A DNA stretch of 63,999 nucleotides, the filler included, from Perkinsus chesapeaki ATCC PRA-425 (Eukaryota; Protista; Perkinsozoa): the NCBI GenBank assembly GCA_013115145.1. It is 8 parts of 8 records of this genome, joined end to end, with 100 filler letters (N's around TTAATTAATTAA, not from the genome) between each part and the next. Parts side by side here need not be neighbours in the genome. Positions count along the whole stretch, not along the records: positions 29,820 to 46,052 come from JAAPAO010000709.1; 7 more parts are not named here. One strand, 5' to 3'. Position numbers and translations under genes: made by a program. Positions within the stretch are counted from its first letter, which is position 1. Every line of letters begins with the position of its first letter. The notes beneath the pieces were generated by a model. The model searched no databases. It was not told the origin of the DNA and saw only the letters and a list, made by a program, of their open reading frames with translations. This document shows, piece by piece, positions 1-63,999 of the stretch.

Positions 1-146
1 TCTATTATATCTCCTCCTCCGTATCACTAGTAACATATTTCCTATCAAACTCCTTTCTATTATATCTCCTCCTCCTCCGTATCACTAGTAACATATTTCC
101 TATCAAACTCCTTTCTATTATATCTCCTCCTACTCCGTATCACTAG
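1..146. repeat. Minisatellite, 55-58 bp unit, about 2.6 copies (probably inside an EMG1 intron)
   Basis: Unit tctattatatctcctcctccgtatcactagtaacatatttcctatcaaactcctt starts at 1, 56 and 114; unit lengths are not multiples of 3. Confidence 0.9.
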
Positions 147-236
147 GAATAAGATCGTATAACTGTAACTTGGAGTAAATGCTTCGAGTGTGGAAGTAAA
201 CTCCCGCGTCCCTTGTTGGATATGATTGTTCCTCAG

Positions 237-359
237 GAGCCTCGTTTTGGTGGTGACTACGTTGAAGAGACCATTGCTATATCCAATCACGGTCTTAGTG
301 CGGCGATTTGCTGTGCTAAGTTAACCTGTGCTTTGGAGGATCGTTGGGGTATCATTTGA
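237..359 (+). CDS. EMG1: Final exon of 18S rRNA pseudouridine N1-methyltransferase EMG1/NEP1
   Basis: After acceptor ttcctcAG (235-236) the frame reads EPRFGGDYVEETIAISNHGLSAAICCAKLTCALEDRWGII*, matching the EMG1 C-terminal motif ISNYPLSAALTCAKLTTAFEEVWGV. Not in the supplied ORF track. Confidence 0.85.
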   Translation, partial: EPRFGGDYVEETIAISNHGLSAAICCAKLTCALEDRWGII

Positions 360-1722
360 GAGGCCACTACGTCATCCACGTTTTACCACATTTAAGCTGT
401 TGAGTTTGTACCAAGTGTAAGAGAAACCTTCAAGATCCGTTGGAAACTCGAAAACCACTGAAAACCCAAAACCCGCTGAGAGCCCCACACATGGAATAAT
501 GTGTAGATCGAATCAGCTTCCTCGACGACCCGATTCCTTTTCTTCCATACCTCACATGCATCCAGGCATCCCTCGCAAATCCCTCAAGCATCCCGATAGC
601 AAAAAGTTTTAGCCTCAAACACGTTGTGAGTATCTCGGTTAGATATCTCGCCTGTTTGAACCAGAGGCGAACAGTTCCTTAATTGGCGAAAAGGAAGACA
701 GAAATGCTGTTACGGAATAAGTTGATGTATCATCGTACTGCCATAAAGAATACCGACTGGTCAAAATGTTCAGTAAGCCTTTCCGAGTTGAATCTTTCCG
801 AGTCATCCAAAACGGTATCGTTCATAATCTTACTCCGCTCAGTAGTAGACTCGGTGCCCATTACGTAAAGACAAGACCGACTCGGTTGTTAGCTGTATGA
901 GGTTCATGTTTCCGGTTTATTTAAAAAATCTCCAACTAACGTTATGAACATTGGCTACCTGAAGCAAGTTGTGATGGATGCCTGGGTTGCCATGCCTGGA
1001 TGCATGCGAGGGATCGGAGGATGCATGCCTCGCTTCGTCGAGGAAACTGATGGGGGTTACTAAGCATATGTTCAATATTCGATATACTATATCACTATGT
1101 TTTCTCTGTTTAACTCTACCAGCGGTTTTCCCTGCTTTCCTAATGTTGAATTACCTACTGGGGCCGAGTAGTTAGAGGACGAATAATGCCCAGAATAGTG
1201 ATCCTATTTATTTTTATAGATCTCATTGAGCCTCTTCTTGGTATGTCTCACATCATCAGACTCGTCGGGTACGAATAGGAGCGGTGGGCTCTTATTTTTT
1301 ATGCACTCTGTATAAAATGTTCCCGCACCCGCGAGTATGCTATCTAACGAGTAGTCCGGTGTAATTGTCTTTGCACTACCACTGACCTCGTTGGAATCGT
1401 TGGAGGGTTGATGCCACTTACAGTGTACTGTAAACTCAATACTGGCATTTTGCTGAATAACCCCGATAAAGGTGTACAACAAGAGTTATAGTAAGGAATA
1501 ACAGAGCTGTAATGTGGCAGCAGCAGCAGGCCCAGGCTGGCGTATTGTTGCGTGAATACAGAAAACAACTGATAACATTCTAGGACAATGTAAGAAATGG
1601 TATCAGTATAAATGCCAAATAATCCCTATTTGGCGCCATAGGGCCAGAGCTCTCTATGGGGCGCGTAAATATAAATGAACAACAACCATGCGCACCAAAA
1701 TAATAGTATACAAACCCAATCA

Positions 1723-2523
1723 TTAGGAAAGCAGATCGCCAAGAGCCATACTGTAGGCCAAGTGCGTCTGAGCGTAGGGATCAGCGACCTCAGTGAACTT
1801 AGGCTTCTGCGGGACATACTCACGAATTGGCCTTCTGTGGCGATGAGAGCGTCGAGGTGGCCTCGGATTGGTCGGTCGAGGGAACTCCAATGGACGACCA
1901 GTGCCGAGTTCGAACACTTTCGGTCGGAACTCCTCAGCAGCTGCGTTCACGGGGCTTTCTCGAAGGTGCTCAACTTGTGCCTGAAGGCCCTGATTCTTCG
2001 CCGGTTCGACGACCAAAGGTCGACCGTCTACAGCAAGGTCATTGAAACCGTCGATGAATTTTTGAGCATGTTCTTGAGATGCAAAGTTAATGAGTGCGAA
2101 ACCAACAACTTCGTGAGTCTTGAAGTTGAGAGGCACATAAAGGAAGTCGTAAAGGCCAAAGAAGCCAGCGGAGTCGAGAACCCTCTTCACATAGCCGACG
2201 CTGCAGTGCTCTTGAAGATTGTGCACCATAACCGTGGTAAACGACACCTCTGTATCGCCCATATGGGAGCAGTCGTCCACTGTAGATGCTTCGTCATCAG
2301 AGCCAACCCTATAAGAGGATCGTCGAGGCTCTCGCTGGAATCTTGTGCACGAACGGCTTCTTGGTCGGAGTGTCAACGCCGCTGGAGACCCTGGAATGAG
2401 CGACACGCTGGGGCCGCCAAAGTGAAGGAATGTATTGTACAGCTGACAGTCGACGGGCTCGCCAGACGGTCCACTCGCTGTAGACATAGAGAAAGGAAAT
2501 ATGATAACTTCTGAGTTATACAT
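1723..2523 (-). CDS. Mei2-like RRM (RRM_2) RNA-binding protein, intronless
   Basis: TTVMVHNL...YDFLYVPLNFKTHEVVGFALINF matches the Mei2 C-terminal RRM (TTLMIKNIP...YDFLYLPIDF...VGYAFIN). Confidence 0.85.
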   Translation of the reverse strand: MYNSEVIIFPFSMSTASGPSGEPVDCQLYNTFLHFGGPSVSLIPGSPAALTLRPRSRSCTRFQREPRRSSYRVGSDDEASTVDDCSHMGDTEVSFTTVMVHNLQEHCSVGYVKRVLDSAGFFGLYDFLYVPLNFKTHEVVGFALINFASQEHAQKFIDGFNDLAVDGRPLVVEPAKNQGLQAQVEHLRESPVNAAAEEFRPKVFELGTGRPLEFPRPTNPRPPRRSHRHRRPIREYVPQKPKFTEVADPYAQTHLAYSMALGDLLS

Positions 2524-3158
2524 GAGGACACGTTCGCTGGATAAGCTGTAGAATGTGATGGGAACACACGTTTACCGAAGTGACGACGACGATTGTTAAA
2601 AATTCCTCTCATTAGTGATACTATAGTGTGAGGATTTTAAGAGTGAATGATATCAACCAATTCTGCTTCATGACGTGTATGCTTTATCTTGGTGTGGACG
2701 GTAAACGTACTTCGACGCTAACACTTACCAGAAGACAGAATGCACAAACATGTTGCACGCATGCACAAGCAAACCGCTACCACGACGGAATTAACAATGG
2801 TGAGCCGAATGTCATCGTAAACAAAGGCTTTCCTCGGCGCATTCTGACACCTCTAGCTACTAGTATGGAACGTCCCTACAGGCAATTATAGCGCGAGATT
2901 TTTTAATCTACCAATCTGGCAACAAACATGTCATCCACCTTTAATGGACCATCCATTCAAATGATGCGACCGACAAAATTCTCCCAATTATAACATTTTC
3001 CACCCCACGCAGACTTACCTTATTTGAGCGCAAGATTAGTACTACAATAACAAAACAGATTTGATGAAGGGTGTGTAACAACAGATCAGGGAGCCTACTG
3101 CTCTACCAAAGAAGACCTGATTAATAATACCCTATTGGAGGTTCTAAGAACAATGACA

Positions 3159-4367
3159 TTAAGAATGATACGATAGAGCGCGCCTATGATGCTCGACTGT
3201 CTCGTCGTTGAGGATGCCACTACGCTTGTAATATTCGATCAGGAAGGCTTCGCAGTCTTTGCCATCGGTGCCGGGGACATCCATCCTCGGGTCGGGTTCA
3301 ACAAAGAATGGGATAGAATAACGCGATCTTTCACAGGTGGCTTGCCGAACAACGCGATGAATGTTAGACTTGTACAGTCCATTGGTTATTTGCATCATCA
3401 TATCACCAACATTAACCACGAAAAAGTCATATTCCGTATTTGGGGGCACTTCGATCCATTCTCTCCCGTTAGGAGAAAGGACTTGCAGGCCACCAGAGCA
3501 ATCTTGCAAAAGTAAAGTGAGCAGCCCATAGTCTCTATGAGCCCCGATACCGATGGTCTCGCCGGTCGGTAGCTTACACTGCTGACTCCCCTTACTCGGA
3601 GGGTAATGTAGCATTCTTAAAGTACTAACCATATTATCAAAGTTACAGTGCGCCACCAGACCAGGAGACAGTTTGTGGTAACGCTGCAAGGCTAGCTCGG
3701 AGAGGCCGATCAGCTGAGCGGAGAGGTCGACGATATCCTCATAGTAGGAGTTAACAAAATCCCTGAACTCTGCGGCAGTGATTGTTCCTGATACACCAGC
3801 CGTATTGCGATTTAGGGGCAACTGTAGGTCTTCGTGGTAATAATACAAATAGTCCGAAGCATCGGTGCTACTGCTTGCTGGTGACGAAGGCCGCATCTCC
3901 TCGCTGAAAGCTTTAGGCCATCGGTTCATCTCAGGATTGCAAAATAACTGTCCGACAACTGTGTCGGCGTGCAAACCAGAGACAGGAGGATTATCACGGC
4001 CAACTTCCCAGCCTTCCTTAGAGTCGATAACCTTATTCTGATAAGTGTTTTCTTTAATAGAAGTAAGACCTTCAATATTCTCACCACCGACGCCAAAGTA
4101 GCCACGGATAGAGTGTTCAACAGGCCCAAGAGTTGAGCGTTTTTCGCTGCTACTCAAGTTGAACAGGGCCGACGCCATCTCCATAGCTTTGCGATTTCTC
4201 GCTGGAGGGAACTTAAGGGCATTCTTAACCATCATAAACCCAACAGTGGTCATAGCCAAATCAATGGACTCGACAAGATCGGGCAATGGAGCGTTGAGGT
4301 CTACTATAGGAATGCTCTGTGTGGTGGGGACCATGTTCAGTTCTGACGGTTGTGAGTGAGAGGCCAC
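3159..4367 (-). CDS. 2-oxoglutarate/Fe(II)-dependent oxygenase (IPNS/DIOX-like)
   Basis: N-terminal IPIVDL; HxD motif HRDYGLLTLLLQD; NVGDMM; HRV; RYSIPFF. Confidence 0.92.
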   Translation of the reverse strand: MASHSQPSELNMVPTTQSIPIVDLNAPLPDLVESIDLAMTTVGFMMVKNALKFPPARNRKAMEMASALFNLSSSEKRSTLGPVEHSIRGYFGVGGENIEGLTSIKENTYQNKVIDSKEGWEVGRDNPPVSGLHADTVVGQLFCNPEMNRWPKAFSEEMRPSSPASSSTDASDYLYYYHEDLQLPLNRNTAGVSGTITAAEFRDFVNSYYEDIVDLSAQLIGLSELALQRYHKLSPGLVAHCNFDNMVSTLRMLHYPPSKGSQQCKLPTGETIGIGAHRDYGLLTLLLQDCSGGLQVLSPNGREWIEVPPNTEYDFFVVNVGDMMMQITNGLYKSNIHRVVRQATCERSRYSIPFFVEPDPRMDVPGTDGKDCEAFLIEYYKRSGILNDETVEHHRRALSYHS

Positions 4368-5121
4368 TTCTTATTATAAACCCAAGGTTGACGATACAAA
4401 GGCATAAGCAAGCCTAATAGGCTGCTGGATCTTGTAAGCTGCAAGATCGAGTTATGAGCAAATGACTACTTCCGTCACGCGCCTCAGTTCTTCGCGCGCG
4501 CCAATATGTTCGATTGTGCCGACCGAGGGACAGCGCTACTTCTTTATCGCTCGCCTGAAACCGTCATATCTGTAACGGTTCTAAGATAACTGTTCTATAG
4601 TTCCTTCTGAGGATCCTAAAATTAGGTGAACTTACACTGAGTTCTCTAGGGAACTTATATTGAGTTCTATCTGAACTATTTGCGATATAGTTGGACTTCT
4701 ATTTAGTCTATTCTAATCTATTAGCTGTGGTATCTACTCGTTAGTATCTGCATCTATAGTCTAATCTAGTTATAACCAAACTCTTGCGTTTAACTAGTAT
4801 CTTGAGCTCGTCTAACCACTCGCTCTACTATATCTGATTGCCTCTTCTAGTCGTGTTACAAGCCAAACGGGATGCTACTTAGATCTGGGACGAAATTATC
4901 TACTCTCGATCGCTCTGTTCTCTCTCATGATTCAACAGGTTTAACTCCTTCTACACCTCCTCCGTCTAACGGCGCTACACCATCATCTAGAACAACCACT
5001 AACCCTAGATCTTCTACGGTTTCTTCAATTATTAATCTAAGTCGTCCCGTACACGATAGCAGTTTTGAAGTGTAAAGGTGTTGGCCTTCGTTATTCTCAG
5101 CCCCCCACAGGTCCCAGTGCC

Positions 5122-6637
5122 TTATCGTGGCGTGGGGATTACTGGGTGGTGAATTCCAACCAGATCAAAACTGGAATCGAGCTGCCACCGCTCTAAGAAC
5201 GATTTTCCAGCTCTTACATCCACTCGAACGAGGTTCTCACCTCGGGTTCGACGTATGTCGCTGCCGGGGCCGAACGCGCGCATATCTCGGGTTGAACGTC
5301 CGCACACGCGTAGGGAAAGGTATACTATGGTTAATCAACCTGTAACTCTTGGAGGATTTCATCTGCAACAGGTCTAGAGTCTTTGGAGCCGTGTAGCAGT
5401 ACCAGGCAACCGTGTCCACCGTCCACAGCATGCGGCCCCACAACAACCTTAGTTGTCCCTCCCCCGTAGTCAAGCCCTATGACTAATATTCCCGCTGGGC
5501 CAGTCGAGCTACTTGACGTACTCAGTCCGAAACTCTCGCAAACAAACTCTAGCATCTGTTTAGCTACCAGTGGTAGCTAAACAGATGCAAACGAAACCTT
5601 GATAGCAGCCCTCGTGGGGAAGATAGCCAATCCAATGTCTCGGTTAATTTCGTTGGCTAAGAGCTCGACTTTGCGCTGGGACAGGCTAAGCTGTGATGCA
5701 TATGACTTCACCCTTGGCATATCCATCTTTGCGGGGGACTGAGGGACATCCTGGGGCAACTTGAAGAGGTGCGAAACGCCCTGCTCCTCTGCGAGTCGCT
5801 CAAAAAAGCGAGCTTTGCTATGTTGATTGAGGAACTGTAACCCTTGGAACCCCGCAATCAGTTTATCCCCCACTCTCAGCGAAACTTTGTCTAAGCTTCT
5901 CGAATCCTTCTTCGGCCGTCCCGAACCAGCTCTTCGCTTCTTCCAGCCACCACGCAATGCCTTGGGCTTGTTCTTCCACGCATAAGGGACAGAGCCTCGC
6001 GGGAGATATTTCTCCATCCAGGAGAGTGTCCCCTTCCCAAGAGCTATCCTGCAATTGGGGCACAGTCCCCAATAACGCTAGCCATGAGCTCCGCTGACTC
6101 GGCAGCCGGACGGAAGCCCTTCGCAGCATGTCCATACAGATAACGAGTATTTGCTTGTGATATTCACGAAAAACAAGTTCCCTGTGAAATAATCCTTGAA
6201 AAGCGTAACGTGCCAAGAATGAACGGTGCTTACTTAACACAATAATGTATTTTGCCTTGAAACACCCACCGTGCAAGATTGAAGCACTGAGTTCGAATAT
6301 CGGAGTGAAATTTTGGGGATCGGCTGGGTTCATACTCTACTGCTTGTCGATTTTTTAGAGGCACTCTGAAATTTGGCAGCACCGTGCTCCGTATGTCCCC
6401 CTGGAACTGCGCCAATCCGCTGGATCGAGATACCCGTTGGAGTGCCGGAGGAACTGCTCCAGAGAACTTCTTCCGGATTCGGTGAGCCTCGGTGGCCGTT
6501 CTGAATATACAGGAGTATCCATTCAGTCCCGCAAAATGTACTTTTTCGAATAACTTCTTCAGGGGGCGATTATTTTGGAGACACGTGAGACGTTCGGAAG
6601 CTCTTGAGAGCGGCTTTGTAAGCAGTATACGAAACAT
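5122..6637 (-). pseudogene. Fragmented ORFs, possibly a decayed or spliced Transib/RAG1-like DDE transposase
   Basis: GSGRPKK; LSLSQRKVELLANEINRDIGLAIFP resembles the RAG1 LSCSQY...GRQIFQP segment; LVIGLDYGGGTTK is a candidate first catalytic Asp. Similarity judged by eye only. Confidence 0.3.
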
Positions 6638-7833
6638 AATGATATCCGGAGGGGTTGGAGAGAGATCCGGTCTAAGGTGATAACTTTCGGTGATAAGTTC
6701 CGGTCTAAGTCCCAGACATGTAAGAATTGGAAGTTCAGTGAGTTGAGCTGCTCAACCCACTCCTGACAGGAGTCTCTGTCCCTAACATACCTTTTGGGGA
6801 TCAAACTGCTTGGTCCAAACAAGGCTAGCTCCTTGAAGCCTCCAAGTTGAAGGCGAAGCGCGATATTATTGAGCCGACAAGATGACCCTGATAAACGCCC
6901 CGATCATGGTTGCTCCGAGCAACTCGACATGTAGACAATGCCTTCTAGGCACCTTGACTGAGTCTTGAGTCTGACGATTCTTGAGCGTGCTTCTCGCAAG
7001 TAGTTGACTGAGGTATCACACTGCGGTAGTCACAGTTCCGATCGTACCTTGGATAACTCGTCGGGTGGAAAGCCGAGCTCTGCCATGGTCTGCGTGGTAT
7101 GAAGACGCGTGTAGTTCCTCCTACTAATAGATGTGACGTACTCCTTAAAAGAGGTACTTCTCAAGGACCTTGGCAAAATTCCTGGAATTTTCTTGGCAAT
7201 GGTTCAGTGATTATAAATGTACTATGAACAAGATGCTCGCAACTGGCATTTGCCAACTGCAGCCATGCTGGCTCGCCAAGACCGATTGAATCGGTGATAA
7301 CATTAATTTTGCCGAGCCTTATTGGGTTGAGAAATCCAGTGTTAGTCAGACTAACTAAGAGTCTTCAATAGAGACTAACTTCGTCTCCTCAAGTCAAGTA
7401 CCTTGACCGTTCAGAGCAACTACATGAATTGACTGTGAGAACTCAACCTTCTGAACGTTACGTTATAGGATTATATGGAGATGTGCGGTACATAGTGTAC
7501 CTATTTCATAATGAAATTCTCATTGGTTTGACAGGTGATATGGCTGCACTGCAATATTGAAAGTAATATCGACGGCAGTGTGCCAATACACATAGTGCCA
7601 ATACATATAGTGCCACCAGGTCGGAGAAGAAAATATAAGCAACCATTCGAACGGGCTTAGCCATACATGATCATATCCGCAATAACGATATTTTTATGAA
7701 AGTGAACGTTATCGCTTTTGACCCCAAAATGGAGGATGGCCTCATGGCTCCATCCATTATCCATTTGGGTTATTGCTATTTCCATCACAACATGCAACTC
7801 GAACCCATCTTTATTAGCCCGTCGGTCCCATGT

Positions 7834-8466
7834 CTAATGCAGCCCACTGCCACCTATGTTGCTTCCGAAGGCTAAACCGACTCTGGCGATCCATGGGATC
7901 ACAATAGAAGGTATAGTGCCGTCGCTCTCTATGTTACCAGTACCTACCGCTGGGAAATTCAAATCGCCCTCACGGCCACCATAAAAATTGGCGCTTTTAA
8001 CCAGCCCAGCTGTGCTACCAAGGGTGAGGTGTAACTTGTAGCCACCGGCCTCGAAGAGTAATTGGGCCCAATTCTCACATGTGACCTGGATATATTGGAG
8101 TGAACCATTATCATACTTCAGGAGCTCGAAGCGAAGTTCAAAGATGCCATCCTGACCGGGGTCATTCGTCTTCAACAAAATGCCAGTTCCGTTCATGTTT
8201 TTACCAGCGACGTTAAAGAGGCATGTTTTTCCCCAAACATCTTCGCTAATAACTCCTTTTTTGTAACATCCTGGAGGGAAATCACGTGTTACCTGGGTTT
8301 CTCCATATACTGTAACCACAACATACTCTTGGACCCAAATAGCTCCAAACAAGCGTAAGAAGAGTAGGTTGAGCAGCTGAGTATTCATTTGGTATTTCAC
8401 GGATAGGTGAAAGCTGATAAAAACAGTCCAGAAGAAGCTACTATGAAAGGAGCTCAAGCTTCTCAA
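7834..8466 (-). CDS. Hypothetical secreted or lineage-specific protein (may continue in further exons)
   Basis: 210-aa ORF with hydrophobic N-terminal segment (MNTQLLNLLFLRLFGAIW) and a beta-rich Cys/Gly body; no family recognised. Confidence 0.5.
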   Translation of the reverse strand: MRSLSSFHSSFFWTVFISFHLSVKYQMNTQLLNLLFLRLFGAIWVQEYVVVTVYGETQVTRDFPPGCYKKGVISEDVWGKTCLFNVAGKNMNGTGILLKTNDPGQDGIFELRFELLKYDNGSLQYIQVTCENWAQLLFEAGGYKLHLTLGSTAGLVKSANFYGGREGDLNFPAVGTGNIESDGTIPSIVIPWIARVGLAFGSNIGGSGLH

Positions 8467-9760
8467 AACGCTGATGATCTGAAACCCAACGACGCCTCAG
8501 CGAGACGCCCTCGCTAATGCGTTGGATCAACTTATGAGGCTGAGAGGCCTCAAAATGGGTCTCAATGCCCGGAAGGTCTCAATGGCTTGAAAATAGCGTT
8601 AGATATCTGTAAGTTATGTACCATAACCAACCCTGAGGCCATGCGCCTCAGGCTTCTATTGCCCATCGGGGTGAGCGTGGGATATCGCAGGTGAAGCTAT
8701 ATTCATTTTAGGGAACATTCCCAGAATCCTCTGCTGACTCTCGTGCGGACTCCCCGCTATCCTATTATCCACACTCTTAGGATAATCCTAAGAATGTGGA
8801 TATTGCCGATAAGAGAGCAGCCTGTGTGGCATCCGTTCTTCATCGTCGATGAATCATCGATCAAGGTCGCCTAGAGGAGCATGGCAACTGCTGCGGAGGC
8901 AGTATCTGCAAGTTACCAACTCGCACGCACGAGAGTTCGCCAATAGCTTTCGACACTGTCGAGCTTCGAGGAGCCTAAGGCCTATCAAAGCCTTGTGAGG
9001 CGATTACTTTTGTACATACCAAGTGCACCACGGACATTGTCGACAAAGTCGGTCTGGCTCTATACCGGTTTGTGAAGGATGTGCTTATCGACCTTGTAGC
9101 TTGCAAGTAGGCAACGCCGTTGCCGCAACGCCTTAGCTCCCAGCTGAGGGGTTTATAGCTGTGGTACCGAATAACGTACGCTCGCCGTATCTTATGAATT
9201 TAGTGTCGTATCAGGATAAAAATGAACTCTTTCCTCTAATTACATCTACCACCGAGCAGGGCTATGGGAAGAGAATCCAACAGGAACATTAAACATTTTT
9301 TCGGTGGGCTCCAGGAGCCTCCTATCATACGTACTGCACAACGTGCACCTTCTATCGCGTCGATCTGCTTCTTTCTATTTAGTGCGCATGATACCGCGGT
9401 CCAAATACAGTGAAGGCAGATAATCAACTCAACAGAATAGCCCTCATAAATCTCTGCGTGTCTGCGTCACGTGGGGGTGACCGGTTCTCCGGCATCACGT
9501 AGAGATCATTGATCTCAGATTAACCCTACCACTATAGCACGTCCCTCTGCCGGCGCGCACTTCCGCGCTCCTCCAAAGCATGATGTTTTAAAAATCTAAA
9601 TGAAACATGTTTAACATTGGAAACAACTAACGAGGCTCAATGAAAGTTGGCATAACTCGCGAACTTGAAAGATCGGGCGCGCGCGATACGAATCAAAGAA
9701 AGCGCTCGCCTTTGTAATCGATAATCTGCGCCAGTCAAGTTGAGTGGATAGAACAGCAAA

Positions 9761-10291
9761 ATGCCACCAAAAAAGGGCAAGAAAGGCAAAGAAGGGGGCG
9801 GCAAAAACGACGAGAATGCTAACAGTAAGTGACCTGTCCTCTAGTAGATATTATAGTGACAAAAAAACTAGTGTAGACTCCTGTCTGATAAAATACCCCG
9901 AAGTTCAGCGACAGTGAACGTGAGAAAACGAGCTTTAGAATGGTATCTCATGTTGAAGCTTGGCTTTCGTTCATTTGATGCATTGATCAACCATATCAGC
10001 CGAAATTCGAATCACTCTTTAACTCAGGGCAGGACGCTGAAGCCGCAGAAAAGCTACTGGCACTTCAGAAGGAAGCTAAACGTATACGAGAAGATTACGA
10101 AGTAAACCTTCCGCGAAAATGGCTCTACATGGCGGTCACTTAGGATGAAGAGAAACTTTACAATCAGTTCCTCCAAGAACGAGAGAAAATAAATTACTTT
10201 TGGACTTGTAAAGAGTTTCCCTTGCTCGTGGAAGTGTACCGTGTTGAAAGGTGCCAAGAAGACACGTAACGAGCGGGAAGCCGAGCTTCGC
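9761..10291 (+). CDS. GAS8: GAS8/DRC4 dynein regulatory complex subunit, 5' exons (cut by gap)
   Basis: Spliced reading MPPKKGKKG...ANRQDAEAAEKLLALQKEAKRIREDYE|DEEKLYNQFLQEREKINYFWT|...AKKTRNEREAELR. Exons 9761-9824 and 10028-10101, third exon from 10144. Matches the GAS8 motif LERDKIxxFWEIT...KAELRNK. Confidence 0.8.
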
Positions 10292-10391
10292 NNNNNNNNN
10301 NNNNNNNNNNNNNNNNNNNNNNNNNNNNNNNNNNNTTAATTAATTAANNNNNNNNNNNNNNNNNNNNNNNNNNNNNNNNNNNNNNNNNNNN
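10292..10391. other. Assembly gap with six-frame-stop linker TTAATTAATTAA; same at 13897-13996, 24284-24383, 29720-29819, 46053-46152, 52655-52755, 62521-62620
   Basis: Identical N-run/linker/N-run structure of about 100 nt at seven sites. Confidence 0.98.
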
Positions 10392-10490
10392 GAGCTCTCC
10401 TTCTTCCCATCGCCCTCTACGGAGCTCTCCTTCTTCCCATCGCCCTCTACGGAGCTCTCCTTCTTCCCATCGCCCTCTACGGAGCTCTCC
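10392..10490. repeat. 30-bp coding tandem repeat (ESSVEGDGKK), at least 3 copies running into the gap
   Basis: ggagctctccttcttcccatcgccctctac repeated exactly. Confidence 0.9.
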
Positions 10491-13400
10491 TTCTCTTCAC
10501 CCTCTTCTAAGCGTTGCTTCTCCTCTTCAACACCGACAGAGCTTTCTTCTTCACCTTCACAAGCAGAGCTCTCCCCATCATAACCATCAGCTCCTTCTTC
10601 TTCTTCTTCTTCATCATCCCTCGTCGTCGTCTCCTCCTGCTTCTTCCTTCTGACACTACCTGCCGCCCTCCTAGCTGTCAACTTAGCCCTTATAGCCTCC
10701 CGGGCCTTCGAGTGTCCTCTAGTATCCTCCCTCTCGGATTCACTATCCTCCTCCTCTTCCTCTTCACTACTGCTGCTACTTTCGCTCAGTACGAGGGGAT
10801 CGGCCTTCGGTATCGCATCGAAGATGCTTCCTCCAGACTGTGGCGTTTTACCCTCTTCCCTATCTGACTGCTCTTCCTTCACCGGTGTCTTCACATCGCC
10901 GCTTCTAGCGAAGGGCCCACTAGTCGGAGGTGCCCAACCGAATGCCCCAAAGCCCGCGCCGGAGCCCTTAGCTGAGCCACCAAATGCACCGAAAGGGCTG
11001 CTAGTGGAGGAGGAAGCATTGCTGCCAACCGTGGTGAAGGGACTAGGAGCTTGAGTGGCCGAGCTGAAGGCGCCAAAGCCAGATGTAGAGGACTTTTGGC
11101 TGAACGGGCCTGGCTTAGAACTACCAGAAAAAGCACCGAAACCACTACTAGTAGAAGCACTGCCAAATGGACCAGAGGACTTTGACGAACCTCCGAAGGG
11201 ACCAGTTGAGGTTGCCGAACTACCGCCGAAGGCACCAAAACCAGTAGAGCTACTCTGGGCTGTATTACCGAAGGCACCAAAACCAGTAGAGCTACTCTGG
11301 GCCGTGCTACCGAAGGCACCAAAACCAGTAGAGCTGCTCTGGGCCGTGCTACCGAAGGCACCAAAACCAGTAGAAGTCTGCATAGTACCAAAAGGACTTT
11401 TACTATGTAACGCTTTATCGTTATTCTTCCTATCGGCCGACGAATTCTTCTTCGAACCTACAATCATGCATGCTTTACTCTTTACATGCCATCACCGCCC
11501 AAGTTATCAACCGAGCGGCTGGCAGTAATAGAGGAGGAGAAAAACCGAATGTTCCGGGAAGGATTGCTTTTGCTACCTTTTTAGAAGAAGAAAAAGCCCC
11601 CAAGTATATCATACCTATAAGCCCTATTCCTTAAAGTCCTATTATAACTTGCTTCAAGAAAAGATGTGGACCCTCGCGGAACACGTTTCAGTGAGGCCAA
11701 ACGAAACCCTGGCTACGCACCAGTGGGAGCTCGCAGCAGTGCTGAGCTCGCAGCCCCTCCGCCATTACTACCTTTATCCTTGTCCAAATCAACACCCTCA
11801 AGGGCATCAGCCAACTCACTGGCGAAATGGTCCATCGCTGATGATACGTCACTCTCTACCAATAACAACAAGATTAGCTCTCTAAACACCGCGTTGTCAC
11901 CTACCGCTCTCTCCGCTACTCTCCTCTTCAGCTACAGCCTTCTTCCGCTCCGATTTCTCTTTGCCGCTTGCCTTCGCAGCACCTCTCTTCTCTGGTTCAT
12001 CAGCCACCTTAGTGACCCCAAATCCAGAACTAACACCAGAACCGAAGCCCCCAAATGGCGAGGGTGTCGACGCGGTACCGAAACCTCCAAACGGTGAAAT
12101 TGATGATGTTGAAGTTGGATTGCCGAAGGCCGCGAAACCGCCAGAAGCGCCTTTGGAGTCGCTACTGCTACCGAATGCACCAAAGCCCTTCGAGGAAGGA
12201 GGCGTGCCGAATGCTCCGAAGCCACTGCTTGAGGATGAGGAGGAGCTTGCAGCACCGAAGGCACCGAACCCACCGCCAGATGAAGCAGGAGAGCCAAAGG
12301 CGCCAAACCCACTGGTACTCTGACCGCCACCGAAAACTCCGAACGGTGATGAGCTTTGCTTGGCAGGGGTGGATGTATCAGAGCCAGCAGCCTCCTTCGT
12401 CTGCTCGGCTTTCTCAGGAACGCTGCTAGGCTTATCCTTGCTTGCCGCGAATTCAAGCCGGAATGAAGACTTCTGAGGCTGACCAATCACAGGAATGCCG
12501 ACGTCGGGGCGATCCTCCACAAAGTGCACACTACTCGTTTTGGAATCAGAGTGCGGCAGTAGTACCATACGGTAGACGTCAACCAAATCTGATGTCCCTG
12601 CAGTCACCGGTAGAGACATCGGCTTGCTGAGGTCCACAGTAACAGGAGGCCCCCCGAGTCCCAGGTTAGCCTCGCCCTCTACAGCACAGCCCAACTGTCT
12701 TCCCTCTGGTCCTACCCAACAAGACCAATCCTCAAACCCTTCATGGGGCTCCTCGATGACCGCAACTTGACCCGAGCATGCATGCCCACAGATTAGGAGA
12801 CCTCGCGATCTTATAAAAGAAGACCAACCAGCTGGTCGAGATGCACTACACTCGGACTCCACGAAGTAAGGATCCATAATAACAGTTTTGGCTACCAAAC
12901 CCCGGTCCTTTCGAGCCTCAACAATAGCAACAGCGCTATAGCTGACCCCTTTTGCACCCACGGGAGGCCCCAGTACCACGGCGAACTGACCGTCTTCTCG
13001 AAGGGAACAAACGCTGTGTACCACCCAAGGTGCTGAGTTAGCCAACATATCATCACCGGTAAAGATGTCGTTCAAATCTTCAACTTCCGCGTACGTTAAG
13101 GAGTTGCCCAGAGTGTCCCAGAGGCACACCCTTTCCGGCTCCCCTTTGCTATCTGCCACGGCCACGGTGGAGTCTCCGACAAGGCAAAGGCTCGTCGCCG
13201 CATTGACGTCAGATTCCCTGGCGAGAACGGTGACTCCATCAGCAGTGATTTTGCAGCACATCACCGTGTCAAGGGCGGCAACCAAGAGAAGGCCACCGTT
13301 GATCCATTCCATACAAGAAAAGTTAGGCCCTATTTCTAGGTCAAGTTTTACGTTTTTTGTATCAGATTTCATGGGCAGATTGAAGACGGTAAGAACGCCA

Positions 13401-13720
13401 TCCCCCGTCATGGCCGCCAGTTTCATCTCGCTGTTATCCACAGCCAAACCTACTACACTTGAGCCTTTCATCAGGCAAGCGTCCGCTGTCATCCGAGAGT
13501 CCAAATCCAGATGGTCGTCATCTGACGGCCCAGGGCGGAGAGCCTCAGCCAAAGAGGATGCTTCCACAACGAAGATGCCACCTTGCTCAGTCGAGAAGGC
13601 CCCATAAACCTGATTATGGCGAGGCGCAGCCGCCCAGGCTCGGACGCCTATGTGACCCGGCCCGTGACGGAAGGCCGGTGCCTCGCAATCTTCTGCATAG
13701 ATAACCGTAGGCTCCGTCAT
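10392..13720 (-). CDS. Nup159/Nup214-like FG nucleoporin (multi-exon, 3' end in gap)
   Basis: ORF 11897-13720 has a beta-propeller-like N-terminus followed by many GFGAFG/SPFG repeats. ORF 10392-11467 has a second FG block and an acidic/charged region. Propeller plus FG is the Nup159/214 architecture. Confidence 0.7.
11226..11374. repeat. 42-bp coding tandem repeat (STAQSSSTGFGAFG), about 3.5 copies
   Basis: Units start at 11226, 11268, 11310, 11352. Confidence 0.9.
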
Positions 13721-13996
13721 GCTTTATATAAAGACGGATGCCTAACCGAAAGATTGCCGCTTAACCGGTGAAACTAGCAAAACTCAATAGGAACTCTTCT
13801 AACGAGGAAACATGGGGCTGCCAAGTGTAGATGCATGACGTTTGTATATCTGTGATACTTCGCTTCGCTCATGCGAGCGCGGTTTCATTTCCGTTTNNNN
13901 NNNNNNNNNNNNNNNNNNNNNNNNNNNNNNNNNNNNNNNNTTAATTAATTAANNNNNNNNNNNNNNNNNNNNNNNNNNNNNNNNNNNNNNNNNNNN

Positions 13997-16900
13997 CATG
14001 CTCCATCTTCATTCTCAACGCCCCGTTGACGCTCGCGTGCTCTTTCAGTGTACGTGTGCACAAACCTGGCTGTGCTCCCATTCTCACAAATGAATCTTCT
14101 CTATACGGTAAAAGCTGGTTGAGAGAGACATAGTTAGTCTTTCCTCTCAATTTGAAGAGATAACCATTAGAAGGGTGAGATGATTCTATCTCAAACGGAC
14201 CTTGAATGATCCTTTTATTATTAATTCTCCGAATAAGACGGACTTTATCACCAGTTTTATAATTAAAACGCGGCGCAGTCTTCAAGACATCGTGTATTTC
14301 AGCACTCTCAGCACGTTCATCTCGTCGTTGCCGGTATTCCAAATTACTTTCACGGAGTTGGTCAGATACCATAGTAGGAGTTGTTTCTTCGGGTAGATCG
14401 GTCCCCATGGATAAAGCATGTGGGGAATATGACGTACCCAGAAGAGCTGACTGATTATGAATAACTCCAGTCATAAGCGCCGATATATACCATGGTACTG
14501 AAAGAGGAGGTACCAAGTTAGTTGCAATTGTAGCTTTAACGTCTCGAATTGCTCCTTCTACTAGGCCTTGGGTTTGAGGCCTTCTTGCAATGCCAAATGA
14601 TAATGTGAACCCCCAGTTTTTCGAGAAGGCTGCTAAATCATCACTCCTATGAGCTCCTGCATTATCCAGTTGAACTGACGAAGGAATACCGTATACTTGA
14701 AACCAGATAAGTAGACCAATGATTATATCAAGAGTTGATGTACTCGCTACTGGGAGTACAAGCATCGCCCTTGTGCCCTCATCTATTATGATCAATAGAT
14801 ATTTTGCCATCCCAGGACATGGGAGATCTGTTGGGTTAATATAAGAGTCCATCGGGCCAGCAAAGTCAAGTTGTATACTTGTAAACCTTCGCATTCCCCT
14901 TCTGAACACCAGTGGTTGGGGGCTCAATGGTTCATAGTTCTTGCCAAGTTGACATTGATGACATGCTTTAACCCATCTCATAATATCTTTCACCATTGTC
15001 GGCCACCAGAAACCTGCCTTTTGGATAGCTTCAATTACTCTAGGGGATCCTCTATGGACGCTAATGTGAGGGTTACTATGGTATCTATAAAATGCCCAAC
15101 CATGACATCTAGGAGTCGGAAGGAAAGCTAACCAAGGCATTCCTCTTTTCACATCTCTATGATAAATGATATTATCTTGAAGCTTGAAGCGCTCCATTTG
15201 TTTTGCATTATCATAGCAAAGACTTTTCACCTCATCTGAATACTTTCCACTCTTTAAGCCTTGAACAACTTTTGTTAGTGGGATGCCATATAGTTTGATT
15301 TTATCAGTGGTATTCAGATCACTGAACAGCTTGCGTAAATACTCTAGCATATCGTCAATTGACCAATCACCAATTCCAACCATAGATTCAGATGACTGTA
15401 TCTGATTATCGTCCTTCATCGGCGAAACTATTGTTGCTGTTAATAGTTTCGGCAATCCTTCCACTAAATCGCTTGAGATACTCAATCGTTGGCTCTTCTG
15501 TGGGGTAGCTGTAAGTGTGCAAATATTACCACTAGATATAGCTATACAGGCAATCCTCTCTCGCCCCGGGGGCAAAGGTACATGCTTGCATTTCATTTTC
15601 CCCTTAAGCTGGGCTTTTGTATCTCCATTTCCGCTATTTAGTGGCTGTAGAGTAGGTAGACTTAAGCGAAGTCGTGACAATTGATCTGCATAACTATTTA
15701 GTACACCAGGTAGATACTTTATCTGTATCTCTATATTGTATTCTTTCTTACAGTAATTGAGTATCTCCCTGGCTTCTTCTTGAAGTCTATGAACTGCTTG
15801 GATATCATACCGACGGGTTAAAGAAGAGGTACTCCATGTAGTTGCTGTTGTATTATCGCAATAAACTACGATGCCTCTTATCCTATTTTCTCTGTCAGAG
15901 ATTTTACTTATCCAAGTAATCAGAATACGTAAGGTTTTTAACAACCAGACAAACTCTTTCCGATTCACATGCCATTTCGACTCATTTACTGAAAAAGTCC
16001 CAGCATGGGATTCCAGTAGTACTGTGCCCTCTCCTTGTGGTTTGGATCCTAATGAAGGGCCAGTTATTACACAGCATCCTCCTCCAGACTCACAAGCATC
16101 ACAATATCCCACTAGATATTGTGGTTCGACTGGAATCGCAGGGTGCCTGCAGTCGTGGAAATTGCCCAAGGCTTTACTAACGAGGAAATTAACAGCTTGC
16201 TCATTTATCTGAGTTAACTGATATTTACGATCCCAGCCACCTGCGGTAGAACCAGACCACGCTCTCAGCTTATCCGCTATCAGGCGGGCTTCAGCATGAC
16301 AGTATGTTGGGTCGTAAGACTGCCCTGCAATAGAGAAAACTTTCCTCTTGCTTAGGAGGGTATTCACTGTTAATTTCTTTGCATCTGGTTTCGGACATGA
16401 AATGTCTAATTCATTCACCTCTGAGAGTTTCCAGATGAGCCCAAGGTGAAATAGTTCTTCACCGGGCCTCAGATGCTTCTTTTTCTGTTCCGGGACTTCA
16501 GCGCCCACTATCTCAACTACTGAACAGAGTATTTGCTCAAAAGCATCTACTAGCTTCTCACAGCCTATGACGATAAAATCGTCGTAGTAGGGAAGAATTG
16601 TTAATCCTGGGATCACATCTATGAAACAAGATGTACATTGTTGATCCACTTCCCTCCCTAACATGCCGGTGCATACTGCATTGCATAGTACCATAACCTG
16701 TGCAGCTAATGCACAGGGGCCATAGCGCACCCCAAAAATTACTCTATCTGATGCATACTCAATACCTAAGGTTTTTACCTTGAGGTATTTACCATGTGCC
16801 AGGCGCACCTTATAAAAGGCGCGCGACAGATCAAGTATAGTGAGCTTATAAGTTTTTGGGTCCCATCGACTCCTCACAAACCGCACTATATCATCTATAG

Positions 16901-18188
16901 CCCATCCACTATACGAGGCAAAGCCTACACAGGAATTAAAAAGGCGTGCATCACTGCAAGCCCGCACCTTCGTGCTAACCGATTTCTGGCATAGTGGGAA
17001 TGTTATCACGTCGATTTCTGACAAGGATCCTTCAAGGTTGCGTTCACCAACGGGAAACCACCATTTGCGATTAATGAACTCACTAATTGCATTATTATAT
17101 TCTTTTTTAGACGCTTCATCTAGTGATCGGTAAAGAGGTATACTATAGTCTGACGGGCTGTTAATCGTACTAGACCCTAAACTTTTCAGTCTATACCGGT
17201 AACCTTTGGCTCCTGGACACGGTCCCCATTTATCTAGGTGCGAGTAAAGGTAGTATACAGCTGCTTCAGCTTGTTCTCTTACACTAGTGTCCAGGCCTCC
17301 TTTATTAGTGGGGTCTTGTTGTGGAAGCCTTATTTCTACACCTAGTTGTGCAAAAAAAGTGAAACCTATAATGACCTCTGCTCCAGGCAGGTCATCTAGT
17401 ACTAATAATGAGAGAGTTGGATTATACCCACCATAGGATAATCTAACTTTCACTATTGCATCAGCATAAACTCGCTTCCCATTCGCTACCGTAATTGCTA
17501 GCGATGTTTGTAAGGGCAGACTATTTAGATGAAATGCTTCACAGACATTTCTGCAAATAATATTATGTGATGAGTAGGTATCCAGGCCTATTCTCACATA
17601 ATTATTTGACAGTTCTGGGCCAAAACTCCCTTCTGGAGAAATTGTCCCAGTAACTTGTAGGACTCTATCATTAACAGTAAACAATTGCGCAACGCATACT
17701 CCATAAGCGGAGACTTTATTGCTGTTAATCTGAGCTTCTGTTGAGCTCTTAGCAACCTTTGGACACTGTGCTACCATATGAGTAGACGAACCACATTTCA
17801 AACAAGTACCAGCTTGTCTTCTTTGTTGCAGTACTTCGCTAGGAACATCTAGTTTATCCGAAAGACTAGATTTCCCATCTCTTTTATCAGAGAATTTTCT
17901 AGCGTTCCCCGCCAGAGGGGAGTCAGTTGTCTTCTTGTCCTTATCAACTTCTTTATAGATAGGGTTTTCCTTATCAAAGAAAGACCTATGTTGATTCTTT
18001 TTATGATCCTGATCACCTTTATGTCGATGTACATGAGTTCTAGATTTCTCATTCTTATGATCATCACTATCATGCTGAGCCTTCCTCTTCTTTTCCTCAT
18101 CATCTTTCTTAGTGTGGTCGAAGCGCTCAACGCCAAAATACTGATCAATAGTTGTACTACCATTAGCACACAAAGTCTTGGATAAGTC
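13997..18188 (-). CDS. pol: Nucleocapsid-Pol polyprotein (CCHC, protease, RT, RNase H, integrase)
   Basis: CLKCGSSTHMVAQC; LDTYSS protease; LDLSRAFY and YYDDF RT motifs; YCDACESG, CDNTTA, NSYADQLSR RNase H; H..H..CHQC zinc finger; LDFAGP, DNAG, GLVEG integrase DDE. Confidence 0.93.
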
Positions 18189-19209
18189 TCAAGCACTCTG
18201 TTTCTGATTTAGCTTTCCTTTCTATACGACAAGCTAGCTCAGCTACGCCAACGTTACCAGCAACTTTTTTGCATGAGCGCAAAATAAGTGCAATGTTTTT
18301 CCTCCTCAGAGAGAAATCCAGCTTAAACGCATCTGTCTGGATACCAGCCTGCTGGGCTAATGATGCAATTCTAGCTGCCAATTTTCTCTCCTCATTAATT
18401 GCTTCTGTAAGCGGGACACGGCGGAATCGGAGAATGACCCATCTACCAAGAAGAAGCACTGCATTATTCTCCCTGGGGGATTCAGATTCTTGAAAGGTTA
18501 TCCATCTATCCACCAAGCCATCATAGAACTCCTTCAGTGTGGTTGTCCAGTCAGTTGAGTAAGAATAGACCAAGCCCTGGTCATATTGATCTTTATTTAC
18601 TTCCTCACCAATTTTCTTCCATAATAAGATAGGAGCATCTTTGTTGAAAGATACTCTACCATTCGCTGCAGTAGTAGTTACTGAAGTCCTCAATTTCTCC
18701 CTCAAAGCAGTATCAACCACCGTCTCCGGGAGATAGGCCGCTAGTACAGTTAGATAAGAACCCCACTTTGGACCCAACATTCTCGCCGTAGCAGAGGCTA
18801 ACTTCTGACATAAACTGTCATAGTTAAAGGGTATAAACCCTTCTTCTGACCCAAATGAATCATCCTTAGTTGCTTGAGGGTGACGAGCGATTTTATATGC
18901 TTCATGAAAAGCTGAGGGGTCAGGACCAAGATTCTTCTCGCCCATTGTATAACTCATACGAGACCAGATCACTGCGTTAGCAGTTGCTCCCGAGATTGAG
19001 AGGAGTTGACGGTACGTAGATTCACTTTGCAAATGAGACCATTGCTCTTCTAGTTCAACAACACCATTATTTGGTAGAGACGCTAAAGTCGCTTCAGCGC
19101 GTTCTAGCGGGTTGGGTTGTCCAGTCACCTCCACCTGCCCCGTGTTTCCACTCGAGGATGATGCACCATGAACGGTTGCTACCTTTTTAGGTGGTGCCAT
19201 TGGACTCAA
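18163..19209 (-). CDS. gag: Gag-like ORF1 of the Gypsy element
   Basis: 348-aa helical ORF directly upstream of and overlapping the zinc-knuckle/pol ORF. Confidence 0.65.
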   Translation of the reverse strand: MSPMAPPKKVATVHGASSSSGNTGQVEVTGQPNPLERAEATLASLPNNGVVELEEQWSHLQSESTYRQLLSISGATANAVIWSRMSYTMGEKNLGPDPSAFHEAYKIARHPQATKDDSFGSEEGFIPFNYDSLCQKLASATARMLGPKWGSYLTVLAAYLPETVVDTALREKLRTSVTTTAANGRVSFNKDAPILLWKKIGEEVNKDQYDQGLVYSYSTDWTTTLKEFYDGLVDRWITFQESESPRENNAVLLLGRWVILRFRRVPLTEAINEERKLAARIASLAQQAGIQTDAFKLDFSLRRKNIALILRSCKKVAGNVGVAELACRIERKAKSETECLRLIQDFVC

Positions 19210-19737
19210 CTCAACAAGAATAAAGATAGAACTATCTCAATATATAATTCAGCAAATAACTTATACGCTAAGTAGACAATTATTGTGTTATGTCTCCGAC
19301 ACAAGTTGTGTGCTACAGATCAGGCGAACAACTATCAAAGTCTCCAGCTGCCGCATTGGCATGATATCGCTACAGTATTCGCTGTGGAATTGTGTGTATC
19401 CTTAATGCTACACCGCGACAAAACTAAACAACCCAAAGCGGAAAGAAACGTTATTACTCCCAACAATAAGATTCGGTGTACGGCTTCTGCCCCTTCAAGA
19501 TAATAGCATATGCGGCGAAAGCCGTGTGTCGAACCCTGTGCTAAAGTAACGCTGTGACCCCATGGAACTAGACATTTGAAAGATAAAGTTGAAACAATTT
19601 ATATAGTTATAAGTAATCGTAACACTACTAGGTATCTAGCATAGCGTAACACAAGCTAAAGATGCCGGAGGGAAAGATCACACAAAAGGAGACACAACAA
19701 ACCGGCCCCCTGTGATCGTCCCGAAGAAAATAGAAAA

Positions 19738-21300
19738 TTATCGATAATACAACCGAAAATTTCTGATGTGTTCTCTAACTTCTGACTCTGGATCTCTCTT
19801 ACGATCTTCTGGTCGAAGATAGACAACATAATCGAGCACGTTCATGACACTATATACTTTATCACTATAGGAACCAGAACCGCCAGCTTTTCCAGGCTTC
19901 ATAGAAGGTCGAAAGATCAAAACTCTATCGCCGACCTTCAACTTTGGAAGTCGTCGGCGAACATTAAAATCACGATCAAACAAGCTATCTCTGAGTATTC
20001 GGCGAATATCTTCTCGCTTTTTATCCACCTCATCAGCCACTTCTTGAGTAATCGGCTCTTGATCATCACATCTTCTCGGAGCAAGCAAAGTCATTTCCTC
20101 TTCTTCGAGGGCTCGGCGACCAAACATAACATCAAAAGAGGTTAGGCTTGGAAGGCCAAGCGAAGTAAATGGTCTTGAGTTTAACCTCCTTATAGCTAAA
20201 CCAAGGGAACATTCCCATGACTTAGCTCCTTCACAAGAGCGAGTAACTAGTCGACAAACATTCTTAATGCTTCCGACGGATTTCTCGGCCCAACCATTAG
20301 CCCAAGCCCTGGGCCCCATGGGGCAAACCTTGAACTATACCGAATCTTTGTACCGACTTTTTTCATCTCCTTCTTGAAGAAAGCGGAACGAAAAGCTGGG
20401 CCTTGATCGCATCGTAATTGAGCAGCTAGACCATACTGAGTATGGTTTTGCTATACTTGGTATAATGATGGAGTATGCCATACTCCATCATTATACCAAG
20501 TATAGCAAAAGTAACTGACCGGCTCGTTTTGTCGGGCATACCACGCGCCAAGGCGAGCCTTGAGTACGAGTCCACACATACCGAAACATACTTGTTCATC
20601 ATACATCAGATAATAAGCGATAACTAAATGTAGCATCAGTTAACTTATCAATATCCTTTTTCGAATATACGGACGCACGACCACTTCTTTTTGCTTATAA
20701 CCACTCGCAATGGGATCTCAGTTCAGGAGAAGCACGCTGTAATAACAGCAACCGCTTTCTTCGATCCTCTTACCCACTAAGCAGCCCCAAATAATCTTCT
20801 TGATGAATCAACGGGAACTTAGAAGACTCGGAAGAATCATCATCATTATCAAGCACAGCTTGTAAGAGGAGGCTCTCCGGTTCGACTTCACCTAGACCAA
20901 GAGAAGACACTAAGCCCCACTGCTCATTAAGACGACTCAGCTGGGTTTGAAGCACCATCGATCTCTTTGTAGGCGACAGTGACACCACAAGTACGTATAT
21001 CTGATACCAACTCGTTGATACAACAGACCAACCTCGGCACTGCAACCTTCTCAATAGACTTGCTACTAATACGTTTCTCCAGCCACCTTTGGGAATCTGC
21101 AGGCAGTTTGGAAATCTGCATATATAACAATCGATTCTATTGGGGGCGAATATGTGATACCCTCATCCTGTATTTCGCAAGTGCCTGAAGTGGAGTTTCT
21201 CACAGAAATTTGCGACCGCTGCACAACGTCTCACACACATCGTTATCTGCCCGAGAGTTCCGTCCTCGTCCATAAAGGAAGGGCGAAAACGTGACCGATT
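19738..21300 (-). pseudogene. Decayed second Gypsy pol (RNase H end and integrase), different family from the adjacent element
   Basis: Frameshifted pieces: YKEIDGASNPA/LSRL; VCVDSYSRLALARGMPDKTSRSV; LRCDQGPAF; WANGWAEKSV; KVGDRVLIFRP. Possible PPT AGGGGGCCGG (minus, 19702-19711) just before a TG start. Confidence 0.8.
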
Positions 21301-22284
21301 TGGTCGCTTACAGTCGAGCAGCAATGTGAGTTATCGTACTTCACCCCACACTAGTTACAGTTGATATCATGAGCCGCAGCGTCTATGCCAGGGCGAATCG
21401 CCGATTTGTATCGGATACAAATCAGCATTCAACAGAAGAGAGTGACCGGATAGGAGTTATAAGAATGCACCGTCTTTCCCCGTCCGCACAACACGCTGTG
21501 AGCATTCTCGTTGCCTTGAACTTCGTAAGCCTCTTTGTAAGGGTTCAGACAAAGTAGATACCACTCTAGCGAGATGATAGCCTGTCAGCGAATGAAGACG
21601 AAACTTAGTATCAGATCAATCTCCTCCCTTCTAGTCTTACTAGCAATAGTTCCTCCCCCAATCATTGGCAAAGCATTTCCACTCGCAAGTTTCTACTACG
21701 TCGAGCGCATTTGAAAAGTCCTCAACTTTTCCCCCCACTCCCTCCGTGCCTATAATAGATAAAAATGGCGAAAGACGCGCTCCTTGAGGTGGCCCTTACT
21801 GTCGACACGATCGCCTATAATCGGGTAACTCAGGAGCGCTCGAGCACTGAGCAAAATGCCTGCCTGGGTAATTGGGCCTGTTGGGGGCTCGAACTTCGAG
21901 CAATCAGATCCAACGAGGCCCGTGTGGTGAAAATAAAAGCTCAATCTGACCAAATCTGGCCACAAGACTCTCGGCGAATGGCACAAGGGAGCGTAGGACA
22001 TAGCGTACTGCCAGCTATAAGACATATACAATTTTTTTGTTGAGGACCTACAGAACGCTGATGAAGGAGCGAGCGTGAAACACTCTCTAGAGCCTCTCAT
22101 TGAGAGTAATCGCTGTGTAACAATTACAGCCAGCAGGGAATGCTTGCCCGGGCGGCCGGGCAATGTCTAAGCGATTTCCTAGAACCCGAGGGAAATGGGA
22201 CACGCAACGAGTTTTTTTGCCAGCTTTCCTTTGAGAGTCTGTATTCGGCCAGGTACGTAAAGCTAGTCATCGTATTCTCTAACG

Positions 22285-23500
22285 GTGCAACTTATTCCCA
22301 TGCTATTTGCATGCACCAGCGTCGTGACAGATAAAGACGACACTGTCAGATACGTTTATGTTTTTCCTGTCCTAGTCTCTATATCGGCCCGACAGGGCTG
22401 CTCGCGTTCCAATCTCTCCCATGTTCTCGGCATAACTAAGCATACAGCTAGGAGTAATGAAGAAGTCGTTGCTGCGAACGGGTATAACTGAGTTATAATA
22501 ACTCTTCCCGCTTTTCAGAAGGTGCGTCAAAACGGCGCACTGGATTTCTCAGATCCTAGGTCCCGGAGCGGATCGTCAAAGCGGCATGATAGCTTTTTGA
22601 CTCGCAATTCGCCGACGGACTTCAGCTGGGTCATAGAGGCAGCCGTGAACCCGTCGGTTGATCAAGGCAGGTGTGAGAGCTGTTACGCCATAGCTACACT
22701 CGGTAACCTGAAACCTGGTCAAGTCTGTAACCTGGTCAATGCACTGGTCAATGTGTAGTCCATGAAATGCATGTTTGCTGCCTCTTTAACTTAAAGGTTT
22801 TAAGAGCGTTGGAGGGTGCTTTCAAGATCAGGACGGGGACTCTAACCAGATTCTCAGCGCACCAGATAGTCGATTGCTCCGGGGATACAGCAAATCAGTA
22901 GTGTAGCTCTCCGACCTTCAGACCCGCAATTACATTACTAGGCTCACAGCTATTGCAGTTGATGGTTACGTTTCTCAGAGGATGCTACGGAGGTGGAAAG
23001 CGGAATACCCTCGGCTACGTTATCTCCCGCGGGATAGTCTCTGATACTGTCTACCCCTTACACTGCGAAGGAAGGAGAATGCCAACGGGTTACCGAATAC
23101 ACGGAGGAACAATGCCTGCAGGTAAGTTGAAGTAACCGCATATTGGGAAATCTTGAACTCGCAGGTTGAAGACCTTGACATCAGCCAAAGTATTGTAATA
23201 GACGATAATCGACTAGATAGACTTTTCACTGAGCTGCTCAAGGATCCTATTGTGGTGAGTGTGGACGCTGTAACGCCTCAATGGGAGAAATATACGAGCG
23301 AAATTTTGAGTGGTGAGTACTTCAGACTCTGAAGTTCAGAGTCGTGCGGTGTACCTGGTTGACATTAGTAGACTTTTACTGTAACGGAGTGCCAAAGCAT
23401 ACAGTCCTCCTCGTTGGATATGGTGTAGAAAAGAATATCAGGTGAGCTACCTTTCCGGGCAGTTTCATTCGAGCTTGGGTTCTCACTAGTTACTGGTTGC
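22285..23500 (+). pseudogene. Papain-family (C1A, cathepsin L-like) cysteine protease, multi-exon, apparently C-terminally truncated
   Basis: DQGRCESCYAIA (catalytic Cys at 22681), CYGG, PIVVSVDA, KHTVLLVGYG (His at 23398), then YWLL with no following KNSWG. Confidence 0.75.
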
Positions 23501-26500
23501 TAGTAGCTTACCGACCTGTCCTTGCTCACAAGATAGAAGCTACAGCTTGCAGAGACCAGAGCCGCAGCTAGCAGATACAAAATTTGAGAAAGTTGAGAAT
23601 CATGTCCGTCACCTTGCTGAGATTAGTTCGAAATCGTTATCATGCACTTGTTACCCTCATTAAAGACCTCATCGGTTGTTACTAATATGGATACTGGGTG
23701 TCTACTTGCGTTTTGAGGACAGTGCTCCGGGCTGCGGCTCGTCACGAAATAAAAACGCAAGGTGCCCCCGCGGCCTAGGCAGCTTCGTGATTGGTAAACT
23801 AGGTTTCCGGTGCGAAGGGGCGGATCTCGCTAAAATTGTATCACTAACATGGGACTGTGTTAAATTTGTAATCACTGCTCACACTCTGTTCTACTGGAGA
23901 GATACTAGAACAGCGCAGTTTGAGCTCAATGGCCTTGCCTGCTATAGCTGCTACGGCTGCTATGGTGAGTTAGACTATGCAGTTAATGCAGTCGATGCAG
24001 TTGAGCTATGACCCCAAGCCGTAACTTAATGTCCGATAAACGGCCACTATCGCGCGGAGTTTAACTGATAGCACAGTTCCGTTCATCGGATTCCCAGTCA
24101 TTTTGGGGCGTAAGGAGATTCGAGATACACACTCTGTCAAACATGGTAAGGTATCACGCCAATGTGAAGAGGTGTGGGGGACTTCACTACTAATAACGCA
24201 AGTGCCGTACTCTTCTTCTTCTTCTAGTCCCCATGGTCGCGGCCCGGCCTTTGAGGCGCTAGGGGCCGCCAAACTTGGACTGANNNNNNNNNNNNNNNNN
24301 NNNNNNNNNNNNNNNNNNNNNNNNNNNTTAATTAATTAANNNNNNNNNNNNNNNNNNNNNNNNNNNNNNNNNNNNNNNNNNNNCGTGCTATAATCGATCA
24401 AGCTATGGGCGTCGGCGCAATGTACACTGATAGGGGGCTCTGGGGATTCCTTACACTCGTTGCTTGTAGGTTCTATCGCGTGTATTAATATCAGAGCGTA
24501 CCTCATCACCACGGTGGTGACACCACCAAATGCTACTAGTGTAACCGACAAGCGTGACCGAATTCTTATCGTGGTTACCCCAAGTTGCTCTGGTAGGGGT
24601 GCTATAGAGCACAAAACTTCTCAGTGAGTCGCATACTCGAGTCAGTCCTCCCATAAACTCAAACTATGCTGGCACCCTCCATTCACAAGCATATGGCTGA
24701 ACGCGTACTGTGCGGCCTAACGGTTCTTCAGGAGATCGAGATCGCTAGCTTGATATTTAACTCTCTTTCGGCACCGAGTCGCTCATTGAGTAGCATTTGC
24801 CCTTGAGATCTTTACTACTACGAGCCTACGTTTATTGACATCAAAACTACCGATGGCTGGGTGTGGTAAATGCTCATACGTTGGTGTTTTTTATGAAAGC
24901 CGTATGAAAGAGCACAATTGGTATGAAATAGCTGAAGTAATAGTGGTCGGTGGCGACTATAACGTATACTTGCACTTCGAAACACGACTGGCGCCAACAC
25001 TCAATATGTGAGCTTATACATGGCTGCTAGACCAGCTAGACGCGAGTGGCTCGCGGCAAGTGCGCCGGCATGGAGTCCACTGGATTCCTGTTCAAATGCC
25101 ATTATTACTCGGTTGCAAATGCCGACGGAGGATTTCAGATGGATCTCTTTCTGTGACTGAGCTCCTTGAGAGCGCTCGTGTGAAGAACTTAGTATGGCTT
25201 GGGCTGCTCTTCATCAACTGACATTAAGGATGAGTTAGAGTTAGTAGATAGTCTTCGACTTGGATTGTCAGTCATAGATGAGTGATCGTGAGTACGGTTA
25301 TTGTTCTCGTAAAGATGGAGGAGATTACCGAACAGGACAAACTTCAAGTGTGACACTTATAAATGGCCCTCTTTCTCTCCTTTTTCTCTCCTTTTTCTCT
25401 TGGAGCTCCGTCGAGGTTTTGGTAGCAGACAGATTAACAGAAGTTTAAACCGGCACCAAGATTGAACAATGTCATCGTAGTACCAGTGATATTGGATCAC
25501 ACAATATGCATCGGTCAGTGTACATCGATGTACGGTATAGGAGGTGAAAAGCAGCTACACCACCAACTGTTCCCAATTATGAGATCATGGCATCCCTCCT
25601 TAGAAACAGGAGATGTAACAGCTTCAGTGTGTGATGGTAATGAAGCACAGAAAAAGCTGAAAGTCTTTAGACAGACTTCGTTGGAGAAATGTAACGAAAG
25701 AACAAGCTTTTGAACCCTTAGTTCCTCGATACCTTATAGGTTCTTTATGATAAATTAGACATAGAAAGCCTCTCGAGTCGAGAGTTCAGCCCGGAACCAT
25801 GCGTCGAGAGTCTCGACGCATGTTTCCGGGGCGATTCAATAGCCGTCATTTAGTAGAGTGGATTGTGCCGTGGTTGTGGCAACTTTGCTATGAGCTCACC
25901 TGCCGGATCGCGGTACTAAGCATGTATCGCGCCAGAAAATATAGGAGACGAGAGACTTAACCAATCGGTCTTGAGGAATGCCCGCCACTTGAGAAGGAAC
26001 TCACGACTCACTAGAGATTCTAACCCTAGAGTAGCACGTAGACATTTGCTCGTGCGCGGTATGGTGCCCCTTCCTGCGGGAACTGTCGGTTACGAAACCG
26101 TCGGCGCTGTTGGAACGATGCACTTCAAAAACTTCTATGTCTCGTAGCAGTCTTGGTGGGGTCTTTGAACGTCGCCGGAGCTGTGACCCAGGCGCTGGAC
26201 CGCACAAGCGGTCCTCCTGGGTCGCTACTGCCATCGTCTTATCAAGAGGACTCCCGACGAATCTCCTCCCTACAAACACTCCCGCTGCATTCGACGTTTG
26301 ATACCAAGTCTTGCACTCTGTGTGGCATCTGCTATGGATGAAGCTAGGCTCTTGAGTGCTTCAGTCGTGCATTAATTTAGACTCCACGCATGAGTCTCCT
26401 GGAGACACCATCCTGGAGTGCCCAGTTGAGCGCACAATGGCTTCGGTGACGTCGAAATAAAAACATGCGATACTTGGCTTGAAGCTCTGGTTGTAGTGAT

Positions 26501-26764
26501 ATGGCCCGCGACAGGCCAAGCGGCGGTAGGATAGTGGTGATTGTGCTATTACTCATCACAATCACATCAATGAGCATGGTATGGAAGCTAATGTACCCTC
26601 TTCCACTGAGTGAGCTTCTATAGAATAGATGTGACCTTAATAGTTAATCTTTCAGGCAAACCGGTCAGCCAAGTGCCAGTTCCTGAGAACAGGGAGCTCT
26701 TTTCCGGCGAGTAAGCAGGAGAGTGACAAAATAAGCGGTTAACGTATTCCTTTTCACGGAACAT

Positions 26765-28983
26765 GTGGAGAGCGGCTGTTTTTCGCTACAATTCGAAGCA
26801 GGGGTGTATCTACTTTCAGGTGGGCTATTGAAAGCCTACACCAGTGTTCTCCGAGGCCCTTGCGAGAAGACTTCTCTTCCTGGAATACGAGCAGGTATAA
26901 TGTGCAACACTGTCCGTATACAGATTCCAGAGGTAGGTCCCTACGACAGTGGTTCAGGCGTGAAATTTAAGATATATCTTAAACAGCTTGATATACAGTT
27001 TATAGATCGATCTACTTGCATGATGCCGTTCATGCAACTCTGTCAGGTGCCATCTACAAATTTGTGCTTCCCAACACGTCACATCCATTAAATGAAGTTT
27101 GCGATGAAGAAAATGGGATATGCGACATCACCGATGTTAAAGATCAAAACTGTTCGATTAATTTCTATAGTGCTGACGAGCTCCCCCGTCTTCTATCCTT
27201 CGAAAAGGTGGAATACCCCAACGAAAGGCCTAGAGCAAGGATCCACCTCTCTAAAATGCATTTTCAAGTTACGCACGATGCCCTGATTGTTCGAAATTGT
27301 TCTAAGACTGTCGAATGGACGGTGTTTCACATGAAACGGAAACCTCCACCACATTCGTTCTCTCACGTTTCACGCCGGGAAGCCGCAATCAGCTCTGGTG
27401 GTGTCTTCGGGTTCCCAATATCCCCCATATCACGTAAAGATGGCAATGATGCTTGGTATAATACTGACCATATTACTCTGATCATTATAGACGCCATCAG
27501 CCGTGCTCATTTTATGCGTACATTCGGCAAAACACGAGAATACATAGAGGGTAAGCGGAGTGCTAAGGAGGGTTATGTATTGGGTGGGTACATTGCTACT
27601 GGTAAATTCACTATGTTGGCGATGACAGCCTTTCAAATTGGTTACTTCAACCCGTTGACACCTTTGATGGAGTTTGCTACAGAAGATGGAAGGACTAAAG
27701 GACTGGTGAGTAACAACATTACTTCGTCGTATAATTGCTTTTTAATTCTAGTGTGCCATGTCCGGAGCTCGCAAGCTCCTAAGATCTAATGTTATCCATA
27801 TGGTGATTCTTTCAGGCTCAATACGCGAGGGATGGTGGTATGATATCAGCTACATGCTCCGGAGTTGAGGGTTTGAATCTGTTGGCCTACAATTGGAAAA
27901 CTGGCCAGCTTGGTCCTCATCACTATTTGAATGCACTTGAGGACAAAATCGAAGGGTTGTCCGAAATATTTGAAAGGAAGACTGTCCTTGAATGCACTGG
28001 CAACCTCCGACAGGAAGAGTATTGCCTCCCTGTCGGCAAGAGTGTGGCGAAGTTGTACGAAAAAAATAAAGACGTGAGGCTCTTCCAACAGCTTTATATG
28101 ACGGGAAACCACCAAGGTGACCAAATGTATGGTGTCGGTTGGGATGATAACCTTTTTGAATATCTCAAGTGGCAAGATGAGTTTTACAACAACCTCGGCC
28201 AGCGACATACGACTATTCTTATGAGTGATCATGGGAACCAATGGGCTAGCCATAAGGCAGCTGCTAATGAAAGATATTCCCCACTTGCCGTCATCCTTTC
28301 AAATGAGAGGTTTCCCGAAGACGTTCATCAAGTCCTATCTTACAATGAGTTAGCATTACTAACAAGCGTCGATTTGCATAACGCCGTTCTTGGTCTAATC
28401 AATAAGGACCTCCTCCCAGTCAGCTGTAAGTTGTATTGATGCATTTCATTGCGGACAATATCCTGTGAAGGTCGCCGCGACTCACTTCGATGTGACGTAT
28501 CCCTCCGGAACATAATTGAAACCCGAATACCTCATCGGACTCCGAGAGAGATGGGCATTCCGACGAAGTAAGTCACACTCCCTCTTGTGTAAACCGTATT
28601 GCTTTCCGTTTAGAGCTTCGCCATGCTCCCTCGAATGGGGAGAGGAGTCTTCGGATGTCCCCCTCAACACAATACAGCGCATTGTGCAGTTCGTTAATGC
28701 ACAACATTCTCCTGGTTCGCCATGTCTTGACCTTGAAGTATCTACAAGTTTCAACCCGACAATTCGTAGAACAACTGATGGTTCGGTTGGGACTGTTAGG
28801 CTGAGGCTTCAGTCGCGTAAGAAACCCAGCATCTCCATGTTGTATGATGTGGATCTCATTAACGAAACCCCACAGTTTGCCGAACCTCGAGAGACGTACA
28901 TGGGGTTCCAGGCTTGTATGCCAACCGATATGTCGACATTCAACAAGCTCACATGTCTATGTGACAAGCTTTCTACCTTTTAA
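26765..28983 (+). CDS. DUF229 / alkaline phosphatase-sulfatase superfamily protein, multi-exon
   Basis: ITLIIIDAISRAHFMRTFGKT, WDDNLFEYL and ILMSDHG match DUF229 motifs (DSxSR..F.R..P.T; SDHG). Confidence 0.7.
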
Positions 28984-30145
28984 GTGTTCTCGGAAGCCTG
29001 TAGAGCGGCTCAGTAAGAGTATTGCTAAACTTAACTTGAAGTTTCCTTAGAGCCTTTCACATGAGTTCTAGTCATGAACTTCAATCCAATTAAGGTACGT
29101 TGGAGTACTTCCGAACTCATGCTGATCAAAGGTCCGTCATGAACTGGAACCTGGAGCAAGCCTTCTCCAATAATCATTGAACATACATCATCATAACATC
29201 AGATCGACTCGCGCCTCTGCTGATTGGCTTACAGCGTGTATTCTTATGAGCGTGCCAGCGTCGAAAACATGACGAGTATCTCGTGCGTCGATCGTCTTGA
29301 AGCTTCCGATGTCTAGCTAGGTTGAAAATGTGTCAACTGCAAGTCATGCCATTCACTGCGAAGACAAAAGTGGCCCTAAAGAGCCTGCCAGCCTCATAAT
29401 ATACAGCCATTTTCAGAATCGGTGTTTACCGTGACATGCATTGCTCAAGTTTCATCTCCAATGGCCCGCCAAGATTTTGCTGCCGGCAGGATGGCCGTAC
29501 TTCTTATGCTACCTGTCAGTATCACGCTTATCACTCTGGTAGGGAAAGGGTGCTACCACGGAGGCTCCCTGGAAACAAGTGAGACCTGCAACTTCAAGGC
29601 ATATGCCGCTGTTACGGTTAGCCTATTTCCCTCTTCAGCCAATTCTGTTGATGAAGCGCACGTTCTCCCGAACGAGGAGCTATTTTCACCCGAGTAGCAC
29701 AAGGTGGACTTTATTCATTNNNNNNNNNNNNNNNNNNNNNNNNNNNNNNNNNNNNNNNNNNNNTTAATTAATTAANNNNNNNNNNNNNNNNNNNNNNNNN
29801 NNNNNNNNNNNNNNNNNNNTAGGCACACCATCGTCTGCCAGGTACACCGCCGGCGCGTCCCTACCTCCCAGTCCCCGCAGTCAGAGGTTTCAATGGAGCG
29901 ACAGAGTTCTGCACGTGTGCACAATAATCCTCCAAAATTCGCTGTCCAAATTTATGTTTCGATATGGCCGATGTTTTCGCAAGCTGCATGACACAATGGA
30001 GCCACCGGCGGATTAATGACGTATGCACGTTCGTTATCTGCTGAGCAGATTCTGCTCTCTTGTACAACAACAGCATCTGGAGTGTCAGCTGCACGCATGT
30101 ACAAGCCCTCTGCGTCACGTCGCTAACTTGTAAGTGCTTTTCATC

Positions 30146-32493
30146 ATGCGGCTACCTCTATGTTTCCTGTTATCTGCCCTCGCCTCGCGGCTGGTCACAT
30201 CCTACCTTCCTCCTCCGGTGATCTGGACGGATTTGTCCTCTGAAGAAAAGGCCACAACCTACGTGAACTCGATGCCTATCGGCAATGGAGGATTGGCAGC
30301 CAATGTATTTGTCGATACCAAACCGGAAGGCCCACCAAGATTTGGTCTTTTGATATCTGACCAACGCGCATGGAATGAAGCCGGCGAGCTCATGAAAGTA
30401 GGAAAAGTCACTTTCGACCTGTCACCAAGTCCATGGGACTCCAATATCTCGAGAACTTCATTTCAAATGGTGAGTGTCTCAGACTTCCCGCCATTTGCTT
30501 TGTGGAGGTTGCCAGCTTTTAGTTACTGAATGTAAGCATGGGAGCCGTCGTAATCGATATAGGTGATCCAGCAACTCGCATCACTTCATACGTTGATGCC
30601 AACCATGACGTTCTGGTGGTAGATATCAGCTCCCCCCGAGGAGTGATTATTTCAACAACAGCTGAGCTGCTTCGTCCTGCCTCATCCGTGTTAGAACCAC
30701 AGTTCGATTGTTCGGCTTATGACATAAGCGCCGACTCCTACCTCATCGACAAGGAAACTAATATCACTATTGGCTGGAGTCACCTGAACTATGGTGCCAA
30801 TTTCACGGCACATACTCTGACACAGTTGAATCTCGAGCCTTTGTATGATACGACGGAGGACAGGCTGCACCACAGACACACAGCTGCTGTCTGGAACTTT
30901 TCTGAGCCTATGAACGAAGTGTCAGAAGGGACCGTCAAGACAAGGGCAAGTGTTAAAACATTACGAACAGTTATTGCCGTGGCTACCACCGAAACAGAGG
31001 CATCTACTAAGGCTCCTGAGGGTGCGATGACGCTTATTTGTGCTTATGATCCAAAACCAGCGTGGCAGAACCATACTAATTGGTGGGAGAATTTCTGGAA
31101 TACAAGTTGGATAGAGATATCTGGTGAGAAGGCTGAAGCAGTGAACGAGAAGTATACTTTACAGAGGTATATCCAAGCCATACAGACTCGACAACCATAT
31201 CCTTTAAAGTTCAATGGTATGTTGTTCACTGCACAGCGAGACAATCCAGACTATCGTCAATGGGGAGGCCTTAATTGGTGGCAAAACGCACGTATGCCAT
31301 ATTATAATATGCTTGTGAGCGGCGACTTTTCTATGCAAACAAGTTTGTTCAAGTCGTACCTGGCGACTCTTCCTTTTGCTATTGAAAAGACCAAGATATA
31401 CTTCCCCGGCATGAAAGGCATAGCGGCTTACTGGGATGAATATGTCCACCCTTTGATTGGCACAACACATCCCCAGAGCTATGGGTGTGGTCGTGCTGGC
31501 AAAAGTGACCCCCCTATATGGTACTCCGATGATCCGTGGAATCATTATAACCTTCAGGGGGCGCTAGACCTCAGCTTTCTCATGTTGGATCACTACGCCT
31601 GGACTGAAGATGATGAGACCTTGAAAGAGAACTTGGTCTTAATCGACTCCGTTATTAACTTTTACAGTCAATGGAGGACTACTAAAGATGACAATGGTAA
31701 AATTGTTTTATTCCCAACACAGTCCGTCGAGACATGGCAGTGCCCTGGTTATGAGAACATGGTTGCTGGAGTGAACTGTACAAAGAATGACCAACCAACT
31801 ATATCCGGTCTCTGGGCTGTTGTCACAAGACTCCTCAGGCTACCAGCGAGTCTCACTACTCCTGACCAACGTGCAAAATGGGAAGCCCTTTTATCTGTCC
31901 TTCCTGCTATACCTACTACTAAGTCTAGGGAAGGCGGCACAAAATTAGCACCGTGTGAAGTCTGTTCCCTTTTCGCGAGAAATGTCGAAAATGCTGATCT
32001 CTATGCTGTTCATCCGTACAGGAATATTACTGCAAAGTCCTCGGGACCCGAGCTCGGTCTGGCAAAAGCCGCCTATGACGAAAGGCGCTTTACTTCGGAT
32101 AAAGGTTGGAATCAAAACGTAATGGATGCCGCTTTGATTGGCTTGGCTAGCGAGGCTGAGAGGATGGTTATCGCCCGAGCATCTTATCCTCCTGCGGATG
32201 GGTACCGATTCCCTGTTTTCGCTCCACACTTGCAAGACTACCCTCCATCGGGTGACCACTATGCTGTAATGAACAATGCTATAGTCTACATGTTATTACA
32301 ACCTATGGACGATGAGTTGCAGAACATGATCTTATTTCCTGCATGGCCATGTCACTGGAATGTTAGCTTCAAACTGTGGGGCCCGGGAAGGACTGTTCTC
32401 GAAGGGTCACTTATTAATGGTCATCTTGAAGGTTTCAAAGTCTATCCAGCTACCCGTGAACAAGCGGTTGTTATCCGCGGTTGTCAGAGCTAG
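30146..32493 (+). CDS. Secreted GH95-like / DUF5703 glycoside hydrolase; join(30146..30469,30523..32493)
   Basis: Signal peptide MRLPLCFLLSALAS; SMPIGNGGLAANV; YTLQRY; KFNGMLFT; DYRQWGGLNWWQNARMPY; LFPAWP. One phase-0 GT-AG intron joins the two ORFs in frame. Confidence 0.8.
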
Positions 32494-33342
32494 ATATCTG
32501 AGTCGACAAAGCCTCTTCATTGTAAGTCAGAGGCGTTTTTCACAAGGTATCTAGAATGCGTTATATGGGACTTCCTATTTGAGGGATGATCCTCCTTGTA
32601 GCAACACCACGGTTTTTTTCTTCAACTTTGCTGCATCATCTTTTCTTCAGTCAGTTATCTCTCCTTCTGTTACAAGACACTTGCAAAAAACAGTCTTGTT
32701 GACCAACAGAACACTTGCGTTGATGTTGTTTACTGGTCTCCATGTTCTGGATGATATGGTAGCATAAAATAAGTAGTATCGTATGTGAGGAACATTGGCA
32801 GTGAGTGAGTCGCGAGTACGAACGACTGTTCATGGGGATCATAGTGAAACTCGTCTCTCGGCATGGCACTCCTCGAGCGCTATACACAACCAGGATCAAA
32901 TCACTGTTGAGCAGTCTGTTCGCACCGCTTCTATTAATATCTGTTGCATCCTTCATTGAAGGACTTTCAATGACACTAGAGGATCCAGTAGAAAACCAGC
33001 AGGAATCCTGCTGCAGGATGGTCCGGGCTTTTTGCTGCTGGGGAAAGTTCTGAGTTAAATCCAACGTTAGTACCGCGGTAGTTGTGGCTCGCCCGCAGAT
33101 CGGGGATAACTGATACTGGCCAACACAAGGCTTTTGGGGAATATAACAGGCTGCCTCGCCTGGTGAAATTGCTGTATCTTAGTTCGACCGTAGATAGATG
33201 AACTTCTTCTTCTTATTATTATACTGTTACAACTTTCTGAACCAAGGAACTAACACATCTTAAACCGTTAAAAGCAGTTGCAGCCGGTATCAAGGTATCA
33301 TCGAACTAAATCATATATCCTGTGGTTCGAGGATACATCATA

Positions 33343-35712
33343 TTAGAGCTTGTTGGGAAGAAGCCTTGCTGCTGTTGTTGTTGCTGCATTGGCGCACCAT
33401 AGTATCCAGGATAAGCTCCACCCATTGGGGCGGTCGTCTGGGGCATCAACATGCCGGTACTCTGAGGAAGGCCTGACCGGACAAAACTTATCGATGCTAC
33501 TTCGGACGAATCTAGTTTCGGTCACCTGTGGCAACAACAGGAGCTTGTCCGAGGCCGATCTTTCTGATGAGTTTGTCGAGCTTCTTCGCTGATACAGTTG
33601 CCTTCTTTCCCTTCCGGCCTAAAATCGATAAATACAACACAAAGACTGAACTCCCGATGATGCAGCACCCCACCCAACTTACGGTTCTTCTTTTTCTGTG
33701 CTACCTCATCATCCACTTCGTCCTCTCCCTCGGGCTCATTGAACGGATTTGTCGCTGATAAGTCAGGAGTCGAGTCCTGAGCAGTAATGAGGTGGAGTTC
33801 GTTATGCTCCGGCAATGTAACTTCTGGCAAAATTTCTATCACAGGGAACAATTTTTGCCTCTCGAATGAGACCAACCTTCAACTTTAACCCCCTTCCGAA
33901 GCCAACTATGTATTACGGGCTTCTTAGCTTTCTTGCTTGACGCCGATTTCCCTCCCTTCCACCACTCGTTATCCGTCTCGTCATCCTCATCTTCCGAATC
34001 GGAAAGATCTAACAAGCACTGAGATGCATATTGAACTAGGGGCTATTACCAGCCAAAGCGTTCCGAAGGTCAGGAGTTGAATTGAATCCAAGACTCTTGT
34101 CCAAAAGAGGTGAAGTTAGACTTAATGTTGTTGCGGGATTGGCCAGCATGTTCTGAGACGCTACCTGAACGAGCATACCATAACCGAAAAGCCGAGGGGA
34201 ATGCCGTTTTTCATATTCCAAGGTAGGCTTACGTGCTGCATTGTGATGAGTCTGAGCTGGTTCATTTGGGAATTAAGATGCTGAAGTAGCTGAGGGTTTG
34301 CCGCTACCTGCGGGTTACCAAGCATCTGCGAAATCTGTGCCTGAATGACGAAATTTAGGCAAAGACATTTCTAGCGGTTGCGCATCAAACTTAGAAAACA
34401 TCCCCTTCCAATACTACCTGCATCATCTGTATGAACTGCGCTGTTTGCTCATTCTGCCGGGCCTTTTCCGAAAGGTGCAGAGTCGTCGCTGGGGCCTCCA
34501 TCGCAGCCTGGGCAATACCGTATCCCGGCAGTCTCGGAAAATAGAACTACACTTACCGACATAGTGTCGTATAGTTGTTGCATGAGCATTGGATTCTGAA
34601 GCATAGCTGGATTAGCAAGCACCTGACGACGATGATGTGGTTGGGGATCCAACCTGGCTGTACTACTACCGTGTCCAATTGGTACTTCAAGTTCACCAAC
34701 AACTGCTGTTGCTGGGACTGGATCTAAAGCATAATGTCCGTAAAGAGAGATACACCCGAATAAGCCTTACAAACATCATCTGTTGTTGAGTCTGCATACT
34801 TTGGGGATTCATCATACCTTGAGACGGCATAGTTCCTGGGGGTACCATACCACCCTAAACGGGAACATAGTCACATCGGAGTAGTAGGAGGAGCACCCCA
34901 TGCAGCAGTACTACTTGCATCATCATTCCTGGTGCAGTCTGTGGTGGCATCATATTATACGATTGTGGCGCACCGGCGGCATTATAGTACATCCCCTACC
35001 AACGTGCTATTACATCATCCCGAGTTCCGCCTACTACTGATTGAGTGGGCATCATCTGTTGCTGTGCCTGCTGTGGGTATCCAGGTTGCTGCTGTGGTGG
35101 GTACCCAGGTTGCGGATATCCTTGCTGCATAGTAGGTGTCTGATCATCTCCGCATCAGAAGGATATATAACCAATATACACTACTGAGGCTGGGGGAGCT
35201 TGTTGTGGAGGTGGAGGCGGAGGAGCAGCAGCAGCGACGGGCGTTTGAAAGAAAGGATCGTCGTATCTGATGATTCACCATGCAGGTACCTGAATTGACA
35301 CTCCCAAGTATTACTCATCATCCCATGCTGGTGCTGCTGGTGGTGGAGGAGTAGAAGTCTTATGATGCTTCTTTTTCTTGGGGCTCTTAGGAGCTGGGGG
35401 AGGCGGAGCAGGTGCACTACTTGACCTAATACAACCACCCAGTATAGCGCTAATACACACTGCCATTGCATTTTACTTCTTGGAGCCTCCTCCAGTCCGT
35501 TTGATCTTATCCTCTGGTGAATCCAATACCTACTTTGTTTCTGATGGATCCTTGGTAAGATATGTTATTACATGATTCAATGCTCTATTTAGGTCACCAT
35601 CGGCACCACTCCACATCTCAAGCAACCAATCGTCATCCAAATCATTGCCCATCAACGACTTGGCTTGGTTGCTGAAATTCTCAAAATCAGCGTCCTTAGA
35701 ACGAAGAGCCAT
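33343..35712 (-). CDS. Hypothetical multi-exon protein with UBA/CUE-like N-terminus and Q/P-rich low-complexity middle
   Basis: FENFSNQAKSLMGNDLDDDWLLEMWSGADGDLNRALNHV is a UBA-like three-helix pattern; downstream exons are Gln/Pro/Met-rich then acidic. Exon structure not fully resolved. Confidence 0.5.
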
Positions 35713-35939
35713 CAGATAACAACAAAATCTATAAAACTAGCAGCAAGTCACTGCTAGCAACAGGAGCAGCAGCGGCAGCTCCCACGAAACCGTTTCGCCA
35801 TAACCTTCTAATTTACCATTCACCCAGTGGAGTCCATAGGCATAACTCGAGTCACCAACTGATTGCTCTATCATCTAGCATCCTAGTAGACCCTCGTTAG
35901 CCATGCCTCCATGATGGGCCTAAGTGTTGAGTACGCAAG

Positions 35940-38514
35940 TTACCATACAAAGTTGTCATTGGAATTTTGCGCGCGCCCTGATGATCGATTATGATCAAAC
36001 GAGCACCTAAGGGAATCGAGAGCACTATCCCCGTGTTGCAGCGATTTGACTATGTCCGTCCAGCGGGGTCTCTTTCGCTTTACTCGGATTGTGAGATCTG
36101 GTGGTGGAGATGTTAAGCCAAGATGGACGCTTCCTAGCAAGGTAACGAAACTCTGATGCATAATTAAGTCCTTAACGGTGTTTTGAGAAATTCCTGTGTG
36201 GACTTCTTCTACCGAAGGACGGTATTGAGAATAATCGTTCAGGACTATTTGAAGTACTGCTATCAACCATCAATCCCTGATAAGCATTATTTTGGTGCCC
36301 ATTGGAACTATGTTCCAGCCACTATGTGGCTCAGAGCGAGAAGACCAGCCATGGAGAATATCGGTATGCTCCTTACGCAATACTATTTTGACTTCATCTG
36401 AATCTGAAATCTCTTCAGCAAAGTCTATGTATGGCGTGGTAAAGGAATCGGCACAGCAAGTAGTCCGACCATTGGGTCAATTCGTGCAGTATAACTGCCC
36501 AGGTTTTTTGCAAGTAATGAGTACCTAGTTTTTTGTTGACATAAAATTAGTTATTTTCTTAGAAAGTAGTAGCCGTCTTTGGCCTGTGGATGGCTTATTC
36601 ATTAACCCTAAGATACACTTATGGAGATATGAATAATAACTGGTAACGTACAGTAAGTACGTCCTATCCAACCATACCGCCGAGATAGGTTCTATTTGGA
36701 CAAGATGCATTCCTATGCCCAGGCCAATGAGCTCGCTGATAAGGGATTCTGGGACACGAGACAGCAGGCGCAAGCGAAGAAGGTAAGTTCAGGTTCGCCA
36801 ATTCCCATAGTTAAGTGATGCTTAGGAAAAGGAGTACAGCGATACCTGTAATAGACTTAACGATCTTTGGGATAAATCAATAGCTGAGGCCACAGAAGCG
36901 AGGAGCTTTGGCAAATTGTAGTCTGGAGATATCACCACTCGTGCTCGATACCACAATTTGTTGCAGATGCGAGGCATTGAAGGTTGATGAGGAGCAGCCA
37001 CTTCCTTTGGAGGGTGTCCCGGATAAGGTTCAATGTAATACGGTCAAGCAGTTGTACTCGGTAGATCAGTGACATTCAGGGAGATTTGGCCTCATCCCCT
37101 ACGGCGGCGATAATCCGGACACTCAACTTTTCCCTACTCCTGATGAGGAGCAGCCTGCTGGAGCATACCAAGTGAGCTGAATTCCGCCGGTCTTTTTTTC
37201 TAGTATTACATTACATTGTCAGTTCATGGATCCTTCAAGCTATGGTGATTACATTGAGAGGGTTGATAATAAGCCTAATCCCATCCGAAAAGCGAGGCAG
37301 ATCTTCACCAGTGCGTATATGCCTCCAACTAAGTAAAGCTAATATTTTGAAGAGATTCTGTGTTGGCGATGCTGATGATGATGACTACGACAACGCTGGA
37401 CACAGCTGTACGAGTTTTATGGTCGTTTCTTCGCGTGGATCCTCAGCGGTTGTGTTCCAAAGTAATGCATCGTTCCCTATAAGCTATGAATTTCACTTGT
37501 GCGGGAGCAACAGCATTCACTGAGAACTCCAATGGAAGGGTGTGCGTTGAACTCGTGAGCAACAAAGGGTGTCTCGCGAAGGAAGCACGCAGTGGTTTGG
37601 TGCTCAATTTTCAAAGGTATATAGAAGTCTGAATTCGAATTATAGACTAGGTTGCTCTCCCGGTTCGCGGAAGTCTAGCACGTAGTGGATCCGCTGGAGC
37701 TGCTCAACCTTTGCCATTTAGCGTGTAGATGGTTTATACTTTATCATGGTTTAACATATCATAAACTACGTCCTCGAGACCTCTATTGTTTCTTGTAACC
37801 CGTACAGTAATTACAACCCCTGTTGAACAGGGCCTATTCACTCGTCAATTTTAGCGCAACCAGCTCTTTCCATCGGAAGGGCGGGGCGGGTGCCTCCGAT
37901 GGGGAACGAGTCCATGATTCCGGATTCATCCTAAGGGCTTTATTTGTATGAATCTAAAGATCTTCTCGTACTTGCTGACAGCTGTTCTGTCGAACGAAAG
38001 TACAGTGGAGAAGATCAGCGCCAGGTGTTTAACGCCATTTATAAGGAAGGGTATGCTATAAAGCATATGAAGCTTAACTGGATGAACAACGGTGAGTTGG
38101 GAGTTATTCTACTTCATGTTGGAAGCATCCTTCAAAGGTATCGCTTCCTTCCTCACCTTCATGCGGTTTGGAACTGCATTAACAGTCAAAAGTCTTGGGA
38201 TCTTTTGGAAGATTTTGCCAACGGTAGTTTGAGTTTTACTTCACGGAGTTGACTCCCGCTATGTTTTCAGAGACCCACTCCCTTCAACCCCCTCACGGAT
38301 GGACTCCAGGGTCCACAATCAATGGGAAACCCGTTAAGGGAAGTTTCTGATTTAACAAGCGGCGCTCTGCTTGTGCCGCACAAGCTGTGCACCGCTTTTG
38401 AGGAGAAGCAATTCCCAGATCGATATTCGCTTTTATAGCCGCTTGTCTCAGGGGTGGTAAATGCCCGGCAGCACATTCAGCCCCTTCGACTCGATGTATG
38501 TTCCTAGAAGTCAT
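35940..38514 (-). CDS. Hypothetical multi-exon gene
   Basis: Successive short open segments separated by GT-AG introns (e.g. ...NAVPNRMK|NNSQLTVVHP...); CTAC motif near start; no family recognised. Confidence 0.35.
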
Positions 38515-41500
38515 CTTCCCTCTGTTTGGTCTTAGTCGCCTTCACGCTCTTCTCGACCACAACATACGTTCTGTGTTAACAACATAATCCTAGGCAGATT
38601 CAAACTAGATTTTCCACAAACTTCAACAAGTCAACCTTCATGGTTTCAGAATCTTTCTAAATCGGCCATGTGCGTTCGATGAAGTCCGTTGCTCCGTGTT
38701 AACAGCCGGTTCCTTCCGCGTTGCTAGCTGAATGTGCTGAACGAGTGATGTGAGTCTCCGCAAAGAATCGTTACTGGTGAGACTCTGGAGTCACTGGTGA
38801 CACTGTGTCGCGCGAACGCGCCAGACCACACCCGAAAAATATCTTGCATGCAAATGCAAGAAGATGAACAAAAATCCGTGCCGCTCGATTTTGTAAATTA
38901 ATTACATATTGATTCCATGCCTACCCCAACCCTCCATGATGCAGGCCTTGCTCAAGGCGAATTAACTGGGAAGCCACGCTCTGTGATTGAGACGGTAAAG
39001 CTTGCAGCTAGCCGGCTCGCTGAGGTTAGACGACATCAACAAGCCTTTACACCAGTTATTGCCCGAGAGGATCCAGACGTAAGCCCAACAGAAACGCCTC
39101 AGTCTCGAAGTGAGGTTTTCAGGGGTCCATAGCAAGAATTCGCAGTGAGCTGCAGAATGTCCATGAGCGTCGGAGATTGGAGAGGTTACAAGCGGAACAA
39201 CGCCAAGCCAATAACGATTTTTCTGGAATTGATGAGGGTGTTCCTATTACGCAGGTTATGCGTGAAGACCTCGTGAGAGGGACTGAGGGTGACCAAAGAT
39301 TGAAAGAATGGCTCGATAAATATGTCAACTCATCCCAGTCATCCTCCGTCACGACAAGTTGAAGATGAATTTGAATTCGACAAAAGTGTTTTATGTGTAT
39401 CCTTTTGGTGCCTCTATCGGCAAGTTGTTTTTTATATTTCTGGTACGTAGTCTTTTCTAGTTGCTATCGTCATCATTTGACTGTTCTTTGTGTATAGCAT
39501 GGAACATAAGTGAACAATTGCATGGATGCTGAGTTAGTGACTTTGTAAACAATTCAACTGTTCAAGTTGATTAGTAATTAACAACCGTCAACAGTCTAAC
39601 AAACAACTGAACGTGAAACAACTGCCATATTAAACGGGAACGCCTAGCACTATGCTGCAGCTATGACTCGTAGTCTGTGAGTCCCTAGGGCCCATCCACT
39701 TGATGGAAGAGGAGCCATGGTTGAGGGGTGGGAATTTTAGCAGCCAGTATACACAGGTTCGAGTATTGGTTCGACTGAGACTTTTACTGCCATTTCACAA
39801 GCTACGAGCGCTATGAACGGGAAAGGATGTATAAGCAATTTTCAGTCAACGATCTTCAACCGTCTTGCTAAACCCGTATGAGTGGTGACATTGACGACCT
39901 ACCGAGTGCAGACTGCACTGCACTGTGCAGTGCACTGCAGTGGTCCTTCTTGAACAGGCACCTTCTACTGAAATTGCTCAAGTGTCCCACAGTGTGCCCG
40001 GCAATGCCGGGCCGACACACGAAGGGAACATCGAGTGTCAATTGGGGGGAAGTATCACAGTGATACTATCACCCTCGTCGTATGCCTAACACGCATTGCC
40101 TGCCATCAACGCTACATCATGAAGTGCATGACATGAACCCACATAAGCCATTTGAGAAGCTCGATCGAGTCAAGCGCGCGAAGTTCGCGCCGCAAACAGA
40201 GATTTCCACTTCAAACCAGTGAGTAGTTAGTAACTACCGAGTAGCTAAATATTACGGATCTATCTGCCATATTACGTGTGTCCGTTATCAATCATTATGG
40301 TCCGTCAACCTAGTCTTACTTGTTAATTGTAACTCTTGTCTTCTGTTTTAGTTGAAGAAAGAACAGTACTTTCATATTCTTTACTGTAGCCGTTGTGTCA
40401 TAAAGTATTGCGTCGTTTTAAAGAAGAATGTAGAGGAAGGTGTTTAGTACATATCTTTAGCTTTCTCGAATCTGACCAACTCCGCCCGACCAACCAACTG
40501 ACTCGAATCGAATCGAGCCAACCAATCATTGGTCACCAATGTGTACCTCAAGAAATTTCTCAGCCTTCGCACTAAATTTCACGGTATGGGTCAATTTTGA
40601 ACTCAACTGAATGGGCTTCACGGAAAACTTCACTGTGCAATAGTGAGCAGTAATACCATCGTTACAATGAATAAGATTATCACGCACCATAACCCGCAGT
40701 TATTATGACGCGTGAGAACTTGAGAAAGACGGCCTCGGTTGTATGCAAGAGAATTCTGTGTTAGCGATGCTTGGTCATTCAACCCATCCAACAACTCGTT
40801 ATGAAGAGCAATCTGAAAAGCTGAACAATTCGTATAGTATACGGCAATGGCTCCGCACCTCCTCAGATATCGCTACGGACATGGTATTCAAGTTGCTTAC
40901 TGTACCCTCAAGCTCGTTCAGCTGCTCGTCTTGGTCCGCCATCATTCTATCTTGGACTGAAATATCACAGTATTGCTTAATGTTGCCTGGGCTCTAGAGC
41001 CCAGTTACTGGGTCCCAGTGTAGCTAACACCTTGCATAAGTTCTCTGTTGGATAAAGTTTCATGATAGTTGTCTGGTAGAGGCACTGCGATGTTGTTGGG
41101 CACATTCGAAGTTCGAGCCGGTGTGACGGTTTGCATGTCCCGAAACAAAATCTGAGTATATAAGGCAGTAAATTCACGAAGTCAACGATGACTGTTCACA
41201 AACTACCAACATTTTTCAACAGTGACTATTACAGCGCCGTACACGGAGATTTGGTTCAGTTCGATTTCGTACCCCTCGAACTCGTACACCCGAGGGCTCG
41301 TACACTTCTATGATTTTTTCAGTTCAATAGGGAGATCACTAGCTTTTTTTATCTAGAGGTCGACTCGACCTGGTCGAGTGTCCAAATCTCATAGGCGACA
41401 TAACTGGCAAACTTCGTCTGTCCGGCGGAGCGACTAGCAATTTGTGGGGGAAAAAGTGAGTCTTATCCCAATTATTAGTCGATTCTTAGTTCCAAAATTG

Positions 41501-41540
41501 GTTTACTGAACGAGCGGAATGCAACATGAAGTTTCGTAGT

Positions 41541-41625
41541 CAGAGTGTTCTAGTGGTATAAGGCTCATCAGATGAGCCTCATCTCGCACGGGGAGGTGGT
41601 TGGTTCGAATCTGGCCAGGAGTATT
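41541..41625 (+). other. Degenerate tRNA-like (SINE-head-like) sequence
   Basis: A-box-like TCTAGTGG, B box GGTTCGAATC at 41602-41611; stems poor; interrupted by hairpin 41561-41579. Confidence 0.5.
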
Positions 41626-41739
41626 TTCAGTTCATGGGAGTGTGCAGAGCTGAAAGTTTGGGGTCACCCCAATGGGGTGTCTAAGCTGGAGTTGTATTAG
41701 ATTTGTAGTAAAATTTTAAATTTCAATTTTGAATCTTAG

Positions 41740-42010
41740 AATTTTTCGAGTGTACGAAATGAATGTGTACGAGATATGCTTGTGCGAAAAAATGTGGATT
41801 GAGATTCTGGTGTACAAAATCGGGGTGAGATAATAGTGAACGTACTTTTGGTAGTCGAGCTGCCGATGGTCTGAATTTCAGACCTGAATTTCAGTTCGCT
41901 CCTATTCAGACTCTGAATAGGAGCGAACGTGCACGTGTTTCAGGCAATCGAGTGGAGTGTGAACGTGATTTATGAGGTGAACGTTTATGAGGTTCGTTTA
42001 TGTGTGAACG
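41740..42010 (+). repeat. Copy 1 of an interspersed CGTACAC-rich repeat family
   Basis: Aligns to the reverse complement of 59520-59830 (shared gagataatagtgaacgtacttttggtagtcga and gatatgcttgtg.gaaaaaa). Confidence 0.85.
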
Positions 42011-42245
42011 TTTATTTATCAAACATCAAGTCGACGTGTTTTATGTGTACAAATCGTTATACACCGACGATAACATATACGGTACTTCTCGTTCTTCTCG
42101 ACTTCGGCATTAAAGGTGATAGGACTTTGACTTGCCCGCTTGTAAGCGCACATGCCCGCTCTGGGAGAGTGATTATCGGATGACGTCATGTGATCTTGAC
42201 GCAGTCTACCGCTTGTTTAGCAACTTGAATCGAGAACGACCCAAA

Positions 42246-42292
42246 TCTGCATTGCATGCAGAAGGCCCCGAGTTCAAACCTCGGCACGTCCA
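42246..42292 (+). pseudogene. 3' half of tRNA-Ala(TGC), 5'-truncated leftmost unit of the array
   Basis: Anticodon arm through discriminator identical to array copies; followed by the same 75-nt spacer. Confidence 0.85.
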
Positions 42293-42372
42293 CTACTGAC
42301 AGTGTACATATCACAAGTTAGCGAAAGACCAAACACGAGTGCACTAGGAACGCCATGCAGCACCATCGGGCG

Positions 42373-45072
42373 GATCTGAAGTGCAGGCGGGTACCTTACT
42401 GAGCTTAGCATTGCCAGCGACATCGAAGCAGCTAGCTACACAAGAACCCGAAGATGCAGTTCCACCCCAGACAAGGCTTCAGTATGCTACACTGCGGCGG
42501 GCTTTTCTGAACGATTTCACACGGCATCGCAGTGACCTAGAGAGAGAGCTCGGTTCCATCACAGCCACCAAAAGCCTGAGTATCGATCACACCAGAGCTG
42601 GAGCTTCTATATCAATGGATAACAAGCTTGGCTACCTGGTGGCTTTGATAGCTGATGAGGGTTTCATTATGAGTGTCCTGGCGGTAGGTTCGTGCTCACT
42701 TGGGGAGCTTGCTACGGGATTACGAGAACTCAAAGGGCGAGTTCCCGTTGACAATAATGGTGATCCACGTGAGCCGTATTTCACCGTCTACTTGGATAGA
42801 GGATGCTGCGGCCGGGAGGGGGAGGCTGTTAAACGGTTGTTCATCAAGAATACCGGTTGTACTGTTAATCTTCGAGTTCGACTAGACTGCCTACATGCTC
42901 AAATGAGACTTACTCGCAGTGTCTCCTCAACGAACCACTGCCGCTTCGGGTTGTTCTGTAGAAGGATAGCGCGAGCTTTTTTCTGCTCGTCGAAGGAGGA
43001 TGAAGAGAAGGCCAGGGCCGAGCATATTCAGAAAGGCGGAGACGGTCACCTCAGCCATGAGCAAAAAAGGAAACGAGTGCGAAGATTCATACCACAGCCA
43101 GAGTTACTAGAGAGCCGATTGGCGAAGGTGGTACAGCACTTCTACAGGCTCGATATTGACAGCGAATCTCATCATCCGGCCAGTAGTACGAGCGACATGC
43201 TGCAACAGAAGCTCTCCGAGCCGTTGCTCGGAGCATCGTTCTGGCCGACATACCGCAGCCTTCTCGGCCATGTGAAGGCCGGTTGCCTCAGCGATTTTAA
43301 CGCTGAGGAGGTTTGCACCTTGGACGCGTCCGGTTCATTCCGGTGGTGTCGCGGCACAAACCGCAGTGAAAACCGGCATGGAGTATGGAGGAGAGACCTG
43401 TCCGGCGTGAGCATTTTGTCACCGACTATGATGGACGCCCGGTTGTTATGGCGAGGCGTTTTCGCGAACCGCCGCCTTCAAAACAAGCTCGACCCTGACG
43501 TGCAAACTCTCCCGATACCACTGGCGCCCAAAGAGGCCGGGTCGCAATTGCGGGGCCGGGTGAAGCTCAGCGATAACCCTGTAACGTTTGGGTCGGAATA
43601 TCTTAAGGCTACCAACGAGAAGCCCTGTCAGACGACATTTTGTGAATGGTTACGAGAAGGCAATACAGGAGAGGACGAGGCAACTGAAGGGAAAGAACAC
43701 TGCCAAGGTGAATATGAAGATGAGGGTTCCGACGATGGTTCATCGGTGTCCAGCGATACGGCTGAGAGCGCATCTGACATTGGTGAAAGGCTCAGGTCTC
43801 TTATGAATTCTGGGACTACTAAAGGCAAGATTCTCAAAATGACTGGACCGCGTGCTGCGCCACATCCGGTCCCTCTGTCGAAATGGACTCCGTTGGTTAA
43901 AGGCATTATCGGAGAGCTGGTCGCGGAAGTCGGCCATCAGAAGCCTGATGAGATCTATAAGCGCTACCAGAAAAGAGCCTTCAGTGAGCTACACGATGCC
44001 CTGGAAGGAAAATCTGATAAGCCTCCCCTACCCCTCCATGATGTCACTCCGCAGGACATCAGAGTGTACGCCCGTGAACTGTGTCGACTCCGCTCACATG
44101 TCCCTATCACTGTGAATGCTATGCAACAAGAAGTGATGCTGGAGCGAGAATTCCGAGTGCAGGATAGCCAGCAAGATATCGTTAGAGCCGAAATCAAGAG
44201 CGCTGTTGTGAATCTGGTAGGCAATAACCCTCCGGATCGTCCTGCACCAGTCACCGGAGACGACATTGTTAATGACTGGAAGGGGCAGAAGGCAAGAAAA
44301 GATAAAGTGAAGGATAAACCAGAGCCTCCACCGGAAAGAGATGCCTTGTCGGAAAGATGCCAACAAAAGGAGAATGACTCCCAGAATGGTAATAATATTA
44401 TGAGTAGAATAGGAGTAATGAACTAATATGCGTAGGTAATATAGGTAGAGGTGGGATAATGAGCATGGTATGTAAGTTCTGTAAGAAGCCCAAGGCGAAG
44501 GGCTACAATGATCATGACTACAGCGACGGAAGCCGTTACGGAATATGCCCCATGCAGCCGCAGAAAGACATGCCCGATCCTGCAGTTGTGGCCTATGCTC
44601 GTGGTTCAGCGAAGGAGTTGCTGGTGGAAGGTATCAACGTGAAGAAGGGCACACGGCACTGTCGATTATGTGGTATACCTCTGAGCGCGGTTATACGAGA
44701 TAAGGAGGGCAATTTCCTTCCTGGTCACGAGAGGTTTTCGGACGAAGAGCTTGTTTTCCACGACTGATTTTATGTTCATATGGTCAGGTTCATTGCTAAG
44801 AAGGCGAGGAGTGATACCGCCTCGCCGTGAACGAGGCTCGCTACACGAGCAAATGCAGCATGGTGAATATAAACGCAAACTTGAAGTTTGACGACACCAA
44901 TAAAGCACTCTTTCATTTACTGTGAGGTGTTGGATTGAAATCTATCAGGATAGTGGGGTTTTCGAACTTTGAATAGTGTTAGATGGGATATTGCAGCCAT
45001 AATAATCCTTTTTTTCTTCTTCTTTTCTCCCCCCCTTTTCCCCCTTCCTTTTCTCGATTTTTCCACCCAGCC
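42373..45072 (+). mobile_element. Dada-type DNA transposon inserted in a tRNA-Ala gene; left end deleted
   Basis: Left flank is spacer + tRNA nt 1-5 (GGGCG, 42368-42372); right flank resumes at tRNA nt 7 (45073). Interior encodes a DDE transposase. Confidence 0.8.
42381..44767 (+). CDS. Dada-like transposase, 5'-truncated; join(<42381..44388,44436..44767)
   Basis: SIDHT, YLDRGCC, RLDCLHAQMR (DxxH) and RGTNRSENRH motifs. A 47-nt phase-1 GT-AG intron (44389-44435) joins in frame to the exon with CKFC..H..C and CRLC..GH zinc-finger motifs. Confidence 0.8.
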
Positions 45073-45138
45073 GTGGTGTAGTGGTATCACGTCTGCTTTG
45101 CATGCAGAAGGCCCCGAGTTCAAACCTCGGCACGTCCA
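45073..45138 (+). pseudogene. tRNA-Ala(TGC) disrupted by the transposon (nt 7-72 remain)
   Basis: Acceptor 5' strand replaced by the transposon end ccacccagcc. Confidence 0.85.
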
Positions 45139-45213
45139 CTACCAACTGTATACATATCACAAGTTAGCTAATAACCAAACATGAGTACACTAGGAACGCC
45201 ATGCAGCACCATC

Positions 45214-45285
45214 GGGCGTGTGGTGTAGTGGTATCATGTCTGCTTCGCATGCAGAAGGGCCCGAGTTCAAGTCTCGGCACGTCCA
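45214..45285 (+). tRNA. trnA: tRNA-Ala(CGC)
   Basis: GGGCGTG/CACGTCC acceptor, TCTGC-TTCGCAT-GCAGA anticodon arm, CCGAG-TTCAAGT-CTCGG T arm. Confidence 0.9.
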
Positions 45286-45360
45286 CTACTGATAGTGTAC
45301 ATATCACAAGTTACCGAAAGACCAAACATGAGTGCACTAGGAACGCCATGCAGCACCATC

Positions 45361-45432
45361 GGGCGTGTGGTGTAGTGGTATCACGTCTGCTTCGCATGCA
45401 GAAGGCCCCGAGTTCAAACCTCGGCACGTCCA
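45361..45432 (+). tRNA. trnA: tRNA-Ala(CGC)
   Basis: Complete cloverleaf, loop TTCGCAT. Confidence 0.93.
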
Positions 45433-45507
45433 CTACCAACTGTATACATATCACAAGTTAGCTAATAACCAAACATGAGTACATTAGGAACGCTATGCAG
45501 CACCATT

Positions 45508-45579
45508 GGGCGTGTGGTGTAGTGGTATCACGTCTGCTTTGCATGCAGAAGGCCCCGAGTTCAAACCTCGGCACGTCCA
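45508..45579 (+). tRNA. trnA: tRNA-Ala(TGC)
   Basis: Complete cloverleaf, loop TTTGCAT. Confidence 0.93.
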
Positions 45580-45654
45580 CTACTGACAGTGTACATATCA
45601 CAAGTTACCGAAAGACCAAACATGAGTGCACTAGGAACGCATTGCAGCACCATC

Positions 45655-45726
45655 GGGCGTGTGGTGTAGTGGTATCATGTCTGCTTCGCATGCAGAAGGG
45701 CCCGAGTTCAAATCTCGGCACGTCCA
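45655..45726 (+). tRNA. trnA: tRNA-Ala(CGC)
   Basis: Complete cloverleaf; shares variants atcatgtc and gaagggccc with the 45214 copy. Confidence 0.9.
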
Positions 45727-45801
45727 CTACTAACTATATAAATATCGCAAGTTAGCGAATAACCAAACATGAGTGCACTAGGAACGCTATGCAGCACCAT
45801 C

Positions 45802-45873
45802 GGGCGTGTGGTGTAGTGGTATCACGTCTGCTTTGCATGCAGAAGGCCCCGAGTTCAAACCTCGGCACGTCCA
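45802..45873 (+). tRNA. trnA: tRNA-Ala(TGC)
   Basis: Complete cloverleaf, loop TTTGCAT. Confidence 0.93.
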
Positions 45874-45985
45874 CTACCAACTGTATACATATCACACCTC
45901 GGCTCGTCCACTACTAACTGTATACATACCACAAGTTAGCGAAAGACTAAACGTGAGTGCACTAGGAACGCCATGCAGCACCATC

Positions 45986-46052
45986 GGGCGAGTGGTGTAG
46001 TGGTATCACGTCTGCTTCGCATGCAGAAGGCCCCGAGTTCAAACCTCGGCAC
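45986..46052 (+). tRNA. trnA: tRNA-Ala(CGC), cut by gap, T6A acceptor change
   Basis: GGGCGAG start, otherwise identical to array copies up to the N run. Confidence 0.7.
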
Positions 46053-47780
46053 NNNNNNNNNNNNNNNNNNNNNNNNNNNNNNNNNNNNNNNNNNNNTTAA
46101 TTAATTAANNNNNNNNNNNNNNNNNNNNNNNNNNNNNNNNNNNNNNNNNNNNGGAACGACAAACGCCAGGGCGTGAATCTTCGTTGGCGGCTCCTCCAAG
46201 GTCATCTAAAGGAATCCATGACATCTTGGTACACCATTCATGAACGCCTATCAGTTGCCCTCAGGCCCGCCGGGCGGCCGCGGGATGAAACACGTATAGT
46301 CCTCATATCATATGAGGGGAACTCACCTGGTATTGGGCGATTGCTATCTGAAAAGCTGCTCGCTGATGAGAGCCCAAGGGTGACAAGGTCCTGGTGATCC
46401 TCAGTATCAAAGGCGATGCTCTCGTTGTCCTTATTCTCCGACACCGAGCCTGGAAGCTCCGAACCGGTATCCGAGTGGCTGTACTCCGTGGAGCAGTAAG
46501 ACTCGGAGTCAGAGCTAGTTTGATCGCCTAATACGCTCTCCTCAACGTCTCCCTCTCGCTATTCTCATCGTCTCTTACTATGCATAAACATTTAATGCTT
46601 AACATTAAACAATAAACAGTGTAACCAACGACGGCTCCTGCTCAAACTGCAGCTGCTGCAGTGCCATGCAGCGGAATATATTGTTTCCGTCGAAATAAGT
46701 TTCGTAAAACAGTTATTTAGAAGATTCCGTTCTCGATAACGCGGAGTGAACAATATCAAGTTGATATTATCAACCGCCAATTCCACGAAATTTCATGAAA
46801 TAATGAGGAGTCCTCATTGTCAATGAGTCATTGAGGACGGATAAGGGCGCGTGTGTAACACGGTGTTTAACACTGGGTGTTACCATCGTCGTCTTCCTCG
46901 GCGCTTCTGATGAGCGCGCGATGCAGAACTCTCTGCGGATCTAAAGGAAAGTCTCTCAGAGATAAAAAGTATATCAAGGAATGTTGTCGGTTCAATACTT
47001 AACGTCGTCGTCCCCACTAGACTCATCGTCATCAGCCGAGACACTGATCGAGGTAAGCCCTTCGATGAAAGAGTATACTCTGGATCTCTCTACGGGCTCA
47101 AGCGGGCCAGGACCAATTATCCGTGCCCCGTGGGGCAGCGGGGGTGCGTCAGCATCACCTTCGTTCAACCCAAGCTGGCGTGGAAGATTTAGATGCCGAC
47201 GGATATATGAATCATCAGTTTGCAACGCCGTTGCTGCCGTGTAACTGAGGCAAGCTGACAGCCTCATATTTGTGAATCGCTGACGCACCTGGGCCTCCCT
47301 CGGGGTAGCGTTCCCGCGACACGAACTTGATGCAACGAAGCCTCCTTGCAGCATCCCTCGAGTAACATTACGCCGAGTGCGTGGCGACAAAATATGTATT
47401 TGGCGTCGCTGCATGTACATACTGGTGGGGTATTACCAGAAGTTCAGAAACCACAAGAAACCAGAAGCCCTCAGCGTCCTCGCTGAGGCTCCGTTCACTA
47501 GCCTCTCGAATTGACGTTGTTAGTTCTTCTGTGGATAGGGTTCTGATCAGATGAATGTAGGAATAAAAGCATGGATGTGTGGAGTGTGAGTATTACTCAC
47601 CGAGTAGAGTCTTAGTCGAGAGAATTGATACTAATCGCTAATTCTGGTGCATTTCTATCACAAGTCGTAGCTTTGGCATATTTGCGACTGTTGAAGCTTG
47701 TGTCACTAGTCCTACTCACTCCTAGCCGAAGGCAGAGTTTCCACTCCCGAGAAAGTCGAGTTGCGCGATAATGAGAGGAC

Positions 47781-48040
47781 ATCGCCCGATAATAACCCTC
47801 ATCTCCCGATAATAATCCCCATCGCCCGATAGTAACCCCCACCGTCCGATAATAACCCTCATCGCTCGATAATAACCGTAGAGGAAGGTTTTTTTATAAA
47901 AAATCAGTATTGCCGATAATAACCCTCACTGCCCGATAATAACCTCGAGGCCCGACGGGTAGAGCCGAAACCCGAACTGTTATTCAGGAAAACCCGAAAC
48001 CCGAACTGTTATACTGGTAAACCCGAATCAAACCCGAAGA
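47781..48040. repeat. 20-bp tandem repeat (atcgcccgataataaccctc, 5 + about 2 copies) followed by AAACCCGAA repeats
   Basis: Units at 47781, 47801, 47821, 47841, 47861 and near 47910-47945. Confidence 0.85.
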
Positions 48041-48451
48041 GTTGCGCAGTAAAGTCTCCTGGATGTGCTCAGGGTGAAGAATAAGTATCCTTAGAAAAAC
48101 TTAGCTTTCTTAGAAAAGTGATCCTTGGAAATTGCTTAGGGCGAGCATGAAGTTTCCTTAGAAAACGTCATTTTCCTTAGAAAAATGATTTTTCTCGGTC
48201 TCAGTACAACCAGCTACAGGAAAATATATTAATACGCCTTATAAAAGGAAGGTAGGTGTGTGAACCAATCTGATATAGCTCAATAACTTCTTGAATAATA
48301 CTAGATAAGGCCTTAGTTAGTAACACAACCAACAAAGGAACTTAACCAATATAACTTCCACGAATTGTATCTACTTAACGTATATGCTATAGCGTACTAA
48401 GCTTACGTAGCTCAGCTGAAGATATGTGAGAAAGATTCGATATAGGAAGGC

Positions 48452-50600
48452 CTAATTTAGGCCGCCTAAATGGGACAAGCTGGCACAAAGGACATAAGGC
48501 GGACTCAGCGGACTTCGCTGAGCGGAGCGAAGCGCTTCACGAGTTCCGCTTACACTTAATTCTATACTGCGCGGTCCCAACCTGTGCGCATTCCGGTCCG
48601 AACGTGTGCAAGCCCATATGGGACTTCCTTGATAGTAAAAATGCGGACCTTCGGCCCGGCTAACCGACAAAGTCATGGCTCCGCTCGGGCTGGATGACAC
48701 ATGGATTTAGCATACATGGCCATGGTCTCGTTGTCATAGATTGGACTAAGTCGCCTCTGTACGGGTCTGCGTCGGTACCCTCGACGAAACCAGTCCTGAT
48801 CCTCACTCGTCCTCGTGGGCTAAATTCTAGTTTGACTCTTAATGCTTGTAGGGCTGGTACACCAATGACCAAGGGCAAACTTAAGTGGCGAACCACATAA
48901 GCAGTACTGGTAGCTGTGGTTCTGGGAGTCTTGAAGACCAGGAGACAAGTCCCTTGGAGTGGGACTCGAGATAAATTATCGGCCGTTAATACGCGAACAT
49001 TTTTCGGGCCATCTGAGAGAGGCATTTCCCCTCTTGGCCAATGTCTCGAGGACGTCGGCTCTCACGAAGCTTTCTGTCGCACCAGTATCTCATAATGCGG
49101 GGTGTTCACGTCCCATACACTAAAAACTCGTACATCTTCGACTCATGCCTCGAATACTCGTACACTTACAGCCCTTATACCGAAAAGCCGTACACTTTCA
49201 ACTCGTACACTAATTACTCACACACCGAACACTCATACACATAATACTCATGCATCGAATACTCGTACACACAATACCAGTACACTTTAAACTCGTTCAC
49301 AGAATACTCGTAAACTTTCAAGTGGTACAGCAAAAACCCGTGCATCCACTTCGTTCACAACCCCACTTTTAACCCGTACACCGTCATCTCGTAGAATCAA
49401 AGTCGATCTGCCGAGTTTGCCAGCGTTCAACACTCGAATGCGACACATAAAATAGTATTCGAGGTATGCTACTTCGGAATAGAAATTCGACATGGCAATG
49501 CCGATTCGGCATACCGGGCGCAAAAGGGTAGACTACCCTGAGTAGCACAGCCCAAGGTTTGGACCCCAAACCACCTAACGTGTTCAACCTGAGATCGATG
49601 TTCGAATTAAAATGATTAAGTTTAGTTTCCCTGAGGTTTGAACTCACGACCTTTCGTGAAGTAGCACCACACTCTAACACCGCCACCATAACAGCCGTAA
49701 AACCTTAATGCTAAGAAACCGAGGATGAAGGTTGCATGGCTGCGAAGTGTACGAGTTCTCGTTGTGTACGTGTTTTCGGTATACGGGTTTTTGGTGTACG
49801 GGCTTTTGGTGTACGATTGTTATGTGTACGGGTTTTGTGTGTACGAGTTTTATGCGTATGAGTTGGGGGGTGTACGAATTGACGATGTACGGATCCGAGG
49901 GGTGCACGGATATTGGTATCAGCAGATGTCGGAGGGGGCCTAGTTGACAGCGCAAAGATGTCGGGCATGATGTCGTCGTCAGATGGCACGTCGTCGATGT
50001 TGATGATTGCATTTGTCACCTTATGTTGTTTGTCCTCCTTGGCTTGGTCTGGTTTATTGGAGTCATTAGGATCGCCTTTAGCTGCTGGTTGAGACTGTCC
50101 GCGTCTGGCGCCCTGCCATTGACGTGTCGGGCGAGAATACTGTCTACCGCTTGGGGCCCTGCGACAGGCCGCCGCGAAATGCCCTCCACGGTTGCAGCGG
50201 GCAGACCTGGTCGGCTGCATGAGCTCGACCACACCTCGAGCACGCCTCTGGTGGCAGGTTTGGTAGCTTCAGTGTGCAGTAGCGGACCCCTCGACAAGCC
50301 GGATGGCCGCAGCCACGTGCGCACCCTGGCGCTCCGCTGGGTAACTGGCCAGCATTGATACCGTTCAGTTCTATCACAGGTAGAGGTAGTTTAAATGTGA
50401 AGGAGTTTTGACACCTGCTTTGGCTCCTTTAGTGTCGTCGGTGTGGTGTTCGTCGGGTTCGGGACGGATATGGACTCCCCCGAGTGATTTCCTCTCCTTC
50501 TGTCTATCATTTCTTCTACCATTGTGGATAAATGTGGATAAATGTACTTTTACAACACGCGTTGGTGCACTGTTGAGTTTTTTCTTTGAAATCTCCAACA
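48452..50600 (-). pseudogene. Decayed LTR-retrotransposon gag-protease fragment
   Basis: Zinc-knuckle remnants CSRCGRAHAADQVC and CNRGGHFAAAC; protease-like AVLECGAT (49689 region) and AL*DTGATESFV (about 49095-49060); stops and frameshifts; no RT. Confidence 0.7.
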
Positions 50601-50989
50601 CTGTTGGATATTTTTCCTAAATCTCGTTTTCCGCGGTTGAAGGTGTTGTGTTAATTAACCTCAGTACAGCGTTCCTACCAGAAATAGGCTACTTTCATGC
50701 TTATCTATAGACTAAACCGTTACATAATAAGACGACCTAATCTTCGTTCAGGTTTGTATCATTATGATACGTGTTATGATTATGTGTGATACTATCATAC
50801 ATAATTCTTCTTACACAAAAAATAAACTTATTGTTTGACGTTCACCTCCCATTGATATACCGCAAAGTCATAGTATAAAGTTATAAAGTTTATACCAGAC
50901 TCGACAAAGTGTTACAAATAAAGTCCATACACTTCACCGTCATGCACTTTCATCGACTTTCTGGGACTAAAAAGTTATAGAAATCCACC

Positions 50990-51551
50990 CTTCTGCCAAA
51001 AGGCTTCTGAGAGGTTTTGCGTTCTGAGTACCACTGAGGCCTTCTCGCTCTCTTTTAGTATCTTCTACATACGCACGTCTGGCCGGGGTGATACGGGGAC
51101 CATCGCCTGCATTGAGAAGCGCCTTGACTGCCAGAATCGCTTATGTCCCGTTCATGCTCTATCCGCTTACGTAAATGGTACAACGTCGGGTGTCATTCCA
51201 CCCGATCAACAGGTGCAGCAACAACTGTTTCTGGGCTCGGCTGGTGACCCATTGTCTTATAATGAATTACTCACCGGTCTGCAGTTCGTGGTACGCTCCA
51301 CGCAGGTTACCACGCATTCCTGTCGGCGTACGGGAACGCAACTTCTATTCCGTGCTGGATACTCCATCCCCCATTTGTGCCCGTATGGTCGTTGGCGTTC
51401 TGGTCCCGAGATGAAGAGTAGGTCACAGCTTGAAGGAGATATCCTGAGCCAGATAAGCCGATGGAACTGGCAGTACTCTACGGTGGAACAAGAATGTTTG
51501 TCGACCCGATTGCCTAAGCGCTGTCGCAAGCCGGTACGTAAGTCGCCATAG
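50990..51551 (+). pseudogene. Tyrosine recombinase fragment of DIRS type
   Basis: LCPVHALSAYV, LFLG, THSCRRTG (HxxR), GRWRS. Confidence 0.8.
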
Positions 51552-52265
51552 CTTGATCTCAAAGGCTTGTCGGCTTCTAGCGGTCCGTCAGGACGCGTCG
51601 GACACTCAGACTCGGAGTATATCGAGTCCGAATAATATTTTCTTTAGTGGTAATTCGGTGAATGCGTTCTATAAAAGTGGGGCGATGAACGGGTACGGAC
51701 TGCAGTATAGCAAAAATTTTGGTAAGGTTATACTCCTCAGGATGAGCGAGTTAGGCCTTGAAATTTTCAGAGTTCTCACTTGAGCCTATTTTGTGTACTG
51801 AGTTAAATTTCCAGGGCACTTCGAATTTCGGTCACATCGTGCGCGCGTGGTAAGTATGGACGTCATAGAACGCATGCCGAGTCGGCACGCGGTCGGCACT
51901 GCCGACCATATACTGGACAGAATGGCTTACATGAAGGATTCGTCCTCGCCCTCGCCTATTTGCCTGCGTAGGAAACGTTACACTCTCGCTCACCGTGATA
52001 TGCACAGAAGCTTCACCGCAGCTGTTAACAAAGCCATAGATGCTCGGATCATAGGGTCGAAGAAGCAGCTGCTAAGTATTTCAGTCACAAAATGTCTATG
52101 CAGAGACTTGAACTCGGACCTCTCGTACCCTCAGCGAGAATCACACCGCAAAACCGCACAGCCAGGTTGGCGTACTCTCTCCTTCAGCCCTCTCTTCCTC
52201 TTCACCGTGGGCTTAAAACTCTAAAGAGGTCCCGAGAAATTAAACCATAAAACAAGCGGTACCCG

Positions 52266-52345
52266 TGACAGATGTGGGGTTCGGACCCACGCCCTTTCGG
52301 ACTGGCGCCTTAAGCCAGCGCCTTAGACCACTCGGCCAAACTGTC
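52266..52345 (-). tRNA. trnL: tRNA-Leu(AAG), possibly pseudo
   Basis: GACAGTT TGGCCGAGTGGTCTAAGGCG CTGGC-TTAAGGC-GCCAG, variable arm, GTGGG-TCCGAAC-CCCAC. One acceptor T-T mismatch; T loop has TCC instead of TTC. Confidence 0.75.
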
Positions 52346-53033
52346 AACGAGTGGTACGAGTAGGATGGTAGAGGAAGAGTGGGACAGTGCAGTACCCGAC
52401 GTAGAGTCTGTCGCTGGCGCGCGCGCTCCATCCTCAAATGATGTCACGTCACCCCCCCATCAGTCCGCTCATCGCATTCATCGCAATCTTATCCATATTC
52501 CGCCTCATGTCAAGTTCGTCAATGGGGGATTTCGGGTTCGCCGGCGATGCCAACGACAGAGTCAGAAATGTCGAAAGCGGTCGGTTTCCCGCGTGGACGC
52601 TTATATTCACAGATTTTACGTGAGATTCCTTCATATGAGAAAAGTAATGACAGCNNNNNNNNNNNNNNNNNNNNNNNNNNNNNNNNNNNNNNNNNNNNTT
52701 AATTAATTAANNNNNNNNNNNNNNNNNNNNNNNNNNNNNNNNNNNNNNNNNNNNTTCCAATATCGAGAACCGTGGGGTGATATCCGCCAATAGTCAGTCA
52801 CTGAAATGCGCGTGGCTGTCTTGGGCAACCCTCTTGCGACTTCTTGTCAGTGGCACTGCTAGTGGCAGTCTGCCACTCCACCCAACGGAGACCTTCAATC
52901 ATATGCCCGACTCGGGCATTTACAGAATAACAATTTATTCGTCAACTATGCAACCCACCCCAGACCCCTCCCCAAACCACCCCGTCCCCTCCCTACCTAT
53001 CAGGGAGGGGAAAGAGCAAGAGCGGGGGGTGAA

Positions 53034-55324
53034 TCAACCCTTTCGGGGAGGGGAATATCGCCTGTATGAAGCACTGGTCTCCAGTGACGATCTAGATAGG
53101 AAGTCTGCTAAGACATTTGACGGACCACTCAAATGATGGGCTGTTACCACATATCCAATTTTTGGCCACAATTCTCGTAGGGCATACAACACCTGCGCCA
53201 TGCGGGGCGAGGAAGAATAGTTCTTATTGATAGCCATCACGGTAGACTTGTTGTCAGTCAAGACGTGTATCACCTTGCTTCCTCTTGCCAACGCGATGCG
53301 AATGCCCACTCCTACTGCTATCAGCTCCAGCGGGCAAATATCAGCACTCGTGACCTGGGAGCCCATGGCCAAAGGTAAGCTAGATAATTCATTCGTGAAC
53401 GACCAGTGAAACCACTCACAGTTTGTAGGGACATCCCCCATCTGGAAGACCACACCGCCCATGGCAACTAGCGATGAATCGGCGACTACTACTGTTTCCG
53501 GCACTCTGCCGGAATCTTCCCAACCGAGCACTTGCGAGGCAGTGGTATGGGTTAAAGTCGGCGATTCGAGAACTTCGAGGAATATCCGGCCGGATCTGGC
53601 AACATTCTCTCCAATCCTTACTGCACGCAAATTTCGTGATGCTGCTGCCTTCTTCACAGCGTACCAAGGTTCTAGTAGATGCCGTAGTCGCGGAGTTACT
53701 TGACATAACCAACTAAGCCGTCCTGTTACACGTTCGATAACAGATCTCGAAATGGGGCAGGACTTGAACGAGTCAACAACCAGCTGTACCTCCTCAATTA
53801 ATAGTGACCGCTTAGTTTCCGGAACCCTCACCGTTTGAGAGGGTAAATCCCATTCGAAACCAAGATTGTGAGGCGTTGAAGATATCCGGAGTTTGTCATA
53901 TGATACCACTAATCCCAACGCTTCATAGACAAGCAAGATACGAGACAACATTCTAACAGACTCCTTCTTAGTAGTTATCCATCCCAGGTCGTCCACATAT
54001 ATCATGCCTGAACCAACTTCGTTGTTAGGTGTAACCAACCTTTTGAGGATTCTGTGTACGCAGGCGAAATAACGACACCATAATAGAGGAGAGCTCCGCA
54101 AACCAAAGGGCAGGCGTAAGTGCCTATAGTACCACTTGGCAAGTGGCACTTGCCAACGTGATTGAGAAGAAGTTTCTGATCTTCTTCACAGACCGGTATA
54201 TGGCGAAATGCAGATGCGATATCTGCTTCGATCCATACTAAGTCTTCATCTGGGCATCTTTTTCTTTGTTGTTGAACAAGGAAGGCTGCTGACGCTAGAC
54301 CAGGGAGACATATGGTTTCTTCACAACAAATCTTCTCGTTAATTCCAGAGCGACGTAGGTCGTCTATCAAACGAATCTTACCGTTAGACTTAGGTACACA
54401 TGCCAATTTCGTGATAACAGCTCCGTTTGGCGCAGCTGGCATCCTTTCCATATGTCCTTTTGCAACTTCGTCATCAAGGGTCTTCTGCACAATGTCAGCG
54501 ACATCATCAGCTGATCGGTAGTTCTTCCATACCTGACCATCCTCATAGGAGGGACCAAAACCAAAGTGTTTTGGACCCTTGTCTTTCGGCCAAAGACCGG
54601 TAGCACGTATAGGCTGGAAATAACCAATATGACAGCCATCTTGGATTTCGTCGCATATTTCCAAGTCTTCAGGGATGCCTGGCTGTGACATGCTGATGAG
54701 CAAGTCCCGAGTAAGTCGAGCACGTATACCACATTTATTGGACTTGGCGGTGGAGCTCCCTAAGATAGTTGCAAATGCGCTAGCCAGTCGTTCCGCTCCA
54801 CTATTGAAAATCGTCGCAAACTCGGGGTCGTTAAAAGGTGAATGGTCTGCCTGAGTGGACCTCGGGAGATTACTCCACGAGGTGAGCTTATCGACCATGG
54901 TTGGCGTAAGGACTGATGAGACCTCGCCTTCCAAGGCATCTTGCAGTTGTGCCAAAGAACCATCGCAATTTTGGTGACTATCATCAAACCACATGCAATA
55001 CTCTGGTCTTGAGGAGCCATCACTCAGCCTATCTAAGACATCGTCTCTCCAACCACCTTTAGAAGTATAAGCCGTAGTATTGTAGAACCTTAAATGAGCT
55101 TGCTGCTCCGTGATACAATCCGGCATAGAACTCATCAGGTCTTCAGCTCGTTCTCGATTACTCATAGTAGTGTCGCGACGCTCCCGGCGACGACAGTTCC
55201 GTCTAGCTTTGGCTTCCGCAGAGCGCGTCCTTTTTGGCATGTTGTATAGGGGTTGAATCAACTGCAACGAGAGGGACCTTATGGTCACATTACCCAGAAA
55301 CCCGACTGGCGCCACGGCGAACAC
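53034..55324 (-). pseudogene. pol: DIRS-type RT/RNase H ORF, frameshifted once at 54136-54156
   Basis: ADIASAFRHIP, LPFGLRSSP, IYVDDL; RNase H VADSS, PLELIAV, TDNKST, HLSGPSNVLADFLSR. Confidence 0.9.
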
Positions 55325-55364
55325 AAAAGGAACGACGGGGAACTGAGAAACTAGTAGGCTATCT

Positions 55365-58123
55365 TCAGGTCGTGGGGCTTACTTGCTCCTGCTTCGGTGG
55401 CTCGTTAGAATATGGGGCGCTCCTTTGAGCGCCTTGGCCTTTGCCCTTTCCTTTACCCTTGCCTTTCCCTCCATTACCTTCTCCTTTACCTTTCCCTTTT
55501 CCTAGACCTTTTCCTTTGCCGTAGCGTGGGGAACGGTCAGAAAAACGGAAGGGTTGCTCTAGTAATGCTCGGGCCACATACATATCAAGTTTGGGCCTTA
55601 TGTACGCCTCGCTTCCAAACATATCCTTCATAGTAACTGCCCCACTAGCGATTGCCATGGCTCCTGAGTTCCGATAGCATGCCTCTGCCTCTATTACCGC
55701 TCGAACCGACTTAATAGCTGTAAACAAGTCAGCGATGTGTATAGCATAAGATATTACATGGCCGATATCGATCTGTGCTCGACCAACGTCAGATAACTGT
55801 AAGGCAGTAGCATAACGCAGAAAACACTCAAACCATTGACCAATAGAAAATATAGTGGCGCCCTTGTGATCAGACCTCCTATGTTGCACGACTTCCCCTG
55901 TCACCGTTGTCAGCGTCTCGACTTCATTATCAAACACATGTTTCGGAAAACGGAACTCTGAGAGGTCGATATACATCAAGGCAGGGTTATGCAGCTCTTG
56001 TGAAATTTCGCGTTTCGCAAATTTCAATTTCAAAAATTTCATGAAATTTCAGCGGCCAGCTGAAATTTCGCGAAATATTGAAATTTGACGATTTTTAGCT
56101 ATAATTTGAGCTTTTTTTGGTCTTTTTGTGCTCCCCTATATCGAAGAATATTATATCTACAACAAAGTCGGGCAACGGCGGCCATTAGGCATTTAATAAT
56201 CACGGATGTTCTGCGAATCTAACTTGCGCCGCTCGTAAGCAGATCTCGCTCGCCCTGGAAATCGTAGCGGCGCGCTCTGAAGGTGTGATTTCAGTGATCA
56301 GTGGGTGCCTATATCCGACAAGTAGAGTCTCCGAAATAAGACACCAGTAAATGGACTCATTTATTCTATGGACAATTGGCTAGTTGTGTTCGCAGAGTAG
56401 TCGAATGTCGGAGAAAGCCACGAGACCGATAAGCACTGGTTATTAACAGTCTCATCATGTTGTCAACCCAGTGACCGCATTACAAAGGGTACCCCATAAT
56501 GGGGTCTCAATCCCCAACAGACGTTACCTGGTGCGAGTCGTCTCCACAGAGTCGCACTAGTGAAGGCTGGACCACCTGTGAAAGTGCAGTAACGGGTGAT
56601 GATAATGGGACTCATTAAATGAGTTGATACTAGTAGTACCGACTCGATACTACCGACTCGGTACTTCCTTGTTCTTCCGCGCACTATAAACTCAATTCCA
56701 GTTCAGGCGTACAATTAATCAGCAAAGTTGGGAATCCCAACTTGGGATACCACTTGGCCGACAGTGATTAACTCCGTGAAACGGCAGAGAACATCACCGC
56801 TCAGCATCTAATTAGAGTCTTCTATCAGCACTATACCACTAGCACCAGTAGATCGAGAATGCATACTTAATAATAAATGGTTCGAGTAATCATTTTTCTT
56901 GGGAAGTTGAAGATGGTATAAAACTCGATCCACCGATCGAAAATCGTACGGAGCGAGGCTTCACGAACTGGCACATGTCACTTTCGCCCGACGATGAACT
57001 AGACGGTGATGAACTCGAAAGAGATATAGTCTCTACCTGTAAAAAAACTACGCGGGAAGATGAGGATACCGGAAGTAGACCATCATAAGTACTGACTAGT
57101 TCGTATAGGCAGCTATCAGATAGCCCCGGGTTATTAACCCGTATCTTACAGAGGCAGCGCAGCTTTTTTCCGCGTTCGAACGTTGGGAGAACGCTACAAG
57201 GAGACCTCGAAAACACTCTTCGGTCGGCTTCCTATAGCACACATGAGAATGCGGTTGAGAGAGAATGAGATTTACTACTCTTCGAGCTTATGCAAGCCAC
57301 ATGGATCTCCGACACCGGCGGGTACAACTGTTGTAGCATAGATATAGGCAGCAACATCATCTTGATCACGATAATTGAACCAGTATCAACCATGGATCAC
57401 ATGGAGTTGGTACTATGCGAAGCATCCACAAGAAGAAGACCAAGAGGCATAACGAATTTTGAACGCTTTTATTTCTTTCAGGAGAAGTCTTCTCAAAGAA
57501 AAATCTCAAATCCATAAGTTGCGCGCGCGTTAGCGCGCGCCCAAAATTCCAGATTTCACATTTCAGTGAAATTTCATGAAATTTCGTGAAATATTTCGAC
57601 ATGAAATTTCACGAGTCAGATTTCACTGAAATTCATAACCCTGCATCAAGGGGTTGTCAATAACCTTTTTAACGGCAGGCAGTGGAGGTAGCATGTTCAA
57701 CAAGAAGCTCAGCTTGCTACCAGCCTCGCTGGCAGTCCTACACAAGGCGGATAAGTCCACCTTGTTAGCACGGACACGCTTCTCTTTGAGGGAACGTTCA
57801 TGCAATATGCGCAATTGACCATCAGCTTCCTTAACGGCTGCTGCGATGACAGTTTCCGCATTGCGTTTTTCTTGTTCCTTAGACTCATCTTGAACATTCT
57901 CACATGACTTGGATGCAACAGCTTTTATGGTGTCTTCACTAGCAGATGATAACAACAGGGCGGTAACGATACCATAGGACTGTAGGGCGCCCACTATTCT
58001 TGTTGACCGCTGATCAGCATCTTCTTGGCCTTGGAGTATGAGCTGCACAATATCTTTGACTGCAGTCATTATAATAGTTGAGATGAAACGGGAGGGGGGA
58101 AAAATGGAATTCACTGAATACAA
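55365..58123 (-). pseudogene. gag: Gag-like ORF of the DIRS element, split by a hAT insertion
   Basis: Removing 55982-57643 and one TSD copy joins KVIDNPLM to YIDLSEFRF in frame (160 + 202 codons); GK-rich C-terminus. Confidence 0.75.
55982..57643. mobile_element. Non-autonomous hAT-type DNA transposon, 1662 bp
   Basis: TIR CAGGGTTATG (55982-55991) / CATAACCCTG (57634-57643); 8-bp TSD CATCAAGG at 55974-55981 and 57644-57651; subterminal GAAATTTC clusters at both ends. Confidence 0.93.
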
Positions 58124-59519
58124 CGGTATTTATGCTGGGCCCCTGGTAGCCATATGAATTTCGCACCTCCGATGCCACACCCCAGCCCATGGTGGGTGGC
58201 ACTTCTCTTCACCGTATCAAATTAGTGTAGTGGGAAACGAATCCACAACGGTTGTGCCACAACCTTGAATGACTAGCATATCTACTACACTACAAGCCTC
58301 TTTGGTCAATGATAATCGACAACTCGCGAGTGTTTCACGAAAAGGAAGTCTGAGTTGGGAACGCTCACCTCAGGTGAGTTGGGGAAAGGTTCAAAGCTAG
58401 TCGGACTATGCGAGGATACTGCTTCAATATACGACTATAGGCCACGAACCGAAACCTCTGACTAGTACCCAATTAACGTGGGATAAGTCAGAAGAGCTGG
58501 AACCGATTAAGAGAATAACGCAAAAACATAAGGAGACACGAATACAGTATACAAAGTGAACTACTAACTAAGTAAGTTAGCTACTAACTACTCGTTAGAT
58601 CGTCTCTTAGGGGGGTCCCTTAAAGGGATTCCCTTTATATATCTTCTTAGGTTCTCTGCCTCGACTTCGGCTTGAATCTCTTGGAGGATACTCAAACCAC
58701 GAGGCCTTCTTCCGTCATCCTCGTCTCCTTCTTCTCCTTCTTCTTCCTCGTTGTCACTGAAGAAGAACTCGTACCATTTAAGTGACGCCTCGTCGTCACT
58801 CTAACTCTCTGCAGTTGCTGTTGTGCATGTTCACAAATCGACCTCGAATACTTGCAGGGTAGCGTCCCTCCTCACATCGATCAACCGATCACCCAATCAA
58901 AGGAAGCTATAACGAGGGACACAAATTCTGTCCCCAGCAGGGTTGCCTTTCAGCTAAAGACAGTCCCTGGAGAGCTTGCTGCTACCACTACAATAACTGG
59001 GGAATTAGTTCGGCAGTTCTCCATTGACACAGATGCCCTACGGCCTTCCATATTCAAAGGAGAACAGTTGCGAAGAGCCCCATACCAGATTATCATAAGA
59101 GATTAACATCTCTACCACTACAGTGGCTAGTCTGTATTCCAACACGGGTGAACGTGTACCTCCCGTGTTAAGGAATTAAGACTCTAAGAATCAGCCACAG
59201 TCTGAAAAACATCAGACGAGAATCTATTGTTGTCATCATGATTCTACGCATATCACAGCTAGCTACTAGCTTGGTTTGTGCAAAGAAGCGTGGTTCAGCT
59301 GTGCGCCAGAATTGTGTCGAATGTCCTCTACTTTGAGGAATTTCACTCCCGTCGATCATCCGTAGTCGATCACTAACAGAATGCAGGCGCACCGGATTCG
59401 GTGTCACGCTCTCTGGAGTAATGGTGTTAATGATATAGATGGACCTTGAATCCAGGTCCTCGATTGTTCCTTAGCAGGCCACATACCCATCCAGGGTGGG
59501 ATGTTAACGATTGGTACAC

Positions 59520-59830
59520 ATAAAACACGTACACTTAATGTTTAATCTCCATAAGTCACGTTCATACTCAACTCGATTGCTTGAAACACGTACACAGTCA
59601 GCTCGTTCGCTCCTATTCAGATCATCGGCAGTTCGACTACCAAAAGTACGTTCACTATTATCTCGTATCCATAAGCTCGGTACACTTGCATTCAGTACAC
59701 TAAAAGTTCGTACACTTTCATTCCGTCCACCCCAATTTCATACACCAAAATCTCAATCCATACTTTTTTGAAAAAAGATATGCTTGTGTGAAAAAAGTTT
59801 TTTCACACAAGCATATCTCGTACCAAGATT
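59520..59830 (-). repeat. Copy 2 of the CGTACAC-rich interspersed repeat
   Basis: Inverted homologue of 41740-42010. Confidence 0.85.
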
Positions 59831-60574
59831 GTACAAACGGTACATTTTTGAAAAATGAAAAATGACTTTTCACCGGATTTTCCACCTAACTGTCCACACA
59901 ACTCATTACTGACACTTACTGTTAACGGGGTGAACAGCGAAGAGAGGAACCTCCGCGTTTTACGAACACCACAACGGGATTATGCCCGTTTGTAAAGAAA
60001 GCTTTGCGCGAGAGTACTTAACAATGTTAAGTAACATGTTAAGTTAACATACAACAATCGATTGACCAATCCACACTTGCACTGGAGACTCTTCAGTGCA
60101 ATTATGTAAAGTATGACTTGGGTTTCTTCGATGGATTGTGACAAAGAAAATTGGCACCATCGTACACTTTTTTGACTAGGTAGTAGCTAACCGACTAGTG
60201 CCGGGGCTAAGCTAGCGGCTAGCTGCTAGTCAACCGGCCAGCTAACTGAGAGTCCGTCAGTTTTGCAACTCACCTAACACGATTCTAACACTTTCACTTC
60301 CACTAGCTCCCACCAGGGTTTGATCCGGAGACTCCGCACCGGAGTCGCTAGCATGGCAAGTAAGAATTATGACCACTGGTTATGTGACGCGACACGCTTA
60401 GGCTAGGCGGCCAAGCATAGACTGTGCTGCATAGTGTGCGTGACATGACTGACTTATGATGGGCTTTACTGTAACCTTGTTATGGCTGTAACAGTGTTGG
60501 GCTCAGCACCTTACGAAGACTCATTTGCAATCGAGCGTAATTCACCTAGCGCTGGCGACGATGTCCTAGTCGTA

Positions 60575-60653
60575 TGTCGCCACAAGACTTGTGGCACAAG
60601 TGGGTAAGAACTCGCGCTCTTATACGCGAGTCCCAGGTTCGATTCTGGGTGAT
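60575..60653 (+). other. Degenerate tRNA-like (SINE-head-like) sequence
   Basis: B box GGTTCGATTC (60636-60645) within CCCAG/CTGGG stem, CTCGCG/CGCGAG stem; 5' part altered by hairpin 60579-60595. Confidence 0.45.
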
Positions 60654-61217
60654 GTAAATTTGAGGAGTAGTTGATAGGATTCTTAATTTGGAAGATCAAC
60701 TGGCGGGCAGTACTGCGGCAGTACCTCAAAACCGCACTGCCACCGTGGCAGTACTACTGCCACGGTGGTAGTGCGGTTTCTCCACTATATTCCGCGCGGC
60801 GCAGAATATATGGAAGGTCAATAGACGTAGCACAACAAACACCCTCAGTTATTCAATGCGACTTTTTACTTATTTTACAAACATATACAATTTTCATAAT
60901 GAACAATTCATTATGAATAGTTTCATTACAATCGGGTTACTCCAGTCCGAAAGGCAAAGCTCGCCGCGGGCTTGGGTCATCGACGGTCGATGACCCAAGC
61001 CGAGGTCGATGATCGACCTCGCCGAAGGGGAAATGGTTGAATGTCTCCAAAAAGCGGGCACTTCTCCACATGAGCAATACTATTGCTGCAATAGTATGTA
61101 GAGCACATATGCAGTAGGATATAAACACCACGAGGATAAGGTATATCCGAAGGGGGGGGGCAGTAAACAGAGTGAGTAATAAATAGAATATCACGAGTAA
61201 AGAAAGCTAGTAAATTA

Positions 61218-62103
61218 CTAGTAATAATACCGTGGTACGACAATTGTGCGATAAACAGGAATTGTGTGAGTAACCCACAGTGAGTTATATAGTGCACATA
61301 GGTTGTTCAGTGGAAATTGCTGCTGCATACCAACGAACGTGCAAGAGCGGTTCTGACCGGATAGTTCACGGAGTCGAAGCTTCGCGTTTCGGGGAACCTG
61401 CCTTGCCATACTATCTGCATAGAAGATGTCGCCGTGTGGACCTGCAGTTCTAATCACAGCTGCAAAGTGATCCTGGTTGATGAAAACCGGACGCAACAAG
61501 AACATGCCATCCTCGGGAGCTGGCTCGAAGGAAAGTCTAGAGACGAGAAGTTACCGTCGGTAACAGACTCGGGCTAAGCCCGACGGGCTTCAACATATTT
61601 GCCTGAGACCTTCGCCACAGAAGCATCATCCAAGTGTCAACCACGCGATCTGCGACCATTTCTCCTTCTTGCGTAAGCTCGGTGTGGTCTTCTTCTGTCA
61701 GGAAGCCTGCGAGTTCCAAGACACAGGTGGTCGCCCGGCTTCCCCATTAGCTTCAGGCCCTGGAGTTCAGGGCTTTCTTGAACAGTTCCAGGTTGGGAGT
61801 CCGGCTGAAGAGGAATGGTGACCGAATCCTCTTCAACCTCACCATGCACAGGAGCAGATCCCACTGGACTATCACCAGGCGCTTCGTCGACGGGTACCTG
61901 CAGTACCCCACCAATGGTGGGCCACCATCACCATCAGGTTGCATACCTTGGCTGTCTTCAGTGCTGAAGAACAAATCGTCGAACAAGTCATCTTTAAAAT
62001 CGGAGCGAGGAACCAACCTTCTTGTAATAGCCCTAGTGCGATCGAACCAGTCACCGATTGTAGCCTCCGTCAAGTCATCTGTCGGAGAGGAAACAGAGAT
62101 CAT
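61218..62103 (-). pseudogene. Ulp1/SENP-like (C48) cysteine protease remnant, frameshifted, probably transposon-borne
   Basis: VVDTWMMLL; PVFINQDHFAAV (His); FYADSM (Asp); QQQFPLNNLCALY (Gln/Cys), spread over several frames. Confidence 0.6.
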
Positions 62104-63341
62104 AAAGCAACTGACCCGTCAGGACATAGTAACCCTTCCGCTGTGGCAAATCGCCCACGGTGTGAGCCCCACACCATACCTCACCAACTCCACTCGGCAC
62201 GCGGCAAATGCATCGTGAACAGTCTCTCGCATCGACGCGGAAAACGCCAACGCCACCGAAAACCTTCAGTATGACATTCGAAGTGTTGCACTCGAAGTGT
62301 GACATACGAAATGGCGACCCAATTTGGGTGGCAACGTCAACTCGTCGCAACTGAATCATTCATCATGCCATGATGCATGAATGATTCATGCATCATGGCA
62401 TGATGATCATGCTTGATTCAAGCAGCTTGAAGCATGGTTCGTGAATCGAGCTCACGATAGCTAGCCAAGATAGCTCACCTACCGTAGCTAGCCATAGCTC
62501 GCCATAGACTAGTGGGCGTTNNNNNNNNNNNNNNNNNNNNNNNNNNNNNNNNNNNNNNNNNNNNTTAATTAATTAANNNNNNNNNNNNNNNNNNNNNNNN
62601 NNNNNNNNNNNNNNNNNNNNTAGCGTGGGCTATGCCCTAGCTAGTAGGAGACAACTCGACTTCATTTGCAGGTATTGTGTTGGTTAAAGCTATTCACTAG
62701 CTTCAGCAAGTACAAATACTGTAGTGATGATTCGAGCCTTTAGCTCAGGAGACGATTTGTAGTTTGTGACTGCATAAAGTAACGAGAGAATTAATGACAA
62801 GACATGGCAACATCAAATGAAACCAGCAACCTTATATCAACATAACGTGAATTCGATTATAAGGTTCTTTATCCCCTATACAACAGCTAAAAAATGCAGG
62901 CAAAAAAACCTCACGTTGTCGATGAAGTACGATCTATGTAGTAGGCATATATCACTACCGTAAAAGGTCAATTAAACAGCGGAACATGACCCTTCTGGCT
63001 TGGTCTGAGCCCGATATGTTTTCCCCCTTTCCCCATGAGTCCTGGGCCAGGACGCAGGACATTAGAAACACAACTACAGATTTATCTATCTAGAAAAGCA
63101 AATGGCTTCGGTAAAAAAGACGATACCAAAGCCGGAGTCACCATCGCCGGAAAATTATCCTTCTAATAGGATACGAAGAGTCGCTAGTGATGAAGAGTAT
63201 AGAGTGGAGTCAGAGACGGAGATGGAGCCTCTCAGCACCAACTCTCTAAAAAGCAAAAATTTAGGGTTCGAACCAACTCGAGGGCACTATAGTGACGCTG
63301 TGTGGAACCAAGATCTCTCGGTACCAATGCGTGTTACACAA

Positions 63342-63999
63342 TTACTCATTACGACCAAGAAGAGATGCTTTACTAGCATACCTATCCATATTCTTCTTTA
63401 ACAAAGCCATACCACGGCAAACAATCTTGCATGAACGGGCCACAGCTTCACTTTTTAGGTTGGCCTTATCAGAGATTGGATCACTTCCACCGCCGATTAA
63501 AGCCAACACACAACCAGTCTTAACACCATACACCTGGCCTAAGGTGAATAACATGGCAACTTCCATTTCAGAAGCCAAACAGCTCAACTCCTCGAGGACT
63601 TCCATGTAACGTTTATGCTCAGGACCATAAGGACCGAACTCGAATTCTCGGGCCATAAGAGAATCCTTTGTGTGAACCGGACCAGCATCATAGCCGCAAC
63701 CGGCCCGGACGAACCAAACACTAAATTAGTTCTTTAAGTAATCAGATCTTGTTAAGAGTTAAGTTTCTACACACTATACAAGCGAGATATTCGTCAATAA
63801 CTGTGGAACTTCCTCATTAATACACATGAGAAGGAACAACAACTCGTGATAGAAAAATGATGCGACCAATGTATGGTTGCATACGTGATAGCTATTTTAT
63901 AGACAATAAAAAGTCATAGTAACTACTTACATAGTAGAAGGAGTAACTTCGCCCTCGGATTCATCTTCAAGAGAACGCATGAACTGGAAGAAGGCAAAT
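63342..63999 (-). CDS. Purine/uridine nucleoside phosphorylase (PNP_UDP_1 family), 3' exons
   Basis: Exon 63342-63720 reads GPVHTKDSL...LASEMEVAMLFTLGQVYGVKTGCVL, matching the EMExAxLF motif; upstream exon near 63926-63999. Confidence 0.8.

Follow-up and report, generated by a model that had tools for sequence, protein, structure and literature searches.

A 5′-truncated transposon remnant in a tRNA-Ala gene of Perkinsus chesapeaki and its probable membership of a tRNA-Ala-specific Dada family

The 2,700-bp insert that splits a tRNA-Ala gene of Perkinsus chesapeaki, a parasite of clams, is, with high probability, a 5′-truncated, non-autonomous remnant of a tRNA-Ala-specific transposon family of the Dada superfamily. 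The copies found in P. chesapeaki and P. olseni demonstrate the family, its insertion site, its target-site duplication, its orientation, the lack of terminal inverted repeats, and the conservation of the 3′ end. The family assignment of the P. chesapeaki copy rests on relatives from the other species because its own duplication and 5′ end are absent.

Results

The insert at the head of a tRNA-Ala array

The P. chesapeaki contig JAAPAO010000709.1 was analysed whole (16,233 bp, positions 29820–46052). All positions are those of the window, the 63,999-nucleotide stretch of DNA, filler included, in which the contig was presented. ARAGORN and Rfam placed tRNA-Ala genes at a 147-bp period from 45214 to the contig end. 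The array unit consists of a 73-nt tRNA-Ala gene and a 74-nt spacer, and TGC and CGC anticodons are mixed in the array. The tRNA-Ala gene split by the insertion forms the head of this array, and Rfam recognized a partial tRNA at 45073–45131, covering model positions 7–64 only.

The preliminary description had placed a 2.7-kb insert between tRNA-Ala nt 1–5 and nt 7, and this proved exact by direct reading and with Rfam (Table 1). Its account of the split gene also stood, but the start that it gave, 42246, is not an edge of the insertion: this position belongs to a truncated tRNA-Ala gene of the array (nt 26–73), and the sequence up to 42245 is unrelated to the array. A tRNA-like stretch at about 41540–41625 was rejected as a further tRNA, with support from neither ARAGORN nor Rfam. 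No second copy of the insert or of its lost 5′ part was found in the rest of the 16,233-bp contig.

Table 1. Positions of the features of the split tRNA-Ala gene, the insert, and the array in P. chesapeaki
Feature	Position	Strand	Evidence
tRNA-Ala nt 26–73, left edge of the array, joined to unrelated DNA at 42245/42246	42246–42293	+	Direct reading, repeat family D3
74-bp array spacer, normal	42294–42367	+	Matches spacers of downstream units
tRNA-Ala nt 1–5 (GGGCG), left flank of the insert	42368–42372	+	Alignment with intact unit
5′-truncated element, very probably Dada, 2,700 bp, same orientation as tRNA	42373–45072	+	Homology to P. olseni elements; common 3′ end
Transposase ORF, 681 codons, the first 78 without ATG; splicing of the gap would end exon 1 at 44388	42381–44426	+	
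First catalytic Asp D69, in SIDHT (42579–42593)	42585–42587	+	Nearly invariant in 53-sequence alignment
Second catalytic Asp D139, in YLDRGCC (42789–42809)	42795–42797	+	53-sequence alignment, Dada-tG_PMar
DxxH motif D169..H172, in LDCLH (42882–42896)	42885–42896	+	53-sequence alignment, Dada-tG_PMar
Catalytic Glu E330, in RGTNRSE (43350–43370)	43368–43370	+	Invariant in 53-sequence alignment
Putative intron, 47-nt AT-rich GT..AG interval	44389–44435	+	Matches public model P0001
C-terminal zinc-finger exon; C-x2-C-x10-H-x10-C, then second C-x2-C..H	44436–44767	+	Free ORF at 44459–44767
Subterminal polypyrimidine tract	45008–45049	+	Present in all copies and in tRNA-Gly families
3′-terminal 23 nt, ending CCACCCAGCC	45050–45072	+	Identical in P. 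chesapeaki and P. olseni
tRNA-Ala(TGC) nt 7–73; 45073–45079 is the retained copy of the target-site duplication	45073–45139	+	ARAGORN, Rfam, alignment with intact unit
Remaining tRNA-Ala (TGC/CGC) array, running off the contig end	45140–46052	+	ARAGORN, Rfam

Coding content and predicted fold

The transposase ORF contains all four motifs that had been read from the sequence beforehand: DHT, YxDRxCC, DxxH, and RGTNxxE. A profile built from three family members retrieved 579 proteins with E < 0.001. In an alignment of 53 sequences, E330 was invariant, and D69, D139, C142, C143, D169, and H172 were at least 90% conserved. The order of the motifs is that of Dada-tG_PMar in Dataset S1 of Kojima and Jurka (2013; PMC3706591), a supplementary alignment that was compared by eye and not scored. 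The two proteins have in common, in this order, a SIDHT-like block with the first Asp (D69 falls in the same column), a block with the second Asp and two Cys residues, LDxxH, and RGSS/TN-RSE with RH, followed by LLWR, NRRL, IPIPL, VxFG-EYL, and a terminal CxxC..H..C. The transposase also matches a P. olseni protein from an element residing in a tRNA-Gly gene, with 34% identity (E 2e-89); this identity and the common motif order uphold its earlier identification as a Dada transposase.

The transposase ORF and the zinc-finger ORF are separated by the putative 47-nt intron, which contains an in-frame stop and changes the reading frame. Its removal would link the two ORFs in frame, exactly as in P0001, a P. 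chesapeaki hypothetical protein and the best protein match; the joining of a zinc-finger exon by an intron, also part of the preliminary description, agrees with this model. The two exons were searched separately in Pfam and in the protein searches, and the junction was compared with P0001 after joining. The ORF of the P. olseni relatives is continuous across the intron point, where the 47-nt interval is absent. With E values up to 1, Pfam gave no family for either exon or for a full-length relative.

A structure predicted by AlphaFold from the 53-sequence alignment had a mean pLDDT of 80 and a pTM of 0.71. Its best structural match was the IS256-family transposase of ISCth4 (Foldseek E 5e-4, Z 13.6 over 263 residues), followed by Hermes of the hAT superfamily (Z 9.9), the P element transposase (Z 8.2), and retroviral integrase cores (Z about 8). 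These fold relatives are named as relatives of Dada in PMC3706591, and the DxxH motif is described there as a signature of Dada, hAT, P, MuDR, and IS256. ISCth4, Hermes, and the P element resemble the new transposase in the RNase-H-like DDE core, the helical insertion domain, and the C/DxxH motif, whereas sequence identity to them is only 8–12%, and they have terminal inverted repeats and no strict targeting of RNA genes. The family does not belong to IS256, hAT, P, or MuDR: it has no Pfam family match and no inverted termini, and the similarity is one of fold only.

Relatives in P. olseni and the insertion site

The site was examined at four loci in two species, namely the P. chesapeaki copy and three P. 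olseni copies. The closest relatives of the transposase are the P. olseni proteins P0002 (1,006 aa) and P0176 (1,015 aa), which are 62–63% identical to the P. chesapeaki ORF and about 145 aa longer at the N-terminus. An intact P. olseni element measures about 3.67 kb, and its only ORF encodes about 1,010 aa. At the three P. olseni loci, the last 23 nt of the element are those of the P. chesapeaki copy, and tRNA-Ala nt 7 follows directly. Despite the identical 23-nt 3′ end, the coding DNA of the elements of the two species is only about 65% identical. A chance match is excluded because the identical end meets the same tRNA nucleotide at three loci of another species. The expectation that the end of each copy would abut tRNA-Ala nt 7 was borne out in 3/3 of the other copies with a readable 3′ end, the flanks thus not being random.

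The left junctions were read at two of the P. olseni loci, L003 and L004. At both, tRNA nt 1–13 are followed by the element start GGTGGTCTC, and GTGGTGT (tRNA-Ala nt 7–13) stands on both sides of the element; this is the target-site duplication that had been predicted, seen at two complete junction pairs. The duplication could equally be the 7-bp GTGGTGT (nt 7–13) or the 6-bp TGGTGT (nt 8–13) if the terminal G is owned by the element. A similar ambiguity at the boundary, affecting the length of the duplication, is discussed for other Dada families by Kojima and Jurka (PMC3706591). In the 2022 survey (PMC8869645), Perkinsus Dada families insert at tRNA nt 8–13, and the tRNA-Ala family agrees with this rule. 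Comparison of the first 200 bp of the L003 element with its reverse-complemented last 200 bp revealed common words of at most 7 nt, and the tips had none in common. At locus L001, a 5′ junction at positions 88–97, with a duplication of 4 bp, was considered and then rejected after alignment to L003, which showed that roughly the first 100 bp of the L001 contig repeat the 5′ end of the element itself with many errors.

It is very improbable that the common junction was inherited from one ancient tRNA-Ala insertion that persisted in both species and was multiplied passively as the arrays were amplified. Passive duplication is brought up in PMC3706591 itself, and it would come easily to the P. chesapeaki copy and to L004, an internally deleted copy within an array of 47 tRNA-Ala genes, as both lie in tandem arrays. 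L003, however, lies in a tRNA-Ala gene that is solitary, variant in sequence, and surrounded by unrelated DNA, so that the common site reflects targeting and not array amplification. The array spacers of P. chesapeaki and P. olseni are, moreover, unrelated. The P. olseni copies are 96–98% identical to one another, and two have open full ORFs of about 1,010 codons, whereas the elements of the two species differ by about 35%; this pattern needs recent movement rather than passive co-amplification. Targeted insertion is thus the preferred reading, and the earlier suggestion of an Ala-specific family fits all four loci, where elements of both species lie at tRNA-Ala nt 7 in the same orientation.

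Comparison with the definition of Dada

Dada elements are defined at the protein level by a DDE transposase with DxxH that has a CCCC finger at the N-terminus and a CCHC finger at the C-terminus, the latter described for all Dada transposases, and at the DNA level by a 6–7-bp duplication, termini without inverted repeats, and a fixed insertion site within an snRNA or tRNA gene (Kojima and Jurka 2013; PMC3706591). The P. chesapeaki copy encodes a DDE transposase with DxxH that is kin to described Dada proteins, as judged from the 53 homologues and, by eye, from Dada-tG_PMar. Its C-terminal CCHC finger is encoded by the free zinc-finger ORF and aligns with the P. olseni proteins. The N-terminal CCCC finger is present in the full-length P0002 and P0176 and missing from the P. 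chesapeaki copy because the 5′ end of the latter is deleted. A 6–7-bp target-site duplication occurs in L003 and L004, and the P. chesapeaki copy keeps the right one only. The site is fixed inside a multicopy small-RNA gene at the four loci, and the L003 element has no terminal inverted repeats.

State of the P. chesapeaki copy

The P. chesapeaki copy aligns with the P. olseni elements only from about their position 785 onward, which corresponds to about residue 145 of the protein. The 5′ terminus, the subterminal GC hairpin, the N-terminal CCCC finger, the left copy of the duplication, and tRNA nt 6 have been lost. At the homologous point of truncation, the P. olseni element reads GAGGCGAAG, and in P. 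chesapeaki GGGCG is joined to GATCTGAAG. The 5′ loss leaves the copy without an ATG ahead of the first catalytic Asp. The transposase frame has an in-frame stop at 42345–42347 and no start codon earlier than codon 79, so that the annotated protein starts past this residue. Judged from its sequence, the copy is defective, that is, predicted to be non-autonomous, immobile, and catalytically dead. No full-length copy was found among the annotated P. chesapeaki proteins. A non-LTR retrotransposon, which a truncated 5′ side and an exact 3′ end might suggest, was rejected because the protein has a DDE fold and the relatives have a defined 5′ terminus and a 7-bp duplication.

The 681-codon frame and the zinc-finger exon remain open in an element that appears immobile, and carps are known to have a domesticated Dada gene. 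Domestication, with the transposase gene retained by the host for a cellular function, is nevertheless extremely improbable here: the insert still lies within its target tRNA and keeps the 3′ terminus of the element, the protein has no N-terminal finger, its reading frame offers no start codon ahead of the first catalytic Asp, and nothing pointed to an orthologue at a syntenic non-tRNA locus.

Discussion

Insertion and subsequent truncation

The features described above suggest how the insert may have arisen. [quoted passage not shown] Staggered cuts would then give rise to the duplication of nt 7–13, GTGGTGT. We infer that catalysis is performed by the transposase and that the primary DNA sequence of the target is recognized. 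The P. chesapeaki copy would afterwards have lost about 785 bp at its 5′ end together with the left copy of the duplication and tRNA nt 6, through a microhomology-guided deletion between two GGCG motifs or through gap repair that was interrupted after excision. A GGCG–GGCG deletion or interrupted post-excision repair is the simplest, and a likely, origin of the truncation.

The copy might instead be the direct product of a one-ended or aberrant transposition, its 5′ side having been joined internally without there ever having been a full insertion. Its exact 3′ junction and its internal 5′ junction, only 8 nt off the expected site, would accord with such an event, which was proposed in PMC3706591 for Dada-tL_DR copies with mismatched flanks, and two tRNA-Gly elements, L002 and L006, have anomalous flanks as well. 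We regard this origin as quite unlikely: the same junction would result if about 793 bp between the two GGCG motifs were deleted in one step, and a second example of such a structure was not seen. Loss of the 5′ part after a full insertion thus remains the preferred account.

Relation to described Dada families

The P. marinus Dada families reported in 2013 target tRNA-Leu, tRNA-Ile (two families), tRNA-Gly, and tRNA-Tyr, and three more have no defined target; the families with a tRNA target are Dada-tG_PMar, -tIA, -tIB, -tY, and -tL (Kojima and Jurka 2013; PMC3706591). The targets given in the preliminary description, Ile, Gly, and Tyr, are all in this list, to which tRNA-Leu has to be added. 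The P. marinus elements resemble the new family in the host genus, the protein architecture, the motif order, the A-box site at nt 8–13, the 6–7-bp duplication, and the absence of terminal inverted repeats. They differ in their targets, which are Ile, Tyr, Gly, and Leu as opposed to tRNA-Ala with TGGTGT followed by AG, and they are reported to be intron-free, whereas a putative intron of 47 nt interrupts the coding sequence of the P. chesapeaki copy.

The nearest other families are the P. olseni tRNA-Gly(TCC) elements, with a protein identity of 33–34%. They have in common with the new family a 5′ subterminal GC hairpin, the 3′ polypyrimidine tract, and the TCTCGATTTT motif. In L007, which is one of these elements, the duplication is TTGGTC(T), also at nt 7–13, and the 5′ GC hairpin is perfect.

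The fish elements Dada-tA_DR and Dada-tA_OL are likewise of the Dada superfamily and target tRNA-Ala. Fish Dada-tA, however, inserts near the anticodon in the orientation opposed to the tRNA, has GCGCAA flanks replacing tRNA sequence, and is long, intron-rich, and related to Dada-U6. The new family, inserted at nt 7–13 in the tRNA orientation between flanks of native tRNA sequence, is not of this lineage; the likeness is a coincidence of target choice and not evidence of common descent. Fish Dada-tY, -tK, -tN, -tR, and -tS use the same orthologous nt 8–13 site but occur in other hosts, tRNAs, and hexamers (TAGCTC, TGGCGC, TGGCCG). The 2022 paper (PMC8869645) reports no close relationship between the tY elements of Perkinsus and those of fish.

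Neither the 2013 (PMC3706591) nor the 2022 (PMC8869645) Dada paper contains a Perkinsus tRNA-Ala family, Repbase lying outside this comparison. Six peptides conserved between P. chesapeaki and P. olseni were absent from the 2013 protein dataset (PMC3706591), and a full-text literature search for Perkinsus and Dada returned nothing relevant beyond these two papers. The family thus retains its earlier standing as possibly undescribed. Relative to these papers and this dataset, what is new is the tRNA-Ala specificity inside the known Perkinsus Dada clade, at the usual nt 8–13 site.

Element ends and target specificity

The P. olseni tRNA-Ala elements begin with 12 nt of which 9 agree, in register, with the tRNA nt 14–25 that the insertion displaces; the chance of such a match is about 4e-4 (one fixed comparison, equal base frequencies). 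This match nearly rebuilds the A box at the left junction. The start of the L007 element matches its own tRNA-Gly target with ATGGTT, and the subterminal 3′ module is common to the families, only the last 8 nt or so being different. The match between end and target was seen in the relatives only, the P. chesapeaki copy having no 5′ end. That Perkinsus Dada elements find their target by matching their own ends to it is a tentative idea, which we consider rather unlikely.

Subterminal repeats in common with the target have been reported for Dada-U6 and Dada-U1 (PMC3706591), and the end–target match of the Perkinsus elements recalls these target-like repeats.

Significance of the family

The P. 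chesapeaki copy itself is an ordinary dead remnant, as far as its sequence tells. To our knowledge, no DNA transposons other than Dada integrate into multicopy RNA genes at a fixed nucleotide, and Dada elements have been discussed as models for safe, site-specific gene delivery. The present family adds tRNA-Ala to the targets of the Perkinsus nt 8–13 hotspot. The P. olseni element, at 3.67 kb with one ORF of about 1,010 aa, provides a compact example that was apparently active recently, and the end sequences conserved in two species could help to define recognition by the transposase. If the ends co-vary with the target, specificity might be readable, and perhaps changeable, through the ends of the element and not through the protein alone.

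Structural features of the element ends

In two P. olseni copies of the tRNA-Ala family, L003 and L004, a perfect GC-rich palindrome was located approximately 60 bp inward from the 5′ end of the element, and the internal deletion of the L004 copy began directly past this palindrome. The start of the contig at a third P. olseni locus, L001, corresponds to the 5′ end of the element in a version full of G/C errors, and this region could be mistaken for a tRNA junction. The P0151 element, inserted in a tRNA-Gly gene at L007, was associated with a TTGGTC(T) duplication at nt 7–13 of the tRNA, and contained a perfect 5′ subterminal GC hairpin with arms of about 25 bp each and a very long polypyrimidine tract at its 3′ side.

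Positions of the features described in this section
Locus	Position	Feature
L003	256–291	Perfect GC-rich palindrome of the tRNA-Ala element, 16-bp arms and 3-nt loop
L004	~7250–7290	Same palindrome
L001	1–100	5′ end of the tRNA-Ala element
L007	~2595–7105	P0151 element in tRNA-Gly(TCC)
L006	2655–7310	P0003/P0181-family element; target tRNA-Gly(TCC), within a Val-Gly-Met-Leu array
L002		Same family, same target
L002	5043–5100, minus strand	3′ end of a further Dada-like element, adjoining tRNA-Leu(CAA) nt 7
Window	42245/42246	Edge of the tRNA-Ala array
Window	45855–45933	184-bp array unit (TRF)
Window	30134–32493	ORFs of 131 and 651 aa, same strand

Elements in tRNA-Gly and tRNA-Leu genes

The P0003/P0181-family elements of L006 and L002 had anomalous flanks, with the 3′ end adjoining the spacer after tRNA-Gly. 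The 5′ end of the L006 element adjoined nt 8 of an inverted tRNA-Gly, and the entire array on the 5′ side was inverted. The 3′ end found in tRNA-Leu(CAA) at L002 consisted of a polypyrimidine tract ending in CCCCCCAGCC, and a normal tRNA 5′ end occupied the position corresponding to this junction in the intact array of L006. This element shares the terminal CCCAGCC and the insertion site with the tRNA-Ala family.

Other features within the window

The tRNA-Ala array began abruptly, its first gene being truncated at nt 26 and fused to unrelated sequence; neither a transposon end nor a polypyrimidine tract lies at this boundary. The usual unit length of 147 bp was exceeded in a single array unit, where an internal duplication of 37 bp, running from the 3′ end of the tRNA into the beginning of the spacer, accounts for the extra length. 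Elsewhere, two neighbouring ORFs each matched Pfam DUF5703_N, in successive portions of the profile, and probably belong to a single gene that an intron or a frameshift interrupts.

A further member of the tRNA-Ala family

A frameshifted copy of the family was present in a 2,295-bp Logan contig from SRR12548988 (L005), which stops short of both element ends. Its identities of 59–65% to the window transposase ORF (protein) and approximately 68% to the P. olseni copies (DNA) suggest that it comes from a third lineage or species.
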